NCBI GenBank assembly: GCA_030017835.1
Contig: JASEGU010000004.1
Location: forward strand, 6,445 to 70,444
Source: Actinomycetota bacterium
GTDB lineage: Bacteria > Actinomycetota > Aquicultoria > UBA3085 > Oleimmundimicrobiaceae
Length of the DNA: 64,000 nucleotides
Direction: 5' to 3'
Both the position numbers and the translations under genes were made by a program. Below the pieces are notes generated by a model. That model saw nothing but the letters and a program-made list of their open reading frames with translations, was not told the origin of the DNA and ran no database searches. This document shows, in pieces, positions 1-64,000 of this stretch; positions within the stretch are counted from its first letter, which is position 1, and each line of letters starts with the position of its first letter.

Positions 1-71
1 ATGTGCAGGCTCGAATTTATGGCGATCTTCGGACTCTTCGGTTTCATATTTGCGTCCTATGGGGGGAAGTG

Positions 72-614
72 ATGGACCTAAAAAGGTTTATGATTCTTTT
101 GAAAATATCAATCTTCTCAGGCTTGCTTCTCCCCTCCTTTGTAGGGGCGACCGCCTTTGCCCTGACATCATCCACCCAGCTAATCGAGGAGCATCAGGAC
201 TACAACGGTAAAACTGTAACCTTCGAGGGAGAAGCCATCGGAGACGTCATGATCAGGGGCGAAAGTGCTTGGATACATCTAAACGACGACCCATACGGCA
301 AGAACCGCTCCCGCGAACTATCCGGATACAATTCGGGCATGGCGGTATGGATTTCAGCCGATGAAGCAGGCAAAATAGAGACGCTTGGCAACTACAACAA
401 CTGGGGAGACCTGGTGAGAGTCGTCGGCACCTTCAATGCCGCCTGCTTAGAGCATGGAGGAGACATGGATATTCACGCAAGCTCCCTTTCCGTAATCAAG
501 CCGGGAGAGGGCATAGATCACCCTATAAGGGCGGAGCGGATCTTTTGGGCAGCAGGCCTTGGGTTTCTATCCGCGACCCTCTTTCTTCTTAACAGGCGCA
601 AGGCAAGATCATGA
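72..614 (+). CDS. hypothetical exported protein with N-terminal signal peptide and C-terminal TM anchor plus basic tail
   Basis: ORF 3..614 trimmed to the in-frame ATG at 72 (MDLKRFMILLKISIFSGLLLPSFVGATAFA). Hydrophobic N-terminus, and the C-terminus ends WAAGLGFLSATLFLLNRRKARS. No family recognised. Confidence 0.4.
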   Translation: MDLKRFMILLKISIFSGLLLPSFVGATAFALTSSTQLIEEHQDYNGKTVTFEGEAIGDVMIRGESAWIHLNDDPYGKNRSRELSGYNSGMAVWISADEAGKIETLGNYNNWGDLVRVVGTFNAACLEHGGDMDIHASSLSVIKPGEGIDHPIRAERIFWAAGLGFLSATLFLLNRRKARS

Positions 615-674
615 TCAGCCCCGGCGGTCGCCTGCAGCTTAACATGATTCAGTCGCTTGCTGTATAATCTTTTC

Positions 675-753
<79 letters not shown>

Positions 754-811
754 ACCATACTCCCAAAACATTTAATTAGCAGTGCTTCAAAGAGGCTCGT
801 GACCAAGGTGT

Positions 812-1162
812 CTACTTTTTCGGCGTCGCCTTCTTGGCCGCAGTCTCCTTCTTCGGCTTTTCGGCGCCCTTTTCCTCTTTCGGCTCAGGCGAAATGGCCT
901 CTTGGGACTCGGATGATTTCAATCTCTCGATCCCTTTTTCGAAATTTTTTGTAACCTCATCCACCTTTACCTTAAGCTCCTTGCTCTTCTTTGCAAAATC
1001 CTTCTTTCCGGCGGCCACAAGCTCTTCGCTTTTGGCCTTCAAGTCCTCCCTGGTCTCTTTGCCCGCCTTTGGGGCCATAAGAAGACCGAGGGTGGCGCCC
1101 GAGATGGCTCCGGCCAAGAAACCGAGTACGGTCTTTATGGGACCACGCTTGTCTTTGGACAT
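812..1162 (-). CDS. YtxH-domain (DUF948) general-stress-like membrane-anchored protein
   Basis: N-terminal GxxxG TM helix (LGFLAGAISGATLGLLMAPKAGKETRE) followed by a Lys/Glu-rich coiled tail, which is typical of the YtxH family. Confidence 0.6.
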   Translation of the reverse strand: MSKDKRGPIKTVLGFLAGAISGATLGLLMAPKAGKETREDLKAKSEELVAAGKKDFAKKSKELKVKVDEVTKNFEKGIERLKSSESQEAISPEPKEEKGAEKPKKETAAKKATPKK

Positions 1163-1296
1163 ATCCCTCTCCTCTCTTCCGCGGTTATATATTCGATTTT
1201 AGCCAAGCAAAAAGATATTATCAAATCGAAGGGCGAATCTGAGTATGAGCAGAAGGTGCGCTCTAAAGCAGAAACCCCTTTATTAGCTGGCCCGAT

Positions 1297-1323
1297 TTGA
1301 CACGGGCATAAGGCTATTATAAT
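1297..1323 (+). promoter_or_regulatory. sigma70-like promoter candidate (TTGACA, 15-nt spacer, TATAAT) upstream of the aminotransferase
   Basis: TTGACA at 1297-1302 and TATAAT at 1318-1323, about 100 nt upstream of the 1424 start. Confidence 0.35.
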
Positions 1324-1423
1324 ATTGGCTCAATTTTAAGCGCGCAAAACCCACCCTCAAATCTGAGCGATTTACGGGGCAGAAGACACCCTCCCGTTTG
1401 GACAATGGAACTTTGGAGAACCG

Positions 1424-2695
1424 ATGGCTCCAGAAATAAGGTTGGATAAATGGAAGGACCTATACTCTAAGCGGGCTCTGGCCCTAAAGTCCTCGGTAAT
1501 CCGCGACCTCTTCATCGTCGCCTCGCGCCCCGACATAATCTCCTTTGCGGGCGGCATGCCCGATACCCGGAGCCTACCGATGAATCTCATAGCCGATGCG
1601 ACCAGGAGGGTTCTGGAGAGAGAAGGGGCGGCGGCCCTCCAATACGGCTCCTCAGATGGGCATTTGGGTCTTAGGGAGCGCATAGCAAGCCTGATGAAGG
1701 ACGACGGCATGGTCGTCGATGTCGAAGAGATAATAGTGACCGACGGCGGCCAGCAGGCCCTCGATTTTCTGGGAAAGATCCTGATAAACCCGGGCGACGA
1801 AATCATCGTCGAAGGACCAAGCTACGTCGGAGCCATTCAGGCCTTCTCCAGCTATCAAGCAAGATTTTTGTCCGTCCCCCTAGATGACGACGGCATTCAG
1901 ATAGAGCCCCTTGAAAAACTCTTGAAAGACCTGAAGGAGGCGGGCAAAAGACCCAAGTTTTTGTATCTGGTGCCAGCCTTTCACAACCCGGCCGGGGTGA
2001 CCCTCGCACTCGAAAGGCGAAGGAGGATAGTCGAGATGGCCAGGGAGCACTCTCTCTTGGTGATAGAGGATAACCCCTACGACCAGCTTCGCTTCGACGG
2101 AGAGCCGCTTGCCACTTTAAGGTCGATGGATGATTCGATCGTCTACATGAGCACCTTCTCTAAAATATTCTCTCCCGGGGTGCGCCTGGGTTGGATCGCT
2201 GCGCCCAAGCCGATCTTGGAAAAGCTCAACTTTGCCAAGCAGGCAGCAAACCTCTGTTCGAGCTCGTTCTCCCAAAGGGTGGTCGAAGAGTACTTCAACA
2301 CCTGTCCCTGGGAGAAGTACCTCAAGAAACAGACCGACCTCTATAAGGAGAGACGCAACGTCATGCTCTCAGCTTTGGAAGAATTCTTTCCAAGCGAGGC
2401 CAGATGGACCCGCCCGATGGGAGGACTCTTCCTCTGGGTCACATTGCCCGACTACATTAATACTTCGGAGATGTTGGCCGAATCGATCGACCAAGCCAAG
2501 GTGGCCTACGTGCCGGGCGAAGCTTTCTTTACCGACGGCAGCGGCAAGAACTCGATGCGCTTAAACTTCTCCTATCCACACAAGGAGAGCATCAGAGAGG
2601 GGATTGAGCGGCTGGGAGATTTGATAAAATCACAGATGAGACTCTATGAGACCTTCACCAAGAAGCTTAAAATAGATGAGGATAAAAAGCGATGA
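1424..2695 (+). CDS. PLP-dependent aminotransferase, class I/II (AspC/LysN-like)
   Basis: 423 aa with fold-type I aminotransferase architecture (…FAGGMPD…, …YMSTFSKIFSPGVRLGW…). The Lys-containing SKxxxPGxRxG motif is present. Confidence 0.8.
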   Translation: MAPEIRLDKWKDLYSKRALALKSSVIRDLFIVASRPDIISFAGGMPDTRSLPMNLIADATRRVLEREGAAALQYGSSDGHLGLRERIASLMKDDGMVVDVEEIIVTDGGQQALDFLGKILINPGDEIIVEGPSYVGAIQAFSSYQARFLSVPLDDDGIQIEPLEKLLKDLKEAGKRPKFLYLVPAFHNPAGVTLALERRRRIVEMAREHSLLVIEDNPYDQLRFDGEPLATLRSMDDSIVYMSTFSKIFSPGVRLGWIAAPKPILEKLNFAKQAANLCSSSFSQRVVEEYFNTCPWEKYLKKQTDLYKERRNVMLSALEEFFPSEARWTRPMGGLFLWVTLPDYINTSEMLAESIDQAKVAYVPGEAFFTDGSGKNSMRLNFSYPHKESIREGIERLGDLIKSQMRLYETFTKKLKIDEDKKR

Positions 2696-2720
2696 TATGG
2701 ATGAGACATTAGGAGGAGAT

Positions 2721-3668
2721 ATGAGCAAGCCTAAAGTTGCCGTCCTGATGGGCGGACGCTCGCTGGAGAGGGAGGTCTCCCTAAAGAGCGGCCACCGAGT
2801 CTCCGAAGCCCTAAAGTCTAAGGGCTACCCCATAATCCAGATCGATGTAAGCGAGAACCTTGTAGATCTGCTCAAGCAAGAGCGGCCCGAGGTAGTCTAC
2901 ATCGCTCTACATGGCAAGTACGGTGAGGACGGAACGGTTCAGGAGCTCCTCGAGATACTCGACATCCCATATACCGGGCCGGGCGTCTACTCAAGCATCA
3001 TCGGATTCGACAAGGCCATATCGAAGGAGATCTTTCAGATAAATTCCATCCCAACGGCCCCCTTCGTCTCCTTGAGCGAGGGCGCCTTCAAAGAGATGGG
3101 AGCCTCCGCAGCCCTGGCCGAGGTGATAGCGAAGATAGGTCTGCCCTTGATCGTAAAGCCGGCCCGGCAGGGATCGGCCCTTGGGATCAAGTACGTCAAG
3201 GAGCGGGGCGAGCTGGCCGAAGCCCTCCTTGGTGCCTTAAGCTACGACAAGAAGGTGATAATAGAGAAATTCATAAAGGGTAAGGAGCTTGCCATCAGCA
3301 TCCTGGAAGAGGACGGCCAGCCTAAGGCCCTGCCGATAGTCGAGATCGTAACCGAAAAGGATTTCTTCGACTTCGAGGCGATGTATTCGATGGGAGAAAC
3401 CAAATATTTCGTGCCGGCCCGGCTTTCAAAAGACGAGACCAAAGATGTTCAAGAACTGGCTGTAAGGGTCCATCGGACCCTTCTCTGCCGCGACGTCTCG
3501 AGGGTGGATATGATCCTCTCTGAAGACGGCCCGATCGTTCTGGAGCTAAATACCGGCCCCGGCATGACCGAGACGAGCCTCCTTCCGATGGCGGCCGAGG
3601 CGGCGGGGGTAGAATATGGCGACCTAGTCCAGCGCCTGATAGTGATGGCCTTAAAAAGAAGATGTTGA
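2721..3668 (+). CDS. ddl: D-alanine--D-alanine ligase (paralog 1)
   Basis: MSKPKVAVLMGGRSLEREVSLKSG… is an ATP-grasp Ddl. The ATG at 2721 follows AGGAGGAG (2711-2718), and the ORF upstream extension is unlikely. Confidence 0.85.
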   Translation: MSKPKVAVLMGGRSLEREVSLKSGHRVSEALKSKGYPIIQIDVSENLVDLLKQERPEVVYIALHGKYGEDGTVQELLEILDIPYTGPGVYSSIIGFDKAISKEIFQINSIPTAPFVSLSEGAFKEMGASAALAEVIAKIGLPLIVKPARQGSALGIKYVKERGELAEALLGALSYDKKVIIEKFIKGKELAISILEEDGQPKALPIVEIVTEKDFFDFEAMYSMGETKYFVPARLSKDETKDVQELAVRVHRTLLCRDVSRVDMILSEDGPIVLELNTGPGMTETSLLPMAAEAAGVEYGDLVQRLIVMALKRRC

Positions 3669-3703
3669 CCCGCCCCGGCCGCCGCCCTATAATCTCTTTT
3701 TGG

Positions 3704-3779
3704 GCCCCCGTAGCTCAGGGGATAGAGCAAAGGTTTCCTAAACCTTGTGTCGCAGGTTCGATTCCTGCCGGGGGCACCA
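3704..3779 (+). tRNA. tRNA-Arg (anticodon CCT)
   Basis: Acceptor GCCCCCG/CGGGGGC, anticodon stem AAGGT/ACCTT, loop TTCCTAA, T-loop TTCGATT, CCA encoded. Confidence 0.8.
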
Positions 3780-3806
3780 TCTCTCTTTCATAATTTGCAA
3801 ATCAGC

Positions 3807-4310
3807 TTAAGAGAGCCTCTCGGCTATGGACAGGCCGAACCTATTGGCGGCCGCCGGGCCGTTTGCGGTGATTATTCTGCCGTCCACCACCACGTTCTCA
3901 TCGATTAAGATCGCCCCCTTCGACAGGAGGTCCCCCTTCATCGACCCAAAGACCGTAGCCCTCTTCCCTTGAAGCAGTCCGGCATTGGCGAGTATGACCG
4001 GGGCGATGCAGATGGCAGCAGTGATTTTTCCGGCTTTTAGAGACGCCTTGGCAAGATCCATGGCCACCTCGTCCTCGAAGTACTCCTTGGCTCCGGACCC
4101 GCCCACGAAGATGATCGCCTCGTAATCCTCCGCCCGTGCCTCCTTTAGGGCGATGTCGGCAAGGACGCGCGCCCCGCCAATCCCCCTCGACTCACGCCCC
4201 GTTGATGAGGCAACCGTAACCTTGGCTCCAAAAGACTCGAGAACGTGCCTCGGCTCCAGATACTCTTCGTCTCTGAAGTTATTGCTCGCAACAACCATCA
4301 AGACCTTCAT
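3807..4310 (-). CDS. DJ-1/PfpI family protein (intracellular protease/glyoxalase-like)
   Basis: 167 aa with the nucleophile elbow AICIAPVILANAGLL, typical of DJ-1/PfpI. Confidence 0.8.
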   Translation of the reverse strand: MKVLMVVASNNFRDEEYLEPRHVLESFGAKVTVASSTGRESRGIGGARVLADIALKEARAEDYEAIIFVGGSGAKEYFEDEVAMDLAKASLKAGKITAAICIAPVILANAGLLQGKRATVFGSMKGDLLSKGAILIDENVVVDGRIITANGPAAANRFGLSIAERLS

Positions 4311-4420
4311 CTTAAATCTCCTCCCCTTTTCTCGGTCGAAAAGACCGAGTAAAATCTTGTTAAATATTATGTTAAGCTATGGAGGATGATCCCTCAAGGA
4401 GGCGGGAAGGAGCTTAGCTT

Positions 4421-5314
4421 TTGATGGTAAGCATAGCGAAAGAGAGAGGTCTTGAGAAAAATAGACGCCTGATCAAGAGCCTTATCGGGCCAACCAGGGT
4501 AATATATACGGATGTGGACGGAACCCTGGTTGGCCCGAAGGGCTCTCTTTTTAGAGCGGCCGATGGCAGCCTCACTTTGGCTGCGGCCAAGGCCATAATG
4601 CTGGCGAGCGAACGTGGCATCGATATCGTGATGGTCTCGGGAAGAAGCGCCCGCCAACTCTTCGGCGATGCTCGAATTTTGGGCTTTAATAACTACATCG
4701 CCGAGATGGGCTGCGAGATAGTCTATGGAGGCGGATCGGAGATAGTCAAAAACTTCGAAGACCTGGCGGGGAGCGATGCCGGTCTCTATGAAGCCATAGC
4801 AAAATCCGGCTCGGTAGAGCTCCTCTTCGAGAGGTACCCTGGCAGGCTGGAATATCACACCCCTTGGTCCGAAGGAAGAAACTGCACTCATGTCTTTCGG
4901 GGTCATGTCGACATCGACCAGGCCATGAGCCTGTTGGAGAGGGAGGGCTTAAAAGATCTCAAGCTCATCGACAACGGAATAATCGCCCGTAGAGGCACGC
5001 TGGACAAATCCGTAAAAGAGATCCACGCCTATCACCTGATGCCGAGGTCGGCATCGAAGCAGAGCGGGCTCGCAAGAGATATGGAAATCCGAAAGATACC
5101 TAGGAAGACGACCATTGCCATCGGCGACGCCGTCTCGGACGTGGCAATGGCCGAGCACGTCGGAGTCTTCTTCCTGGTAAGAAATGCCCTGATGTCTAAA
5201 GAGTGCCTCGGACTTGAAGGGGAGATTGCAAAATACAAAAATGTCTTCGTCACCGAGGGCGAGGTGGGCGAGGGCTTTGCTGAGGTCGTTGAGCTTGCGT
5301 TGGAGGATCGATAG
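4421..5314 (+). CDS. HAD-superfamily (IIB-like) phosphatase
   Basis: Motif I is VIYTDVDGTLVGP, and the C-terminus carries GDAVSDVAMAE (motif IV). No further subfamily call. Confidence 0.65.
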   Translation: MMVSIAKERGLEKNRRLIKSLIGPTRVIYTDVDGTLVGPKGSLFRAADGSLTLAAAKAIMLASERGIDIVMVSGRSARQLFGDARILGFNNYIAEMGCEIVYGGGSEIVKNFEDLAGSDAGLYEAIAKSGSVELLFERYPGRLEYHTPWSEGRNCTHVFRGHVDIDQAMSLLEREGLKDLKLIDNGIIARRGTLDKSVKEIHAYHLMPRSASKQSGLARDMEIRKIPRKTTIAIGDAVSDVAMAEHVGVFFLVRNALMSKECLGLEGEIAKYKNVFVTEGEVGEGFAEVVELALEDR

Positions 5315-5330
5315 GATCACTTTCAAACAC

Positions 5331-5359
5331 AAAAAGGGAGGGCATTCGCCCTCCCTTTA
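5331..5359. terminator. bidirectional rho-independent terminator between convergent genes
   Basis: AAAAAGGGAGGGCattcGCCCTCCCTTT is a perfect 9-bp GC stem flanked by A and T runs. It lies between the HAD gene (end 5314) and glycerate kinase (end 5555). Confidence 0.7.
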
Positions 5360-5554
5360 GTCTATGGGTCGCCCTCGCTCATTTTAAGGCTTATTTCCAT
5401 CTGGCGTCGTCATGGACAGCCGCCTTCTGCTTTACAGCAGTACCACCGGTGCATTCTCATGTCAAACAATCAAATCACCTCCTTCCAAAGAGAAAGGATA
5501 TGGTATAGTGTAAATCAAAATTTTAGCATAGATTTAAGCCGCCTTCAAACCAGC

Positions 5555-6718
5555 TCAGCGGTCGAGGTGCTTTAAGGCTATCTCTTCACCAAGCTCCTTA
5601 AGCAATTCGGCCGCCCGCTCGATCGACTCGTCCTTTGAGCCACCCGCTCTCTCAAGAAGAGAATAAGCCGCGGTCGCCCCAGCCTCCAAGATGCTTTCAC
5701 CCGCCCCCTCTTCAACCACTCCGGCTACCACCACGCAAGGGACGCCAAGGCTCCTGGCAAGGCTAAGTACACCAAGGGGCGTTTTTCCGAAGGCCGTCTG
5801 GACGTCCAGCTTTCCCTCTCCGGTTATTACAAGATCCACCAAGGCCATTTTCTCCTTAAGATGAGAGACCGCGATGATGAGGTCGATGCCCGAATGCATC
5901 TTGGCCCCGAGGAAGACCATTAGGCCGGCGCCAAGGCCGCCCGCCGCTCCGGCGCCGGTCTTGTTCGCGACATCGATTCCAAGGTCCCTTAGGATGACAT
6001 CCGCAAAATTTCTAAGCCCCCGATCCAGCATCTCGACGATCTTCGGATCGGCTCCCTTTTGAGGGGAGTAGACGAAGGCTGCGCCGTCCGGACCGTAAAG
6101 GTGGTTCTTCACATCGGAGGCGACGATAAAGTCGACTCCCTTGATCCGTTCGTCGATTTTGGAAGCATCGATCCTTGCAACTTTTTCTAAAAGAGCTCCG
6201 GAGCCGAAATCCTTTATTTCCTCGGCCGCCTCGTCGAAGAATTTTACTCCGAGAGCCTGGGCCATACCCATGCCTCCATCGGTCGTCGCGCTTCCGCCTA
6301 TTCCTATGATAATCTTTGACGGCCGCCTTTTTAAGGCGGCCAAAACGAGTTCCCCCGTACCATAGGTGGTCGTAAATAAGGGATTTCTCTTCTCTTTCGG
6401 GATCAAGGATAGGCCTGAGGCGGCGGCCATCTCTAAAACCGCAACTTCCTCTTTCTTTTGGCCCAATTCCTCATTGATGAGACCAAAGAATGCCAGCGTC
6501 ATCTCGCCAAGAGGTCCCGTGACTAAGGCCTCTATGCGCTCTCCGCCAGCCCCGGCTATTAGGGCGTCGACCGTTCCTTCGCCGCCGTCGGCTAAGGGGG
6601 CGGTGATTATGTGAGTCGCTGGTCGCACCCTTTCCATGCCGGTTTTGAGGGCGGCGGCAACTTCGGAAGCCGAAAGGGAGTCCTTGAATTTGTCGGGAGC
6701 GATGAGGACGGTGGCCAA
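5555..6718 (-). CDS. glxK: glycerate kinase
   Basis: The N-terminus MATVLIAPDKFKDSLSA… is the glycerate kinase family signature (IAPDSFKxSL). Confidence 0.85.
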   Translation of the reverse strand: MATVLIAPDKFKDSLSASEVAAALKTGMERVRPATHIITAPLADGGEGTVDALIAGAGGERIEALVTGPLGEMTLAFFGLINEELGQKKEEVAVLEMAAASGLSLIPKEKRNPLFTTTYGTGELVLAALKRRPSKIIIGIGGSATTDGGMGMAQALGVKFFDEAAEEIKDFGSGALLEKVARIDASKIDERIKGVDFIVASDVKNHLYGPDGAAFVYSPQKGADPKIVEMLDRGLRNFADVILRDLGIDVANKTGAGAAGGLGAGLMVFLGAKMHSGIDLIIAVSHLKEKMALVDLVITGEGKLDVQTAFGKTPLGVLSLARSLGVPCVVVAGVVEEGAGESILEAGATAAYSLLERAGGSKDESIERAAELLKELGEEIALKHLDR

Positions 6719-6751
6719 CTTGTCCCCTTTGCCTTCAGGGCCTCTTAAGAT

Positions 6752-7666
6752 CTATGCCTCTCTTAAGAATGCTTTCTCTTCTGCGGTGTCGAGCATCTTA
6801 GAGACCTTGACGATCTCATAGCCCTCTTCAAACAAAAAATCTATGACCTTGGGCAGCGCCATTATCGTGTTTGTCCGGTTCTTCTGCTTGCACCCGATCA
6901 AAGAGCCGTTATCGTGAAAGAGGATTATCGCGCCATCGCGCACAAAGAGCTTGACCCGCCAGAGAATAGCCTTGGGCTTTACCCCTCGCCAATCGAGCGA
7001 GCTTAAGGTCCAGAGAACTATCCGATAGCCCTCTTTGAGAATCTCTCTTCTGGTCTTAGTCCTGGTAAATCCGCGGGGAGGACGGAAGATGTTGGTCTTG
7101 ATCCCAGTGGCCCGAAATATCGATTCTTCGGCCCGAGCTATATCGCTTAAAATGGCTTTGTCCTTAGAGAGACCCATTTCGATGTGGCTGTGGGTATGAT
7201 TACCTATCTCGTGGCCTTCGGCTACGATGCGTCTGGCTAGCTCGGGATACTTGTCGACGTAGCTGCCGGTCAAAAAAAAGGTCGCCTTGACGCCCTTATC
7301 GCTTAGAATATCCAGAATCTTTGGGGTGTTTTTGGGACTTGGACCGTCGTCGAAGGTTATGGCGACCATTTGGCTTAAGAGTCCTTGGCGAAAGACCCCC
7401 TCTTGACAGCCGATGCCATGATACTCCGAGTAGCTGGCAAAGATGGCCAGGGCCGCATATAGGACGAGGAATAAGAGGATGTAGCTCTGGCTTCCCCTGC
7501 CAATCTTAAGCAGGACGTTTCCATAAGGCAGGCTCCTAAGAAAGATTACCCCCGCTATCGACAAGGTCAGACCATAGGTTAGTTTGGGAAAAAAATACTT
7601 AAAGTACCTCTTCAAACAGCTTTTCTCCTTAAGAAGGATGGGGCTTCGAAGCGGAGCCCCATCCAC
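6752..7666 (-). CDS. polysaccharide deacetylase (NodB homology) with N-terminal TM helices
   Basis: VAITFDDGPSPKNTPKILDILSDKGVKATFFLTGSYV plus HTHSH are the NodB catalytic motifs. Confidence 0.8.
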   Translation of the reverse strand: MDGAPLRSPILLKEKSCLKRYFKYFFPKLTYGLTLSIAGVIFLRSLPYGNVLLKIGRGSQSYILLFLVLYAALAIFASYSEYHGIGCQEGVFRQGLLSQMVAITFDDGPSPKNTPKILDILSDKGVKATFFLTGSYVDKYPELARRIVAEGHEIGNHTHSHIEMGLSKDKAILSDIARAEESIFRATGIKTNIFRPPRGFTRTKTRREILKEGYRIVLWTLSSLDWRGVKPKAILWRVKLFVRDGAIILFHDNGSLIGCKQKNRTNTIMALPKVIDFLFEEGYEIVKVSKMLDTAEEKAFLREA

Positions 7667-7675
7667 AATTATCCA

Positions 7676-8779
7676 TTACTCGCCCGGAACGAACCTGTCC
7701 TTTAGCTTCTCCATGACCATGGGCATCGTCGTGTATTCCATCTCTTCCAAGGGAAGACGATGGGGCTCGAAGGGGCCGTGAGCCCTTAAGTAATCGGCCG
7801 CATCCAGGGCCTTCTTCCTGGCATTGTCGTAGCTGGGATCGTCGAACATATCGCGCGGTCCCACGAAGTTACCGCCCGAAATCTGAAAGCCCAAGCAGAC
7901 GACCCTGGGCGGTCCATCGAACCTGGTCGGGTTGGCCTTCTCCACCGATACCGGCATGAGCGGACCATGATGGGAGCCGCGCATCCAGCCAGCCACCGCA
8001 TGGGGGAAAGAGAAGGGCTCGACGACTTCGCCCACGGCCGGCATGCCGCTCTGTGACCTGACGATCATCACCGGATCATCCTTTCCGACGTACCGACCGG
8101 CCATCAGGTTGAGCCGCTGGGTCGAGGTGACGGCCGCTATTTCGTTATCGCCCTTGCGGTAGACATGCTTGATGGCAAATCTGGAAGGGGCCCCGATGAA
8201 GATGAGCATGTTGTATAGCTCTTCGGGACAAGAGAAGGTGACCTTCTTGTGCTCCATCATATCGACGACCTCGAAGTTGAAGCCGTCATGCATATTCGGG
8301 TCTATAACCAGACCGATGGTGTTGAAGGGATCGGCAAACATCTTGTAGAGTGGCAGATTCCAGGCGCCAGGCTCCGTCTTGTCGGCCAAAAATATCAGAA
8401 TCGGCTCGCTCTTTCTCTCTTCAAACTCCATCTCGGCAAAGCCGGGACCCATCCCCTTTAGGTTGCCGGAGAATGCATCGGACAACAGGTCTTGGCCCGC
8501 CCCGTACAGCTTGAGCTTCTTGGCAACCTCGGTTGTCTTCATGAAGGTCTCCCAAGCAAATTTGTGGATCTTCTCGTTCTCGATCCCGTGCTCATGGGTC
8601 ATTATCAGAGCTATGTCATCACCCACGTGACCACAGTGAACATCGATGAGCAGACCGCTTTTCTTGGCCTTTTCGAGTTCTCCGGCCGACTCACCGAGCA
8701 GATCATCATGGACCGAAGAGTGACCGACATAGCCGCCCACGTCGGCCTTGATAACGCTCAGCGTAATCTTGTCTCCCAT
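7676..8779 (-). CDS. fbp: bifunctional fructose-1,6-bisphosphate aldolase/phosphatase (class V, archaeal-type FBPase)
   Basis: MGDKITLSVIKADVGGYVGHS… through …DPVMIVRSQSGMPAVGE…GWMRGSHHGPLMPVS… has motif-level identity to archaeal and deep-branching bacterial FBP A/P enzymes. Confidence 0.85.
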   Translation of the reverse strand: MGDKITLSVIKADVGGYVGHSSVHDDLLGESAGELEKAKKSGLLIDVHCGHVGDDIALIMTHEHGIENEKIHKFAWETFMKTTEVAKKLKLYGAGQDLLSDAFSGNLKGMGPGFAEMEFEERKSEPILIFLADKTEPGAWNLPLYKMFADPFNTIGLVIDPNMHDGFNFEVVDMMEHKKVTFSCPEELYNMLIFIGAPSRFAIKHVYRKGDNEIAAVTSTQRLNLMAGRYVGKDDPVMIVRSQSGMPAVGEVVEPFSFPHAVAGWMRGSHHGPLMPVSVEKANPTRFDGPPRVVCLGFQISGGNFVGPRDMFDDPSYDNARKKALDAADYLRAHGPFEPHRLPLEEMEYTTMPMVMEKLKDRFVPGE

Positions 8780-8938
8780 AAATCCTCCTTTAATTGAATA
8801 TTCAGATATACATTCTATCTCAAAGAAACAAATCGTGCCTTACTTGCCTTGCGCAACAATGGGTCAACTGGGTTATCGAAAAGAACTCCCCTGCGCTTTA
8901 CATAAAAGCCCCTTCTGATATTCTATTTTAATAGCAAT

Positions 8939-11641
8939 TTGAACAAATTAAACCCCAAAGATAATTTACTAGAAGGCGGCGATTTGAGCAACGTGGAGAC
9001 TTGGCACACAAAAGAGGTTTCTGAGGCGATCTTGTCCTTTAACACTTCCGGCGTGACCGGTCTTTCGGCTGCCGAGGCGAAAAAAAGGCTCGGCGAGGAC
9101 GGCCCCAATAGCTTCAGGGAAGCCGAGACCATATCGCCGATCTCCCTTTTCTTTTCGCAATTTAATGACTTTATGATCTGGGTTCTCATAGTGGCGGCCA
9201 TCATCGCAGGTCTCTTCTTGAAAGAGATGGTCGATGCGGCCGCCATTTTTGTGATCCTCATCTTGAATGCAGCCTTGGGTTTCATTCAGGAGTTTAGGGC
9301 GGAAAGGGCGATGGAGGCCCTAAAGAGGATGACCGCTCCCACGGCCCGGGTCTTAAGGGGCGGCCTGGAGAGCGTGATAGCGGCCGAGGACTTGGTGGCC
9401 GGAGACATAATCCTCTTGGAGGCTGGCGACTCCGTTCCTGCCGACGCAAGGATAATGGATTGCGCTGTATTCTACGTGGACGAGGCCTCCTTAACGGGAG
9501 AGTCTCTGCCCGAAGCCAAGGCGGCCGCTCGCCTCGCCGATGAGGGTCTCGCCCTTGGAAACAGGAGGAACATGATCTATATGGGAACCTCCGTCAAGAG
9601 CGGCCGGGCGAGGGCGATCGTCGTCGCGACCGGTCACTCAACCGAAGTGGGCAAGATAGCCGAATCTATCTTAAGCCCAAATGAGAAGACCCCCCTTCAG
9701 ATTGAGCTCAAGAAGGTGGGCAAGACCATAGCCCTCATCTGCCTCTTCATCTGCAGCATAGTCTTTGCAACCGGAGCGCTGGGCGGCAAAGACCCTTCGT
9801 TAATGTTTTTGACCGCCGTCAGCCTGGCCGTGGCCGCCATCCCGGAGGGCCTTCCGGCCATCGTGACTGTCTCTTTGGCGCTCGGCGTTCAGAGCATGGC
9901 CAGAAATAATGCCTTGGTCCGCAGGCTTCATGCGGTTGAGACTCTCGGCTCTACCTCGATCATATGTACCGACAAGACGGGAACATTGACCCTAAACAAG
10001 ATGACGGTAAGGCCAATTTATATTTCCAATCGGTTAATTCAGCTAGATGAGCCTCTTGCGGAATCCTATCCTAATGAGTTAAGTGACGACTTAAGAGCAC
10101 TTTTCATCACGGCCGCTCTCTGTAACGACGCCAGGCTGTCGGGAAAGGATCTCATCGGCGAGCCAACCGAAGCTGCTCTGCTCAAGGCGGCCATGGACTT
10201 CGGCCTCGATAAAGCCCTGCTGGAGAAGAGGATGAAAAGGGTTAACGAAATCCCCTTCGATTCCGACCGCAAGGAGATGACCACGCTCCACAAAAGCGAC
10301 GACGCCTTCCCCTTCGCAAAGGGCTTCGAATTCATATCCTTGACCAAGGGAGCTCCAGAGGCAGTAATCGCTCAATCAAAAGCCGTCCTCATCGAGGGCT
10401 CCATCCAGGAGCTAAGCGATGCCACAAGAGGCGAACTCTTGTCGGCCAACGAATCCTTGGCCGCCCAGGGATACCGGATGATGGCCGTGGCCTTTAAGGG
10501 AGCGAGGAATAAGGACGAAAAGGACCTCGAGAGTGATCTCATCTTCTCGGGCTTGCTCGGCCTGCTCGATCCGCCCAGAAAAGAGGTCTATGCGGCCATA
10601 GATACTTGCAAGAAGGCAAATATTCGGGTGATGATGATAACTGGGGATCATAAGCTTACGGCCGAGAGCATAGCCAAAGAGATCGGCCTTCTTGAGGGCG
10701 GCCAGACCCTTACCGGAAGAGAGCTCGATGAGATTGGCGACGACGAGCTCTCTGACCTTGTCTCAAGGATCTCCGTCTACTCTAGGGTCGCCCCCCTTCA
10801 CAAAGTTAGGATAGTCGATGCCTTAAGAAATAAGGGCTATATAGTCGCCATGACCGGCGACGGGGTCAACGATGCACCGGCCATAAAGCGGGCCGACATC
10901 GGCATCAGCATGGGAATAGTCGGAACCGATGTCACCAAGGAGGCCTCCGACATGGTCCTGGCCGATGACAATTTTGCCACGATCGTCGGAGCCGTGCGTG
11001 AGGGCCGCCTCATCTTTGACAACATCAGAAAGTTCATTCACTTCTTGCTCTCCTGCAACATAAGCGAGGTCTTGACGATGTTTATCGCTATGGTCGCCTG
11101 GGGAAGGCTTGCCCTCTTGCCCGTCCAGATCCTCTGGATGAATTTGATAACGGATGGCCTTCCGGCCATGGCCCTTGGAGTCAGCAAGCCGGAAGATGGC
11201 CTGATGACCAGGCCGCCGAGATCGAGGGAGGACGGCATCTTGAGCGGCATTGCTCTGAAGAAGACTTTGCAGCAGGGGCTTCTCTTGACCGCCTGCGCCC
11301 TCTCAATATTCTGGCTGGGACTCTTCCGTTTGGGCCTTCCCCTTGATAGGATTCAGACCATGACCTTCAGCTCGCTCGTGGCAATCCAGCTCTTCCACGC
11401 CCTAAGCTATGGAAGCGAAAAATCGATATTATCGAGGGATGCCTTCAAAAACATGTTTTTGCTCGGGGCCATAGGGGGCTCTTTCGTCCTGCAGCTCCTC
11501 ATAGTCTACTCCCCGCCGCTATCAAAAATATTTAAGACCACGCCGCTTCTTGGCAGCGACTGGCTCTATGTGGCAGCCTCGGTAGCCTTAACCGCGGGGG
11601 CCTTGGATCTTTTCAAGAGGTATGGAAGAGAAGGCCTATGA
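8939..11641 (+). CDS. P-type cation-transporting ATPase (P2-type, Ca2+/SERCA-PMCA-like)
   Basis: Contains ICTDKTGTLT (the DKTGT phosphorylation site), TGDGVNDAPAIKRADIG and a 10-TM architecture. The true start may be a TTG or GTG slightly downstream of 8939. Confidence 0.85.
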   Translation: MNKLNPKDNLLEGGDLSNVETWHTKEVSEAILSFNTSGVTGLSAAEAKKRLGEDGPNSFREAETISPISLFFSQFNDFMIWVLIVAAIIAGLFLKEMVDAAAIFVILILNAALGFIQEFRAERAMEALKRMTAPTARVLRGGLESVIAAEDLVAGDIILLEAGDSVPADARIMDCAVFYVDEASLTGESLPEAKAAARLADEGLALGNRRNMIYMGTSVKSGRARAIVVATGHSTEVGKIAESILSPNEKTPLQIELKKVGKTIALICLFICSIVFATGALGGKDPSLMFLTAVSLAVAAIPEGLPAIVTVSLALGVQSMARNNALVRRLHAVETLGSTSIICTDKTGTLTLNKMTVRPIYISNRLIQLDEPLAESYPNELSDDLRALFITAALCNDARLSGKDLIGEPTEAALLKAAMDFGLDKALLEKRMKRVNEIPFDSDRKEMTTLHKSDDAFPFAKGFEFISLTKGAPEAVIAQSKAVLIEGSIQELSDATRGELLSANESLAAQGYRMMAVAFKGARNKDEKDLESDLIFSGLLGLLDPPRKEVYAAIDTCKKANIRVMMITGDHKLTAESIAKEIGLLEGGQTLTGRELDEIGDDELSDLVSRISVYSRVAPLHKVRIVDALRNKGYIVAMTGDGVNDAPAIKRADIGISMGIVGTDVTKEASDMVLADDNFATIVGAVREGRLIFDNIRKFIHFLLSCNISEVLTMFIAMVAWGRLALLPVQILWMNLITDGLPAMALGVSKPEDGLMTRPPRSREDGILSGIALKKTLQQGLLLTACALSIFWLGLFRLGLPLDRIQTMTFSSLVAIQLFHALSYGSEKSILSRDAFKNMFLLGAIGGSFVLQLLIVYSPPLSKIFKTTPLLGSDWLYVAASVALTAGALDLFKRYGREGL

Positions 11642-12078
11642 AGCTAAGATACCTCATATTGACCGTAATGCCTTGGATAGAGCTTAGGGGAGCCATACCT
11701 TTGGCGATCAAAGATGGGGAGTATCTGGCCGTACCCTTCATAATGGCCATAAACATCCTCATCTTCTTCCCGACCTACTATGGCTTGGAGTTGATGAGGC
11801 GCTGGGTCAAGGAGGGCTCTTGGCTAAGCCGGCGGCTCAAAGTGGTCGAAGAAAAATCGGCGCCGCTGGTGAGGAGGTACGGTCTTTTGGGGCTTGCGGT
11901 CTTTGTCATGATTCCGCTTCCCGGAACCGGAGCCTATTCCGGCACGGCGGCTGCCTGGCTTCTTGGCTTTAGGAAGAGGACGGCCTTCTTTGCGGTGGCC
12001 CTCGGGGTGATCCTGGCGGGAATCATCGTCTCGCTAATAAGCCTCTCTGTAAGGAGCGGGTTATTTGGGCTCCTCTAG
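11638..12078 (+). CDS. small multidrug-export-like membrane protein (COG2426 / Sm_multidrug_ex family)
   Basis: 146 aa with 4 TM helices and the motifs IELRGAIP and PLPGTGAYSG. Its start overlaps the ATPase stop (ATGA). Confidence 0.5.
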   Translation: MKLRYLILTVMPWIELRGAIPLAIKDGEYLAVPFIMAINILIFFPTYYGLELMRRWVKEGSWLSRRLKVVEEKSAPLVRRYGLLGLAVFVMIPLPGTGAYSGTAAAWLLGFRKRTAFFAVALGVILAGIIVSLISLSVRSGLFGLL

Positions 12079-13014
12079 AGCAAGTTCGACTATCCTTGAA
12101 ACCAGATCTCCCATGTCCATGCCGGCCGCCTTGGCCGCATCGGGAAAGAGGCTTAAAGGGGTCATGCCCGGACTCGTGTTTATCTCCAGAACGTACGGCG
12201 TGCCGTCCTTTGAGACGATGAAGTCGACCCTGGAAAACCCCCGGCAAAACAGCATCTTGTGGACTCTGGTGGCGAGTTTTTGCGCCGCTTCGTTCGCCGC
12301 CCCAGGAATTCTGGCCGGAATCACATGATGACTCATTCCGGCGGTATACTTCGATTCATAGTCATAGATTTCACCCTCATAGGTGATCTCTAGGGTGGGA
12401 AGGGCAACAAGATCGCGGTTTCCAAGAACGCCGACGGTAATCTCCGTCCCCTCTATATGCTCCTCCACCAATACCTCTTCGTCATAGCGGAAGGCCTCCT
12501 TAAGGGCCGGACCAAGATCGGCCTCCTCCTTGACGATGCTCATCCCGATGGTCGACCCTTCGCAGGCTGGCTTGACGACTAGGGGTAGGTCCAGCTTAGA
12601 GATAATCTCCTTAAAAGCGTCTTTGGCCTCAAAAATAAAATCCGACCGCGTAAGGGGAATGAACTCGGCGGTCGGTACGCCCTCAAATTTGAGCAGTTTT
12701 TTGGTGACGATCTTGTTGAGACCAAGGGCGCTCGCCAGGATCTTGGAGCCGGTGTAGGGTATGCCGAGGATCTCGAGAAGACCCTGGATCGCTCCGTCCT
12801 CCCCCAGGCGGCCATGGAGGGCTATGAAGGCCACATCAGGCCGGGCCTCCTTTAGGCGCTCCGAGATATCTATATCCAGATCTATCTTGATTGCCTGGTA
12901 GCCCCGGCCAGCCAGGGCCTTGTAGGCCTCTTCGCCCGAGATGAGGGATATCTCCCTCTCTTTGGAGCTGCCGCCGCAGATTATCGCCACTCTAAGTCCG
13001 TTCATGTCCTCCAC
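12061..13014 (-). CDS. ddl: D-alanine--D-alanine ligase (paralog 2)
   Basis: LRVAIICGGSSKEREISLISG…EINTSPGMT is an ATP-grasp Ddl. It is a second copy, divergent from the one at 2721. Confidence 0.85.
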   Translation of the reverse strand: MEDMNGLRVAIICGGSSKEREISLISGEEAYKALAGRGYQAIKIDLDIDISERLKEARPDVAFIALHGRLGEDGAIQGLLEILGIPYTGSKILASALGLNKIVTKKLLKFEGVPTAEFIPLTRSDFIFEAKDAFKEIISKLDLPLVVKPACEGSTIGMSIVKEEADLGPALKEAFRYDEEVLVEEHIEGTEITVGVLGNRDLVALPTLEITYEGEIYDYESKYTAGMSHHVIPARIPGAANEAAQKLATRVHKMLFCRGFSRVDFIVSKDGTPYVLEINTSPGMTPLSLFPDAAKAAGMDMGDLVSRIVELALEEPK

Positions 13015-13020
13015 TAATGG

Positions 13021-13326
13021 CTAGGCTTCGCTCGCGTCGTAGCGTTTTAGGTCTTCTCTGAGCGACTCTATCTTCTTCCAAGCTATCTTCTCCTGCAGCC
13101 CCATCAGAGACTCGGCCCTCTCTATCAGGGCCTCCAGGCTCTTTTTAGTCTGCTCGATGAGTTCGTCGGCGATCAGCTTGGCCTCTTCGGTCCGCCTTGC
13201 TATCTGCATCCTGGTCGCTTCGCCGGACTGGGGAGCCATGAGAACCCCTATCAGAAGGCCGAGCGCGGCTCCAGCCAGTAGGCCGGCTCCGAAATTTTCC
13301 AGGCTGAACTCCCTCTCTTCGCCCAT
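13021..13326 (-). CDS. YtxH-domain (DUF948) protein, second paralog
   Basis: GAGLLAGAALGLLIGVLMAPQSGEATR followed by a coiled tail. It sits immediately upstream of ddl paralog 2 in the same orientation. Confidence 0.6.
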   Translation of the reverse strand: MGEEREFSLENFGAGLLAGAALGLLIGVLMAPQSGEATRMQIARRTEEAKLIADELIEQTKKSLEALIERAESLMGLQEKIAWKKIESLREDLKRYDASEA

Positions 13327-13358
13327 CTCTCTCCTTTCAAAAAGACCGATTTTATGGT

Positions 13359-15515
13359 TTATCTCTCTTCTTCTACAATAATATATAAGAGAGCGACAAT
13401 TGCAAACATTATGGTTGCCGCGGCAGCGGCCGCTCCGGTGTCGTTGAAGATGAAGGCGGCCAGCGCCCCAGATGAGGTGCCAATAAAGCCCGCGACCAGG
13501 CTGGGGCGCTCCCGCTTAAGCTTATCGAAGAAGCCGACCGGGCGGAAGAAGAGCATCGGGGAGACGAGCAGGGTGGCAAGGAGTATCCTCGTCCAGACCG
13601 TATATTTCATGCCCCGGTAATTCATGGCTATCTTCCGTCTTGTGATTTCCAACAGCTCCTTTACCCCGCCCTCGTAGATCATCATGACGCTCCGCCCCGC
13701 ATGGCTGGTCGCCCCGCCCCGAAATATGTCTATGGCCAAAAAGATGAGAAGGGCTCCGAGGGCGGCTCCGGCGACGTAGAGAAAGTGCCTCCTTTTGAGC
13801 GAGCCCTGAAACAGGACTATCAGAGTGATGGCGAAACCGACCGAGGCGGCTATGGTTCCTCCGACGTTGGCTCCCAGGGCGGGATGTCCTATCGCCACCA
13901 CCACGGCCGCAAACATCAGGCCGGCCAGAAGATGGTGCGCTCTCAATCGAAGCTTCTTTACATCGAGCAAGGATGTTATGCCGATTATGCTCGCCCCGAT
14001 CAGAATGCCCATATATTCGTTTCCGATGCCGTAAAATCTGGCTCCGATGTTGGGACAGTAGCCCAAGATTGAGGTCCTTATGAGGTTCCAGCCGGTCATC
14101 ATGTCAAGGGTCAGGATGACCACGGTCAAGAGGCAGATCAGGACTATCGGCATAAGTTGCGAGCCCTTGAAATAGCGGGCGCACATGACGATGGCGCCCG
14201 CTATGGCTGATACGAGGAGAATCGGCAGAATCATGTGACCGTAGTCGATGGGGGCGAATATTTCGAAGGCCACGGGTATGCTGAGCAGCCAAAGAAAGAT
14301 CACCTGGATGGCCCCCACCAGTCTCTTTGGGATATTTTTGAAGAATGAAACAAGGGCGGCCAGGATGACCATTATCGAAACTAAGGTAACATAGCCTTTG
14401 AGCAGCGGGACTCTGGCTATCGCTTTATTCTCATACCTGGTGCTCATCCGCCCCATGTAAGATGGGTCAACCCTTCTGTCCAAGAACCTTATTGGCCTGC
14501 CCGTCATCTCCTCTCCCTTTTCGGCGCCGAGGATGCTCAAGATGGTCGGGGCGATATCGGTGCTGTCGACTATCCCAGGCCACCTGGTCGTATCCGAGAT
14601 CAAAAGGCCTCCATCGACGCTAGCTCCGATCATAATTGCGGGAGCCAGAAAGTTGCCCCGCTCCATCGCCTCAGGCGGGTTGGAGGGAGCGAGGAGCATT
14701 AGGGTGGTATCATCACCCAAGATGCTCAAAACCTCGCCAAGATAGCGGTCGACCGCCTCCATCTTGAATTTGCGCCTCTTGATGATGGCCTCTTCCGTAT
14801 ATAGATTATTTCTGCTCTCAAGACGAGTCGTATCCCCGAGCTCGACGACCAGAAGGTCGGATGTGGCAAGCAGGTCCTTGGTCTTTGTAAAGAGCGCGGC
14901 GTAGTCGGTTATCGTTCCCGTCTCTTTAGAGATAGTGTTGGTCGCGGCCGAGACGTCGCCAAGGTAAGTCAAGCCCAGCTCGTCCATGGTTATCAATGAG
15001 GCCTCCCTGTGAGGCTCGCCCACGTTATCGCCGTTTCCAATGAGGGCCGCCTTGAGGCCACCCTCCTTTAGGGCTTTGCCCAGAGAGCCCGGCAGGTTGC
15101 TTCTGGGGATCGTCTTCGAGGTGGCTATGATGTTGGCGATCGAAAGGTTGGCTATGCTGCCCAAGGGAGGCTCGATGCCGGTCCTCTGGAGAAAGATGTC
15201 GGACGCAAGGATTCCGCTTGGATGGACCTCGTCCCGGTTGAAAGATTCGCCAGCCGTCCCGCCCGTCTTGGTCTTTGCCCCGACTCCAATGCAGAGATAG
15301 CCGTCATAAGGGTTTGGACCCGCCTGGGTCCTGACGTTCATGAGGCCTGCGGCGCCCTCTTTGGCAATTTTTGATAGGTTCGGCGCCGCGGCCTCGGCAA
15401 GCTCGCTCGCCCCAAGACCGTTGGTGATGACCATGATAACTTTTGGTTTGGCTTCTGCGGCCGCCTTGGGCGCGCCTCCCAGGGCGGCCGCAAGTAAAGA
15501 GATGAGGGCGAACAA
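13359..15515 (-). CDS. large membrane protein with an N-terminal exported alkaline-phosphatase-superfamily-like domain and a C-terminal polytopic (about 10 TM) domain
   Basis: Signal peptide, then a domain ending with the sulfatase/LtaS-like motif DIAPTILSILG, then many TM helices. Family assignment is tentative. Confidence 0.5.
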   Translation of the reverse strand: MFALISLLAAALGGAPKAAAEAKPKVIMVITNGLGASELAEAAAPNLSKIAKEGAAGLMNVRTQAGPNPYDGYLCIGVGAKTKTGGTAGESFNRDEVHPSGILASDIFLQRTGIEPPLGSIANLSIANIIATSKTIPRSNLPGSLGKALKEGGLKAALIGNGDNVGEPHREASLITMDELGLTYLGDVSAATNTISKETGTITDYAALFTKTKDLLATSDLLVVELGDTTRLESRNNLYTEEAIIKRRKFKMEAVDRYLGEVLSILGDDTTLMLLAPSNPPEAMERGNFLAPAIMIGASVDGGLLISDTTRWPGIVDSTDIAPTILSILGAEKGEEMTGRPIRFLDRRVDPSYMGRMSTRYENKAIARVPLLKGYVTLVSIMVILAALVSFFKNIPKRLVGAIQVIFLWLLSIPVAFEIFAPIDYGHMILPILLVSAIAGAIVMCARYFKGSQLMPIVLICLLTVVILTLDMMTGWNLIRTSILGYCPNIGARFYGIGNEYMGILIGASIIGITSLLDVKKLRLRAHHLLAGLMFAAVVVAIGHPALGANVGGTIAASVGFAITLIVLFQGSLKRRHFLYVAGAALGALLIFLAIDIFRGGATSHAGRSVMMIYEGGVKELLEITRRKIAMNYRGMKYTVWTRILLATLLVSPMLFFRPVGFFDKLKRERPSLVAGFIGTSSGALAAFIFNDTGAAAAAATIMFAIVALLYIIVEEER

Positions 15516-15615
15516 GAGAAGCGCCCTTAAGATGATGCTTTTACGAAGGGGGCCGGAAAAGGATATGTGGACTCATCCTCTCTTTAGAATTTAAGGGAGT
15601 TGTCTCGGCTCTATG

Positions 15616-16527
15616 CTACTCGGCCTCTTCGAGGTCTTGGTCGAAAGAGCTTGAGCCCATGACCGTTCGAAATATCCGCTCCAAGTCGTTTAATGACTTG
15701 AAGTCTATCTCTATCTTGCCCTTTTTTTCGGTCATCTTGATCCTGACCTTGGCAGAGAGCTTTTCGCTAAGGCTCCTCGCCATGGTCCTAAAGGCCTTGG
15801 GTTGAAGGGGCTTGGGGCCAGCGGCCTGCCTGCTGGAGGATAGAGATGACATCTTGACCGTGCTCTCAGTCTGGCGAACGGACATGCCCTCCTCCAGGAT
15901 CCTTCTGGCCAGCTCGATCTGTCTCTCCTCATCGTCTAGGGAAAGAAGGGCTCTGGCGTGGCCGGAAGAGATTTCGTTCTTCTCCAGCATGGTTCTTACT
16001 TCGGCGGGGAGCTGCAATAGCCTGAGCGAATTGGTTACAGCAACCCGGCTCTTTCCCACGATGGCCGAGAGATCGCCCTGGGTCAGACCAAACTTCTCTA
16101 TCAACTCTTTAAAGCCCTCGGCCTCCTCGATGGGACTTAGGTTCTCTCTCTGTATGTTCTCGATGAGGGCGAGTTCGAGCGATTCGATATCGCTGGAGTC
16201 CTTGACGATTGCCGGGATGGCCTCAAGACCAGCATCGGCAGCTGCCCTTAGCCTGCGCTCGCCGGCTATCAGTTCGAATCCTAACCCCTTGGTTCTGACC
16301 ATGACCGGCTGGAGCACGCCAAACTGTTTGACCGATGAGACCAGTTCTTCGAAAGCCTTGGGGTCGAATTTTTTTCGCGGCTGGTTTGGGTTGGGCTCGA
16401 CGGCCTTGATCGGTATCTCTTTTAAGATCGAGGAGTTTAAGATCGAGGAGTCGCCCCTTTCTTGGCCCTCTTGAGCCGCCGGAATCAGTGAATTTAACCC
16501 CTTGCCGAGGCCCCTTTTATTAGCCAC
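15616..16527 (-). CDS. parB: chromosome partitioning protein ParB/Spo0J
   Basis: ParB N-terminal box (GLGKGLNSLIP), HTH, and a position downstream of parA. Confidence 0.9.
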   Translation of the reverse strand: MANKRGLGKGLNSLIPAAQEGQERGDSSILNSSILKEIPIKAVEPNPNQPRKKFDPKAFEELVSSVKQFGVLQPVMVRTKGLGFELIAGERRLRAAADAGLEAIPAIVKDSSDIESLELALIENIQRENLSPIEEAEGFKELIEKFGLTQGDLSAIVGKSRVAVTNSLRLLQLPAEVRTMLEKNEISSGHARALLSLDDEERQIELARRILEEGMSVRQTESTVKMSSLSSSRQAAGPKPLQPKAFRTMARSLSEKLSAKVRIKMTEKKGKIEIDFKSLNDLERIFRTVMGSSSFDQDLEEAE

Positions 16528-17290
16528 GATCCATCACTTCCTTCGCGAACCCCTGGTAGGCAAGGGAGCCCTGACAGACCGGATCGTAGATGGTTATCGG
16601 CTGACCAAAACTTGGGGCCTCGCTCAGCCTGACCGTTCTTGGAATTATGGTCTTGTAGACCTTGTCCTTAAAATATTTGGCGACCTCGTCTACGACCTGC
16701 TGCGAGAGCTTGGTCCTTGAGTCGTGCATGGTCATTAAAACGCCAGCGATCTCGAGGTCGGGGTTGAGGTGCTGGCGTATCAACTTTACGCTCTCCAAGA
16801 GCTTGGAGAGGCCCTCTAGGGCGTAGTATTCGCACTGTATCGGGATTATGATCTGGTCGGCGGCCGTCAGAGCGTTCACGGTGAGAAGGCCCAGCGAAGG
16901 AGGACAGTCGATCAAAATATACTCGAAGTCTTCTCTCAAGGGTTCTATCGCCCTTTTAAGTTTGGTCTCTCTTGAAATGGTCGAGACCAGTTCTATCTCT
17001 GCGCCGGCCAGCTGGATGGTGGCCGGGACGACGAATAAGTTTTCGATCTGGGTCGACTCTATCAAATCCTTTATGGGAGCCTCTTCTATAAGGGCATTAT
17101 AAACGCAGCTGCTCCTGCTCCCCTTGTCCAAACCAAGCCCGCTGGTCGAGTTGCCCTGTGGGTCCAAGTCGACCAAGACGACCCGCCTTCCGGCCTGGGC
17201 CAGACAGGTTCCCAAGTTTATGGTCGTCGTGCTCTTTCCGACCCCGCCCTTCTGGTTTACGATGGCTATCGCTCTGCTTTTTCTGTTCAT
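16520..17290 (-). CDS. parA: chromosome partitioning ATPase ParA/Soj
   Basis: Deviant Walker A KGGVGKSTTTINLG. Confidence 0.9.
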   Translation of the reverse strand: MNRKSRAIAIVNQKGGVGKSTTTINLGTCLAQAGRRVVLVDLDPQGNSTSGLGLDKGSRSSCVYNALIEEAPIKDLIESTQIENLFVVPATIQLAGAEIELVSTISRETKLKRAIEPLREDFEYILIDCPPSLGLLTVNALTAADQIIIPIQCEYYALEGLSKLLESVKLIRQHLNPDLEIAGVLMTMHDSRTKLSQQVVDEVAKYFKDKVYKTIIPRTVRLSEAPSFGQPITIYDPVCQGSLAYQGFAKEVMDRG

Positions 17291-17294
17291 GTCT

Positions 17295-18035
17295 TCACCC
17301 TTTATCGGCCCCGCCTAGGGGCCTCTTCTTTGGAATCCCAGCCCTTCTGGGGTATTGCTTGGGCGTGGGAACCAGTTTTTTTATTATCACGATTGTTCTT
17401 TTGGCTTCAACGAAAGGAACGTCTATCTCTCTTGCGGAGACCATGGCGCCCCCAAGCTCGTTTGCTCCCCTCTCTGCCGCGTCGATCTCGCTCAAGCTCA
17501 AGTTTGCTTTCTGGGCCAAGAGCGAACCGCCGATCTTAAGGATGGGTAAGGCATATTCCGCCAGAACAGAGAGGGGCGCAACCGCTCTTGCTAGAGCCAG
17601 GTCGAACTGCTCTCTGTTGTCCCTATTTATACCATAATCCTCGGCTCGGCAACAGACCGCCTGGATCCCATCAAGGCCCATTCTCTCTATCAAGCCCTGT
17701 AAAAAATCAACCTTCTTCTTGATGGAGTCCAAAAGAATCGTGTTTAAGTGGGGAAAGGCTATCTTTAGGGGCAGGCCCGGAAGGCCTGCCCCGCTTCCGA
17801 TATCTATCACCCTCTCTGTGCAAGAGAAGTCGTGGACGAGCTTAAGGCTCAAGGAGTCAAGGAAGTGCTTGCTGGCGATCTCCTCCTCTTCGGTTATGGC
17901 GGTAAGGGCGGCCCTCTTGTTCCCTGCTACGATCTCGTCCAAAAAGATCTCAAAAAGCTTCATCTTTTCCTCATCAAGCTCGATCTTTAGGGCGCCAGCC
18001 CCCTTGACGAGAAGATCTCGGCTCTTCGCTCTCAT
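17295..18035 (-). CDS. rsmG: 16S rRNA (guanine527-N7)-methyltransferase RsmG/GidB
   Basis: SAM motif DIGSGAGLPGLPLKIAFP, and a position between mnmG and parA. Confidence 0.85.
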   Translation of the reverse strand: MRAKSRDLLVKGAGALKIELDEEKMKLFEIFLDEIVAGNKRAALTAITEEEEIASKHFLDSLSLKLVHDFSCTERVIDIGSGAGLPGLPLKIAFPHLNTILLDSIKKKVDFLQGLIERMGLDGIQAVCCRAEDYGINRDNREQFDLALARAVAPLSVLAEYALPILKIGGSLLAQKANLSLSEIDAAERGANELGGAMVSAREIDVPFVEAKRTIVIIKKLVPTPKQYPRRAGIPKKRPLGGADKG

Positions 18036-19924
18036 TCGTCCGCACTCCGCTTTTTCCGCTCCAAGTGGATCAACAGCGCCAAGGCATCGGCCGGGGTGAC
18101 TCCGGGAACCCGGGTGGCCTGCCCCAGCGAACGGGGGCCGACCCTGGCCAGGCCCTCGCGCGCCCTAAAGGAGAGGCCGTGAAGCTCGTGGAAGTCTGTC
18201 CCCTCGGGGATGAGCCTCTCTTCCATCTTCTTTTGGCGCTTTACCTGTTCCATCTGACGCTTGGTGTAGCCTTCGTATTTAATCTCCGTCTCGACAATTT
18301 TCTTGGCATCTGCCGAGACCTTCTCTCCTTTACGAAAATCTTCGTAAAGTTTAGGAAAGGATGCTTCGAGCTCATCGTGGCAGACTTCGGGTCGGCGCAG
18401 GATCTCGGCCAGGCTGGTCGGCCTCTTTATCCCACTGCTTTTCAGGGCTCTCAATGCCTCGTTGTTGGCCTGGCTTGGAACGAGCCTTGTGCTTTTAAGG
18501 CCGGCTGTCTCGACAAGAATGGCCCTCCTCTTCCTCTCCACCAGCTCCATCCTCTCTTTGGAGATGAGGCCAAGCTCGTGTCCTATCTTCGATAGCCTAA
18601 GGTCTGCGTTGTCTCCTCGCAAGATGAGCCGATGTTCGGCCCTTGAGGTATACATGCGATAGGGCTCGGCATGCTCCTTGGTCACCAGATCGTCTACGAG
18701 AACTCCCATGTAGGCCTGGGAGCGCTCCAGGACCAAGGGGGGCTTCCCTTTGACCTTTAGGGCGGCATTTATTCCGGCCAGAAGACCTAGGGCAGCCGCC
18801 TCTTCATATCCGGTCGTGCCGACTACCTGGCCGGCCATAAAAAGGCCGTCTACCAGCTTGGTCTCCAGATTCGGCTTGAGCTGGCTCGCGATGACGTAGT
18901 CGTATTCGACGGCATATCCCGGTCTAACCATCTTTGCCCTTTCGAGGCCGGGGGTGGATCTGACCACCTCCAGCTGCGCCTTGGCCGGAAGTGCCGTGGT
19001 GAGCCCTTGCAAGTAGACCTCGTTGGTCTCCAGGCCCTCGGGCTCGATAAAGACCGGGTGGCGGGCCTTTTCCGGAAAATTTACAACCTTTCTGTCGATC
19101 GAGGGACAGTTTCTCGGGCCGCGACTCTCTATAATTCCGGTCTTAATCGGAGAGAGATGCATCAGACCAAGAAGTTTCTTGTGCGTCGCCTCGTTGGTAT
19201 AGGTGAGGAAGCAAGGAATGTTGGGCGTCTTCCTGGGCTTGGAGGAGCCGGAGAAGCTCAAGGGGCCCGGGTCGCCGGGCTGAATCTCCATTTTCGAATA
19301 GTCGACGCTCCTTCCATCCAGCCTTGGAGGGGTGGCCGTCTGAAGCCTTCCCAGCTCAAAGCCAAGCTCCTTGAGGCTTCCGGAAAGCGCTCTTGCAGGC
19401 GCTTCGCCCATCCTGCCCCCCGCTATCTCAGTGTCGCCGATGACCAGGCGGCCATTTAGAAATGTGCCCGTCGTCAGGATGACCACGGAAGACCGATGGC
19501 CCCGCCCGTCCTCCAGTTCGACCCCAAGGATTCCCGTCCCTTCCTTTTTGATTCCGCTTACCGTTCCCGGAATTCGAGAGATACCTGCCCGCAAAAGGAG
19601 CTTTGCCATCTTGGCACCATATTTCCGTTTGTCTATCTGAGCTCTCAGTGCCTGGACGGCAGGGCCCTTGCTCCTATTTAACATCTTGATCTGGATCAGC
19701 GTCTCATCGGCGAGCCTAGCCATCCACCCACCCAGAGCATCAATCTCTTTTACCAGATGTCCCTTGCCGATCCCTCCGATAGATGGGTTGCAGGGCATCA
19801 GGGCCACCCTCTCCGCATCCATGGTTATTATGGCAACCCGCAGACCCATCCCAGCTGCAGCCAAAGCTGCCTCAGAGCCAGCGTGACCTGCTCCAATGAC
19901 GATGCAATCGAAGGGTTTTTCCAT
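18032..19924 (-). CDS. mnmG: tRNA uridine 5-carboxymethylaminomethyl modification enzyme MnmG/GidA
   Basis: 630 aa. FAD motif FDCIVIGAGHAGSEAALAAA. Full-length MnmG architecture. Confidence 0.9.
   Translation of the reverse strand: MEKPFDCIVIGAGHAGSEAALAAAGMGLRVAIITMDAERVALMPCNPSIGGIGKGHLVKEIDALGGWMARLADETLIQIKMLNRSKGPAVQALRAQIDKRKYGAKMAKLLLRAGISRIPGTVSGIKKEGTGILGVELEDGRGHRSSVVILTTGTFLNGRLVIGDTEIAGGRMGEAPARALSGSLKELGFELGRLQTATPPRLDGRSVDYSKMEIQPGDPGPLSFSGSSKPRKTPNIPCFLTYTNEATHKKLLGLMHLSPIKTGIIESRGPRNCPSIDRKVVNFPEKARHPVFIEPEGLETNEVYLQGLTTALPAKAQLEVVRSTPGLERAKMVRPGYAVEYDYVIASQLKPNLETKLVDGLFMAGQVVGTTGYEEAAALGLLAGINAALKVKGKPPLVLERSQAYMGVLVDDLVTKEHAEPYRMYTSRAEHRLILRGDNADLRLSKIGHELGLISKERMELVERKRRAILVETAGLKSTRLVPSQANNEALRALKSSGIKRPTSLAEILRRPEVCHDELEASFPKLYEDFRKGEKVSADAKKIVETEIKYEGYTKRQMEQVKRQKKMEERLIPEGTDFHELHGLSFRAREGLARVGPRSLGQATRVPGVTPADALALLIHLERKKRSADE
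18527..18905. repeat. 379-bp direct repeat copy 1 (internal to mnmG)
   Basis: Near-identical to 19931..20309 (378/379 by eye; the single difference is tatacatgcg versus tatgcatgcg). Confidence 0.85.
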
Positions 19925-20941
19925 CTAGCCCCTCTTCCTCTCCACCAGCTCCATCCTCTCTTTGGAGATGAGGCCAAGCTCGTGTCCTATCTTCGATAGC
20001 CTAAGGTCTGCGTTGTCTCCTCGCAAGATGAGCCGATGTTCGGCCCTTGAGGTATGCATGCGATAGGGCTCGGCATGCTCCTTGGTCACCAGATCGTCTA
20101 CGAGAACTCCCATGTAGGCCTGGGAGCGCTCCAGGACCAAGGGGGGCTTCCCTTTGACCTTTAGGGCGGCATTTATTCCGGCCAGAAGACCTAGGGCAGC
20201 CGCCTCTTCATATCCGGTCGTGCCGACTACCTGGCCGGCCATAAAAAGGCCGTCTACCAGCTTGGTCTCCAGATTCGGCTTGAGCTGGCTCGCGATGACG
20301 TAGTCGTATGCCCTGCTTGTTGATGTTGAGATTTTGTCTTTAGGGGGCGCCCCTTGCGACCTTGCGGGGCAAAGCCGAAAACCAAATTCTGTCAGGTCTT
20401 CTTTAAGATTTTTTTTGCGTCTGGACATGGTAAGAAAGGTGAAGCCGAGAGAGGCTTTTGGGGCTTTATGGCTTGGAGGGAGCCCCCCCGTCGCAAGGAG
20501 GACGGTCTTGGCGCCAATGTTTCCCCCGAACATGGTTTTGACTCCAGCGGCTCTTCCCTCCTTAACGATCAGCCCATCGACCAGATCCTGCCAAAAGGAG
20601 ATATTGGAAACCTCTTCTAGCGCCGTCTTTGTGTCGACTAAATGCTCTCGTTTCAAGGAGCGAGCCTCCCTGGCAACCTCATCTTGGCCGTCCCCGCCTT
20701 TAAAAGGAAAGGATCCGCTGACAAGCTCGATCTCTCGAAGCAAGGCCCCCCTTGCGGCCTCGCTAAAAGAGGGAGGATCTTCTCGGCGGATATTGTTGTC
20801 TAGCGAGAAAGAGACCATCAAAACCCTCATGCCCATGCGGGCTGCTGCCCAAGCTGCGCGGGCCCCACACGGGCTTGCCCCAACCACTATCAAATCATAT
20901 CTTTCTATCTTTTGCTCCTTTGATTCAACGCTATTTGCCAA
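19925..20941 (-). CDS. chimeric/degenerate MnmG-like FAD protein (possible pseudogene)
   Basis: The N-terminal ~210 aa are a highly diverged GidA-like FAD domain ([23 protein letters not shown]…[10 protein letters not shown]). The C-terminal 128 aa are identical to MnmG residues encoded by the 379-bp repeat. The ORF stop abuts the mnmG start. Confidence 0.5.
19931..20309. repeat. 379-bp direct repeat copy 2 (forms the 3' part of the chimeric ORF)
   Basis: Same as 18527..18905. Flanks diverge immediately outside the repeat. Confidence 0.85.
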
Positions 20942-20979
20942 AAGTTCTCGTCATGAGAACTTTTGGCAAATAGCGCTCT

Positions 20980-22362
20980 TCACTTTCCGATGCAGAACTT
21001 TGAGAATATCCTGTCCAAGAGCTCATGGTCGGCGCCCACACCCATTATCCCCTCCAGGCTGTCTATAGCCTCTTTGATGAAGAGGGCGACGCACTCCTCG
21101 GGCTCCTTCGTCCGCAGGCCACTCTCGGCCCGGTCGAGGCTGGCCCTGGCCTCATTCAGCGCCTTGTAGTGCCTTGCATTCGTTATCACGATCTCATCCT
21201 CTGCCATCTCGGATCCCAAGACGGCCCCGCCGATGAGCTCTTTTAGCTGTTCGAGCCCTTGGCCGAATTTTGCAGAGACCGAGATGCTCCCTTTGGCTGA
21301 AAAAATCCTCTCTGCCTGGGCAACCGCCGTCTCCAGCGCCGCGTCGGATTTATTCAAAACAACAATTGTCTTGTCTGGATCAAGCCGAGAGAAAATCCCG
21401 CAATCCTCCTCGCAGATCTCTTCGCTCGAGTCGAGAACAAAGAGGGTCAATTCCGACTCCGCCACAAGATCCAGGCTCTTGGCTATGCCCTTCTCTTCCG
21501 CTTCGTTCTCGGGTCTCCTGATGCCCGCCGTGTCGTTGATGACGACGGGAAGGCCGCCTATTTCCATCCCCTCTTCAATCACATCCCTGGTCGTTCCCGG
21601 AAAATCGGTCACTATGCATCTGTCTTGGCCCGTAAGGGCATTGAGCAGACTCGACTTCCCGACATTAGTCCGTCCTATTAAGGATATGACTGCCCCCTCC
21701 CGCAAGATGCGCCCTTTTCCCCAGGTGGCAAGGAGCTCGTCTATCCTTTCCAAAAGGTCTTTTGTAAGCCCTGCTCCCTCTTCGTGAAGCAAGGGGGGGA
21801 TGTCCTCCTCGGAAAAATCAATGTTGCACTCCAGTGCAACCAGGAGGTCCCATGCGCCGCACAGAACCCCTTTAATCCTTGAGGAGAGCGCGCCCTTGAG
21901 CTGCCTGTGCGAGGCGGCTAGGCTTCGTGCCGTTTTGGCGTTGATGGTGTCGATGACGGCTTCGGCTTGGGCCAGATCTATGCGGCCATTCAAAAAAGCC
22001 CTTTTGGTAAATTCTCCTGGTTCAGCCGGTCGCGCTCCGGCCTCAACCAGGGCGTGAAAGGTCTCCCGCAAAGGGATTCTGCCGCCATGACAGTTGATTT
22101 CGATGGTGTCTTCTCTGGTGTAGGTGGCAGGTCCCTTCATCGCCGAAACCAGAACCTCATCTATGGTGTCGGCCCGGCCCGGATGAGCAATATAGCCGTG
22201 AACGATCCTGTGGGTTGCCTCTCCGAGGTCCGTGCCCCTGGGGGAGCGAAATAGCTTTTCGGCTATCTCGAAAGCATCTGTGCCGCTCATCCTGACGATG
22301 CCTATTCCCGAGCTGCCGGGGGGGGTGGAGATGGCGACGATGGTGTCCTTTTCCTCTTTCAT
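20980..22362 (-). CDS. mnmE: tRNA modification GTPase MnmE/TrmE
   Basis: N-terminal TrmE domain, G-domain (GRTNVGKSSLLN) and the C-terminal CIGK motif. Confidence 0.9.
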   Translation of the reverse strand: MKEEKDTIVAISTPPGSSGIGIVRMSGTDAFEIAEKLFRSPRGTDLGEATHRIVHGYIAHPGRADTIDEVLVSAMKGPATYTREDTIEINCHGGRIPLRETFHALVEAGARPAEPGEFTKRAFLNGRIDLAQAEAVIDTINAKTARSLAASHRQLKGALSSRIKGVLCGAWDLLVALECNIDFSEEDIPPLLHEEGAGLTKDLLERIDELLATWGKGRILREGAVISLIGRTNVGKSSLLNALTGQDRCIVTDFPGTTRDVIEEGMEIGGLPVVINDTAGIRRPENEAEEKGIAKSLDLVAESELTLFVLDSSEEICEEDCGIFSRLDPDKTIVVLNKSDAALETAVAQAERIFSAKGSISVSAKFGQGLEQLKELIGGAVLGSEMAEDEIVITNARHYKALNEARASLDRAESGLRTKEPEECVALFIKEAIDSLEGIMGVGADHELLDRIFSKFCIGK

Positions 22363-22458
22363 ATCGCCTCAGAATTACTGGGGTATTTCCAGCTAACCAC
22401 CCTCGGGCAACTAGCTGTTTCACGTGAAACATGGATCTCTGTTCGAATATGCGATCCC

Positions 22459-22896
22459 TCAGTCCGGGCGAATTATAACCCTTCTTTCGGGATCAACGCC
22501 ATCGCTTTCCGTCTTAACTCTAGGATCGTCGTGCAGGCTCTCGTGGATTATCTTGCGCTCAAAAGCGCTCATGGGCCTGAGCGAAACGGGCCGCGCTTCG
22601 CGGACTGCCTTTTCGGCCATCCTTTCGGCCAAGCTGGCTAGCGAGGTCTCCAGGCGAGCCCGGTACTCCTCTATGTCCAAGGATATGAAGCGCTTATTCT
22701 CCTCGTCTTTGTTCTCAACGATTGAAAGTATGAGCTGAAGGGCCTGAAGGGTCGAGCCCCGTCTGCCGATTATAATTCCCAGGTCGTCTCCGCTAATGCT
22801 GTACTTTAGGACGCCCTCCGTTTCTTCGCAGTCAACCTCGGCCTCCAGCCCAAAGGCGTCCAGTACTTTTTGAAGAAGATTCATTCCTTTTTCCAA
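22459..22896 (-). CDS. khpB: Jag/KhpB RNA-binding protein (KH + R3H domains)
   Basis: R3H motif and KH fold, positioned downstream of yidC as in the spoIIIJ-jag pair. Confidence 0.8.
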   Translation of the reverse strand: MEKGMNLLQKVLDAFGLEAEVDCEETEGVLKYSISGDDLGIIIGRRGSTLQALQLILSIVENKDEENKRFISLDIEEYRARLETSLASLAERMAEKAVREARPVSLRPMSAFERKIIHESLHDDPRVKTESDGVDPERRVIIRPD

Positions 22897-22985
22897 CGAT
22901 TATTCCTCCGTGGAAGACCGATTGTTTCCGTCTGGTTGGCCGCTAAGGCGGGTTTCTCTCGCGACTCTTACAAGCCCCGCCGGGG

Positions 22986-23651
22986 CTAGTTCATCGCCCT
23001 GGCAATGGCCTGATGCTGAGCGACGCTCAACATATTATATACGACCCAGTAGATGAGGACGCCGGCCGGAAAGCTCAAACAGATGACTATCATAAATGCC
23101 ATCATCGGCAGCATCATCTTGTCTTGTTGCGGGTCCGTCGAAATAGCTTTCTGCATACCGTATTGGCTGATTATTACCAACAAGAAGAGTACGACGAACG
23201 GCCCTATTGCTGTGGCTTTGCCGCTCGAAAGTGCCGTCTTGAAGCTAGTTGTCAAGCTTGGAATGCCGAGGAAGCTCGCCTTTTCAAGTGTTTCGGTCAA
23301 GGGCCCGCCTGAGGAGAGGAGCCTAAAGAGCGCGAACAATATCGGAAGCTGGAGGAGAAGCGGAAGACATCCGCCAAAGGGGTTTACCTTGTTCTCCTTG
23401 TAGAATTTCATCAGCTCTTGGCCCTGCTTCTCCTTGTCGTTTTTGTGCTTCTCTTGGATCTTTTTAACCTCGGGTTGCCACTTCTTCATCCCCTCAGTGG
23501 CCCGGACTTGCTTGACCACCAGGGGGGTCATCAATAATTTTACCAAAACGGTCAGCGCAACAATTGACCAACCCCAATTATTAATGTAGCCATTGAAAAG
23601 CTTTAAAAAGAAGAGCAAAAGATCTATTATTGGCGTTAAAATTTGAGACAC
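22986..23651 (-). CDS. yidC: membrane protein insertase YidC/Oxa1 (short form)
   Basis: 221 aa with 5 TM helices and conserved YidC core motifs. Position rnpA-yidD-yidC. Confidence 0.85.
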   Translation of the reverse strand: MSQILTPIIDLLLFFLKLFNGYINNWGWSIVALTVLVKLLMTPLVVKQVRATEGMKKWQPEVKKIQEKHKNDKEKQGQELMKFYKENKVNPFGGCLPLLLQLPILFALFRLLSSGGPLTETLEKASFLGIPSLTTSFKTALSSGKATAIGPFVVLFLLVIISQYGMQKAISTDPQQDKMMLPMMAFMIVICLSFPAGVLIYWVVYNMLSVAQHQAIARAMN

Positions 23652-23667
23652 TTCTCACCTTCCTTGT

Positions 23668-23877
23668 CTATTTTAAGGGATCATGGCCCCCATCAGAGAA
23701 CGGATGGCACCTTAAGAGCCTCTTCGTTGCCAAGGCCGCTCCTCTTGCCGGGCCGTATTTATCGACCGCCTCGATGGCATACTGGGAACAGGTTGGAATG
23801 AATCGACATCTTGGGGGGAGCACTGAGGAAACCGTTCTTTGATAAGCTCTTATTATAGCAATAATAATTTTTTTCAT
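23668..23877 (-). CDS. yidD: membrane protein insertion efficiency factor YidD
   Basis: 69 aa with the YidD signature …[27 protein letters not shown]…. Confidence 0.9.
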
Positions 23878-24221
23878 TTAATAAGATCTTCCGCTCTTCT
23901 TGTGAGCCTTCTAAGCGCTTTTTCAATCTCGTGATAGCTCTTTCCTTTTATCTTTCTTCTGGCAATAAACACTATATCGGTGGACTTATTAAGCTCCAGC
24001 CCACTCAAACGAAACGCCTCTTTGAGGCGTCGCCTTATCCGGTTCCTCTCAACCGCCCCTCCGAGCTTTCGGCTGACCGAATAGCCGACCCGGCTCTGGC
24101 CGGTGCCTCCGTTTTTTAAAATTAACATCACCAGGAGGTCATTTTTTATGGCCCTGCCTTGAGCATAGACCTTTTCAAAATCTCTCTTGCTTTTCAGGCT
24201 TGCCGTTTTGCTTTCGCCCAT
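23874..24221 (-). CDS. rnpA: ribonuclease P protein component
   Basis: 115 aa basic protein with the RNR motif ([14 protein letters not shown]), downstream of rpmH. Confidence 0.9.
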
Positions 24222-24233
24222 GCCTGGCCCCTG

Positions 24234-24368
24234 TCAGGCTGAGATCTTGGCCCTTCCTTTTCGGCGCCTTGCGGCCAGGATTGCTCGGCCAGCCCTCGTG
24301 CTCATGCGCTTTCTAAAGCCGTGGGTTTTTTTTCTTTTTCTTACATTGGGCTGAAATGTTCTCTTCAA
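24234..24368 (-). CDS. rpmH: 50S ribosomal protein L34 (TTG start)
   Basis: Hand translation of the minus strand gives (M)[43 protein letters not shown]. The ORF track missed it because it starts on TTG and is only 44 aa. Confidence 0.85.
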
Positions 24369-24526
24369 GTATATCTTCCTTCTCTCGTTTAGCTTGCCCG
24401 TTAAAACTGAGTAATTATAGCGTGGGCCATTTGGGGTGTCAAGAAAAATGAGGCATTCTTGACATTAAAAAACCTGTTAGTCGGCGCCCTTCTTCTCTCC
24501 CGCCCTAGTCACCAGCGGCAAAATTT

Positions 24527-24535
24527 TGATATAAT
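24527..24535 (+). promoter_or_regulatory. extended -10 promoter element (TGaTATAAT) directed toward the GHKL-wHTH ORF and dnaA
   Basis: TGATATAAT at 24527-24535, with a weak -35 (TAGTCA) 18 nt upstream. Confidence 0.35.
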
Positions 24536-24634
24536 TTATTGGAAACTTTGGCGCTTTTTGAAGCGGCTTGAAAAGGATGAAAAGAGACTCTCGCCCCGAA
24601 AGGGCTTTTCTTCTCTGTTTTCTAAGCCTTTTCA

Positions 24635-24660
24635 TTTCTTTCCACATCTGTGGAAAGAAA
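24635..24660. promoter_or_regulatory. perfect 12-bp inverted repeat with 2-bp spacer containing two inverted DnaA-box-like 9-mers (TTTCCACA / TGTGGAAA)
   Basis: TTTCTTTCCACA-tc-TGTGGAAAGAAA. It sits upstream of dnaA in the rpmH-dnaA intergenic region. It could be an oriC element or the operator of the adjacent wHTH protein. Confidence 0.5.
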
Positions 24661-24763
24661 TGTGTAAAAGTGCGCCATTAGCCCTGTTGGCATGCTTCAT
24701 GAAAAAATTAATCTTTGGCTGAAGCTTAAGACGTCCTTGGTCCGGTGAGCTCGGCCGAACTCT

Positions 24764-25648
24764 TTGCGGGCCCCATCTTGGGCGGATACTTTTGTGGAGG
24801 AAGCTGTGAACAAGTTTTTGGAGAGGGTCCTGTCCGAAAAAGAAGATGCTAAAAAAGAGAGCCTCGCTCGGGAGGCCGCCCCTTCTTGCGCTGAGGAGAA
24901 GGGGGCCTCTTCCTTCAGGGGGTTTGCGCGAATAGCAATATATGACTCTCTCTCTTCGCCGCCACAGATAATTGAGCTCTCCTGCCAGGACCGCCAAGAG
25001 TTCATCGATTCTCTGGGAGCCAAGATATATCAGCTCTCTCACGAAGGGGGCGGGAACGCACCCTTTGCCGCCATCAAGGAGCTGGTCGAAAACCTCATAC
25101 ACGCCTCCTTTAAGGAGGTCGTCGTCACGATCCTAAACAAGGGGAACACCATAAGGATAGCCGACCAGGGGCCGGGAATCGCAAATAAAGACAAGGCCCT
25201 TGAGCCCGGTTTCTCGACTGCCACCAGCGAGATGAAGCACATCATAAAGGGGGTCGGCTCGGGCCTTCCAATCGTAAAAGAAATAGTGGGCCTATCAGGT
25301 GGGGTCATGAAGATAGAGGACAATCTTGTATCTGGGTCGGTAATAACCATGGAGTTTAAAAAGATCCCCGAGCTGGGCGGGGTAGAATTGCCCGCCAAAA
25401 AGAAGCCTTCTCCCCTTACGATGACGCTTTCCAATCGGCAAAAAAAAGTGTTATTCTTAGTTGCTGAGGTCGGCCCAATCGGTCCCTCAGAGATGGCCTC
25501 TGAGCTAAGCATGAGCCTTAGCACTGCCTATAGAGACTTAAGGTCTCTAGAGGACTTGGGACTACTTAGGGCTGACGACAGGGGCCGAAGGGTCTTGTCC
25601 CAAGAGGGCGTCGACTTTATGGAAAACTTTTTCGACCAAACAGGGTGA
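24764..25648 (+). CDS. GHKL (histidine-kinase-like) ATPase fused to a C-terminal winged-HTH, immediately upstream of dnaA
   Basis: N-box ELVENLIHASF, G1 ADQGPGI, G2 GVGSGLPIVKEIV, and a C-terminal MarR/ArsR-like wHTH (VLFLVAEVGPIGPSEMASELSMSLSTAYRDLRSLEDLGLL). The stop is 4 nt before the dnaA ATG. The start is uncertain; GTG/ATG alternatives lie downstream of 24764. Confidence 0.55.
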   Translation: MRAPSWADTFVEEAVNKFLERVLSEKEDAKKESLAREAAPSCAEEKGASSFRGFARIAIYDSLSSPPQIIELSCQDRQEFIDSLGAKIYQLSHEGGGNAPFAAIKELVENLIHASFKEVVVTILNKGNTIRIADQGPGIANKDKALEPGFSTATSEMKHIIKGVGSGLPIVKEIVGLSGGVMKIEDNLVSGSVITMEFKKIPELGGVELPAKKKPSPLTMTLSNRQKKVLFLVAEVGPIGPSEMASELSMSLSTAYRDLRSLEDLGLLRADDRGRRVLSQEGVDFMENFFDQTG

Positions 25649-25652
25649 TTTC

Positions 25653-27002
25653 TTGCAAGCAGACATCGCGGAGGCCTGGAAAGAGGCCGTAAAACAATTA
25701 AAGGCTGGGATGAGTGCTCCCATATCGAAGGCTTGGTTCGATAACACCTCGGCGGTTGATATGTCAAATGGTGTCGTCTTTATATCGGCTCCCAATAATT
25801 TCATCAAAGAGTGGCTCGAGACAAGACACGTCGACTCAATAAAAGAGACCCTGTCGGCTATCTTAAACGAGGATGTGCTCGTAAGCTTCATTTCTAAAGA
25901 GTTAGAAGGGGTCGCCACGTCGCCCAGGACCAAGATTCAATCAAAACCGCCAGAGACCGAGGCGAGGGGTGGGGCCGGCCTCTTAAATTCAAAATATACC
26001 TTCGAAGCTTTCGTGATCGGAAGCAGCAACCGGTTCGCCCACGCCGCCGCATTGGCCGTGGCGGAGCTTCCTTTTAAGGCTTACAACCCGCTGTTTATCT
26101 ATGGCGGCGTGGGCCTTGGAAAGACTCACCTGCTGCAGGCTGTCGGCAACTATGTCTCCCAGCATAACCGCGAACTTAAAATTAGGTATGTTTCGACGGA
26201 GAAATTTACCAACGACTTCATCAGCTCAATTGGAGATAGGGGCAAAATCTCTGGTTTTCAAAATAAATATCGCAAAGTTGATGTGTTGATGATAGACGAC
26301 ATCCAGTTTATAGCCGGCAAGGAGGCGACCCAAGAGGAGTTCTTTCACACATTTAATAATCTATATGAAGCGAATAAGCAGATGGTTATCACTAGCGACC
26401 GCCCACCAAAGGATATCTCAACCCTAGAAGACCGCCTTCGTTCGAGGTTTGAGTGCGGCCTCATCACCGATGTCCAGCCACCTGATCTGGAGACAAAGAT
26501 AGCCATTTTAAAGAGAAAGCTTAGCGATAACGACGTCGTCTCTTTCGAGGTTTTAGAGTTCATTGCTTCCAGGGTCCACTCGAATATTAGGGAGCTTGAG
26601 GGGGCGCTGACTAGGGTTCTTGCCTTTTCCTCCTTCACAAAAACCCCGATAGATATTAAGCTCGCCGAGGAGGTTTTAAGGAATATATTCTCAAACAAAG
26701 AGAGCCGACCGATATCGATTCAGGCCATACAGAATGAGGTCTGCCGCTTTTTTGGGATTTCAAAAACCGAGCTCGTCGGAAGCCGGCGGAGTCAGCCGAT
26801 TGTTTATCCTAGACAGATTGCTATGTACCTATCGAGAGAATTAACTGATATGTCTCTTCCAAAGATCGGCGAGGAGTTTGGTGGAAGAGATCACACAACG
26901 GTGATGCACGCCAATTTAAAGATAGAAAGGCTAATAAGCGAAAGGCGGGAGATATATAACCAGATTCAGGAGTTAATTAATAAGATAAAACAGAGATCTT
27001 AA
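25653..27002 (+). CDS. dnaA: chromosomal replication initiator DnaA
   Basis: AAA+ Walker A GGVGLGKTHLL, plus domain IV with the basic-loop/HTH C-terminus. Confidence 0.95.
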   Translation: MQADIAEAWKEAVKQLKAGMSAPISKAWFDNTSAVDMSNGVVFISAPNNFIKEWLETRHVDSIKETLSAILNEDVLVSFISKELEGVATSPRTKIQSKPPETEARGGAGLLNSKYTFEAFVIGSSNRFAHAAALAVAELPFKAYNPLFIYGGVGLGKTHLLQAVGNYVSQHNRELKIRYVSTEKFTNDFISSIGDRGKISGFQNKYRKVDVLMIDDIQFIAGKEATQEEFFHTFNNLYEANKQMVITSDRPPKDISTLEDRLRSRFECGLITDVQPPDLETKIAILKRKLSDNDVVSFEVLEFIASRVHSNIRELEGALTRVLAFSSFTKTPIDIKLAEEVLRNIFSNKESRPISIQAIQNEVCRFFGISKTELVGSRRSQPIVYPRQIAMYLSRELTDMSLPKIGEEFGGRDHTTVMHANLKIERLISERREIYNQIQELINKIKQRS

Positions 27003-27215
27003 TAACTCTAAGCCTGTTGATTATTTGTGTATCAATTATTAACAATTTTGGGATTTAAAAATTTCACAACTTTTATTAATAGTTCTAAATAATTTATTAG
27101 ATGTTTGTGAACAATTAAGAGACGGGGCAAGCTCTGTAATTAACAATTCAACAAGCTCTAATATTATTACTATTTTTATTTATTAATATATCAATCAATA
27201 CTAAGAGGTGTTTAA
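27003..27215. promoter_or_regulatory. oriC-type AT-rich dnaA-dnaN intergenic region (DNA-unwinding element plus degenerate DnaA boxes)
   Basis: About 25% GC over 213 bp, against about 58% for the surrounding window. Degenerate boxes TGTGTATCA (27026-34) and TGTGAACAA (27106-14). There are runs of TTATT/ATTAA. Confidence 0.55.
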
Positions 27216-28319
27216 ATGTTTATCACTTGTGAGCAGAAAGAGTTATTGGAAGAGATTCAAGTAGTTCAAAAGGCCGCATCCATCCGGAGCACCCTCCCCA
27301 TCTTAAGCGGCATACTTTTTAGCGCTTCGGCCGGCAGGCTACATCTTACCACCACCAACTTGGAATTATCTATACATTCCAGCCTGCCGGCCGAAGTCAA
27401 AGAAGAGGGATCTTTAGTCGTTCAGGCTCGCCTAATTGGAGAGATCATTAAAAACCTTTCTGATTTAAAAATAGAAATGTTTTTAGATTCCTCCACAAAC
27501 CAACTAAAATTAACCAATTCCAAGTCGGTCTTCAATATAAAAATCCTTTCGCCAGAGGACTTTCCAAAGTTTCCCACGGCCGAGTTGGACAATCAGTTCA
27601 CCATCAAGTCGGAAGACCTCTCTAACGCTATAAGACAGGCCATAAAAGCCGCCTCTATTGATGAGACTCGGCCCATCTTGACCGGCGTCCTTATTGTAGT
27701 AAATAAAAATAGGTTAAAGATGGTTGCCACCGACAGCTATCGTTTAGCCATAAAAGAGATCCCAATAATCAACAAAGAAGACGTCAAGATAAAGGCCATC
27801 ATTCCCTCAAGAACGCTCGGGGAGCTTCTTAAGATTGTCTCTGATGGACGGAGCGAAGTAGTGGTGGGAGAGATGGGAAATCAACTCGCCTTTAAGATTA
27901 AAAATACCACCCTGATAACTCGGCTAATAGAGGGGCAGTATCCAAACTATCAACAGATCCTCCCAGAAAAGTATGAGATGAATTTTGTGGTGGATCGAGA
28001 AAATCTTCTTGGCGCCGTAAAGAGGATATCCTTATTTACCCAAAGCAACTCTTTAATAAAAATGGCGGCAAGAGATGGCTCTCTTGAGCTCAGCGCCTCT
28101 GCTGCTGAACTTGGTGAGGCCAAAGAGGCAGTAGATTATAGGGGGACGGGAGACGGATTGACAGTGGCCTTTAATAGTCAATATCTGATCGACGGCCTTA
28201 GTAGTATTCAGGGAGAGGAGGTATCCTTTGATATGATAGACAACATGAAACCGACCTCAATCACAGGAGACAAGAAGGATGACTTCCTCCACCTCTTAAT
28301 GCCGGTTAGAACCGGATGA
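27216..28319 (+). CDS. dnaN: DNA polymerase III beta sliding clamp
   Basis: 367 aa, three-domain clamp, canonical position after dnaA. Confidence 0.9.
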   Translation: MFITCEQKELLEEIQVVQKAASIRSTLPILSGILFSASAGRLHLTTTNLELSIHSSLPAEVKEEGSLVVQARLIGEIIKNLSDLKIEMFLDSSTNQLKLTNSKSVFNIKILSPEDFPKFPTAELDNQFTIKSEDLSNAIRQAIKAASIDETRPILTGVLIVVNKNRLKMVATDSYRLAIKEIPIINKEDVKIKAIIPSRTLGELLKIVSDGRSEVVVGEMGNQLAFKIKNTTLITRLIEGQYPNYQQILPEKYEMNFVVDRENLLGAVKRISLFTQSNSLIKMAARDGSLELSASAAELGEAKEAVDYRGTGDGLTVAFNSQYLIDGLSSIQGEEVSFDMIDNMKPTSITGDKKDDFLHLLMPVRTG

Positions 28320-28355
28320 TAAAATATATTATTATATTAAAAAATAGGAAAAAGA

Positions 28356-29468
28356 TTGCATCTTTTTAGAGCAGAGCTCCTCAGCTTTAGAGGTCACAAA
28401 GAGGCTTCATTCGAGCCCATCCCTGGCATAAATGTGATAATCGGTGATAATGGCTGCGGCAAAAGCAACCCGCTAGAGGGAATCTTCGTCCTTATGAGAG
28501 GGAGGTCCTTTGGGACGAGCCAAGACGATGCTTTGATTCAACTCGGAGAGAGGGCGTCGGTAATTAGGGGGAGGTTTAAGGGAGAGAAGAGAGACTCTAA
28601 AATCGAAATGGGCATAAATGCTGACGCCGGAAAAGAGATTAGACTGAACGGCTTAAGGCTGGAGAAATTAAAAGATCTTAAGAGTTCTTTTGGAATAGTC
28701 ACCCTCTCTCCTGAGGATCTTAAGCTCGTCAAAGGTGGCCCCGAAGAGAAGAGGGCGCTCATGGATGAGGCTGGGGGGCCCTTGGCCCAAAATATGACCA
28801 TGCGAGGATGAGCCCTTTTAAGGTTTTAAAGCAACGAAACAACCTCTTAAAACAGATCAAATTTGGGAGAGCAGGCCCGCTCAAGCCCTGAGATATGGAA
28901 CGAGAGACCGATCATAACCGGAAAGAGGTTGATGGATGAGAGAAGAGAGACGGTTCAGCCTTTGAGCGAAGTCTGTCAAGATGTCTTCAATGAGATTTAC
29001 GGCCAGAGGCGCAGCCTGAGCCTAATGTGTTCGAACGAAATCTTTAAAAAAGACTCTCCGTCGAGGAGCCTCTCAAAGACCTCTTGGAAAAAGGGGGGGG
29101 CCGATGAGATTGAAAGGGGAACAAGCCTCATCGGCCCCCATAGAGACGACCCAACGATCCTTCTTGGGGGAAAAGAGGGGCCCAGGCCATATGTCTCCCA
29201 GGGCGAACAGAGGGCCATCAGCTTGGCCCTGAGGCTGGCCCACTATGAGCTCTTGTGTAGAGATGAACACGGGATGAACCTGTTTCTAATGGACGACGCC
29301 ATGTCGGAGATGGACGAGAAGAGAAGAGACAACCTCTTAAATTTCATCTCCGGGCTCAAACAGACCACAATCACCAGCACAAATCTCTACTACTTCAAGG
29401 ACGAGCATCTTAAAATGACGAACCTGATTGAAATGGGAGAAGGCGAGAGGAAGAGCAAGGCTTGTTGA
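28356..29468 (+). pseudogene. recF: recF disrupted by two compensating frameshifts (N-terminus and C-terminus in frame 0, middle ~100 nt in another frame)
   Basis: N-terminal Walker A GDNGCGKSN in frame 0. The middle segment …LGPKYDHARMSPFKVLKQRNNLLKQ… is in another frame. The C-terminal signature LFLMDDAMSEMD is back in frame 0. Frame 0 has three in-frame stops over 28809-28850. Shift sites are a G6 run at 28773-28778 and about 28855-28870. Confidence 0.7.
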
Positions 29469-29908
29469 GGGACATCAAGGATGTTTTACGAGACCTAATA
29501 TCCGACCTCAACATGGGCAAGCTGATGGAGGAGGCCAGGATCGTAAGGGGCTGGAGAGATATAGTCGGCGAGCACGTCGCCGAGAATAGCTCCCCAATCT
29601 CGCTTGTGCGCGGCACCCTCTTGATAGGAGCCTACAATTCAGCCTGGTCGAATCAGCTCAGCATGATGAGGACAGGCCTCGTGGAGGAGATAAACAGCCA
29701 CCTTGGCAGAGAGGTCGTAAAAGAGATAAGGTTCAAGCTGATCGAAAAGGCGAAGGAGGAGAGCGATGAGGCCGCCCCCGAAGAACGCACGAGTCTTTTT
29801 GGCGAGGGAGAGAAAAAGAAGATTCTTGGCGATCTCTTGTTAAATGTCGAGGATGCTGAGGTGAGAGAGAGCCTAAAAAGGGCCATTTTCCTAGATGATC
29901 AAAAATGA
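29462..29908 (+). CDS. DUF721 (DciA-like) protein
   Basis: Position between recF and gyrB, as Rv0004/YaaB. …RIVRGWRDIVGEHVAENSSPISLVRGTLLIGAYNSAWSNQL… matches the DUF721 pattern. Confidence 0.65.
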   Translation: MLRDIKDVLRDLISDLNMGKLMEEARIVRGWRDIVGEHVAENSSPISLVRGTLLIGAYNSAWSNQLSMMRTGLVEEINSHLGREVVKEIRFKLIEKAKEESDEAAPEERTSLFGEGEKKKILGDLLLNVEDAEVRESLKRAIFLDDQK

Positions 29909-29912
29909 TTAA

Positions 29913-31850
<1,938 letters not shown>

Positions 31851-31861
31851 GAGAATAATAG

Positions 31862-34327
31862 ATGTCATCACGAGCGCAGCTTTTTGGAAACAAAACAGAA
31901 CCGGTCTACATCGAAGAGGAGATGAAGCGCTCATACATCGATTACGCCATGAGCGTGATCGCCGGGCGTGCCCTGCCCGATGTGAGAGACGGCCTTAAGC
32001 CGGTCCACCGCCGCATCCTCTACGGCATGTACGATCTTGGCATGGTTCCGGGCAAGCCCTATATGAAGTGCGCCCGCATCGTAGGAGAGGTTTTGGGAAA
32101 GTATCACCCCCACGGCGACAGCGCCGTCTATGACGCTCTGGTTAGGATGGCCCAAGACTTCTCCTTGAGATATCAGCTCATCGATGGCCACGGAAACTTC
32201 GGCTCGGTCGACGGCGACAGCCCGGCCGCCATGCGCTATACCGAGGCTCGCCTCTCCAAGCCGGCCATGGAAATGCTGAAAGACATCAACAAAGAGACGG
32301 TCGATTTCGCCCCCAACTTCGATGAGACCCTGAGCGAACCGACGGTTCTGCCCTCGAGGCTTCCCAACCTCCTTATCAACGGCTCCTCGGGGATAGCCGT
32401 CGGCATGGCGACCAACATTCCGCCTCACAACATGGCCGAGGTCATCGATGCCGTCGTCATGCTGATCGATAAACCAGAGGCCGGCATAGAGGATCTGATG
32501 ACTCAGATTAAGGGACCAGACTTTCCTACCGGGGGACTCATCGTCGGCACGGCCGGCACAAAAGAGGCCTATCGGACCGGGCGCGGCAACGTGATTATGA
32601 AATCCAAAACCCACATCGAAGAGACGAAATCGGGAAAGCACAGGATCATCGTGACCGAGATCCCGTTTCAGGTCAACAAGGCGCGTCTGACCGAGAAGAT
32701 TGCCGAGCTCGCCAGGGAGAAAAAGATAACCGAGATAAGCGACCTGCGCGACGAGTCCGACAGGAGCGGCATGCGTCTGGTCATCGAGCTGAAGAGGGAG
32801 GCCGTTCCCAAGGTCGCCTTAAACAAGCTATTCAAATATACCCAACTCAAAACGACCTTCAATATCATAACGCTGGCCCTGGTCGACACGGCTCCCAAGG
32901 TCCTCAACTTGCTCGAGGCCCTGAAGTACTACCTCGACCACCAGAGAGAGATCATCGTTAGAAGGACGAGGTTTGATCTGGCCAAGGCTGAAGCCAGAGC
33001 CCACATTTTGGAAGGGCTTTTGGTTGCCCTGAACAATTTGGACGAAATGATAAAGCTTATCAAGTCGTCAAAGACGGTCGATATCGCCCGCTCAAGCATC
33101 ATGGAGCGCTTCTCTTTGAGCGAGACTCAGGCCCAGGCCATTTTGGATATGCGCCTACAGAAGCTGACCGGCCTTGAGCGCGAGAAGATAGAGACCGAAC
33201 ACAAAGAACTCCTTGAGGCGATCGCCGAGCTCAAAGCCATCTTGGCCGACGAGAAGAGAGTCTACGCCATCATCAAGAGGGAAATCCTTGAGATCAAGAC
33301 GAACTATCTCGACGAGAGGCGCACCAAGATAGTTCCGGCCGAGGATGACTTGGAGGAGGAGGACCTCATTGCCGAAGAGCAGATGATCGTCTCGATAACC
33401 AATTCGGGCTACGTCAAGCGCTTGCCCGTCGAGACCTACCGCCAGCAGCAACGGGGCGGCCGCGGGGTCATCGGCATGAATCTCAAGGACGGGGACGTGG
33501 TCGAGCACATGTTCGTCTCCTCAACCCACGATTACGTCCTCTTCTTCTCCAACGAGGGCAAGGTCTACCGGGTCAAGGTTCACGAGCTCCCCTTGGGCAG
33601 CCGCACATCCAAGGGGCAGGCCATCGTCAACATCCTTCCCTTTGGGCCGGGCGAAAAGATAGCGGCCGTCATCGCGGCCAAGGGTTTTGAGCAGAGCAAA
33701 TATATCATAATGGCGACCAAGCTCGGTCTGGTCAAAAAGACCGAGCTCAAAGAGTACGACACCGCAAGGCGTGGCGGGATAATTGGTTTGAACCTGAAAG
33801 AAAATGACGAGTTAATAGGGGTCAAGCTGGTAGATAAGGATGACAGAATAATCCTCGTCTCCGAGCTGGGTCAATCGATTTGTTTCGACGAGAGCGACGT
33901 TCGTCCGATGGGCCGGGCCGCCTCGGGGGTCAAGGGGATCACCCTAAATCTGGCCGACGTGGTCCTTGCGATGGACGTCGTAAGAAACCTCGGCGAGCTC
34001 TTCGTCGTCACCAATAACGGTTATGGCAAGCGGACACCGATCACCAAATACCCGGCCCAGGCTCGGGGCGGAAAGGGCGTTCGCACGATCAAAAAGTTTG
34101 AGAGCGGGGAAAGGCTGGCCGGGGCCAAGGTGGTAAGCGATGAGCACGAGATCATGCTCATCTCGGCCGAAGGCTTGGTGATCAGGACGGCGGCCAAAGG
34201 GATAAGCCGGATGGGCCGGAGCACCCGCGGGGTTAGGGTCATCAACCTTAAAGAGAACGATGTGGTGAGCACGGTCGCCAAAGTGGCCAGCGCCAGGGCC
34301 TCAGAGGAAAACGGGGATGGAGTCTGA
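31862..34327 (+). CDS. gyrA: DNA gyrase subunit A
   Basis: Active-site Tyr region, QRDR-like [14 protein letters not shown], and C-terminal beta-pinwheel repeats. Confidence 0.95.
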
Positions 34328-34760
34328 AAAAAAGGAGAGCCGCCCCAGGCCCTTTGAGGTTATAGAACATACGGCTGATGTCGGGATAATCGGCTACGGC
34401 GGGGACCTAAAAGAGGTTTTTGAAAACACCGCCATCGGCATGTTCAGTCTAATTACAGAACTTAACGCCGTTTCAAAAGATCTTGAGATTCAAGTGGAGG
34501 TCGAAGCGGAAGATGTTGAGGGACTGATGGTGGCCTGGCTTAACGAATTGATCTATCTCTTCGAGACCAAGGGGGTTCTATTTAAAGAGTTCGACATCCT
34601 GGAGCTCAGCGAAGAGGGGCTAAGGGCCGTGGCCCGCGGCGAGGAGTTAAATCCTATCAAACATGAGATCAAAACGGAGATAAAAGCAGCCACCTATCAT
34701 ATGCTCAAAGTGGAGAGCGAAAAAGAACGCTTAAAGAGCCGAGTCATATTTGACGTTTAG
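34317..34760 (+). CDS. archease (RtcB activator/chaperone)
   Basis: [16 protein letters not shown] … ATYHMLKV … VIFDV is the archease signature and C-terminus. Confidence 0.85.
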
Positions 34761-34850
34761 CCCAGTAAAAAAAGGGAGGCGGTTGCAATCAAGGGCATCG
34801 AAAAGATCGGCGAGTATTGCTACAGAATCCCCAAAGAGACCCGAAGCGAC

Positions 34851-36230
34851 ATGTTGGTCGACGGGATAATATTCTCCGACGAAAGCCTTTTTGCAACGGA
34901 CGAATCGTCTAAGGCGCTGGAGCAGGTGGCTAACGTCGCCACCCTTCCCGGAATAGTCAAAGCTTCCTTTGCTATGCCCGATATCCATTGGGGATATGGC
35001 TTTCCCATTGGCGGGGTGGCCGCTGTGCGAGAAGAGGACGGCTTCATTTCGCCAGGCGGGGTTGGCTTCGACATCAGCTGCGGGGTCAGGCTCCTGAAGA
35101 CGTCCATGATTGCAAGCGAGATAGAGCCCGATCTAAAATCCCTTATGCACGAGCTCTCCCGAAACATCCCCAAAGGGCTTGGGCGCAAAGGAAAGATCTC
35201 GCTTAACCAGAGCGAGCTCGAAGAGGTGCTGGACAAGGGGATCGAATGGGCTCGAAAGCGGGGATTTGCCAGTAAAGACGAGACGAATCGCATCGAGGAG
35301 AGCGGGCGGCTGGCCGGTGCAGATCCTGGCGCGGTCAGCAAGAGGGCCTTCGATCGAGGCGCTAGTCAGTTAGGCACGCTCGGCTCGGGCAACCACTTTT
35401 TAGAGGTGCAGGAGGTGACCGAGATTTTTGATTCGGCCAGCGCCAAGGCTTTTGGAATATTTAAAGGTCAGCTTATGGTCATGATCCACTCCGGCTCAAG
35501 GGGCCTTGGTCATCAGGTCTGCACCGACTACGTCAAGGTGATGGACGGGGTGGTCAAAAGAATGGGCCTTACCCTGCCAGACCGCCAGCTCGCCTCCGCC
35601 CCCATCGCTTCACCTGAGGGACGCAATTACTATGGAGCAATGGCGGCTGCGGCCAATTATGCCATGGTCAACAGGGGGCTTCTGGCCTTCTGGGCCAAAG
35701 AGTCCTTCGAGAGCACCTTCTCGGCGACCGCCAAAGAGATGGGCATCGAGCTTCTCTACGACGTCTCTCACAATTTGGCCAAATTCGAAGAGCATGTGGT
35801 GGACGGCAAGCAGATGAAGCTATGTGTTCACCGAAAGGGGGCCACCAGGGCCTTTGGGCCCAGCCTCTTGCCCAAAGATTCTCCCTATAAAGAGATCGGT
35901 CAGCCGGTCATGATCCCTGGGGACATGGGGCGAGCCTCCTACGTATTGCTTGGGACGGAGGAGTCAGAAGAGAGGGCCTTCAGTTCGACCTGTCACGGGG
36001 CGGGGCGCGTCATGAGCCGCACCCAGGCCAAGAAGAGCATCGGGCTGGACCAGTTGAGAAAGGACCTCGAAGAGAGGGGAGTCATCGTCTTGGCCGGGCA
36101 GAAATCAACCCTGGCCGAAGAGGCTCCGGGCGCCTATAAAGACGTCGATAGGGTGACTCTGGTTTGTGAAGGTGCCGGCCTCTCTAGGCGAGTGGCCAAG
36201 CTGCGGCCACTTGGCGTGATAAAGGGCTAG
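34851..36230 (+). CDS. rtcB: RNA-splicing ligase RtcB (3'-phosphate/5'-OH RNA ligase)
   Basis: …LPGIVKASFAMPDIHWGYGFPIGGVAAV… plus the conserved His/Cys metal ligands. The first canonical start (ATG 34851) removes about 21 RtcB-homologous residues that are encoded in-frame from 34788. See findings. Confidence 0.8.
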   Translation: MLVDGIIFSDESLFATDESSKALEQVANVATLPGIVKASFAMPDIHWGYGFPIGGVAAVREEDGFISPGGVGFDISCGVRLLKTSMIASEIEPDLKSLMHELSRNIPKGLGRKGKISLNQSELEEVLDKGIEWARKRGFASKDETNRIEESGRLAGADPGAVSKRAFDRGASQLGTLGSGNHFLEVQEVTEIFDSASAKAFGIFKGQLMVMIHSGSRGLGHQVCTDYVKVMDGVVKRMGLTLPDRQLASAPIASPEGRNYYGAMAAAANYAMVNRGLLAFWAKESFESTFSATAKEMGIELLYDVSHNLAKFEEHVVDGKQMKLCVHRKGATRAFGPSLLPKDSPYKEIGQPVMIPGDMGRASYVLLGTEESEERAFSSTCHGAGRVMSRTQAKKSIGLDQLRKDLEERGVIVLAGQKSTLAEEAPGAYKDVDRVTLVCEGAGLSRRVAKLRPLGVIKG

Positions 36231-36332
36231 GGAGCTTGGCCGCTCGGGATAGAAAAAATTAAACAGAACGCTAAGAAGTGTTTGATATATTTTAGTTTGC
36301 TGGTTAAAATAATGAGGCTAGATTTTGAGAGC

Positions 36333-36409
<77 letters not shown>

Positions 36410-36510
36410 TTTGAGAGAAGAGGCTATAACGCAAAAGGCGCGCAGAGCATATTTGGCGCCTTTGTTAATGGAGTCTCTTTGGGCCTTCTCTTAAGGCCGA
36501 TTGGCGAGTT

Positions 36511-38588
<2,078 letters not shown>

Positions 38589-38668
38589 CCTTCAAGAATA
38601 ACTTATTCTATCAGATAGAAAAAAAATCCAAAAGGAGAAATGAGGTCCTTTTTAATGGGGCGTAGCCG

Positions 38669-40069
38669 TCATTCGCTCTCTTTAAGGGCCTCTTTTAGCA
38701 CGAGCTTTGCCAAGGGAGCCGAAACCCTGCCACCTTGGCCCCCATTCTCTACCAAAACGGCGACCGCAACCCTTGGGCGGTCGGCTGGGGCAAAGCCCAC
38801 GAACCAGCCGTGAGGCTCGCCCTTGGCGAGCTCGGCCGTTCCCGTCTTTCCGGCCACCAGGACTCCGCCCACTCTGGCGGCCGCGGCCGTTCCGCTCTTA
38901 ACTACCTCGACCATCATCTCGGAGACGGCCGCGGCCGCCATAGGCCCTATTGGCCGGCCAAGTTCTTTTGGCTCGGCCTTAAAGATCGATTCCCCGCTCG
39001 GCCTCAATATCTCCTTGACGAGAAAGGGCTTCATCATGCGGCCGTCGTTCGCGATCGCTGAGGCGCAGAGGGCCATCTGAAGCGGGCTGACAAGCAGCTC
39101 TGCCTGGCCGACGGCGCTCCAAGCCAGCTCGACCTCGTCCATCTCGGCTGCCTTTGGAATTCGACTCTCCTTGACGGCCAGCTCGAAATCGATCTTCTCA
39201 TTGAAGCCGAACCGCTCCGCGTAGTCGACTAAGCCCTTGGCTCCCAAGTCGAGACCGACCTGAGCAAAGACGGTGTTGGCAGAGAGGGCAAAGGCGCTTT
39301 TTAGGGAGAGCGTGGAGTAGTCCTTCTTATCATAATTTGAAACGATGTTTCCCCCAACCTTAAGTTCGCCGGGGGCCGGATAGACTGAGCCCAAGGTGGC
39401 CTTGCCGGAATCCAGAACCGCCGCCGTGCTCAGCATCTTAAAGGAAGAGCCGGGAGGGTAGAGACCCTGGGTGGCTCGATTTAGAAGAGGTGAAGAGGGG
39501 TCATCTATCAAGGTAGACCAGCTATCGTCAAGCAGCATCGGATCGAAGGTCGGGCTGGTGGCCATGGCCAGGATCTCGCCCGTCCTTGGGTCTATGGCAA
39601 GAATCGCTCCCACCTTGCCCTCTAGAGCCGCCTCTGCGACCTTCTGGACGGGAAGCCGGATCGAGAGGACGACATCGTTTCCGGGCGGGTCGTTTCCGGC
39701 CAGCCGATCGAAGAATTCTTGGGCCGTATCATCGCCCGATCTTGCCAGCAGATAGTCGTTAAAGGCGAGCTCGATGCCGGAGCGGCCATACTTGATGCTG
39801 TTGAAGCCGATGACGCTGGAGGCCGTCTCGCCAAGAGGATATAGCCTCTTGAAAGACCCGTTAGAGGCGACACTCTCGGCAAAGACGGCCCCGTCGGCCG
39901 AGAGTATCCGGCCCCGCTCGACCTGAGCCTCTTCGGCTAGAGCCCGCCGGTTGGCGGGACTGGACAATATTCTTTTGGCTGCAAAGGCCTGAAGATATGA
40001 GAGATTCAAGATTATAAGGATGAAGGAGAGGGAGAAAAAGAGCCCCATCAGCCTAAGTCGCCTATTCAT
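38669..40069 (-). CDS. pbpA: penicillin-binding protein 2 (class B transpeptidase, PbpA-like)
   Basis: SxxK (STFK-like GSSFK), SxN and KTG(T) motifs. Position between rodA and pknB. Confidence 0.85.
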   Translation of the reverse strand: MNRRLRLMGLFFSLSFILIILNLSYLQAFAAKRILSSPANRRALAEEAQVERGRILSADGAVFAESVASNGSFKRLYPLGETASSVIGFNSIKYGRSGIELAFNDYLLARSGDDTAQEFFDRLAGNDPPGNDVVLSIRLPVQKVAEAALEGKVGAILAIDPRTGEILAMATSPTFDPMLLDDSWSTLIDDPSSPLLNRATQGLYPPGSSFKMLSTAAVLDSGKATLGSVYPAPGELKVGGNIVSNYDKKDYSTLSLKSAFALSANTVFAQVGLDLGAKGLVDYAERFGFNEKIDFELAVKESRIPKAAEMDEVELAWSAVGQAELLVSPLQMALCASAIANDGRMMKPFLVKEILRPSGESIFKAEPKELGRPIGPMAAAAVSEMMVEVVKSGTAAAARVGGVLVAGKTGTAELAKGEPHGWFVGFAPADRPRVAVAVLVENGGQGGRVSAPLAKLVLKEALKESE

Positions 40070-41337
40070 TCGCTCAAGGCCTCCTTGGGAGCCGAGATCA
40101 CGAGCAACAGGCCGAGCAAGATGAAGTTGGAGAGGATGGAGCTTCCTCCATAGCTCATGAAGGGCAGGGTTATGCCGGTGAGCGGTATCAGCTTGGTGGT
40201 GCCGGCCATGATTATACAGGCCTGAAGCGAAAAGATGGTTATTAGCCCAAAGGCGAGATATTTTCCGAAATCATCCCGGGCTCTTAGGCTGATCTTAAAG
40301 CCCCGATATGCCATGAGCATATAGGTCAGAACGACGGCCACTCCACCAAGAAGCCCAAGCTCTTCGGCCAGAGCCGAAAAGATAAAATCGGTATGTACGG
40401 CCGGAATTAGGGAGGGATAGCCGTTTCCAAGCCCGGATCCGAAGACGCTCCCGCTCGATACGGCAAAGAGGGACTGGACGATCTGATAGCCCTTGCCATC
40501 CGGATCGGTCCAGGGATTGAGCCAGATGTCGACCCGGGTCTGGATGTGAGTGAATATGAAATAACAGAATATGGCCCCGGCGGCAAAGAGAAGTGCCCCC
40601 GTGATGATGTAGGCGGGTCGGCCTGTGGCGACATAGATCATGGCAAGGAAGGTCCCAAAAAAGAGGAGAGAAGATCCGAGATCCTTTTCAAGGATCAGAA
40701 TGACGAGCGAAATCAGCCACATCATGATGAGTGGGCCGAAGTGTTTTATGTCGGGAATCTCCACCCCCTTAACTTTTCTTTTGGCCAGAGAGAGGAGCTC
40801 TCCCCTATCCTTCAGGTAGGCGGCCAGAAATACTATTATGCAGAGCTTGGCGATTTCCGCCGGCTGAAAGGAGAGCGGGCCGAGCCTCAGCCAGAGCTTG
40901 GCACCGTAGATCTCGCGGCCGAAGAAGGCCGGCGAGAGGAGGAGCATTATCGAGATGAGGGCAAAGACGTATTTGTAGTTCTCGAGCTCACGATATGGGA
41001 CTCTCTCGAAGAAGAGCAGAGTCAAAGTCATGGCCAGTATCCCGACGCCCGCCCAGAGGAGTTGGATCCAGACCAGGCCCGGCTTGAGCCGATAGATGGC
41101 GAGCGTCCCGAGCGATGTCAAGGCGAGGGCGAGCGGGAGCATAAAATAATCCGCCCTGGGAGCGAAGAAACGGCAAGCCATATGGGAGGCGACGGCCAAA
41201 AGGAGAAAGATCGAAGTGAAGAGGAGAGAGCCGGGCGAGATAAAACCATGGGTGGCCAGGTCCAAAGAGATGGTTCCCACGAAGGTGAAGGCCACCACCA
41301 AGATTAACAGGCGAGCCTCTACGTTTCTCGCCCTCAC
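40066..41337 (-). CDS. rodA: SEDS family peptidoglycan glycosyltransferase (RodA/FtsW)
   Basis: 10-TM FtsW/RodA/SpoVE family. C-terminal motif …MSYGGSSILSNF…. Confidence 0.85.
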   Translation of the reverse strand: MRARNVEARLLILVVAFTFVGTISLDLATHGFISPGSLLFTSIFLLLAVASHMACRFFAPRADYFMLPLALALTSLGTLAIYRLKPGLVWIQLLWAGVGILAMTLTLLFFERVPYRELENYKYVFALISIMLLLSPAFFGREIYGAKLWLRLGPLSFQPAEIAKLCIIVFLAAYLKDRGELLSLAKRKVKGVEIPDIKHFGPLIMMWLISLVILILEKDLGSSLLFFGTFLAMIYVATGRPAYIITGALLFAAGAIFCYFIFTHIQTRVDIWLNPWTDPDGKGYQIVQSLFAVSSGSVFGSGLGNGYPSLIPAVHTDFIFSALAEELGLLGGVAVVLTYMLMAYRGFKISLRARDDFGKYLAFGLITIFSLQACIIMAGTTKLIPLTGITLPFMSYGGSSILSNFILLGLLLVISAPKEALSE

Positions 41338-42182
41338 GACAAGGCCTCTTTGAGGCTGGATAGCGAGGCCAAAATAAGCGTTATGACCAGAAAGAAGGCA
41401 ACGAAGCAGCCGGGGTTCATTTGGGGCAGCGGCACAGAATTCTTCTTGGTCGTCAAGGTATCAAAGGTGAGCCCCTCTTCTTCGAGGTATTCGACCAAGA
41501 CCACGGTGACGTTATCCCTGCCGCCTTGGCGGTTAGCCGCAGAGACGAGCTCCTCGCAGACGGCCTGGGGCTCCTCTTTCTTGCCCACTATCTCAAGGAT
41601 CTCGGCGTCGCTCAACATCGAGTTCAAGCCGTCGCTTGCCAAAAGGAGGCGGTCGCCGTCTTTCAGCTTTAGGGTGAACACGTCCGGATCGGCCATTGCG
41701 CTTGCCCCGAGCGATCTGGTTATGACGCTTCTTAAGGGGTGGAGGTGGGCCTCTCTGCTCGTCAGCTTGCCCTCGGCTACCATCTGGGCTACCAGCGAGT
41801 GGTCCTGGGTCAACTGGACCAGCTCTCCGCCGCGCGCAAGATAGGCCCGGCTATCACCAATGTGCCCGATATGAGCCGCCCTGTTGCTTATGAGAAGGAC
41901 GGTCAAGGTCGTTCCCATCCCCTTGAGCTCGGGGCTAACGATGCTCCTTTGATAGATGCCCCGATTGGCCCTCCTCATCGTCGAGAGGAGGTTCTTTTTT
42001 GGATCGCCCTCCATCTTTAAGCTCTTTGCTATCGAGATGAGGGCCAACTTGCTCGCTATCTCGCCACCCTTGTGGCCGCCCATGCCATCGGCCACGGCAA
42101 ACAAGTTGCCGCCCGCGATATAGGCGTCTTCGTTGACCTCTCTAACCATTCCGATATCGGACTTAGCCCCGAAACTTATCAC
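41334..42182 (-). CDS. pstP: PP2C-family Ser/Thr phosphatase with C-terminal TM segment (PstP/PrpC-like)
   Basis: AVADGMGGHKGGEIAS and DGLNSMLSD are the PPM motifs. Confidence 0.85.
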   Translation of the reverse strand: MISFGAKSDIGMVREVNEDAYIAGGNLFAVADGMGGHKGGEIASKLALISIAKSLKMEGDPKKNLLSTMRRANRGIYQRSIVSPELKGMGTTLTVLLISNRAAHIGHIGDSRAYLARGGELVQLTQDHSLVAQMVAEGKLTSREAHLHPLRSVITRSLGASAMADPDVFTLKLKDGDRLLLASDGLNSMLSDAEILEIVGKKEEPQAVCEELVSAANRQGGRDNVTVVLVEYLEEEGLTFDTLTTKKNSVPLPQMNPGCFVAFFLVITLILASLSSLKEALS

Positions 42183-42188
42183 CCGTCA

Positions 42189-42623
42189 TCACTCCAAAAA
42201 TTCAAAGAGCGTCCGGCCGAGCTGAATCTTGTCGCCGACCTTCAAGGGACGAGCCCCCCAGAGCCGCTCGCCGTTTAAGAAGGTTCCGTTGGCGCTCTCC
42301 AAGTCATCCAAATAGAACGCATCGTCCTGGCCGTATATCAGAGCGTGTTCCTTGGAGACGAAGTCGTCCATGATCCTAACATCACTGGAGTCATCCCTTC
42401 CGATCGAGAGCTCGCCGCTTATCTCAAACATCCGGCCCGCTTCCAAGAACTGGCTGTCCAAGACGACGAGCCGCGGCTCCTTGGCCGGCCCCTCGGCCAT
42501 CTTCGTTCCAAGGGGCTGGCCTTCGTCAAGATCGCTCCCGATCCTCCTAATGAGCGAAAAGAGGAACAGATAGAGGAGGATCAGAAAAATGATCTTTAAT
42601 GCTATCTGGATCAGACTAAACAT
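42189..42623 (-). CDS. fhaB: FHA-domain protein with N-terminal TM helix (FhaB/FipA-like)
   Basis: C-terminal FHA fold (…GRDDSSDVRIMDDFVSKEHALI…NGTFLNG…). Confidence 0.8.
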   Translation of the reverse strand: MFSLIQIALKIIFLILLYLFLFSLIRRIGSDLDEGQPLGTKMAEGPAKEPRLVVLDSQFLEAGRMFEISGELSIGRDDSSDVRIMDDFVSKEHALIYGQDDAFYLDDLESANGTFLNGERLWGARPLKVGDKIQLGRTLFEFLE

Positions 42624-43320
42624 CGCTGATGTTAAACTCCAATCTGGTCTTTCCGACCGTTATGACATCCCCCTGTTTTAACTGGGCTGATTCCACCACG
42701 CAGTCATTGAGCAGGGTGCCATTGGTGCTGCCAAGATCTTTTAGGATATACCTTCGGCCGTCTTTTCTTATCTCGGCATGAAGGCGAGAGGCGCTCTGGT
42801 CCATAACGTTGATATCGCAGCCGGAAAGGCGTCCTATCGTAGTCGTCTCCTTTTCGAGAGGAAAGACGCTATCCTTCGAGCCCCGGCTGCCTCTCTGCAA
42901 AAGGCGGGCCTTTGGGTCTTTCTGCTCGAGCTCAAAGGCTTCAATGGCTATTGGGTCGACTTCGAGCGTCTCCACCCTCATCTCGCCCAAAGATAGAGAG
43001 ACGTCTTTAGTCAGCTCAACCTGGGGCTTGGCCAGAAGACGGCAGCCCTCCTTTTTGGCCGTTTCCTCCACAAAGTTCTTTAGTTCGGCCAAAAAGGTCT
43101 CTCTCATCGGTCCCGTAGCCTCGAAATCATCGGCGCTCAAGGCGACCAAAAAGGAGCTTGGGGCGATGAACCCGCTCAAGGAGAGCCGCTTCTTTCTCTC
43201 CATCTCCCTAGCCAGGCCCTTCGCTATCTCGACCGGATGGATGCCTGACTTAAATTGCTTGGCAAAAAAGCCCTCCACCAGGCCCTCCAGTCTTTTTTCC
43301 AGCTCGCCGAGCAGGCTCAA
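42616..43320 (-). CDS. fhaA: FHA-domain protein with N-terminal DUF3662 (FhaA-like)
   Basis: MSLLGELEKRLEGLVEGFFAKQFKSGIHPVEIAKGL… is DUF3662, and the C-terminus is an FHA domain. Confidence 0.8.
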   Translation of the reverse strand: MSLLGELEKRLEGLVEGFFAKQFKSGIHPVEIAKGLAREMERKKRLSLSGFIAPSSFLVALSADDFEATGPMRETFLAELKNFVEETAKKEGCRLLAKPQVELTKDVSLSLGEMRVETLEVDPIAIEAFELEQKDPKARLLQRGSRGSKDSVFPLEKETTTIGRLSGCDINVMDQSASRLHAEIRKDGRRYILKDLGSTNGTLLNDCVVESAQLKQGDVITVGKTRLEFNISDV

Positions 43321-43330
43321 TCCCCCCCCC

Positions 43331-45076
43331 TCATCTCTTCGGCCCCCAGGTTATCTTTATGTAGTGAAAGATGGCGATGAATATTATAAGCATTATAAAG
43401 GAAAAAGAGACCCTTTGCAGAGCCTTGCCCAAATCTAGGGGAGGGCTTGCGTGAAGCGTCGGGAGCCACATCTCTCCGAGGAGGAGGACGACGCCCCCAA
43501 GTCCGGCCGCGATGAGATCGGCCAAGAAGCGTTTGTTTTTGGCGAGCAAGGCCACCAGAAAGGCGGCGGCCGCCCAGATGAGGGGCATCAGGAGAAGCGC
43601 CGGATCCTCGATGAATGCTTCAAGCAGGATAAATAGGGTTGAGAAGGGGTTTGTGGTAGCTTTTATCTTTAGGGCTAACTGGGCTGAGCCGGCAAATAGG
43701 TCGTATGCCTCAAGCGCGAAGGCGCCGGCCGCGCCGCCTATGGCAGCCGGGATCGGATCCATGATGACTCCGATTGCAAGGGGAAAGAGATGCGAGAGGC
43801 CGAGTCGGCCAAGGAGCGGTGCAGCAAGGAAAGAGGCGCTGGCCTCGGGAAAGCTTCTTGCAAAGTTCAATATATAGAGGGAGGCTAGGGCTAAAAAGAT
43901 CAAAGAGAGGGAGAAGGAGAAGGCGCCTATGGCCAGCGCGGCGGCGAGCGCCACGGTGACCAAGCCAAGCAGAGGGGAGAAGAGGGCTACAAAGAAGGTG
44001 ACAAGGGATAGGATCGCCCCGATCTCCTCCGAAAAGAAGGAGGACCCCTTAAGGCCGAGAAAGAGGAAGCCCCCCAGAAGGGCGGCCGAAAAGAGCCTTG
44101 CCGCGACCAGGGCTCGCTTTCCCCCCATCTCTTCCAAGCCTTCTTTTATGAAAGCCAGCTCCTCGTCGAAGAGGCCGCCTTCTCCCACATACGCCCCGGC
44201 CGCCCTTGCAAAGAGGGGACTAAGCGTCCGCTTGGGCCGGCCTTTGGCCTGCAGCAGCCTTTCAAGCTTGTAGCGCAGACTCGTGACCGTCCTCTGCCTC
44301 TTGTCGGGGTTTTTATTTAAGGCTTCGGCAATCACGTGGTCCAACTCTTTTGGCACGCCGGGGACGACCCGGCTCAACGGCGGCGGCTCTATGTTGATGG
44401 TCTTGTATATGGTGGCCGCCGCCGTCTCGGCCTCAAAGGGGTTTTCGCCAGCCAGCATGGTATAGATTAGGACTCCCAGAGCAAAGATGTCGGTCGCCTC
44501 ATCGACGTAATCTCCCTTAGCCTGCTCCGGAGATACGTAGCCGAGGCTTCCCAAAAGCTCCTTATCCACTGTGAGGCGAGGCGCTTTCTTAAGGCGGGCT
44601 ATCCCGAAATCCATGACCTTGATCCGTCCGTCAGCAAGGAGCATTATGTTGTCGGGCTTGATATCCCTATGGATGACCTCGTTCTGGTGGGCATACTCTA
44701 AAGCCAGCGCCACCTGAGATGCTACGGCGACCGCCTCTTCGGGAAAGAGGGCCCCTTGCGTCTCAAGGATAAAGGTTAAAGTGAGCCCGTCTATGTATTC
44801 CATAATCAGATAAAAATTATCATCATCCTCGACGAACTCATATAGGGTCACGATATTTGGATGTTTCAAGAGAGCTGTCGTGTTGATCTCGCGCATCGTT
44901 CTAAGGTCGCTTTTGCCACCTTTTGCCACCTCTTTTATGGCCACCTCTCGCTCCATCTTGCGATCGAACGCCCGGTAGACCCGGGCAAAGCCGCCGGCTC
45001 CCAGCTCTTCTATGACTTCAAATCTCTCCAGAAAAAGGCCTCTATCCAAAATGTCTCCAACGATGGTTTTAATCAA
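43331..45076 (-). CDS. membrane Ser/Thr protein kinase (kinase domain plus about 8 C-terminal TM helices)
   Basis: Hanks motifs GAGGFARVYRA, HRDIKPDNIM, DFGIA, followed by a polytopic hydrophobic C-terminus. It heads the fhaA-…-pknB gene string. Confidence 0.8.
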   Translation of the reverse strand: MIKTIVGDILDRGLFLERFEVIEELGAGGFARVYRAFDRKMEREVAIKEVAKGGKSDLRTMREINTTALLKHPNIVTLYEFVEDDDNFYLIMEYIDGLTLTFILETQGALFPEEAVAVASQVALALEYAHQNEVIHRDIKPDNIMLLADGRIKVMDFGIARLKKAPRLTVDKELLGSLGYVSPEQAKGDYVDEATDIFALGVLIYTMLAGENPFEAETAAATIYKTINIEPPPLSRVVPGVPKELDHVIAEALNKNPDKRQRTVTSLRYKLERLLQAKGRPKRTLSPLFARAAGAYVGEGGLFDEELAFIKEGLEEMGGKRALVAARLFSAALLGGFLFLGLKGSSFFSEEIGAILSLVTFFVALFSPLLGLVTVALAAALAIGAFSFSLSLIFLALASLYILNFARSFPEASASFLAAPLLGRLGLSHLFPLAIGVIMDPIPAAIGGAAGAFALEAYDLFAGSAQLALKIKATTNPFSTLFILLEAFIEDPALLLMPLIWAAAAFLVALLAKNKRFLADLIAAGLGGVVLLLGEMWLPTLHASPPLDLGKALQRVSFSFIMLIIFIAIFHYIKITWGPKR

Positions 45077-45181
45077 TTTTACTAACTTTGGGCGTCATTA
45101 ACCAGCTTCGCTTCACCTCTTCAAAAAAATGATATAATTCTTGATAAATCGGCCCCATCGGGGCCGACCCGATCCACTTGC

Positions 45182-45268
45182 GCCGGGGTGGTGAAATTGG
45201 CAAACACGCTAGGTTCAGGGTCTAGTGCTCGAAAGGGCTTGCGGGTTCGAGTCCCGCCTCCGGCACCA
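45182..45268 (+). tRNA. tRNA-Leu (anticodon CAG), long variable arm
   Basis: Acceptor GCCGGGG/CTCCGGC, loop TTCAGGG, 15-nt variable arm, T-loop TTCGAGT, CCA. An extended -10 TGATATAAT lies at 45130-45138. Confidence 0.75.
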
Positions 45269-45368
45269 TCATCGATCAGCATCAGCAGTCAAAACAATCG
45301 GAAGGAAACCGCCTCCCATCATGTCCGAGCAACAAGGTAGATATCCTCCCAAGCGCAAAGTCAGATAC

Positions 45369-46394
45369 ATGAAGAAGCCCAGGAAGAAGAGGGCTTCGCC
45401 CCTTGGCCCCTTGCTTCTCTTCGTCATCGTGGCCGCCATCATCTACTTTGTCGCAAAAGGCGGCGGCGAAGACGTAAGCGCCTACGACTCCTATGTCTTG
45501 GAGATAAACAAGCTTGCCAGGGCCTCCAATGAGATTTCCAAAGATTTCTTCCTCCTCCGGGCCGAGGCCTTCACGATCACAAGGGGAGAATTTAGGGCGA
45601 GGATGGATAAGAATTATAACGATAGCTTTGAGATATTCGGAAGGGCGGCCGCGATCGAGCCGCCGCCCAGCCTGGAGGGGGCTCACGCCTATGCCAGGCT
45701 GGCCTTCGATTTAAGGGCGGACGGCATGGAGCTCTATGGTCCGGCCATGGCCAGCGTCCTTGAGGAGGATAGATCGGAGGCCGTCTCAAACAAGCTCTCG
45801 ACTGCTCTCAGATACCTGATCTTAAGCGACGAGGCCTATTTCCGCTTCGAAGAGGATGCCAAGGGCCTTCTTGCGACCAAGGGGGCGACCTCCTCCCTCA
45901 TAGGCTCAGAATTCGTCGAAGATGATGATATTTCGGACAGCTCCAAAGTCAGCGCCTATATCAAGGGGCCCCAGGCCCCTGAGGTCGAGGTCGAGACGGC
46001 GGCGGGGTCGGAAAGCAAAGTCCTTCGAGGGGTCGCCGTCACCGGCCTTGTGGTGAAGCCAGCCCGGATCGCCTATGACGAGGCGACCAAGGTGGCCACC
46101 CTGCCCGATGTCAGCGAGGTCTCGGTCGAGGTGACGGTCGAAAATCAGGGCGACCTGACCGAAAGCGACCTGACCGTCAGGGTTATCGTTGAGACGGCGG
46201 ATGGGACCGATGTGGGGGCAAGGAGCGCAAAGATAGTAAGCATCGCCTCCGGAGAGAAAAAGGTCGTCTCAATAAAGGGGATCAAGGTCGCAAAGGGCGG
46301 AGCGATAAATCTGCTCAAGGCGACGGCCGTCCCGGTCGAAGGGGAAAAGATCACCACCAACAATACTAGGGAGCTTAAGTTCAGGGTGGGCTAG
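45369..46394 (+). CDS. hypothetical membrane-anchored protein with C-terminal CARDB/DUF11-like beta-sandwich domain
   Basis: Start moved to the in-frame ATG at 45369, after the tRNA. Basic N-terminus plus TM (LGPLLLFVIVAAIIYFV). The C-terminus VSVEVTVENQGDLTESDLTVRVIVETADGTD resembles CARDB. Confidence 0.45.
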   Translation: MKKPRKKRASPLGPLLLFVIVAAIIYFVAKGGGEDVSAYDSYVLEINKLARASNEISKDFFLLRAEAFTITRGEFRARMDKNYNDSFEIFGRAAAIEPPPSLEGAHAYARLAFDLRADGMELYGPAMASVLEEDRSEAVSNKLSTALRYLILSDEAYFRFEEDAKGLLATKGATSSLIGSEFVEDDDISDSSKVSAYIKGPQAPEVEVETAAGSESKVLRGVAVTGLVVKPARIAYDEATKVATLPDVSEVSVEVTVENQGDLTESDLTVRVIVETADGTDVGARSAKIVSIASGEKKVVSIKGIKVAKGGAINLLKATAVPVEGEKITTNNTRELKFRVG

Positions 46395-47578
46395 GGCCCG
46401 GTCAAATCGGCCCTTGCCTGGCTCCGGGCCTCTTCGTAGACGGCCCTGATGGGAACCCCGTCCTTTAGGGCGGCCTCTCTGCAGTCCTCATATTCCGGCG
46501 AGGCGCTTATGGCCCCGCCCTCAAAATGGCCGATCTTGACCCCAATCTCGCCGTAAATGGTTTTGACCTTAACCGTCTTGCGGGCGGCCTTCTTCCTGGA
46601 AAGCGGGCTAATCCTGATTCCCAGACTCCCTGTCTCCAAAAAGAAGGCTCTTATCAGGCTCTCTTCCTTCTCCTTGTGGACGATGGCCGAGAGGGCGACG
46701 GCCGGGCGCATCTTTTTCATGTAAATCGGAGTCAACCAGGCGTCCAGGGCGCCCACCGTAAAGAGGCGCTCGATTATGTGGCCGAATAGCTTTGGCTCCA
46801 GATCGTCGATGTTGGTCTCGATGAGGATCACCTCATCCGCTCGGTCGGTCTCTCTCCCATCGCCCTCAGTCTCTCCGATTATCAGCCTAAAGATGTTTGG
46901 CGACTCTAAATCATAAGAGCCGGCTCCATAGCCGACAAAGAGCACTCTTGACGGGGGAATTGGCCCAAACTCGCTTACGACGGTCTTTATTAGGGCCGCC
47001 CCGGTTGGGGTAGTAAGCTCGAGGGGGATATCGCCGCCATAGATGGGAGCCCCCTTTAGAAGCTCCAGGGTGGCAGGGGCGGGCAAGGGGAGCTCGCCGT
47101 GGTCGCATCTGACCGTTCCGCTTCCCGTTTTGATGGGAGAGGAGAAGGCTTTTTCGATGGCGAAGTGGCTAAGGCCGACGGCGCCTCCGACTATGTCGAC
47201 GATGGAGTCGACTGCTCCGAGCTCGTGGAAGTGAACCGCCTCCACCGCTTGGCCGTGGAGGCGGCCTTCCACCTCGGCCAGGGCCAAAAAGATTTGGACG
47301 GCGAGCTCTTTGACGCGCACCTTAAGGGAGCTCTCTTCGATCAGGCGCTTAATATCTCTCCAGGGGCGAGCCTTGCCGTCCTCTTTTGAGACGATCTTAA
47401 TCGAAGTTGCGGCAAGGCCCGCCCTCGTCTCTCTGCTTGCGCGGATCTCGCAGCCCTGAAGGCCCAAGGAGGCGATGGCCTCTTCAACGGCATCTAGCGG
47501 CAGGCCGGCGTCTATCAGGGCTCCCAAAAACATGTCTCCGCTTATTCCCGATGAGCAGTCGAAATAGGCTATCCGCAT
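46391..47578 (-). CDS. larC: nickel-pincer cofactor biosynthesis protein LarC (CTP-dependent nickel insertase, DUF111)
   Basis: The N-terminus MRIAYFDCSSGISGDMFLGALIDAG is the LarC/DUF111 signature. Confidence 0.8.
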   Translation of the reverse strand: MRIAYFDCSSGISGDMFLGALIDAGLPLDAVEEAIASLGLQGCEIRASRETRAGLAATSIKIVSKEDGKARPWRDIKRLIEESSLKVRVKELAVQIFLALAEVEGRLHGQAVEAVHFHELGAVDSIVDIVGGAVGLSHFAIEKAFSSPIKTGSGTVRCDHGELPLPAPATLELLKGAPIYGGDIPLELTTPTGAALIKTVVSEFGPIPPSRVLFVGYGAGSYDLESPNIFRLIIGETEGDGRETDRADEVILIETNIDDLEPKLFGHIIERLFTVGALDAWLTPIYMKKMRPAVALSAIVHKEKEESLIRAFFLETGSLGIRISPLSRKKAARKTVKVKTIYGEIGVKIGHFEGGAISASPEYEDCREAALKDGVPIRAVYEEARSQARADLTGP

Positions 47579-47583
47579 CCCCT

Positions 47584-48336
47584 TTAATCCTCCCCCTTCA
47601 AGGCGTTTATTCTGGCCGCGATTGTGCCGGCCCCAAATCCGTTGTCGATATTTACAACGGCTATTCCAGGAGCGCAGGAGTTCATCATGGTCAGAAGGGC
47701 GGCCAGCCCTCCGAAGCTTGCGCCATAGCCGATGCTGGTTGGAACGGCGATTATGGGGCAGGAGACGAGTCCCCCCACCACGCTCGGAAGCGCTCCATCC
47801 ATGCCGGCGATGGCGATTATCACGTTGGCCGCCTCAAGCCGACTTCGGAAGGATAAGAGGCGGTGGACGCCGGCCACCCCGACATCGTATATCCTTTCGA
47901 CCTTGGCTCCGAGCATATCGGCCGCTATGGCCGCCTCCTCGGCGACCGGGATGTCCGAGGTCCCACCCGTAAGGACGAGGACCTCTCCTCGCTTGGGCAG
48001 GGTCCCTTGGCCCACGGTTATGATCCTTGCTCGCGGGTGGTATCTAGCCTTGGGCACTAAGCCTAAAACCAGGTCGAAAGCGGCCTGGTTGGCCCTGGTG
48101 GCCATGAAGCTCGTCCCTGTTTTGGCCAGTGACTCGGCTATCTCGCCGATCTCGGCCAAGCCTTTACCGGGGCAGAATATCGTCTCGGGCGCAGAGGTCC
48201 TCAAGGGCCGGTGATGATCCACCTTGGCAAAGCCGAGGTCTTCGAAGGGAAGGTCGCGGAGCGCCTCGAAGGCCTCGCCCGCTTCGATCTCACCTTCGGC
48301 GAGCCTTACCAGAAGCTCTTTTATCCTAGCCTCCAT
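47584..48336 (-). CDS. larB: nickel-pincer cofactor biosynthesis protein LarB (PurE-like NaAD carboxylase/hydrolase)
   Basis: PurE-like core (VLVLTGGTSDIPVAEEA…IIAIAGMDGALPSVVGG). Start chosen at the internal Met (MEARIKELL) preceded by AAGGAGG. The longer ORF to 48408 would overlap larE by 83 nt. Confidence 0.75.
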   Translation of the reverse strand: MEARIKELLVRLAEGEIEAGEAFEALRDLPFEDLGFAKVDHHRPLRTSAPETIFCPGKGLAEIGEIAESLAKTGTSFMATRANQAAFDLVLGLVPKARYHPRARIITVGQGTLPKRGEVLVLTGGTSDIPVAEEAAIAADMLGAKVERIYDVGVAGVHRLLSFRSRLEAANVIIAIAGMDGALPSVVGGLVSCPIIAVPTSIGYGASFGGLAALLTMMNSCAPGIAVVNIDNGFGAGTIAARINALKGED

Positions 48337-49153
48337 GGGCCTCCTTAAGCTGAGGCAGAGCGAGCGCTTCGCCCCCCTTTTCGCAGATGAATAGACGATC
48401 GAATCCAAAAGAGGAAAAGTCGGCGAGCAGATTCGCCTGAATCATCCTCTCGGCAAGCTTGGTAAGGCCGCCAAAATCCAGCTCTATCTTTGCGGACTTC
48501 GGGCCGAGCGATCTGACCCTTACATGGGAGATGCCCAGACCCTTGACGGCCGCCTCGGCTCGGTCGATTCGGCCGAGCAGCTCTGAGGTTATCCTCTGAC
48601 CATCCCCAATCCTTGTGGCAAGGCAGCTCTGAGGCGGCTTGTTCCAGAACGGGGAGCCCATCGTTTTAAGGATCATCCTAACCTCGCTCTTGCCCATGTT
48701 CAGTTCGGCCAAGGGGGAGAGGACGCCAAATTCTTTCAGGGCCAGAAGGCCGGGGCGGTCGTCCAAGAGATCGTCTGAGTTCGTGCCGTCAATGAGGGTC
48801 GAGGCGCCCACCTTGGATGCTGTCTCCATCATCTTAGATAGGATCAGCCGCTTGCAGAAGTAACATCTCTTTTTGCCGCTTTCCAAGAAATCTTCATCAC
48901 CCAAGGGGTCTATCTCGACTATCAGGGGCTTAACGCCGAGGGTGGCAGCCATCTTCATTGCCGCCTCAAGCTCGCCACTTGGAAGCAGGGGGCTGGCGGC
49001 GGTGACCCCGATTGCTCCAAATCCCAGCGCTTCTTTGGCGGCGGCAAGGACGAGGAGGCTGTCGGCTCCGCCGGAGAACGCCACCAAGACAGATTCAAAG
49101 GAGGCAATCCGTTTGACGAGGGAGTCGTAACAACTTGGCCTAGCCATATTCAT
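48326..49153 (-). CDS. larE: nickel-pincer cofactor biosynthesis protein LarE (ATP-dependent sulfur transferase, PP-loop)
   Basis: PP-loop SVLVAFSGGADSLLV, and a C-terminal Cys in a …C… context typical of LarE. Confidence 0.8.
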   Translation of the reverse strand: MNMARPSCYDSLVKRIASFESVLVAFSGGADSLLVLAAAKEALGFGAIGVTAASPLLPSGELEAAMKMAATLGVKPLIVEIDPLGDEDFLESGKKRCYFCKRLILSKMMETASKVGASTLIDGTNSDDLLDDRPGLLALKEFGVLSPLAELNMGKSEVRMILKTMGSPFWNKPPQSCLATRIGDGQRITSELLGRIDRAEAAVKGLGISHVRVRSLGPKSAKIELDFGGLTKLAERMIQANLLADFSSFGFDRLFICEKGGEALALPQLKEAHGG

Positions 49154-49261
49154 GCTCCTTAAGGCAGAGTTAAAATAAGTATATCAGGCTTAAAGCGAAT
49201 GCAAAGCGGCCAGCTTTTGTGTATAATTTTACAATCTTTATCTTCGCTTAGGAGGAGCAAG

Positions 49262-49778
49262 TTGACTTTTTTTGAAGGGAACCCCGCGACGACCATCGGC
49301 CTTGTGGCCCTTATTGCCCTCTGGCTTCTCATCTTGACCATTAGGTTCATATCCCTAAAAAGGAGCTTAAAGAGGGTGAACAAGGCAGCAAAGAAGGGCG
49401 ATGTGGCTGCCCTGATCGGTCAGCTCGCCGATGAAGTCATCTCGTTTTCCGGCCGGCTAAATGATCTAGAGGGGGCCCAAGCAAGGACCGCAACCCAGCT
49501 TAAGGGGGCGATTCAACGGGTCGGCCTCGTCAGGTTCGATGCTTTCGGTGACATCGGAGGGGGCTTAAGTTTTGCTCTGGCCATCTTGAACGAAAATGGC
49601 GACGGCCTGGTCATAAGCACAATAAACGGTCGCACCGACAGCCGCTCATATGCTAAGGTGGTAAAGGGCGGCGAACAGACCGCTCACTCCCTCTCGAGCG
49701 AGGAGCAGGGGGCGATTGCAAAAGCCATGGGTTCGAGGGGAGCTCATCGCGGCGAGGTGGCCGACAGGGAATGGCAAA

Positions 49779-49792
<14 letters not shown>
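49262..49792 (+). CDS. DUF4446-family protein
   Basis: TTG start 6 nt after GGAGGAGCAAG. N-terminal TM helix then …VRFDAFGDIGGGLSFALAILNENGDGLVISTINGRTDSRSYAKVV…. Confidence 0.45.
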
Positions 49793-51909
<2,117 letters not shown>

Positions 51910-52231
51910 ATAAGGTTTTGAGACTTGAGTCAAGCTCGATTCGATCATGGGATTATTGCCCAAGGAGTGATTTAAGCTAGGCCGATTGTTATTATTTTGT
52001 AATTCGAAATATTTTAAATCTGAAATATAATATCTAGCTAAGAGTGCTCGCGCCTTCTGTTTAAGGATTCTTAATAAGGCAAAGACAAGAAAAATTTTTT
52101 AAATTTCATCAATCCTCGTGATTTCTTTAAGCTGAGGGGCATAATAGGCGAAGAAATCGCATGGCAAGCCAAGCCGATCTTAAAGGCAAGTTTGTTTCTC
52201 TGCACAAAGCAGAAGGGGAGGTAGCAAAAAA

Positions 52232-53349
52232 TTGAGGAAGCTCATTTCTCTATCTCTTTCGCTAATCCTGTTTCTAGCCGTCTTTCCAGCAACGGCCCTC
52301 GCTGCCCCAGGGTCGTCATCACCGAGTACGACGCCGATTCCAGCATAGAGCCAGGCGAAGAATTTGACCTCGATCTTGCGGTGGAAAATGTCGGCGACGA
52401 TGATGCTGAGAACGTGGTGGTCACTCAAGTGCGGTGATAGTCTCGAACTATATAATGTCTCCTTCGGTCATCGCTCCCGGCGGCCGGTTCAAGCTTGACC
52501 TGACCCTAAAGAACGTCAGTGGCACCGACGTTGAGGATATCTCCGTCTCGGCTGTTGAGGCGAGCGGCGCCATAGCCGCCGTTGAGAGCGGAAATACTAA
52601 ATATATCGAAGAGCTTGGTTCTGGCGACAGTGAAAGGATAAGCTTCTCGATGATCTCGGAGGCGAGCGCGGCCAGTAAGATGCTAGTCTTAGATATCGCT
52701 TTGGCCTATGAAGACGAGGCGGGAGTGGCCGTGGTGGTCGGCACCGGAAGCGTGAAATATTTATCGAGCTCGGGTAGCGGGAGCAAGTCGAAGGTAGCCT
52801 TCGAGCTGGCGTCGGGCGCCTCTCTCTCCTCGGGCATATATAATTTTCCCATCAACTTCTCTTACGTCGATTCTAAAGGTAATATTAAGGCTTCTTCCCA
52901 GGCGAAGGCCTCATTGCCGCAAGGCAGCCAAATCTTGCCATAAGCTTCATAGATTATCCCGAAACTGTTTTAGAAGGGGAGTCCTTCGATCTCATCGTGG
53001 ACTTTGAGAACAGAAGCACTTTTGAGGTCAAGGAGGTCGTCGTCAAGGTCGAGGGAGAGGACTTCGATATAACCGCGGCGAGCTCTTCATCGGCACCTTA
53101 GACGGCGAGGAGGGCGACACGATGGAGGCGGTCCTTGTGCCTAAGAAGGCCGGAGACCTCGAGGCCACCCTGACCCTGAAATATACCGGTGACTTCAACC
53201 AGGAGCAGATGATCGAGAAGAAGCTTCCGGTCAAAGTGGAGCAGGCCGAAGCCTCCGAAAACGGAGCAAGCGGCGGCGCCACCGGTGCCAGATCGATCTT
53301 GGACTGGATAGTCTCGTTGATTAAAGGGCTGCTCGGTCTGGGCGGTTAG
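52232..53349 (+). pseudogene. fragmented gene for a secreted beta-sandwich-repeat (CARDB/S-layer-domain-like) protein with at least 4 frameshifts
   Basis: TTG start after GGGGAGG. The signal peptide LRKLISLSLSLILFLAVFPATALA is in one frame. The repeat units (…ITEYDADSSIEPGEEFDLDLAVENVGDDDAENVVV…, …IMSPSVIAPGGRFKLDLTLKNVSGTDVEDISVSAVE…, …IDYPETVLEGESFDLIVDFEN…, …EATLTLKYTGDFNQEQ…) are spread over three frames, with joins near 52305, 52425, 52940 and 53078. Confidence 0.55.
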
Positions 53350-53416
53350 TTCCGCTAGCCAAAGGGCGATAAGCCTTCTTTAGAAGGATTTTAAAGTTTG
53401 GGGGAAAGGGGTTCTT

Positions 53417-53656
53417 ATGGAGGAAGATGTCTCCAAAGAGACGATAGAGGACGCAGAGGAAGATCTCGAAACCGAGGCCCAAAAGGGTGGCTTTGACTGG
53501 AAGGGACTCCTTTTCGGGGGCTTTAGTCTGCTCAAGACCTCTACCTTCAGGTCCAAAGCCGTCATCGAAGAGGCGGGCATAATCGGAGCCTCTTTCGGCC
53601 TGGTCATTTTGTGGGCCATGAAATCGGTTCTCATAATCGGCTTTGACAAGCTTTAG
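53417..53656 (+). CDS. hypothetical small membrane protein
   Basis: 79 aa with an acidic N-terminus and two hydrophobic helices. Confidence 0.3.
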   Translation: MEEDVSKETIEDAEEDLETEAQKGGFDWKGLLFGGFSLLKTSTFRSKAVIEEAGIIGASFGLVILWAMKSVLIIGFDKL

Positions 53657-53737
53657 GGAGAGAGGAGCTCCTTTTGGAAGGCCCTTCCCTTGGCCGGCCT
53701 CACCTGCCCCCCATTTGCCTTGCGCAATCTTCTTTAG

Positions 53738-54007
53738 TTGATTTACATGGCGGCCACTTCGGTTCCGATAGTTCATAAGGGTTTATCCGCGCTTGCATCT
53801 TCCCCTGGCAGTCTTTCAGTAAACATCGAAAGCTCTCTCTATAGGCTACTTACGAGAGTGGACCTATTCATCATCTGGTCGGCTCTGCCCTTCTTTTTGG
53901 TGATGAGAGACCACGTCAAGCTGGATAAGAAGAGAGCGATGTTGGTGGCTGGTGCATGGTGGGGGCTTATAGCCACCCTTGTGCTCAGCTCACCCATGTT
54001 TATATAG
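53738..54007 (+). CDS. hypothetical membrane protein (possibly the 3' part of a frameshifted larger gene)
   Basis: 89 aa and hydrophobic. Upstream 53660-53737 has an open hydrophobic frame without a start codon. Confidence 0.3.
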   Translation: MIYMAATSVPIVHKGLSALASSPGSLSVNIESSLYRLLTRVDLFIIWSALPFFLVMRDHVKLDKKRAMLVAGAWWGLIATLVLSSPMFI

Positions 54008-54084
54008 CTTGTCATTTCTTCCAAGAGGTGTATAATTTTTCATTTCACCGACAGGCTTTAAGCAGAATATAATGGCCATCGCAA

Positions 54085-55431
54085 GTGGCGATGGCCATTT
54101 TAAATGGAGGCCAAGGGTTGGAGAAAGAAAAAGACGAAAGACCCATAGAGGTCCTGGCGACCGAAACCATCGAGGCAGAAACGGCCCACCCCGAGCCGAG
54201 GGTTGGCGCCCCGGTGGCCAAGGGCCTAAGGCGCCTCTTTGCCTCGCTCCTTTCGCGCGATTTTCGCTACTTCTTTCTGGGGGCGGTCTTCTCCAACGTT
54301 GGTACCTGGGTTCAGACGGTTGCCCTCGGCTGGCTAGTCTATGAGATCACCAAGTCCTCCTTCTATCTAGGTTTCATCAACTTCATCGGGAGCCTGCCCG
54401 TCCTGATCCTTGCCCTTTTTGCCGGGGCGATCGCCGACCGTTTGAATCGCAAGCTTTTGGTCCTCTGGACGCAAGGATTTCTGATGGCCTTCGCCTTTGT
54501 GCTGGCCATCTTCACGTCGCTTAGGCTTGCGACGATCTTCAATATCGGGGTCATAAGCTTTTTTGCCGGAATCGCCATGGCTTTCAGCTTTCCGGCTTGG
54601 CAGGCTATGATCTCGGACATCGTACCCAAAAAGGATCTTTTGAACGCCATCGCCTTAAATTCGGCGCAATTCAATACGGCCCGCCTGATTGGACCATCGG
54701 TGGCCAGCCTGATTCTCTCCAGCATGGGGATTGCAGCCTGTTTCTATGCCAACGGCATAAGCTACTTGGCCGTCATCGGAGCGCTCCTAGTCATCGGGGG
54801 CAATTTTGCTCCTCACAAGGGGAACGGTGAAAAGATCCTCTCTCACGCCCTGGGCGGCATCAGATACGCCAAAGAGCACAAAGCCATAGCCATCCTGCTT
54901 TTGGCCATGGCCGTCCTGATAGTCTTCGGCATGCCGTTTGCCGTGTTGATGCCGGTCTTTGCGGCTGAGATACTTGAGGTTGGGGCCAAAGGGATGGGCT
55001 TTCTTTTGGCCGCAAACGGCTTTGGAGCCCTTGTCGGCTCCTTGAATGTGGCCTACGTCTCGTCCGGGGGCAAGAAGAATGGGCTGATCGGGCCGGCCCT
55101 CTTCATCTTCGGCCTTGCTCTGGTCGTCTTCTCCCTCTCCAAGAACTATGCCCTCTCTCTTTTGATGATGGTCATCTCGGGGGCCGCCTTTTCGACCGTC
55201 GCCTCCTCGATAAATAACGCTCTGCAATCTGGCGTGCCCAACGAGGTGAGGGGCAGGGTCATGGGCATCTTCGTCTGGATATTCTTAGGCCTCATGCCGG
55301 TCGGAAGCCTCATTTTCGGCTCGGTGGCCGAAGTCATCGGCGCGCCCCTTGCGGTATTGATCGGGGCCATCTCCTGCATAATTATGGCGGCAGCCCTCAT
55401 CGTAAGGCCCGCCTTGATCATCGAGGCTTAG
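54085..55431 (+). CDS. MFS transporter (EntS/MFS_3-like)
   Basis: 12 TM helices, with the MFS motif GAIADRLNRK after TM2. Confidence 0.8.
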   Translation: MAMAILNGGQGLEKEKDERPIEVLATETIEAETAHPEPRVGAPVAKGLRRLFASLLSRDFRYFFLGAVFSNVGTWVQTVALGWLVYEITKSSFYLGFINFIGSLPVLILALFAGAIADRLNRKLLVLWTQGFLMAFAFVLAIFTSLRLATIFNIGVISFFAGIAMAFSFPAWQAMISDIVPKKDLLNAIALNSAQFNTARLIGPSVASLILSSMGIAACFYANGISYLAVIGALLVIGGNFAPHKGNGEKILSHALGGIRYAKEHKAIAILLLAMAVLIVFGMPFAVLMPVFAAEILEVGAKGMGFLLAANGFGALVGSLNVAYVSSGGKKNGLIGPALFIFGLALVVFSLSKNYALSLLMMVISGAAFSTVASSINNALQSGVPNEVRGRVMGIFVWIFLGLMPVGSLIFGSVAEVIGAPLAVLIGAISCIIMAAALIVRPALIIEA

Positions 55432-55488
55432 AGGTAATACCCACTTTTATTGCTCTCTTTTAAAAGGTAAAATATTCCTGCCCTTTGC

Positions 55489-55576
55489 GGAGGGGTGGCT
55501 GAGCGGCTTAAAGCGGCGGTCTTGAAAACCGTTGTCGCTAACGCGACCGGGGGTTCAAATCCCTCCCCCTCCGCCA
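55489..55576 (+). tRNA. tRNA-Ser (anticodon TGA)
   Basis: GGAGGGGTGGCTGAGCGG…, loop CTTGAAA, long variable arm, CCA. Confidence 0.8.
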
Positions 55577-55697
55577 CTAATCTTTCTGGGACAAGCCTAA
55601 GCCGCATTTCCCAAGTCCCACGGTGCTCCGGTTTGACAAAAACCAAAAATGCTAATAAATTATTGGCATATGCTATTTATTATCGAAAGGGCTCAAA

Positions 55698-56105
55698 TTG
55701 GTAAGACCGGTCAAGTGCAGAAGGGTCTCCTTCGCTCCGGATCACCGTTATTTCAAGCCGGCCGGCGTCCCCTTAAGCGAGCTTGCCGAAACTGTACTCA
55801 GCCTAGATGAGCTCGAGGCGGTCCGCTTGGCCGACCTGGAAGGGCTTTATCAAGAAGAGGCTGCAAAGAGGATGAACGTCTCGAGACAGACCTTTGGCAA
55901 CATCCTCTCTTCGGCCAGGAGAAAGATCGCCGAATCTTTGGTTGAGGGCAAGGCATTAAAGATCGAAGGGGGCCAGGTTCACCTGGCTGCAAAGAGAATC
56001 TTTACCTGTCATGACTGCGGCCACAGATGGGGCCCATGCTTTGGAGAGCGGCGGCCGCTCGGATGCGAGGTCTGTCAAGGCAAAAATATATACCGCTCAA
56101 AATGA
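55698..56105 (+). CDS. DUF134-family putative DNA-binding protein with C-terminal Cys4 zinc ribbon
   Basis: MVRPVKCRRVSFAPDHRYFKPAGVP…LDELEAVRLADLEGLYQEEAAKRMNVSRQTF is the DUF134/sigma-70 region-4-like HTH. The C-terminus carries CHDCGH…CEVC. Confidence 0.65.
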   Translation: MVRPVKCRRVSFAPDHRYFKPAGVPLSELAETVLSLDELEAVRLADLEGLYQEEAAKRMNVSRQTFGNILSSARRKIAESLVEGKALKIEGGQVHLAAKRIFTCHDCGHRWGPCFGERRPLGCEVCQGKNIYRSK

Positions 56106-56165
56106 CCGGCCTAAGCCTCTTGTCAAAACCGGTAAGGTCGGACAAAAACCTGAAAGGAGAGAGAG

Positions 56166-56540
56166 ATGAGAATATGTATCCCAACCAAAAACGATGAGGG
56201 CCTAGCCTCGATAGTCTATGGTCACTTCGGGAGCGCCCCCTACTTTTTGGTCTACGATACGGAGACTTCCAAGATGGAGGCGATAAACAACTCCGACCAA
56301 GGCCACGAGCACGGCAGGTGCAAGCCTTTGGCCTCTTTTGTTAACCATCCGATAGATGCCGTGGTAACCGGAGGAATCGGTCTTAGGGCTATGGAACGTT
56401 TAAGCCAAGGCGGCGTCAAGGTCTATCGCATGGTCAGTGAGCCCACCGTTTTAGAGGTGATTGAGAAGTATCGCCAGGGCTTATTGGAAGAGATAGCCCT
56501 AGATGATGCCTGCTCCCACGATCACGACTGCAATCATTAG
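56166..56540 (+). CDS. NifX/NafY/NifB-C-terminal-like dinitrogenase cofactor-binding domain protein
   Basis: MRICIPTKNDEGLASIVYGHFGSAPYFLVYDTET…AVVTGGIGLRAMERLSQGGVKVY matches the PF02579 pattern. Confidence 0.7.
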   Translation: MRICIPTKNDEGLASIVYGHFGSAPYFLVYDTETSKMEAINNSDQGHEHGRCKPLASFVNHPIDAVVTGGIGLRAMERLSQGGVKVYRMVSEPTVLEVIEKYRQGLLEEIALDDACSHDHDCNH

Positions 56541-56627
56541 TTACGCCAACAGGGGCAAAACTTAAAACGCTATTTTTACTCTAAGACTGGAAAATGTGAC
56601 CCATCCGAGGTAAACTGTATATCGCTC

Positions 56628-56721
56628 GGAGAGGTCGCATAGTCGGTCTAGTGCGGCCGCCTGCTAAGCGGCTTGGGGGTTATAAGCTCCCTCGAGGGTT
56701 CGAATCCCTCCCTCTCCGCCA
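56628..56721 (+). tRNA. tRNA-Ser (anticodon GCT)
   Basis: Acceptor GGAGAGG/CCTCTCC, loop CTGCTAA, long variable arm, CCA. Confidence 0.75.
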
Positions 56722-56766
56722 TCTTGCTTTTATCGGCTTAAGCCTTGCCGATCAGTATTTATAGAT

Positions 56767-56843
56767 GCGCCTGTGGCTCAATCGGATAGAGCATTGGACT
56801 ACGAATCCAAAGGTTGCAGGTTCGAATCCTGCCAGGCGCGCCA
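56767..56843 (+). tRNA. tRNA-Arg (anticodon ACG)
   Basis: GCGCCTGTGGCTCAATCGGATAGAGC, loop CTACGAA, T-loop TTCGAAT, CCA. Confidence 0.85.
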
Positions 56844-56904
56844 TTACATCATCGGATGAGACTTAAGGGGTCTCATCTTTTTGGTTTTTGGGGAGGAAAG
56901 TTCG

Positions 56905-57351
56905 GTGACTGACGAGGATTTCATGCGGGTTGCGATAGGGCAAGCGCAAATGGCGGCCGCCTCTGGCGACGTTCCGGCCGGAGCGGTGATTGTCCTGGGT
57001 GATGAAATCATCGCGAAAGCCCATAACGAGCGGGAGAAGAGGAACGATCCGACGGCCCATGCGGAGGTTTTAGCCATAAAGGCGGCCGCCGAAAAACTTG
57101 GCCGCTGGCGCCTTACCGGCTGCAAGATCTATGTGACCAAAGAGCCCTGTCCGATGTGCGCCGGAGCCATCTACCAGGCCAGGCTCGACGAGCTCATCTT
57201 CGGAGTCCAGGACGCCAAGGCCGGGGCGGCCGGCTCGCTCTTTAACATCACGGGTGATCCTCGCCTAAACCACCGGGTCAAAGTGAAGAGCGGCGTCTTA
57301 AAAGAGGAATGCAGGGCCCTCATACAAGATTTCTTCAAAGCAAGAAGATAA
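56905..57351 (+). CDS. tadA: tRNA-specific adenosine(34) deaminase
   Basis: CDA fold with HAEVLAI and PCPMCAGA zinc ligands. The GTG at 56905 lies 8 nt after GGAGG. Confidence 0.85.
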   Translation: MTDEDFMRVAIGQAQMAAASGDVPAGAVIVLGDEIIAKAHNEREKRNDPTAHAEVLAIKAAAEKLGRWRLTGCKIYVTKEPCPMCAGAIYQARLDELIFGVQDAKAGAAGSLFNITGDPRLNHRVKVKSGVLKEECRALIQDFFKARR

Positions 57352-57401
57352 ATCATCTTGCTTGAGGACGGGCAAAGGTTGTAACCTTATAGGGCGAAAA
57401 C

Positions 57402-57494
57402 GGAGGGGTGGCTGAGTGGCCGAAGGCGGCGCTCTCGAAAAGCGTTAAGCTCCTAATCCGAGCTTCGAGGGTTCAAATCCCTCCCCCTCCGCCA
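57402..57494 (+). tRNA. tRNA-Ser (anticodon CGA)
   Basis: GGAGGGGTGGCTGAGTGGCCGAAGGC, loop CTCGAAA, long variable arm, CCA. Confidence 0.8.
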
Positions 57495-57598
57495 GCTTTG
57501 TTTCTTCCGCTCCGTGATTCTAAGAGCTTCTCCAGCTTTGCAAACTATAAAATGGACAGTAATTCTTCCGACGCCAATGCATACAGGAAAATATAATT

Positions 57599-57979
57599 AT
57601 GAAGGACCAAATACTCTTATATCGTGAAATGTGTGATGCAGAAAAAGTTCAAACCCTACAAAGGGGAATGAATTATCGATTAAATACAAAGTGCTCGGTG
57701 ATCTTAATGTCTCAACGCTCTAACGCACCATATAATGACAAAATACATGATGATGGAATTACCATTGAATATGAAGGCCATGACATCCCGAGAACAAAAT
57801 ACGAAATGAATCCGAAGGAGTATGATCAGCCATATGTAACGATAACCGGGCGACTTACACAAAACGGGCTTTTTGCCAAAGCCGCAGAAGATTATGAGAA
57901 CAAGAGACGCGAAGCAGAAATTGTCAAGGTTTGTGTAAAAAATCCTTTTGGGCGCATGGTCAGAAAAAGGATTTTTTAG
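57599..57979 (+). CDS. hypothetical protein in AT-rich islet (possibly the N-terminal domain of a disrupted HNH nuclease)
   Basis: 126 aa, low-GC codon usage unlike the flanks. The 3' end overlaps the next frame at an A5/T6 run. Confidence 0.35.
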   Translation: MKDQILLYREMCDAEKVQTLQRGMNYRLNTKCSVILMSQRSNAPYNDKIHDDGITIEYEGHDIPRTKYEMNPKEYDQPYVTITGRLTQNGLFAKAAEDYENKRREAEIVKVCVKNPFGRMVRKRIF

Positions 57980-58304
57980 GCTTGTAGACTTTTGCTACAC
58001 AAGCGATGGGAAGAGAAGAGTTTTTCGTTTTGTGCTCGAAGAGACAATAGTTAATTTTGAAAATAAGAACTCCAAAGAGGATAGATTAAAGCCCAGAACA
58101 AGGGTTATCCCAACGCAAATAAAGAAGATCGTTTAGGAGAGGGATAATGGTAGGTGTGTTATATGTGGGGCAAGGGACGAGCTCCACTTTGATCACGACC
58201 TTACTTACTCAAGGGGCGGAACCAGCATTTCGCCAAAGAACGTTAGAATTCTTTGCGCAAGACATAACTTATCTAAATCAGCAAAGATTGAATGGTCTTC
58301 ATAA
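57948..58304 (+). pseudogene. HNH endonuclease remnant (frameshift at 57965-57975 plus in-frame TAG at 58134)
   Basis: After the TAG, the same frame encodes RCVICGARDELHFDHDLTYSRGGTSISPKNVRILCARHNLSK, which is an HNH motif (C-x2-C … HFDH … N … C-x2-H-N). Confidence 0.6.
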
Positions 58305-58454
58305 AATCTATTTGTATCCAACGCGGACATAAATTTTTTGCCTATCCCTTAAGCTTTCTCTCAGCTTTCCTTGCTATCCTAAGCCACACAACAACCTTGA
58401 TGGTAAAATGTTTATGCAAGCCTTTTGCCATCCAAAAACTTGGAGGTGTTAACG

Positions 58455-58741
58455 ATGGCACGGGACAAATGTAAGACCAACATCGTAGTCGATATCGCTT
58501 CAGCGGTCGCCTTCCTTCTCTCCTTGGTCTCGGGGATGGTCCTCTGGCTGGTCCTTCCTTCGGGCTCGGGCTTTCAGGGGGGCGCGGGAGCGGCGGGGCC
58601 GCCTATCTTCTTGGACTCGGCAGACACGACTGGCTGGCCATCCACATAGTTTTTAGCGTGGCCTTGGCGCTTTTGGTCGGATATCACCTGATCCTTCACT
58701 GGTGTTGGATCAAGAGGATTCCGGCTATGATGGAGAAGTAA
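58455..58741 (+). pseudogene. DUF4405-family small membrane protein with frameshift at a G7 run (about 58577-58583)
   Basis: MARDKCKTNIVVDIASAVAFLLSLVSGMVLWLVLPSG… in frame 1, and …RHDWLAIHIVFSVALALLVGYHLILHWCWIKRIPAMMEK in frame 2. Confidence 0.5.
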
Positions 58742-58759
58742 ACGATCAAAGGAGGCTAA

Positions 58760-58969
58760 ATGGGCATATTCGGATGGGCAAACGAGAGGGCAAAGCTTTT
58801 CGGCAACTTGCTCGACATAAAGCTTCTGGCCTTTACCGCCTTCATGCTCGGGCTTATCTTGGCCAAACCCTTTCCAGTCATATTGAGCCTGGATATCTGG
58901 TGGTATCTGATCATCTTCATCATGATTTCAGCTCGCACCTATTACGTGATGTTCTTCAAAAAGCTATGA
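58760..58969 (+). CDS. hypothetical small membrane protein
   Basis: 69 aa with two hydrophobic helices. Confidence 0.3.
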   Translation: MGIFGWANERAKLFGNLLDIKLLAFTAFMLGLILAKPFPVILSLDIWWYLIIFIMISARTYYVMFFKKL

Positions 58970-59035
58970 TGGTAATTGGGTCAGGCTTAGCCTAAGCGGG
59001 CAGGCTTCTGTCGGAATCTTAAGGGGGGTTGATTT

Positions 59036-59739
59036 ATGGATAAAGCCGGTAAATTAAAGCTCTTTTCGATTCTAAATTTTTGTATCTATTTTGCCATGGT
59101 TTATGTAAATTACCTGGCCGTAGCTCTGCCTCTGGGCGGCCGGGCGACCCTAGAGCTCTCCGATAAATACCCGAGCCTCTTTACGCCGGCCTTACCTTCT
59201 CCATCTGGGGTCTTATGTATACCCCTCTTCTGATCTTCGTCATTTACGGCCTCAAGGAGGCCCTTGGGGGCGGTCAGGAAACTGACTTCTTGGCCAAAAT
59301 CGGACCCCTCTTCATCGTATCGTCGCTTGCCAACGTCTCCTGGATCTTCGCTTGGCACTTTGAGAAGGTCGCCCTTTCGCTTCTCATCATGCTCGTCATC
59401 CTCGCAAGCCTGATCGTAATCTACCTGCGCCTTGGCACGGGAGCTTCTCAACCGTCAAAAGGAGAGGCCCTCTTCGTTCGACCCGCATTTAGTATCTATC
59501 TGGGTTGGATATCGGTTGCCACCATCGCCAACGTATCGGTCCTCCTCTTGAGCTTGGGCTGGAATGGATTTGGCATAAGCGCTGAATCCTGGACGGTCCT
59601 CATGATCGCTGCCGCCACCATCCTTGGATTGCTAGCCGTTAAGCTAAAGGGGGATATCTTCTATGCCCTGGCGATATATGCTGGGCGCTCCTTGGGACCA
59701 TCATCAAGAGGCTTTCGGTGGGGCCCTCTCCCATCATGA
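59036..59739 (+). pseudogene. polytopic membrane protein split by a frameshift near 59160-59175
   Basis: Frame A reads …GGRATLELSDKYPSLFTPA and frame B reads …LYAGLTFSIWGLMYTPLLIFVIYGL… Both halves are hydrophobic and read as one protein of about 235 aa. Confidence 0.4.
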
Positions 59740-59817
59740 GCATAGCCTTTACCGCCGGGGCGGGACTGGCAATCATTTTGCTCTTTGCTACCTATAAGAT
59801 GTTTTTAAAAGGGGATA

Positions 59818-60399
59818 ATGGCTCATAAATTCGATCCCAAAAAGATGCATAAGCTCGACTCGGCCGAGAGGAGGAGGCTTCCTCCAAAGGAGACCCTCTT
59901 AAAGCTCGGCCTGCGCGAGGGAGACGCTGTGGCCGATATCGGAGCCGGTATCGGCTTCTTCTCATTTGCGGCAGCCGAGATAGTCGGCAAAGCGGGCCAC
60001 GTTGCGGCCTTCGATATCTCGCCCGAGATGATAGATGAACTTAAGGTTCGAATCGAGAAGGCAAAAACCCAAAACGTCTCAGCCATCCTTTCAAAAGAGT
60101 ACTCCTTCCCGGCCGAAAAGGGGACCTTCGACTTCGCGCTCATGGCCAACGTCCTTCACGAGGCCCAAGATAGAGCCCTCTTTTTGAAAGAGGCGGCGGC
60201 CCTTTTGAAGGCGGGCGGAAAACTTGCCATTATAGAGTGGAAGAAGAACACCTTAACTGCTCTGGTCGGGCCGCCGCTGGGCGAACGCTTGACCGAGGCC
60301 GAAGTTTTGGCATTGCTTATCGAATTAAACTTTGCAGACATCAGCGCCATCGACCTCTCAAGCAACCATTTTGCGCTAACGGCCGTGAAATCTCATTGA
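59818..60399 (+). CDS. class I SAM-dependent methyltransferase
   Basis: Motif I DIGAGIGFFSFAAA, post-I acidic residue (AAFDIS), motif II/III. Confidence 0.75.
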   Translation: MAHKFDPKKMHKLDSAERRRLPPKETLLKLGLREGDAVADIGAGIGFFSFAAAEIVGKAGHVAAFDISPEMIDELKVRIEKAKTQNVSAILSKEYSFPAEKGTFDFALMANVLHEAQDRALFLKEAAALLKAGGKLAIIEWKKNTLTALVGPPLGERLTEAEVLALLIELNFADISAIDLSSNHFALTAVKSH

Positions 60400-60453
60400 T
60401 CATTTAATTCCCTCTCCAGCAAAAGATTAAATATTCTCATGACAAAGATTTGT

Positions 60454-60480
60454 AATAATTATTGATTAATAGCGATTATT
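60454..60480. promoter_or_regulatory. AT-rich imperfect palindrome; candidate Fur/PerR-type operator upstream of the fur-family gene
   Basis: TAATAATTATTGATTAATAGCGATTATT lies 30-60 nt upstream of the 60512 start. Confidence 0.25.
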
Positions 60481-60511
60481 TGCTAAGGTTATTTGAACCC
60501 AAGGAGGCGAC

Positions 60512-60922
60512 TTGATAGCCGAAGAGAAGATAGAAAAGCTGAAAGAAGAGGGTCGCGTCCCAACCATCCAACGCCTGGCTGTGCTCGAGTTCATGGAGGG
60601 CAACTTAGGTCATCCCACCGTGGAAGAGGTATATAGGGGTCTTAAGGACAGATATCCCTCCCTCTCACAGGCCACCGTCTATTCTACCCTGGAACTCCTT
60701 CGAGATCTCGGTCTCTTGCGTGAGCTGACCATTCTGCGCTCCAAGGTCTGCTACGATTCGATAATCGAAGCTCACCATCATTTTTCTTGCAAGGCTTGCG
60801 GGCGCGTCTTTGACGTCGCTGTCGATTGCGCTATTCCCAAAAAGGATCTGATTCAAGGCAACAAGGTCGATGAATTCCAGGCTTATATCTACGGCACTTG
60901 CTCAAATTGTTTAGAAGGGTGA
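60512..60922 (+). CDS. fur: Fur-family metalloregulator (Fur/PerR/Zur/Nur-type)
   Basis: wHTH N-terminus, HHHF metal site and two CxxC pairs (CKAC…CSNC). Confidence 0.8.
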   Translation: MIAEEKIEKLKEEGRVPTIQRLAVLEFMEGNLGHPTVEEVYRGLKDRYPSLSQATVYSTLELLRDLGLLRELTILRSKVCYDSIIEAHHHFSCKACGRVFDVAVDCAIPKKDLIQGNKVDEFQAYIYGTCSNCLEG

Positions 60923-60978
60923 TTTTGAGAAGAAGATAAAGTTTTACAAAAATCGGTCAATCAACAACGGAGGAGTCA

Positions 60979-61629
60979 ATGAAAGAGATCTGCATCGAAC
61001 AAGCTAAGAGAAAAAGCATTCAAAGCCATGCGTGGCTACTTCTTCCCCTGATAGTCTTTGGCGGGCTTAAGTGGCCATATTTGGGCTTTGGGGTCCTTGC
61101 CATGATGGGCTTTTTCCTCGTCATGGCGGCGATCAAAGGGAGGCACTGGTGCGGCTGGTTCTGTCCGCGCGGCTCATTTCTCGAGCGCATACTGGAGAGG
61201 GTGAGCTTAAATGGGAGAGTGCCCGCGCTGCTCAAAACGGCCCCCTTTCGCTGGAGCGTATTTGCTCTCATGATGAGCTTTATGTCGTTTCGTCTGATTG
61301 GGACGGGCGGAAACCCGGTTAAGATCGGCTCGGTCTTCATAACCATGTGTATCATCACCAGCATATTGGCGATAGGGCTAGGCCTCATCTTCAAGCCGAG
61401 GTCCTGGTGCAGCTTCTGTCCGATGGGAACCCTTCAAGGGGTCTTGGGCGCAAGCAAGAATCTGGTCTCGATAGGTGAGGATTGTATCGACTGCGGCGCG
61501 TGCGGGCGGGTTTGTCCGATAGGTACGGTCGCCATGGATTTCAAGGATAGCGGCCGCGTCGCCAGCATCGATTGCTTGCGCTGCAGAGAATGTTTGGCCA
61601 AGTGCCCGGTCGGCGCCCTTGATTGTTAA
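60979..61629 (+). CDS. NapH/MauN-like membrane-bound 4Fe-4S ferredoxin
   Basis: TM helices carry the CGWFCPRG and CSFCPMG motifs. The C-terminus has two ferredoxin motifs, CIDCGACGRVCP and CLRCRECLAKCP. Confidence 0.7.
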   Translation: MKEICIEQAKRKSIQSHAWLLLPLIVFGGLKWPYLGFGVLAMMGFFLVMAAIKGRHWCGWFCPRGSFLERILERVSLNGRVPALLKTAPFRWSVFALMMSFMSFRLIGTGGNPVKIGSVFITMCIITSILAIGLGLIFKPRSWCSFCPMGTLQGVLGASKNLVSIGEDCIDCGACGRVCPIGTVAMDFKDSGRVASIDCLRCRECLAKCPVGALDC

Positions 61630-61650
61630 TCTAAAGAACGGGGAGCACGC

Positions 61651-62469
61651 ATGAAGCTGGTGATATATGGCAAGGGCGGAATCGGCAAGTCCACGACGAC
61701 CTCGAATTTGGCCGTCGCCTTTGCCAGGCGCAAAAAGAGCGTTCTGCAGATAGGCTGCGATCCCAAACACGACTCCACCTTTCCGATAGCTCACAGTCTG
61801 ATACCGACCGCAACCGAGGTCCTAGCCGAGAAAGATTTCAACTACGATGAGGTCGACAAGGACGACATCATCTTCACCGGTTATGAAGGGATAGCCTGCG
61901 TCGAGGCGGGCGGTCCGGCGGCCGGGGTCGGTTGCGCGGGATATGTGGTCGGAGAGACGATTGGGCTCCTTAGCGATCTTGGCGCTCTGACCGCCTACGA
62001 TATAATCCTCTTTGATGTCCTTGGCGACGTCGTCTGCGGCGGCTTCTCGGTGCCGCTTCAACATGCAGATTACGCGGTAATCGTTGCGACTAACGATTTC
62101 GATAGCCTCTTTGCGGCCAACCGGATCGCCGCCGCCGTGGCTCAGAAGGGCAAGTCCTATCCGGTAAAATTTGCCGGCATGATCGCAAACCGCTGCAGCA
62201 AGAAAGATCTCATCGATGCTCTTTCGGCTAGGCTCGACTCCAAGACGATAGGCCTTATCGAAGAGAACTCCTCAATCCGTACCTCTCGTCTCGGCGGCAA
62301 GACCATCTTCGAAGCGGCCGAGAGCGACCCTGCCCTTGTGGCGCTTACCATGCCCTACATAGAGATAGCCGATTATCTGCTCTCAAACCCTGCCGCCCAA
62401 GAGACCCTGCCCCTCTCAGACCGCGAGGTATTTTCCCTCCTTACCGAGATTGAGTCCGCGGCCAAATGA
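61651..62469 (+). CDS. bchL: BchL/ChlL-like ATP-dependent reductase (NifH-family; DPOR L-subunit-like)
   Basis: [16 protein letters not shown]…[12 protein letters not shown]…[20 protein letters not shown]…[12 protein letters not shown]…LFAANRIAA…DREVFSLL. Both 4Fe-4S Cys ligands are present, and there is near-motif-identity to ChlL/BchL. Confidence 0.8.
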
Positions 62470-63734
62470 GTGAGGAGGCAAGGCTTGCCGTCTGCTACTA
62501 TTCATGGTGTCCGCTCGCCGCTATCGGCTGGTTTTCCAGAAGATTTGAAAATATTCACTTCATAAGCATCGGCATGCGCGAATGCGCTCACTTCATCCAG
62601 ATGGGGCTTTCTCGCCGAGGAGAACACGGGCTTTGCTTCTCTTTGGCCCTGCTCGAGGAGGAGGAGATCGCCACGGGTGAAATATATGAGCCGCTTTTAG
62701 AGATTGCCAAGGAGGCGGTTGGGGGTGGAGCCGAAATCATCGTCCTTATGGGCTCCTGCGCTCTTGAGATTATGAAGCTCGACCTAAAATCTCTGGTCAA
62801 GAGGCTGGGCGAGGAGCTTGGCGCAAAGGTTGTGGCCGCTCAATCTAGCGGCTTCTTCAAGGGCGAGGGGGAGGGGGAAGATATCATCATCTCGGCCCTT
62901 TTGGAGTTGATTAGTCCAAGCAGCGACGTCCAAGGTAGCCGAGGGGTTGTCCTCCTCGGTTCGGCCTCCAAGGAGACGGCGGCCGTTTTAAGGGCCGAGA
63001 TGGAGGCGCTCGGCATCTCCTTTGGCGGCTTCTTTCCCGGCAATAGCCCCTCTGATATGGCCAGGATCTCTAAAAGTTCTCTGGTTGCCCCGCTCTACCC
63101 CTATCTCTCCAAGAGCCTTCGAACGGTCAAAAATATTTTTGGAGCAACCATTTTGAGCTCGCTCTTTCCTCTGGGAGCCGACGGATCTGAGGATTTCTAC
63201 GGAGCGATCCTTCGCAAATTATCGCTGGACCCGGCCCCGCTTGCCGAAATGGCCAAGGAGGCTAGGGAGGAGGCGGGCGAGCGGGCAGCCCACCTGATGG
63301 AGAAGACGATCATGATAATTGGAAGCGGTCTTATAGAGCTGCCGCTCGCCCGCCTCTTTGCAGATCTTGGCCTAGGCGTTTTCGAGGTTAGCACGCCGAG
63401 CTTAAATGGCAGCCTTGCGGCGGAGCTTAATCGGTTGAAAGAGCTTGGGGTTGAGGTGATAGAGGGGGCCGATCTTTACGATCAGGTCAAAAGGGCCAAA
63501 GAGGCGGGGGTAGATCTGGTCTTTGCCCATCTCTCCTTGGCCAACTTCTTGAAGGAGAGCGGCTTTCTGACCGTGCCGAGCGCCGCCTATTTGCGCCTGG
63601 AGATGCTTGGTCTCGCTAACTCCAAAAATATCGTCGAGCCCGACCTCTACGGGAAACTGACCGGTCTTGCTCCCTTCTATCCCAAAGAACTCGAGAAGGA
63701 TCAGGTCATCACCATAAAGGGGCTTGGCCGATGA
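62466..63734 (+). CDS. bchN: BchN/ChlN-like subunit (nitrogenase component-1 family; DPOR N-like)
   Basis: [10 protein letters not shown]…[15 protein letters not shown]…[17 protein letters not shown] has three conserved Cys matching BchN Cys26/51/112. Translationally coupled to bchL (ATGA). Confidence 0.7.
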
Positions 63735-64000
63735 AGAGCGCAAAGTGGCTCTATGAGGGGCCGGCTATTTTTGGGGCGGCCATGATGACGGCAAGCCCTC
63801 GCGGGGCAAGCCTCCTCATTTTGGGAATGCTCGGCGACGGCTATCCTCTTTCCGAAATCGGTTTGGGCTTTGAAGTGGGCCGCCTTCCCGTCTCGACGAT
63901 CGCCCTCGGGCGGCGCGAGCTCTCGCTGGGGGCCCAAGAGAAGTTTTTGGCCGCCCTAAAGCGTCAGGACGAAGTGGTTTCCAACGGGGTTATAATGGTT
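63731..64000 (+). CDS. bchB: BchB/ChlB-like subunit (DPOR B-like), 5' partial; continues past the window end
   Basis: [21 protein letters not shown]…LILGMLGDGYP… matches the BchB N-terminus (MKLxxWxYEGPxHxGAMRVA…GPQGDTY), including the Asp36 equivalent. Confidence 0.65.
   Translation, partial: MKSAKWLYEGPAIFGAAMMTASPRGASLLILGMLGDGYPLSEIGLGFEVGRLPVSTIALGRRELSLGAQEKFLAALKRQDEVVSNGVIMV

Follow-up and report, generated by a model that had tools for sequence, protein, structure and literature searches.

A larE-larB-larC operon predicted to make the nickel-pincer nucleotide cofactor, without an adjacent larA, in a deep-branching actinobacterium

The lar operon of L. plantarum has the order larA-larB-larC1/C2-larD-larE and is accompanied by larR and larQOM. 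[quoted passage not shown] In M. thermoacetica LarC, alanine at H108, H118, H160 or in the acidic pocket nearly abolishes or markedly reduces activity (PMC13510736). About 15% of surveyed genomes carry larBCE without any larA, compared with about 9% with larA (PMC11796402), and AKR-fold NphT enzymes are known NPN clients outside the LarA family (PMC13524815). Semersky et al. (2026; PMC13524815) mined larBCE clusters without larA within 20 ORFs and nominated AKR (PF00248) or other NAD(P)-type oxidoreductases found beside the lar genes.

We analysed a larEBC cluster in a 64-kb stretch of DNA (the window) from an uncultured anaerobe of the Actinomycetota that branches deeply, near class Ca. Aquicultoria. 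Genes of the oriC region lie in the window together with the fhaA-fhaB-PP2C-rodA-pbpA-pkn block of actinobacteria, and the lar genes occupy an origin-proximal chromosomal site about 20 kb from dnaA. Positions 46391-49153 correspond exactly to three minus-strand ORFs, larE, larB and larC in that order (Table 1). The preliminary description of this DNA had claimed that all three genes were present and tightly packed, and this was borne out by curated-profile scores (NF033503, PF01969 and TIGR00268 were all matched far above their cut-offs) and by alignments to solved LarB, LarC and LarE structures. The cluster is very probably an NPN biosynthesis operon whose client is encoded outside the window. 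It is a correct but ordinary case, a standard and easily annotated textbook cluster. Its LarB, LarC and LarE (5udq, E=1.6e-26) are orthologous to those of L. plantarum, and its genes point to the same three-step pathway; unlike the L. plantarum operon, the window has no larA, larD, larR or larQOM, and the gene order is E-B-C.

Table 1. Positions of the lar genes, their putative signals and the two bounding genes in the window
Feature	Position	Strand	Description
CARDB-like gene	45321..46394	+	boundary, outside lar system; convergent, membrane-anchored; weak CARDB match, E=2.5e-4
larC	46391..47578	-	CTP-dependent nickel insertase (cyclometallase, by homology); LarC1 and LarC2 fused, 395 aa
larB	47584..48336	-	NaAD C5-carboxylase/phosphoanhydride hydrolase (by homology), PurE-like C-terminal domain, 250 aa
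larB ribosome-binding site	48346..48340	-	AAGGAGG, read from sequence, inside larE 3' end
larE	48326..49153	-	PP-loop ATP-dependent sulfur insertase, CxxC...C subtype; 275 aa from first ATG
promoter-like site upstream of larE	49178..49205	-	TTTGCA - 16 nt - TG-extended TATACT; consensus match only
DUF4446 gene	49262..49792	+	boundary, outside lar system; divergent; PF14584 E=1.5e-33

LarB scored 277.1 bits against NF033503 (cut-off 175, E=9e-83) and 61.1 bits against the Pfam AIRC profile (PF00731; cut-off 30, E=1.1e-16), and its residues 5-246 aligned with L. plantarum LarB (7mj0, E=1.5e-63). Residue alignment to 7mj0 and 8soq showed that Ser127, Asp128 and Cys221 are retained, and Asp128 and Cys221 are invariant in all 55 neighbouring LarB proteins. 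The active-site Cys221 of LarB reportedly forms a transient cysteinyl-pyridine adduct, as Rankin and colleagues are said to have found in 2021. Position 180 is Asp here compared with Glu in 49 of 55 relatives, a conservative change. LarB would carboxylate C5 of NaAD and hydrolyse off AMP to give P2CMN. Alternatively, the operon might yield a variant cofactor in place of NPMN, namely NPAD or a different NPN derivative, to be used by an enzyme of the ornithine cyclodeaminase (OCD) type or another NAD-fold enzyme. An NPAD-dependent OCD has been reported (Desguin 2025, cited in PMC13524815), and NPAD might fit AKR homologues whose pockets are extended as well (PMC13524815). We consider a variant cofactor very unlikely here, as the protein is closely homologous over its whole length to the LarB of L. 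plantarum, a hydrolysing enzyme, with Ser127, Asp128 and Cys221 in place, and Pfam scans of plausible non-antisense window ORFs with 120 aa or more found no OCD gene.

LarE matched TIGR00268 (227.6 bits, cut-off 150, E=1.5e-67) and carries the PP-loop SGGADS at residues 27-32. Its residues 9-254 aligned with PDB 8cnz (E=1.8e-18), with Cys97, Cys100 and Cys177 all falling on the three cysteines of that structure. The entry was deposited as 'NAD_synthase domain-containing protein'; we take it to be an archaeal Fe-S LarE. The cysteine triad is common to 48/48 neighbouring LarE proteins. The [4Fe-4S] LarE motif consists of a CxxC and of a third Cys that follows the column of L. plantarum Cys176 by one residue (PMC9283937), and the window protein shares the SGGxDS PP-loop, the CxxC and the third Cys past that column with both T. 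maritima LarE and 8cnz. Although sequence identity to these two proteins is low, LarE is most likely [4Fe-4S]-dependent and of the T. maritima type, with cluster binding, desulfurase dependence and catalytic turnover predicted from these motifs. It would adenylylate both carboxylates and turn them into thiocarboxylates, acting catalytically through a [4Fe-4S] cluster on Cys97/Cys100/Cys177 that carries a non-core sulfide, so that no cysteine would be sacrificed. No cysteine desulfurase was found in the window.

We also considered a sacrificial LarE of the L. plantarum type. This was ruled against by Ser176 at the column of the sacrificial Cys176 and by the presence of the cluster-binding CxxC. 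The automatic NCBIfam product name, 'sacrificial sulfur transferase', probably misdescribes this protein, and in that lies a modest value of the locus. The gene itself is probably shorter than listed. The spacing from an AAGGAG at 49160..49155 is 1 nt for the first ATG, at 49153, but 7 nt for the second, at 49147, and larE of a 90% relative was called by the gene caller as 273 aa; given this spacing and this call, the true start is probably the second ATG.

LarC matched PF01969 at profile positions 1-375 of 375 (450.7 bits, E=5.8e-135), with separate matches for LarC1 (TIGR00299, 198.6 bits against a cut-off of 90) and LarC2 (NF052512, 137.1 bits against 50). Residues 1-390 aligned end to end with full-length M. 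thermoacetica LarC (12bi, E=7.9e-98), ungapped over 1-240, and both proteins are LarC1-linker-LarC2 fusions encoded by a single ORF (PMC13510736). L. plantarum LarC2 was matched as well (6bwo, E=2.8e-21). The His cluster (H108, H116, H118, H160) and the acidic pocket (D15, R71, E104, E119, D124, D128, E187) are kept at positions identical to those in M. thermoacetica. In contrast, H53, H226, H70 and H72 of that protein are replaced by A, S, A and P, and LarC1 has 5 histidines, where the M. thermoacetica and L. plantarum proteins have 8 and 21. H53 and H226 are peripheral, moderately important histidines in M. thermoacetica LarC. LarC would CMP-ylate P2TMN and insert nickel to form the C-Ni bond, and the finished NPN cofactor would pass to a client enzyme, whose existence we infer, encoded beyond the window.

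No programmed frameshift was found between LarC1 and LarC2: larC is one uninterrupted ORF of 395 codons, whereas L. plantarum joins two ORFs by frameshifting. The frameshift is a trait of L. plantarum and not of the family, and its absence leaves LarC membership unaffected.

The LarB start with its AAGGAGG had been placed inside the 3' end of larE, and the sequence agrees: the larB ATG (48336..48334) and the larE stop TAG (48328..48326) give an 11-nt overlap (junction GCTTAAGGAGGCCCATGGAGGCTAG), with a 3-nt spacer between AAGGAGG and the ATG. The larC ATG lies 5 nt past the larB stop and is preceded by GGGGGAGGA. Translation of larEBC would probably be coupled through the 11-nt overlap and then the 5-nt gap, and this layout is kept in relatives from 90% down to 60%. 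The promoter-like site upstream of larE matches the consensus at 9 of 12 positions, with the TG, and lies within an AT-rich spacer of about 110 bp common to larE and the divergent DUF4446 gene. A consensus scan of the region found 4 promoter-like sites against 1.5 expected, and consensus matches also occur inside larB and larC. The three genes probably form a single transcript, which would start from a putative sigma-70-like promoter in the shared spacer. No intrinsic terminator was found after larC, and the stops of larC and the convergent CARDB-like gene overlap in the palindrome CTAG (46391-46394), so the sequence marks no definite end of the transcript.

We searched the window for the enzyme that would use the cofactor. 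It had been stated that no LarA was present, and both approaches upheld this: PF09861 and PF21113 had no match among plausible non-antisense window ORFs with 120 aa or more, and six-frame tblastn of the window with ten diverse LarA seeds gave a best hit of E=0.04 (27.7 bits). NphT-type NPN-dependent aldo-keto reductases combine the PF00248 domain with a His/Lys motif, and the PF00248 profile found no match among the scanned window ORFs. No nickel transporter (LarQOM, CbiMNQO or NikABCDE) was found in the window; in related loci, CbiM/CbiQ/ABC-ATPase trios flanked larC in only 5 of 84 cases, as judged from the cluster sequences and not from profile searches. The window would pass the filter of Semersky et al. 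(PMC13524815), having LarC with LarB and LarE and no nearby LarA. The nominees of that study have no counterpart beside the window lar genes, however: the neighbours are housekeeping genes without an oxidoreductase candidate, and guilt-by-association therefore yields nothing. Since the window holds no transporter, desulfurase or client, we infer use of the NPN cofactor by the host from conservation only.

The searches covered the 64-kb window, and orphan status refers to the window and not to the genome. A client encoded elsewhere could be a LarA-family racemase or epimerase or a non-LarA enzyme (AKR-type NphT or other), the two being about equally plausible. The preliminary description had assumed that orphan larBCE clusters serve LarA homologues, which is out of date now that non-LarA clients are known (PMC13524815). 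It had also called the client an open question; that question is real but generic, and the locus offers no special handle on it.

In related genomes LarA was found within about 10 kb of larC at only 2 of 84 LarC loci. The lack of an adjacent larA, which the preliminary description had pointed out, is no oddity: it is true here but shared by 82 of the 84 loci, and larBCE without adjacent larA is the usual configuration. The genome scan returned no relative above 49% LarC identity. The order serS-pheA-DUF4446, larEBC, CARDB-like, pknA-fhaA was kept even in relatives whose LarC is no more than 47-48% identical, and the lar locus is syntenic across deep-branching Actinomycetota.

Inspection of the flanks in relatives, which the preliminary description had proposed, separated two arrangements. 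Geothermincolia-type loci (L023, L085, L089, L090, L092) resemble the window in having DUF4446-pheA-serS beside larE/larC, an Fe-S-type LarE and a fused LarC. Unlike the window, they carry an SLOG-cluster4 (LOG-like) gene and LarA right after larC. Their LarA is most similar to the malate racemase Mar2 and keeps its two catalytic His residues, the tethering Lys and the His that ligates Ni. In the window's lineage the convergent CARDB-like gene occupies this position, as seen in the window and in its relatives L001, L003, L004, L005 and L022.

All six examined members of the related actinobacterial LarA clade (the five Geothermincolia-type loci and L091) lie about 3 kb or less from larC. Because these six LarA genes are all near larC and the CARDB-like gene stands at the homologous position here, the comparison suggests that the clade LarA orthologue is absent from the window's lineage, not relocated. 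The lineage might then lack any LarA gene, with NPN serving an NphT-type, OCD-type or undescribed client. The demonstrated non-LarA clients and the surveyed excess of larBCE genomes without larA agree with this. On the other side, the view of the genome is limited to 64 kb, LarA is usually non-adjacent, so that non-adjacency says little on other LarA paralogues, and the window has no AKR or OCD gene either. We hold that a lineage without any LarA could equally well prove true or false. It is a sub-case of the explanation that the client is encoded outside the window and does not contradict it.

A relic operon, left after loss of an adjacent LarA and now decaying or non-functional, was weighed against the same loci. 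Sister lineages hold SLOG and LarA at the homologous locus while the window's lineage has neither; among other relatives, L007, L014 and L019 retain larC alone at the site, and L005 has larB parted from larC by an IS200-like transposase block. The larC-only loci and the transposase block show that the lar locus is evolutionarily plastic. However, none of the three window ORFs is disrupted or truncated, their catalytic residues are kept, and the translationally coupled layout is preserved. The dN/dS values against the nearest (90%) relative were 0.29 for larE, 0.16 for larB and 0.26 for larC, which shows that larEBC is under purifying selection. Values of 0.14-0.30 were obtained in 8 of 9 comparisons, namely all those with unsaturated dS, within the LarA-less lineage. 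The relic reading is largely refuted by dN/dS and the intact motifs, and we regard it as extremely improbable.

It is also conceivable, though unlikely, that the window's lineage and its Aquicultoria-type relatives lost or never had the locus LarA and keep larEBC for an unrecognised NPN-client family that is not LarA, AKR-NphT or OCD. If so, comparing gene content between sister lineages with and without LarA could point to the client. As it stands the finding is of little consequence, and standard pipelines name the operon correctly. An origin-proximal locus with SLOG and LarA in some lineages and without them in others, and with larEBC under purifying selection, is nevertheless a natural comparison. 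With complete genomes it could permit phylogenetic profiling for alternative NPN clients, a field that has just begun (AKR-type NphT, 2026).

The genes that bound the lar locus were delimited as well. The DUF4446 gene probably starts at the TTG that follows AGGAGG, and gene calls of 174-176 aa were found in its relatives. It is followed by pheA and then serS, and it adjoins larC even at loci without larB/larE. On the other side, a tRNA-Leu gene (45182-45268) overlaps the 5' end of the longest CARDB-like ORF.

The ORF listing over 43-53 kb showed that the interval 46391-49153 is filled by three consecutive minus-strand ORFs. Profile searches recovered LarE, LarB and LarC unambiguously, confirming the identities proposed in the preliminary description. 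The tight packing and the larB start inside larE, both described there, were also seen in the junction sequence: the larB ATG lies within larE, giving an 11-nt overlap, and the AAGGAGG motif is found 3 nt ahead of it. The gap between the larB stop and the larC ATG is 5 nt, and GGGGGAGGA precedes the larC ATG. Upstream of larE, AAGGAG is located 1 nt from the first ATG and 7 nt from the second (49147). Given this spacing, and since the gene caller assigned 273 aa to larE of the 90% identical relative, the second ATG is probably the true start. A promoter-like site matching the consensus (TTTGCA, 16 nt, TG-TATACT) was found in the AT-rich spacer of ~110 bp upstream of larE. The only Rfam matches were tRNAs; no riboswitch or leader was detected close to the lar operon.

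Coordinates of the lar operon, of other features of the window and of the loci compared with it
Locus	Feature	Coordinates	Strand	Remarks
window	larE	49153..48326	minus	275 aa; TIGR00268 227.6 bits (curated cut-off 150)
window	larB	48408/48336..47584	minus	NF033503 277.1 bits (cut-off 175); PurE-like AIRC domain
window	larC	47578..46391	minus	395 aa; PF01969 450.7 bits, whole profile; LarC1 and LarC2 NCBIfam models match
window	AAGGAGG ahead of larB	48346..48340	minus	
window	larC/CARDB-like stop overlap	46391-46394		palindrome CTAG
window	tRNA-Leu(CAG)	45182-45268		
window	yidC, KH/R3H protein, trmE, gidA, gidB, parA, parB		minus	origin region
window	dnaA, dnaN, recF, DciA, gyrB, gyrA, archease-RtcB		plus	origin region; dnaA at 25653
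window	pknB(PASTA)-pbpA-rodA-PP2C-fhaB-fhaA-pknA-like, then tRNA-Leu			between archease-RtcB and lar operon
window	D-Ala-D-Ala ligase paralogues	2676-3668; 12061-13014	plus; minus	
window	FBP aldolase/phosphatase	7676-8779	minus	PF01950 623 bits
window	718-aa ORF	13359-15515	minus	
window	gidA/mnmG region	18032-20941	minus	second GIDA-family ORF (338 aa) 19925-20941
window	recF	28356-29468	plus	
window	archease-RtcB	34317-36230	plus	
window	tRNA-Ile(GAT)/tRNA-Ala(TGC)	36333-36586	plus	
window	DUF134 and PF02579 genes	55698-56540	plus	
window	DPOR-like cluster	60512-64000	plus	
window	Fur-family regulator	60512-60922	plus	
window	NapH-like polyferredoxin	60979-61629	plus	
window	L-protein (BchL-like)	61651-62469	plus	381 bits, above NCBIfam BchL/ChlL equivalog cut-off of 345
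window	N-like subunit	62466-63734	plus	best PDB matches BchN/ChlN; under cut-off
window	third ORF of DPOR-like cluster	from 63732	plus	runs past window end
L093	DPOR-like cluster of 86% relative	2073-6469		
L085	SLOG	12840-13307		larE-larC-SLOG-amine oxidase-LarA
L089	SLOG	11492-11950		DUF4446 / larE-larC-SLOG / LarA
L090	SLOG	2687-3145		larE-larB-larC-SLOG / LarA
L091	SLOG	6497-6958		partial contig; amine-oxidase gene between SLOG and LarA
L092	SLOG	3061-3519		LarA / SLOG-larC-larE / DUF4446-pheA-serS
L007	larC beside DUF4446	9929-12557		
L014	larC beside DUF4446	2940-5455		
L019	larC beside DUF4446	8708-11367		
L005	larE-larB, transposase block, larC	6634-9893		

Structure-based alignments were used to judge the state of the encoded proteins. 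Approximately full-length alignments were obtained for LarB with L. plantarum LarB (7mj0, E=1.5e-63), for LarC with full-length M. thermoacetica LarC (12bi, E=7.9e-98) and for LarE with L. plantarum LarE (5udq) and 8cnz; LarC also aligned with L. plantarum LarC2 (6bwo). As there are no gaps against M. thermoacetica LarC over residues 1-240, the residue numbering of a 2026 structural study (PMC13510736) transfers directly. LarC retains the near-essential H108, H118 and H160, plus H116, and all seven residues of the acidic pocket (D15, R71, E104, E119, D124, D128 and E187), alanine variants of which lost activity (PMC13510736). Of the residues compared, only the peripheral histidines H53, H70, H72 and H226 are replaced. 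Ser127, Asp128 and Cys221 of LarB are all present, the latter two being invariant in all 55 LarB proteins of related loci.

LarE has an SGGADS PP-loop and three cysteines, Cys97, Cys100 and Cys177. The column of the sacrificial Cys176 of L. plantarum LarE is occupied by Ser, with the cysteine one residue later, an offset exactly as described for T. maritima LarE. In the T. maritima enzyme a [4Fe-4S] cluster is bound by the CxxC...C triad, which supports a catalytic rather than sacrificial mode of sulfur transfer (PMC9283937). We found the triad in 48/48 LarE proteins adjoining related LarC genes. Together these residues place the window LarE, by sequence, with the common Fe-S-type enzymes. 'Sacrificial sulfur transferase' is probably not a suitable product name for it. 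The dN/dS values (Nei-Gojobori) against the 90% relative were 0.29 for larE, 0.16 for larB and 0.26 for larC, and those against the 60-66% relatives were similar wherever dS was unsaturated. Purifying selection acts on all three genes; they are no relics. With its Fe-S-type LarE and fused LarC, the operon is a canonical and apparently functional unit for NPN biosynthesis.

The chromosomal origin region lies within the window, as shown by Pfam and NCBIfam scans of its plausible (non-antisense) ORFs of at least 120 aa. The pknB(PASTA) to pknA-like block between this region and the lar operon is typical of Actinobacteria. On one side the operon is bounded by a convergent gene for a CARDB-like membrane protein, on the other by a divergent DUF4446 gene, followed by pheA and serS. 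The stops of larC and the CARDB-like gene overlap by 4 nt, so that a terminator would not fit between them; the same overlap was called in three close relatives (L001, L003 and L004). At its other end, the longest CARDB-like ORF is overlapped by tRNA-Leu(CAG), and the gene therefore probably starts at ~45321.

The nearest LarC proteins are 90%, 66% and 60% identical, with identities beyond these of ~50% across many anaerobe phyla. Close relatives of the window are found in the MAG GCA_964637455.1 and in the runs SRR23882321, SRR23875555 and SRR11582140. The three close relatives, including the MAG GCA_964637455.1, share the order serS-pheA-DUF4446 / larE-larB-larC / CARDB-like / pknA-like. Housekeeping identities group the window with L004, L001 and L003 (SerS 78-90%), followed by L005 (Ca. 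Subteraquimicrobium, class Aquicultoria; 67%), L022 (63%) and then L023, L007, L014 and L019 (61-62%). The DUF4446-pheA-serS neighbourhood is common to these last six Actinomycetota MAGs. The lar operon has been inherited stably, close to the origin, within a deep-branching lineage of Actinobacteria.

Departures from this order were also observed. In L007, L014 and L019 DUF4446 is adjoined by larC only, with larB and larE not adjacent; after larC come a conserved nucleotidyltransferase gene of the DUF2204/AbiEii type and a convergent gene for a calcineurin-like metallophosphoesterase. In L005 a ~3.3-kb block with an IS200-like (Y1_Tnp) transposase parts larE-larB from larC, indicating that the operon was split by a mobile-element insertion.

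A scan of species-representative genomes with LarC gave no relative above 49% identity but yielded 80 LarC loci with flanks, and all ORFs of the loci were clustered. LarC was adjoined by LarB in 55/85 loci and by LarE in 48/85. Reading the cluster sequences by eye, with no profile search, we noted CbiM/Q/O-type transporters flanking larC in 5 loci, short-chain dehydrogenases in 9, OYE-type reductases in 4 and AOR in 5. The recurrent ORF clusters 3, 6, 10 and 24 were set aside; by their coordinates we took them for antisense shadow ORFs of larB or larC.

No known client for the cofactor was found in the window. Among the scanned ORFs (at least 120 aa), none matched LarA (PF09861/PF21113), aldo-keto reductase (PF00248), a nickel transporter or ornithine cyclodeaminase. 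When ten diverse LarA seeds were searched by tblastn against all six frames of the window, the best E was 0.04, and no degraded LarA copy was seen. The earlier statement that the window holds no LarA was therefore correct. The two genes flanking the operon were considered and rejected, as neither product resembles a nucleotide-cofactor enzyme: the CARDB-like protein carries a membrane anchor at its N-terminus and gives only a weak CARDB/FxLYD-type match, and DUF4446 stays by pheA-serS even without larB/larE.

Among more than 1,000 genomes surveyed, ~9% had larA with the biosynthetic genes and ~15% had larB, larC and larE without larA (PMC11796402). AKR-fold NphT proteins are demonstrated non-LarA clients, mined from LarC neighbourhoods without LarA within 20 ORFs (PMC13524815); the window would pass this filter, yet it has no oxidoreductase neighbour to nominate. 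The client question is a generic one, and the locus in the window makes answering it no easier. It seems unlikely that the lineage truly lacks LarA and harbours an NPN client of an undescribed kind.

Using the LarA of L023 as seed, we found LarA within ~10 kb of larC in only two of 84 loci (L023 and L047), so that non-adjacency is the norm. The lack of an adjacent larA, pointed out in the preliminary description, is true of the window but is not unusual, being shared by 82/84 related loci. In the syntenic relative L023 a genuine LarA homologue, matching Lar_N (206.6 bits) and LarA_C, adjoins larC. It belongs to a clade of 57-100% identical proteins from uncultured Actinomycetota, Ca. Solincola and Geothermincolia among them, and larC adjoins every member whose context was retrieved (from GCA_964515075.1, GCA_015711955.1, SRR5451355, ERR4998601 and SRR27730047). 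These Geothermincolia-type LarA proteins are closest to the malate racemase Mar2, with both catalytic His, the Lys tether and the Ni-ligand His present. The homologous locus there thus carries a client. In the window's lineage, and also in L005 and L022, the position of SLOG and LarA is taken by a CARDB-like gene. This suggests that the window's lineage lacks the Geothermincolia-type LarA orthologue altogether and has not just moved it, though other LarA paralogues may lie elsewhere.

The SLOG-cluster4 gene (PF18306, LOG/'lysine decarboxylase'-like; ~152 aa) adjoins larC on the LarA-facing side in 5/5 Geothermincolia-type loci, directly between larC and LarA in L089, L090 and L092; the window has none. 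The gene may act as an accessory to NPN/LarA that has so far gone unnoticed, for example in nucleotide handling.

A DPOR-like nitrogenase-family cluster was found at the window end, in an apparently non-phototrophic actinobacterial genome. Against Prochlorococcus ChlL its L-protein (100% identical to GenBank MDI6799478.1, encoded on a 76.9-kb MAG contig) scored 285 bits; for any NifH the score was ~160 bits. Few homologues share at least 66% identity with it, and the next matches are true cyanobacterial and plastid ChlL at ~55%. The third ORF may be BchB-like, judging by its N-terminus; in the 86% relative (L093) the corresponding subunit has just 399 aa, and chlorophyll-pathway genes are lacking in the vicinity. 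Ni-tetrapyrrole CfbCD served as the analogy for a functional link between this cluster and the lar operon, 12 kb apart, but the link was rejected: the proteins score as BchL/BchN and not CfbC/D, tRNAs and unrelated genes intervene, and the L093 contig has no lar within ~10 kb. About 4 kb upstream of the cluster, among tRNA genes, a DUF134 gene (sigma-70 region-4-like HTH) is followed by one for a small 'dinitrogenase iron-molybdenum cofactor' protein (PF02579, NifX/NifB-C-like).

Several further features of the window were recorded. recF apparently consists of two ORFs with a ~50-nt gap, one of 151 aa (N-terminal part of the RecF/SMC_N match) and one of 201 aa (Walker-B/C-terminal part); this could be due to misassembly, to a frameshift or stop codon, or to recF being a pseudogene. 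The tRNA-Ile(GAT)/tRNA-Ala(TGC) pair, of a kind usually found in rRNA operon spacers, occurs here with no rRNA in the window, and tRNA-Ala(TGC) overlaps the last ~20 codons of the opposite-strand pknB(PASTA) ORF. For the 718-aa ORF, neither Pfam nor NCBIfam gave a match at E<=0.01. The window has two D-Ala-D-Ala ligase paralogues, both full-length and less than 10 kb apart, and a second, shorter GIDA-family ORF is directly upstream of full-length gidA/mnmG. Finally, the window has genes for an archease-RtcB RNA-ligase pair and for a bifunctional fructose-1,6-bisphosphate aldolase/phosphatase of archaeal type, both typical of deep-branching anaerobes.

Follow-up and report, generated by a model that had tools for sequence, protein, structure and literature searches.

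Immediately behind a tRNA-Ser(cga) gene in the genome of an uncultured Actinomycetota bacterium, the DNA turns AT-rich for just under one kilobase. What does this stretch encode, how did it get there, and is its product still functional? We addressed these questions within a window of 64 kb (the whole stretch of 64,000 nucleotides that was analysed) and by comparison with related loci from other genomes. It is likely, in our judgement, that the entire AT-rich stretch represents a single-gene foreign insert that separates the native tRNA-Ser(cga) from a DUF4405 gene, and that this insert holds a dead copy of a nuclease with an SRA-like and an HNH domain, whose family most likely comprises solitary type IV enzymes.

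The AT-rich stretch and its flanks

The stretch reaches from the tRNA gene to the start codon of the DUF4405 gene (57495..58454). On its left lie tadA, encoding a tRNA adenosine deaminase (56881..57351, + strand; Pfam MafB19-deam and dCMP_cyt_deam_1), and tRNA-Ser(cga), which forms the left edge of the insert (57402..57494, + strand; called by ARAGORN, Rfam 52.8 bits). The right neighbour is the DUF4405 gene (58455..58741, + strand), itself frameshifted, whose repaired protein matches PF14358 over its full length (positions 1-66 of 66, E 2.4e-13).

An earlier note on this DNA had described a sharp fall in GC content for ~950 bp after the tRNA gene, and the computed profile was indeed not uniform. 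The 960 bp 3' of tRNA-Ser(cga) have a GC content of 39.5% as compared to 53.8% for the whole window; in 200-bp windows, the values lie at 0.37-0.43 within 57500-58450 and at 0.50-0.63 on either side, with the recovery at ~58450. Among windows of 956 bp (mean 0.538, sd 0.038), 0.9% are as low as positions 57495-58450 (0.395), and the sole other region of equally low GC content, at 26-28 kb, is the dnaA/dnaN replication-origin neighbourhood. Therefore, the dip is real and unusual for this window.

The stretch carries a pseudogene of a ~231-aa SRA-like/HNH endonuclease family (57599..58304, + strand), recognised by aligning its repaired translation with homologues. Its GC3 of 0.389 falls far below that of 35 host ORFs (0.681 ± 0.051, minimum 0.503), so the deviation is not just a matter of amino-acid composition. 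To see the site without the gene, we turned to L167, a 3.2-kb contig found by a protein search with TadA and subsequent contig look-up, which is the closest relative locus found (TadA 78% identical). There, tRNA-Arg(acg) is followed by tadA, tRNA-Ser(cga), a spacer of 316 bp, a DUF4405 gene that is intact (95 aa) and a small ORF. The tRNA-Ser genes of the two loci differ by one mismatch in 93 nt, and DUF4405 and the small ORF are 64% and 83% identical, respectively. The same two neighbours, tRNA-Ser(cga) and DUF4405, are thus 960 bp apart in the window as opposed to 316 bp in L167, and the similarity between both loci ends at the CCA end of the tRNA and restarts at the ATG of DUF4405. No match to the nuclease family was found in L167 by tblastn, and the gene was likewise absent from all 80 other tadA loci, while tadA followed by tRNA-Ser(cga) within ~300 bp recurred in ~16 of 80 distant genomes. 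Searching genome contigs with TadA returned distant genomes only (at most 61% identity), with no shared downstream synteny. The tRNA-Ser(cga) is native and the nuclease gene is an insertion in this lineage; its loss from L167 is less likely because of the composition of the insert. The comparison across relatives that the earlier note had proposed thereby bore out its suggestion of horizontal acquisition.

In 49 out of 56 loci, family copies exceed the flanking DNA in AT content. Three of them (L130, L150 and L162) have one context in common, are 70-83% identical and appear to have been inherited vertically over a long time, and they are still AT-richer than their hosts. The low GC content is thus partly a trait of the family.

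The insert measures ~0.8-0.96 kb and carries a single gene. It shows the atypical composition directly 3' of a tRNA that marks tRNA-integrated genomic islands, yet neither their integrase, none being encoded among the flanking genes (as the earlier note had stated), nor their tRNA-derived repeats, as the 3' end of tRNA-Ser does not recur at the other end of the insert. The gene is flanked by a weak direct repeat of ~20 bp, unrelated in sequence to the tRNA, with its left copy at 57521..57555 (TAAGAGCTTCTCCAGCTTTGC..., + strand) and its right copy at 58347..58368 (CCTTAAGCTTTCTCTCAGCTT, + strand). Both copies resemble one stretch of the L167 spacer (positions 1016-1048 and 1012-1033, scores reached by 2.4% and 3.5% of shuffles, respectively) as well as each other (4.8% of shuffles); this is possibly a chance similarity, and we claim no target duplication. 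A promoter and terminator scan of the insert revealed nothing above chance on the + strand. Reading 58304-58454 by eye for an integron attC site gave no matching R'/R'' pair, and this candidate was dismissed.

The nuclease family and its genomic surroundings

With the repaired protein as query, more than 7,900 homologues were retrieved. The best 120 of these are 63-73% identical over 94-100% of the query and nearly all 220-234 aa long, with intact members measuring ~231 aa. Named matches come from at least eight phyla or candidate groups and bear no public name other than "HNH endonuclease", and our literature search returned no paper on this ~231-aa family. For the repaired protein, Pfam, NCBIfam and PADLOC produced no more than weak HNH matches (in the case of PADLOC, none to a type IV model), and its N-terminal ~155 residues had no match at threshold. 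The C-terminal domain contains the catalytic His and Asn along with the Cys/His zinc ligands in its motif. Recovery of the HNH domain by profile search, which the earlier note had named as a check on its reading, succeeded for all 41 intact relatives tested, each of which matched PF01844 as well as PF14279 (best E 1.1e-5) and the closest of which (P0001) passed the PF01844 threshold with 23.2 bits. The repaired window copy itself stayed below it (E 0.013, 16.1 bits vs. a cut-off of 21.4), its match to the NCBIfam IscB HNH region having an E of 3.5e-5.

The N-terminal domain was assigned by structure. At the sequence level, Pfam SAD_SRA matched 6 of 41 members faintly and below threshold (best E 0.0032), and HMMER searches of PDB sequences, with a single sequence as well as with a profile, found no relative of this domain. 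For the closest intact relative, AlphaFold2 with an input of 41 sequences gave a model of medium confidence (mean pLDDT 76.8, pTM 0.71), which is weakest at residues 1-70. In Foldseek, this model was matched to the SUVH5 SRA domain with an E of 1e-3 and a probability of 1.0, and SRA entries among the top 15 had probabilities of 0.92-1.0, which points to an SRA-like fold. Among the structure matches, restriction-enzyme domains that read modified cytosine predominate, followed by HNH nucleases (EcoKMcrA 6.9, Cap5 6.6, GVE2 HNH 6.3). The predicted architecture hence joins an SRA-like reader through a linker to an HNH nuclease, in agreement with the reader-plus-HNH layout that the earlier note had envisaged. 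Besides, Y45, D47 and Y58 are invariant in the family, with a spacing like that of Tyr55 and Tyr67 in TagI and a model confidence of 53-75 at these positions. They may form the base pocket, a candidate role suggested by this spacing. Taken as a family, these proteins add to the known SRA-HNH class a new member of divergent sequence, of which the window holds a relic.

We then considered where the gene resides in 83 family loci, three of them from exact-product look-ups and 80 from a metagenome scan. Typically, it is a lone ORF amid housekeeping genes, e.g. between cysS and pyrG, between ribosomal-protein genes and greA, or between tRNA-Ser and miaB (housekeeping neighbours also in L081, L084 and L086). 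Eight of the 83 loci have a tRNA gene 36-91 bp upstream of it and in the same orientation, whereas ~0.2 such cases would be expected by chance given the tRNA density of the same loci; none has a tRNA within 600 bp downstream. These tRNAs are Pro-tgg (two loci), Ser-gct (three), Arg-tcg, Arg-tct and one Ser with its anticodon called as act. With its tRNA 104 bp upstream, the window adds a ninth case, and in all nine the gene sits on the 3' side of the tRNA in the same orientation, with six or more distinct tRNA contexts among them. One context is common to the three Ser-gct loci. The tRNA-adjacent proteins are 63-83% identical to each other and so do not stem from one recent clone.

This position right behind a tRNA gene, where islands classically reside, together with the like geometry in 8 of the 83 loci, could mean that a larger island with an integrase once integrated at the 3' end of tRNA-Ser and was later deleted down to one gene, the insert being all that is left of it. 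We regard this as unlikely, however, given that an integrase and a direct repeat of the tRNA 3' end are both missing, that the native neighbours known from L167 abut the insert on both sides, and that the family elsewhere typically occurs as single genes between housekeeping genes. Nor did a vehicle emerge: searches of phage and plasmid collections (tblastn) and of IMG/VR viral contigs gave HNH-domain-only matches or nothing at all. A single-gene insertion remains our preferred explanation of the stretch.

As for a link to restriction, the gene is the immediate neighbour of a complete type II system in seven of the 83 loci, where an N6_N4 methyltransferase bearing an SPPY motif (PF01555, E 1e-42 to 1e-46) is paired with an MvaI/BcnI nuclease (PF15515, E 1e-63 to 1e-66). 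By motif scan, methyltransferase motifs are present in 10 of the 83 loci, these seven included. Another of the ten (L149) has a convergent C5-cytosine methyltransferase gene 150 bp away, which is awkward for a nuclease broadly directed at 5mC. The 64-kb window contains no C5 or N4/N6 methyltransferase motif, and the gene there has no adjacent cognate methyltransferase.

Might the family not be one of restriction enzymes at all, but rather a selfish or homing HNH element, a repair or regulatory nuclease, or a toxin, with an SRA-like domain that binds something other than modified cytosine? The very high conservation across phyla and the lone, scattered inserts would fit a selfish gene, and the C5 methyltransferase adjoining one locus also speaks for such a reading. 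Yet, homing endonucleases and transposon-like cassettes come with a conserved target, terminal repeats or a duplication, and we found none of these hallmarks: neither an intron nor an intein nor a conserved target-gene context is present, and the flanks of the family loci have no sequence in common. Across 65 loci, flanking direct and inverted repeats occur at chance level (7.7% and 6.2% reach p <= 0.05, respectively), and family-wide target-site duplications or terminal inverted repeats were rejected on the same grounds. Moreover, the fold matches are mostly to modified-cytosine readers of restriction enzymes, and some members belong to restriction-modification operons. We therefore hold a function outside restriction to be quite improbable and favour type IV restriction as the role of intact members.

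Decay of the copy in the window

Several lesions separate the window copy from its intact relatives. Residues 1-112, the initial portion of the SRA-like reader domain (57599..57935, + strand), include the candidate pocket residues Y45, D47 and Y58 and are encoded in the frame of a 126-aa ORF (57599-57979); 592 cluster representatives match no more than this portion. The frame is then shifted by an extra T at 57936 (+ strand; GAA -> G-T-AA). Here, the window has TGTGTAAAAAAT in place of the TATGAAAAAAT of many relatives; in codons, it reads GTT TGT G[T]AA AAA ATC, as compared to the common G(T/C)(T/C) TAT GAA AAA AT. (V-Y-E-K-I). What remains of the reader domain (residues 113 to ~155, where the model's secondary structure shows three long beta-strands; 57937..58064, + strand) follows in the shifted frame, which continues as KILLGAWSEKGFF... 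up to an in-frame TAG at 58134-58136 and, behind it, as ERDNGRCVICGARDELHFDHDLTYSRGGTSISPKNVRILCARHNLSKSAKIEWSS*. This TAG replaces the invariant Trp of the '...KKxVWERD...' motif (W179, invariant in 41 relatives) at the start of the HNH domain (+ strand). Downstream of it, the HNH core is retained in full (C-x2-C, H-F-D-H, N and C-A-R-H-N, as CVIC...HFDH...CARHN; 58155..58268, + strand). Finally, the alignment places a TGG where the family has its stop codon, so that the protein would end in KIEWSS*, with three added codons and a TAA at 58302-58304 (58293..58304, + strand), while, of the 12 intact relatives aligned, 11 end in '...KI(E/Q/V)'.

These data refine the picture that the earlier note had drawn. 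The in-frame TAG, the HNH motif and the inactivation of the gene were all described correctly. The 126-aa ORF exists, too, but it is not a separate domain followed by a linker because the last three beta-strands of the reader (residues 107-154) are encoded after the frameshift, which cuts into this domain at residue 113. The frameshift had also been misplaced to an A5/T6 run (57963-57978); situated ~30 nt downstream of the extra T, this run merely provides the stop of the first ORF.

Beyond the broken frame, the window copy deviates at 4 of 68 family-invariant positions (Y32C, Y112C, W179stop and P202T), whereas intact members have a mean of 0.5 and a maximum of two such changes in a leave-one-out count. 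With its frame disrupted relative to intact homologues and signs of relaxed constraint, the window copy is, as judged from its sequence, a pseudogene with modest further decay. The extra T breaks the reader domain, the change from TGG to TAG removes the HNH domain, and the stop codon has drifted. Disruption is not peculiar to this copy, as 5-6 of the 83 copies are interrupted by single nonsense codons or frameshifts.

Neither programmed frameshifting nor recoding of the TAG accounts for these lesions, since relatives have uninterrupted ORFs with a Trp at the position of the TAG. A perfect 14-nt hairpin at the frameshift (57936-57949 / 57965-57978) is not conserved, the corresponding stems measuring 4-9 nt in 73 relatives. 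As to why the gene decayed, it may have ceased to be of benefit or may have come into conflict with cytosine methylation of the host. Self-toxicity through a C5 methyltransferase of the host was dismissed, as a methyltransferase motif is absent from the 64-kb window.

That the gene is intact in the organism, and the frameshift and the stop codon are errors in the assembly of this metagenome-derived genome, strikes us as very improbable: the window does contain other split genes, namely recF (28356-29468; its pieces match SMC_N positions 6-134 and 136-201), DUF4405 (58455-58741; an end-to-end Pfam match requires frame correction) and a membrane-protein gene (59036-59739), and two of these three breaks sit at G6 homopolymers, so some indels of the contig may be assembly errors, but the extra T at 57936 does not change the length of a homopolymer (the following A6 run agrees with the GAAAAAAT usual in the family), substitutions underlie both the TAG and the loss of the stop codon, invariant residues are affected by three more missense changes, and ORFs of 600-900 aa elsewhere in the window are unbroken.

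Proposed function and known systems

By analogy with TagI, ScoA3IV and ScoMcrA, intact members of the family would most likely be solitary type IV, i.e. modification-dependent, restriction enzymes. The SRA-like domain might flip a modified cytosine, of the 5mC or 5hmC type, out of invading DNA; the flipped base could then sit in a pocket of two tyrosines (Y45, Y58) and a carboxylate (D47), and the HNH domain would cut nearby. A cognate methyltransferase would not be required. We infer modification-dependent cutting from the architecture, and the target base as well as a dimeric action are likewise presumed.

A more far-reaching proposal is that the family forms an unrecognised, widely exchanged lineage of compact SRA-like/HNH type IV enzymes that travels as integrase-less single-gene cassettes with a preference for co-oriented sites 3' of tRNA genes. 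We put this forward as a tentative idea, which currently appears doubtful. If such a preference exists, read-through from the tRNA promoter might express an otherwise promoter-less gene; alternatively, the conserved tRNA sequence might serve as a one-sided homology anchor for recombination.

For the host genome, the insert is a small matter: a defence gene that was acquired recently and is now dead. This unremarkable relic of gene transfer marks the flank of tRNA-Ser(cga) as a variable spot. The family is the more useful finding, with thousands of members of near-identical length in distant phyla, many of them uncultured groups (e.g. Patescibacteria). Should its members truly be directed at 5mC or 5hmC, they would offer a compact new scaffold (~231 aa) for enzymes used as epigenetic tools, and type IV restriction would have been under-counted in uncultured lineages. 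Its recurrent place behind tRNA genes and its association with MvaI/BcnI-type m4C restriction-modification systems, in turn, are leads that can be tested as to how small defence genes spread and work together.

Among known systems, tRNA-linked genomic islands resemble the insert in that both are foreign DNA of atypical composition immediately 3' of a tRNA gene, but differ from it in that the insert has one gene, no integrase and no tRNA-derived direct repeats. On the protein level, MspJI, LpnPI and AspBHI as well as PvuRts1I and AbaSI employ PD-(D/E)XK-type nucleases, in the PvuRts1I family with the opposite domain order, whereas the family described here has an HNH nuclease. ScoMcrA (SBD-SRA-HNH) and EcoKMcrA follow the same type IV logic of a reader plus an HNH domain; however, ScoMcrA has a sulfur-binding domain that is absent from our family, and the reader of EcoKMcrA adopts another fold.

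The closest parallels are TagI, ScoA3IV (Sco5333) and TbiR51I (Tbis1), modification-dependent type IV enzymes with an SRA-HNH architecture (PMC6212794, PMC4333417, PMC6765204). Like the predicted structure of our family, they combine an N-terminal SRA fold, a linker and, at the C-terminus, an HNH domain with Cys/His zinc ligands. The pocket of TagI is walled by Tyr55, Tyr67 and a carboxylate, and a pocket of two tyrosines and a carboxylate has been described for UHRF1 as well (PMC6212794); the invariant candidates of our family similarly include tyrosines 12-13 residues apart and a carboxylate. Known PUA/SRA-HNH enzymes are encoded by solitary genes (PMC6765204), and both they and the present family usually lack an adjacent methyltransferase. 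On the other hand, our family has no sequence relationship to these enzymes that HMMER would detect with a single sequence or a profile, and it is shorter (~231 aa vs. 285 residues in the TagI chain 6ghs_A). While TagI-type enzymes stem from actinomycete isolates, the family occurs mainly in uncultured lineages (Patescibacteria, Zixibacteria, Chloroflexota and others). In the fusion of a PUA-superfamily reader to an HNH nuclease and in their solitary genes, the EVE-HNH enzymes of the VcaM4I and TspA15I group (PMC6765204, PMC7897488) are likewise akin to the family whose relic lies behind tRNA-Ser(cga).

The flank downstream of the insert

Directly downstream of the insert lies a frameshifted DUF4405 gene (58455-58741), whose protein, once repaired, matches PF14358 end to end. 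The frameshift falls in the neighbourhood of a G6 run (about 58577-58582), and the copy in the closest relative locus, L167, is intact and encodes 95 aa. Further along, the reading frame of a membrane-protein gene without a Pfam match (59036-59739) is interrupted at least once, near 59190, and possibly a second time near 59690. This gene is absent from L167, and comparison of L167 1640-2360 with window positions 58970-61650 places its absence within a larger difference: about 2 kb of the window, between a small ORF and a nifH-like gene, is missing from the closest relative, and with it not only the membrane-protein gene but also a FUR regulator, a 216-aa Cys-rich membrane ORF and the greater part of a SAM methyltransferase. 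Thus, the whole flank is variable.

Disruption of the window copy and of further family members

Within the pseudogene, the inserted T responsible for the frameshift is the first base of an inverted repeat whose two 14-nt arms (57936-57949 and 57965-57978) pair perfectly around a loop of 15 nt. At the equivalent site in 73 relatives, stems measure only 4-9 nt, and the 14-nt repeat is therefore specific to the decayed window copy. Disruption itself also occurs in further copies of the family, namely through TAG at Q39 (L097), TAA at a conserved Glu (L147), TGA at the invariant R139 (L148) and early frameshifts (L154 and L156). Besides, in the copy at L152 a Gly codon is replaced by TGA; this could alternatively reflect a host that reads TGA as Gly rather than a disruption.

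tRNA genes, recF and the replication-origin neighbourhood

The tRNA-Ser(tga), tRNA-Ser(gct), tRNA-Arg(acg), tadA and tRNA-Ser(cga) genes follow one another at 55489-57494, with the gene for tRNA-Arg(acg), which TadA edits, just upstream of tadA. This order recurs, whole or in part, in distant lineages (L011, L034, L003 and L168), comprising Deltaproteobacteria, Thermodesulfovibrionales, Desulfosporosinus and other Actinomycetota. Elsewhere, tRNA-Ile(gat) and tRNA-Ala(tgc), a pair normally found in 16S-23S spacers, lie at 36333-36586 with no rRNA gene alongside, and Rfam searches found no rRNA anywhere in the window. At L151, ARAGORN calls a putative tRNA-Ser (1221-1310) with the unusual anticodon ACT, 36 bp upstream of the family member.

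The replication-origin neighbourhood spans 22400-31900 in the order jag, yidC, ..., dnaA, dnaN, recF, gyrB. Its dnaA/dnaN segment (26-28 kb) is the sole other AT-rich region of the window and is not an island. Here, recF (28356-29468) is split into two ORFs matching SMC_N positions 6-134 and 136-201, and its repair takes two frame changes, of which one falls at a G6 run; either the split arose in assembly, or this housekeeping gene is genuinely disrupted.

Family members beside DNA methyltransferases

At L149, a C5-cytosine DNA methyltransferase gene (3040-3948; PF00145, E 4e-71) lies about 150 bp from the family member, in convergent orientation, which would be unexpected if the nuclease attacked 5mC in general. 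At seven further loci (L102, L131, L132, L133, L146, L161 and L164), family members directly adjoin an SPPY-type N6_N4 DNA methyltransferase together with an MvaI/BcnI-family restriction endonuclease, in any of three gene orders. This adjacency suggests that the SRA-like/HNH gene is functionally paired with an m4C-type restriction-modification system.

Follow-up and report, generated by a model that had tools for sequence, protein, structure and literature searches.

The 64,000-nucleotide stretch of DNA analysed here (64 kb, hereafter the window) ends in a cluster encoding a Fur-family regulator, a NapH-like membrane protein and three proteins, which we call L, N and B, related to the subunits of the protochlorophyllide (Pchlide) reductase DPOR (Table 1). 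All five genes lie where they had originally been placed, and the translational coupling proposed for L, N and B is visible at both the L/N and the N/B junctions, which are ATGA overlaps. These overlaps, together with the short gaps between the other genes, suggest that the region from fur to B forms one transcription unit. Selection on each of the five genes is purifying (dN/dS 0.07–0.21).

Table 1 Features at and near the L-N-B locus, in window coordinates.
Feature	Position	Strand	Remarks
DUF4405 membrane protein (frameshifted) and 69-aa two-helix membrane protein	58425..58969	+	tblastx synteny with L001 1052-1676
Candidate Fur-family operator TAATAATTATTGATTAATA	60453..60471	+	19 nt, AT-rich; lies 41 nt before the fur start codon
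Fur-family (PerR-like) regulator, 136 aa	60512..60922	+	PF01475, E 2e-21; opens the apparent operon
NapH/MauN-type membrane iron-sulfur protein, 216 aa	60979..61629	+	PF12801 (Fer4_5) twice, plus C-terminal two-cluster ferredoxin domain
L, NifH-family ATP-dependent reductase, BchL type, 272 aa	61651..62469	+	PF00142, E 9e-82
N, BchN-like catalytic subunit, 422 aa	62466..63734	+	PF00148, E 1e-41
B, short BchB-like subunit, first 90 codons	63731..64000	+	Cut by the window end

The regulator and putative operator that had been predicted ahead of the cluster are both supported. Beyond its PF01475 match, the Fur-family protein has PerR as its best NCBIfam match (87 bits, under the cut-off of 180), and it carries His34, His88–90 and the cysteine pairs Cys93/Cys96 and Cys130/Cys133. 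It shares 82% identity with its counterpart at a related actinobacterial locus, L001 (dN 0.13). The candidate operator, TAATAATTATTGATTAATA, occurs a single time in the window with up to three mismatches allowed, and in none of 100 shuffles. The same 19 nucleotides recur without a change at L001, again 41 nt from the fur start, while the L001 proteins are merely 58–86% identical to those of the window; the site lies within a conserved block of about 36 nt, and the remaining intergenic region has diverged between the two loci. The Fur/PerR-family protein appears to autoregulate the operon through this conserved candidate site, and expression would then respond to the metal or peroxide status of the cell.

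The NapH-type polyferredoxin is likewise present, with the motifs C58xxxC62P and C144xxC147P, two CxxCxxCxxxCP motifs and hydrophobic segments. It scores 63 bits on TIGR02163 (NapH/MauN) against a cut-off of 213 and shows the architecture of that family, which combines four membrane helices with two CX3CP motifs and two [4Fe-4S] ferredoxin motifs, though its second motif is CX2CP and not CX3CP; dN/dS relative to the L001 copy is 0.12. Its link to L-N-B is weaker than had been supposed. The Fur and NapH-like genes stand beside L-N-B at only two of the three actinobacterial loci (the window genome and L001), and neither was found at the third, L018, or at any archaeal locus. In the window genome, we speculate that the cytoplasmic iron-sulfur domain of the NapH-like protein may serve as electron donor to L. 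The DUF4405/two-helix pair, intact in L001 (1155-1674) and L018 (1058-1639), lies upstream at all three actinobacterial loci; its functional link to the cluster is uncertain.

The family assignments of the three core proteins held in HMM searches against PF00142 (L) and PF00148 (N and B), with B, at its full length of 399 aa (NCBI MDI6799480.1), matching PF00148 at E 4e-45. The description of all three as close look-alikes of DPOR subunits, in contrast, is apt for L alone. L shares 51–56% identity with BchL/ChlL (51% with Roseinatronobacter BchL, compared with 41% with Clostridium NifH), scores 381 bits on the BchL model TIGR01281 (cut-off 345) against 213 on NifH, 211 on CfbC and 150 on BchX, falls inside the BchL/ChlL radiation in the L tree, and is named BchL by NCBI (MDI6799478.1). 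As had been noted, the Walker A motif (residues 7–14) and both cluster cysteines (Cys95 and Cys129) are retained, and by these motifs L is a BchL-type ATPase with its [4Fe-4S] ligands in place. N and B, on the other hand, share no more than 31% identity with any true BchN or BchB, and their family scores are well short of the cut-offs: N scores 237 bits on TIGR01279 (cut-off 420) and 226 on NF002768 (cut-off 324), and B scores 221 on TIGR01278 (cut-off 490) and 215 on NF002789 (cut-off 509).

The ligands of the inter-subunit cluster are nevertheless those of DPOR. The three cysteines that the original prediction assigned to N are Cys15, Cys40 and Cys98, which align with Cys22, Cys47 and Cys107 of ChlN (2xdq) and are kept across the clade, and its Asp36 equivalent in B is found in the motif GDGYP, aligned with GD36TY of BchB. 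For an AF2 model of B (pLDDT 88), all of the top 15 PDB matches are BchB/ChlB (TM 0.87–0.92), with nitrogenase K and NifN subunits next-best at TM of about 0.78. N and B have the folds of DPOR N and B and its unusual (Cys)3-Asp NB-cluster ligand set.

What sets B apart is the remainder of its active site, for which the residue equivalences given here come from sequence alignment. The protein stops at residue 399, immediately ahead of the GLE(E/H)HL lid helix, and no PF08369 (PCP_red) domain is detected in it at E<=1; this domain is carried by 20 of 20 true BchB matches, and both it and the lid helix are kept in BchB and BchZ alike. Within the body of the protein, the W-x-x-R-S-V-D274 motif is replaced by a gap of 10–20 residues, with Thr267 aligned to Asp274, the proton donor of DPOR (R. 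capsulatus numbering; Asp290 in P. marinus) (PMC4071322, PMC13474568). Six positions downstream lies an aspartate conserved in the clade, Asp272, which could stand in for Asp274. BchB Arg48 and His378 (P. marinus His394) belong to the hydrogen-bond network around the DPOR substrate (PMC4071322, PMC13474568), and both are exchanged: the Arg48 position holds Glu in the actinobacterial B proteins and Lys in the archaeal ones, and His378 aligns with a clade-conserved aspartate, Asp370, in the motif SAPADRF. In addition, GTQMERH of BchB becomes GTYNEW in B. The GTYNEW and SAPxDRF motifs are common to the bacterial and archaeal members of the clade. The model is least certain in the two rebuilt loops (pLDDT 60–70), and its confidence is low in the loop that corresponds to Asp274.

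Phylogenetic analysis places the catalytic subunits apart from those of the sampled DPOR enzymes. In neighbour-joining trees no sampled BchN falls within the N-like clade (100% bootstrap) and no sampled BchB within the B-like clade (87%), each clade branching outside its canonical counterparts, and a concatenated N+B tree separates these clusters from proteobacterial DPOR with 100% support; the monophyly of canonical BchN and BchB to the exclusion of the clade reaches only 35% and 46%, and the exact branching order is weakly supported. A placement of all three proteins within canonical BchL, BchN and BchB, which together with a full bch/reaction-centre complement would have made the cluster ordinary, is seen for L and not for its two partners. 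The family is also very rare. An exhaustive HMMER search over 1.84 billion representatives returned 124 matches, just two of them closer than true BchN. Among billions of proteins, members turned up in three Actinomycetota-like genomes and on a handful of archaeal contigs, low in GC and from sediment. Archaea also make up the sister subclade, and the nearest relatives lie on archaeal contigs. The novelty of the cluster was overstated at the outset: Nishihara et al. already describe an actinobacterial BchNB-related clade outside DPOR and COR as an uncharacterised outgroup, and L-N-B, matched by description, is very probably a member of it. Their paper does not go into the anatomy, context or function of the clade; new relative to it are the archaeal sister subclade and the missing domain and residues of B.

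We compared the cluster with the known systems that it most resembles. As in NFL Group V-related systems, a PF00142 component is joined to two PF00148 subunits with NB-type ligands only and no FeMo-co/P-cluster set. With DPOR it shares the gene order L-N-B, an L protein above the BchL cut-off, the cluster ligands, the fold of B and probably the mechanism of ATP-dependent electron transfer; it differs in the length of B (399 aa versus 500–540), in the lid helix, PF08369 and Asp274 motif that B lacks, in N and B proteins that reach about half of the cut-offs and branch outside BchN/BchB, and in its position outside any photosynthesis gene cluster, in an anaerobe-like actinobacterium and in archaea. 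COR (BchX/BchY/BchZ) is likewise placed in the Group V superclade and uses a simple [4Fe-4S] catalytic cluster in the reduction of a tetrapyrrole ring, but L scores far lower on BchX than on BchL, N and B reach just 65 bits on BchY and 64 on BchZ, and BchZ has a cysteine at the Asp36 position of B and keeps the PF08369-type C-terminal domain. CfbCD, an ATP-dependent nitrogenase-like tetrapyrrole reductase of archaea with a simple [4Fe-4S] cluster, differs in that CfbD is a homodimer with symmetric cysteine ligation and no K/B-type partner, and L falls well short of the CfbC cut-off of 402 bits. The Group VI NflHDK systems of Elusimicrobia, finally, are uncharacterised nitrogenase-like systems of non-phototrophs without NifB and FeMo-co ligands, as is L-N-B, and these Group VI enzymes are predicted to reduce a tetrapyrrole; their NflH clusters separately, next to Group V, with about 40% identity to NifH, and their loci hold many radical-SAM genes (Meheust et al. 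2020). Compared by description, they differ from the present cluster, whose L is part of the BchL radiation, whose N and B are neighbours of BchN/BchB in the trees, and which has no radical-SAM genes beside it.

The genomic surroundings give no sign of phototrophy. The window carries the replication-origin genes dnaA, dnaN, gyrB and gyrA, a pknB-pbpA-rodA-PP2C-FhaA-pknA cluster, the lar genes larB, larC and larE and the gene of a class V FBPase, in line with the context given in the original prediction, and the neighbourhood of L-N-B is, as stated there, unlike a typical photosynthesis gene cluster. Neither the 64-kb window nor the 17 kb of contig available for a relative contains a bch, reaction-centre or tetrapyrrole gene, and none was seen on any related contig. 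Beside the roughly ten loci of the family there is no tetrapyrrole, radical-SAM or cofactor gene, with the exception of a V4R (BchJ-type domain) protein flanking the cluster at locus L019; at some archaeal loci the neighbours are Hdr-like, ferredoxin and Suf genes.

Taken together, these observations lead us to regard L-N-B as probably an ATP-driven, two-component nitrogenase-like reductase that descends from the DPOR lineage but does not act on protochlorophyllide. What makes Pchlide an improbable substrate is that the pocket of B has been rebuilt: the lid helix, the C-terminal domain and the Asp274 loop are gone, and Arg48 and His378 are replaced. By analogy with DPOR, the L dimer would take up low-potential electrons, with the NapH-like iron-sulfur domain as a possible donor in the window genome; the ATP-bound dimer would then dock on an N2B2 core and pass single electrons to the inter-subunit [4Fe-4S] cluster, which would reduce a substrate bound where N and B meet. 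We see about an even chance that this substrate is another planar tetrapyrrole or porphyrinoid of an anaerobe.

Our next choice, to which we assign a distinctly smaller probability, is that the DPOR scaffold has been reused to reduce some other hard-to-reduce bond in a non-tetrapyrrole substrate, as in the methylthio-alkane (Mar) and isethionate (Isr) reductases. The family offers a precedent for such chemistry (PMC13474568), the residues that hydrogen-bond Pchlide are all changed, the lid is missing, no tetrapyrrole gene adjoins any of the roughly ten loci, and the neighbours at some archaeal loci are of the Hdr-like, ferredoxin and Suf kind. Against this, every enzyme characterised in the simple-[4Fe-4S] branch (DPOR, COR and CfbCD) acts on tetrapyrroles, and a V4R protein flanks the L019 cluster. 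Mar and Isr are moreover placed in Group IV, and the clusters that Mar uses are complex and of the nitrogenase type, as opposed to the (Cys)3-Asp ligands and DPOR fold found here.

The original prediction had left two alternatives, an unrecognised chlorophototroph or a DPOR-like enzyme recruited to another reduction, and the losses in B, the family cut-offs, the trees and the genomic context favour the second over the first. Cryptic phototrophy is unlikely, and that L-N-B is a true DPOR, whose short B still reduces Pchlide in an unrecognised chlorophototroph or (bacterio)chlorophyll maker, seems to us very improbable. The curated BchL score and name of L, the cysteines of N, the Asp36 and BchB-like fold of B, and a gene search that covered the window and related contigs, short of a full genome, can be cited in its favour. 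They are outweighed by a B protein stripped of its lid helix, PF08369 and Asp274 motif and altered at Arg48 and His378, by scores of N and B at about half of the family cut-offs, by a clade that lies outside all sampled BchN/BchB, with an archaeal sister subclade and an actinobacterial part that Nishihara et al. treat as an uncharacterised outgroup, and by 64 kb here and 17 kb in a relative with no other bch or reaction-centre gene. Equally improbable is a decaying relic of an ancestral (proto)chlorophyllide reductase that no longer catalyses anything. Frameshifts do affect several ORFs near the cluster in the window, the DPOR catalytic residues are gone, and at L011 a related N/B pair retains none of the cluster cysteines and lacks an adjoining L gene, but the three core genes are undamaged in three genomes of actinobacteria and several of archaea, evolve under the constraint given above, retain every cluster ligand and ATPase motif, and share GTYNEW and SAPxDRF from bacteria to archaea.

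To our knowledge, DPOR and COR, which both work in photosynthesis, are the only enzymes characterised in their branch of the nitrogenase superfamily. L-N-B represents a rare sister lineage that has the Cys3-Asp cluster, is without the Pchlide-specific parts and occurs in non-phototrophic anaerobes of two domains, and it offers a concrete enzyme bearing on the role of the DPOR/COR ancestor before chlorophyll. We tentatively propose, as an idea with perhaps one chance in a few of being right, that the short-B clade, common to deep-branching anaerobic Actinomycetota and sediment archaea, preserves the pre-photosynthetic job of that ancestor, namely the reduction of a metal-free or non-Mg porphyrinoid to an undescribed reduced tetrapyrrole cofactor, and that chlorophyll biosynthesis later recruited the scaffold and equipped it with the C-terminal lid domain and with a proton relay through Asp274/His378. 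The family also bears on gene surveys: its L proteins pass the BchL model and are automatically named 'protochlorophyllide reductase', so surveys that use bchL/chlL as a marker could miscall their hosts as phototrophs.

L-N-B is a conserved system of the DPOR lineage under selection, in which the ATPase and the NB-type cluster site are both intact. The cluster lies downstream of a Fur-family regulator and a membrane ferredoxin, with ATGA overlaps at both the L/N and N/B junctions. The original prediction had presented all three proteins as close look-alikes of the DPOR subunits. This description held for L, which is 51–56% identical to BchL/ChlL, but failed for N and B, which reach no more than 31% identity with the best true BchN or BchB and score below the cut-offs of these families. 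The motifs that it had listed were all recovered: Walker A at residues 7–14 and cluster cysteines Cys95 and Cys129 in L; Cys15, Cys40 and Cys98 in N, which align to ChlN Cys22, Cys47 and Cys107; and Asp36 in B. Membership of COR, CfbCD or Nif was rejected, as HMM scores for these families were far under those for DPOR models.

Features of the cluster and its upstream flank, with family scores
Feature	Coordinates	Strand	Size	Remarks
tRNA-Ser(cga)	57402-57494			broken/overlapping ORFs directly after, 57599-59739
Class I SAM-dependent methyltransferase, UbiE/ArsM-like	59818-60399			under all cut-offs; intact, just upstream of fur
Candidate Fur-family operator, TAATAATTATTGATTAATA	60453-60471		19 nt	AT-rich; 41 nt before fur start
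Fur-family regulator	60512-60922	+	136 aa	PF01475; best named model PerR, below cut-off
Membrane Fer4_5 protein, NapH/MauN type	60979-61629	+	216 aa	two-cluster ferredoxin domain; NapH/MauN model 63 bits (cut-off 213)
L, NifH-family	61651-62469	+	272 aa	BchL equivalog 381 bits (cut-off 345); NifH 213, CfbC 211, BchX 150 bits
N, PF00148 protein	62466-63734	+	422 aa	BchN models 237 bits (cut-off 420) and 226 bits (cut-off 324); BchY 65 bits
B	from 63731, off window end	+	399 aa	full protein P0040 / MDI6799480.1; BchB model 221 bits (cut-off 490)

The B subunit is without the Pchlide-specific elements of BchB. In BchB, the C-terminal helix covers the Pchlide cavity, C17 receives its proton from Asp274, His378 supplies the propionate relay, and Arg48, Asp290 and His394 (P. 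marinus numbering) make up the substrate hydrogen-bond network (PMC4071322, PMC13474568). When B was aligned with solved BchB/ChlB chains and diverse BchB sequences, its C-terminus fell just short of the GLE(E/H)HL helix and of PF08369, a domain with no match in B even at E≤1; by contrast, it is present in every true BchB match, and BchZ has a counterpart of this C-terminal region. A gap takes the place of the W-x-x-R-S-V-D274 segment, with Asp274 aligning with Thr267, while Asp370 occupies the His378 position within a clade-conserved motif, SAPxDRF. In addition, GTYNEW stands in place of the GTQMERH of BchB, and Arg48 gives way to Glu or Lys. The loss of the proton donor is alignment-based and short of proof, because Asp272, a clade-conserved residue near the deleted segment, might stand in for Asp274. 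Cys95 of BchB was discarded as a diagnostic residue, Ala being found also in true Eremiobacterota-type BchB, and the long C-terminus of archaeal N was dropped as a stand-in for PF08369 after giving no Pfam match at E≤1.

Modelled with AlphaFold2 (pLDDT 88, pTM 0.90), B had BchB/ChlB chains as all of its 15 best matches, at TM scores of 0.87–0.92, with nitrogenase K-type subunits next at ~0.78. Since BchB and ChlB are the closest structures, we conclude that the fold and cluster site of B are DPOR-like; its substrate site, by contrast, has been rebuilt. Model confidence is lowest in the two rebuilt loops.

We found few relatives of this system. In a word-index search with N, true BchN came after just two proteins, its identical NCBI entry and a relative at 74%. 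When HMMER was run exhaustively against 1.84 billion cluster representatives, 124 matches emerged, and only two database proteins, P0002 (74%) and P0065 (43%), were nearer than BchN. The collection of species-representative genomes contained a single locus, in Actinomycetota isolate TCF170221_bin_360 (relative contig JBBIRY010000016.1), and scanning JGI metagenomes with a B-specific motif yielded four contigs. Combined L, N and B searches resolved the L-N-B clusters with a short B into two subclades. Subclade A (GC 0.50–0.55) consists of the window and two related actinobacterial loci, L001 and L018. In all three, the cluster is preceded by tadA and tRNA-Ser(cga) and by genes for a DUF4405 membrane protein and for a small protein of two helices; these common upstream genes favour vertical inheritance over a recent island, and we rejected recent horizontal arrival on a tRNA-linked island given that tadA and tRNA-Ser(cga) hold this position in every one of the actinobacterial genomes.

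Subclade B (L004–L006 and L012–L017; GC 0.38–0.42) is its sister and is carried on archaeal contigs, L017, L005 and L016 among them. On one of these, L017 (507-6751), a split RpoB fragment and RpoH adjoin L-N, and the RpoB fragment scores 445 bits as archaeal RNA polymerase B against 269 as Pol II and below 100 for bacterial beta subunits. In the archaeal loci, the gene immediately before L encodes a conserved Cys-rich, zinc-ribbon-like protein of 78–87 aa; the other neighbours are, depending on the contig, SufC and SufBD, ferredoxins, the gamma-subunit gene of POR (here pyruvate:ferredoxin oxidoreductase) or an Hdr-like set in opposite orientation. In L016, L is separated from N by a 203-aa ORF and an MmeI-type restriction-modification gene.

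Two further loci represent other DPOR-like types. At L019 (591-4626; contig GC 0.36), an L-N-B cluster precedes the gene for a V4R/DUF2507 protein, V4R being a BchJ-type domain. Its N scores above the BchN cut-offs; its 470-aa B scores 306 bits on the BchB model (cut-off 490), retains a weak PF08369 domain and is without Asp274 and His378. The cluster is flanked by signalling genes and one for a prismane protein rather than by photosynthesis genes. L011 (8001-10560; contig GC 0.68) is an N/B-like pair with no adjacent L gene, in which N is without all three cluster cysteines and the short B (417 aa) has Glu at the Asp36 position; this pair may be a non-catalytic derivative.

We placed these proteins in neighbour-joining trees with reference BchL/N/B, BchX/Y/Z and NifH/D/K taken from annotated plasmids. 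In these crude trees (gamma-corrected distances, bootstraps), which long-branch effects may distort, four N-like proteins formed a clade with 100% support and five B-like proteins one with 87%, both outside all sampled BchN and BchB, with BchY, BchZ and Nif still further out; monophyly of canonical BchN and BchB without these clades was weak (35% and 46%). A concatenated N+B tree united the L019 type with subclades A and B at 100%, apart from proteobacterial DPOR. The L proteins of both subclades formed a clade at 86%, joined by the L019-type L at 87%, and this clade sits within the BchL/ChlL radiation, with BchX and NifH outside at 100%. Placement within the canonical families holds for L and not for N and B. 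Group VI (Elusimicrobia) membership was rejected, as L falls within the BchL radiation and the radical-SAM context is absent; the system belongs with the nitrogenase-like reductases related to Group V. Our trees agree with Nishihara et al., and the clade noted there is very probably the present one. In our literature search the clade appeared only as a tree outgroup, and we found no description of its anatomy, archaeal branch, gene context or function.

As expected for its type, the NapH-like protein combines CX3CP, CX2CP, two ferredoxin motifs and hydrophobic segments, and it could serve as electron donor to L. Both fur and the NapH-like gene are absent from L018, in which L directly follows methyltransferase remnants, and from the archaeal loci; we therefore regard them as having been added in one lineage and as lying outside the core system. 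The 19-nt site is the sole copy in the window (0 in 100 shuffles), and L001 has it in identical form at identical spacing to fur, within a conserved block of ~36 nt, the remainder of the spacer having diverged. As a candidate operator, it would fit a Fur/PerR-type site for autoregulation of the fur-napH-L-N-B unit. Promoter and terminator scans gave nothing beyond shuffle expectation, and Rfam matched only tRNAs, with no riboswitch close to the cluster.

L-N-B probably retains DPOR-like mechanics, in which L2 with ATP would deliver single electrons to the N/B cluster and thence to the substrate, most likely one other than that of DPOR. We put the chance that this substrate is another tetrapyrrole or porphyrinoid at about even, because all characterised simple-cluster members (DPOR, COR and CfbCD) reduce tetrapyrroles and because the related L019 cluster has its V4R neighbour. 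A non-tetrapyrrole substrate, with which the lack of tetrapyrrole genes near the cluster agrees, seems unlikely beside this record. A true DPOR in a cryptic phototroph is very improbable; the hosts, in Actinomycetota and Archaea, have non-phototroph-like genomic settings, and B has been rebuilt at the Pchlide site. Decay into a relic is equally hard to credit, with dN/dS against L001 of 0.07–0.21 across all five genes, ratios that are rough as dS is saturated.

This clade provides a testable handle on the role of chlorophyll-reductase ancestors. The L proteins of non-canonical clusters (window L and database proteins P0189, P0192 and P0196) score 375–381 bits on TIGR01281, above its cut-off of 345, and therefore carry the NCBI name 'ferredoxin:protochlorophyllide reductase'. 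Mis-annotation is systematic because these proteins are automatically named BchL, and they could mislead surveys that rely on bchL/chlL to mark phototrophy.

Several features upstream of the cluster differ among relatives. The DUF4405 gene is frameshifted between 58556 and 58622 in the window and whole in L001 and L018, and a membrane protein is broken in two (59036-59233 and 59215-59739); for the latter ORFs, a TspO-like identity was rejected for want of Pfam support. ORFs 57599-57979, 57948-58136 and 58147-58332 had no Pfam match. The broken ORFs reflect either assembly error or gene decay. Only remnants of the methyltransferase are found at the same spot in L001 (~1766-1960) and L018 (1780-2035).

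In the wider window, from a source that NCBI labels a MAG of Actinomycetota, the genome context named in the original prediction was confirmed: dnaA, dnaN, gyrB and gyrA with a nearby GC-skew minimum, the pknB-pbpA-rodA-PP2C-FhaA-pknA cluster, and larB, larC and larE with a class V FBPase. GC falls to 0.43–0.49 across 24000-30000, and the cumulative GC-skew minimum around dnaA (25653-27002) and dnaN is consistent with the replication origin claimed there. Two D-Ala-D-Ala ligase paralogues (2676-3668 and 12061-13014) lie <10 kb apart, and a nearby 718-aa ORF (13359-15515) matched neither Pfam nor NCBIfam. Some 4 kb before the cluster, at 55698-56540, four tRNA genes surround those for a DUF134 protein and for a NifX-like one (PF02579, the 'dinitrogenase iron-molybdenum cofactor' domain), and a NifX-like gene also occurs near two archaeal loci, L004 and L014.
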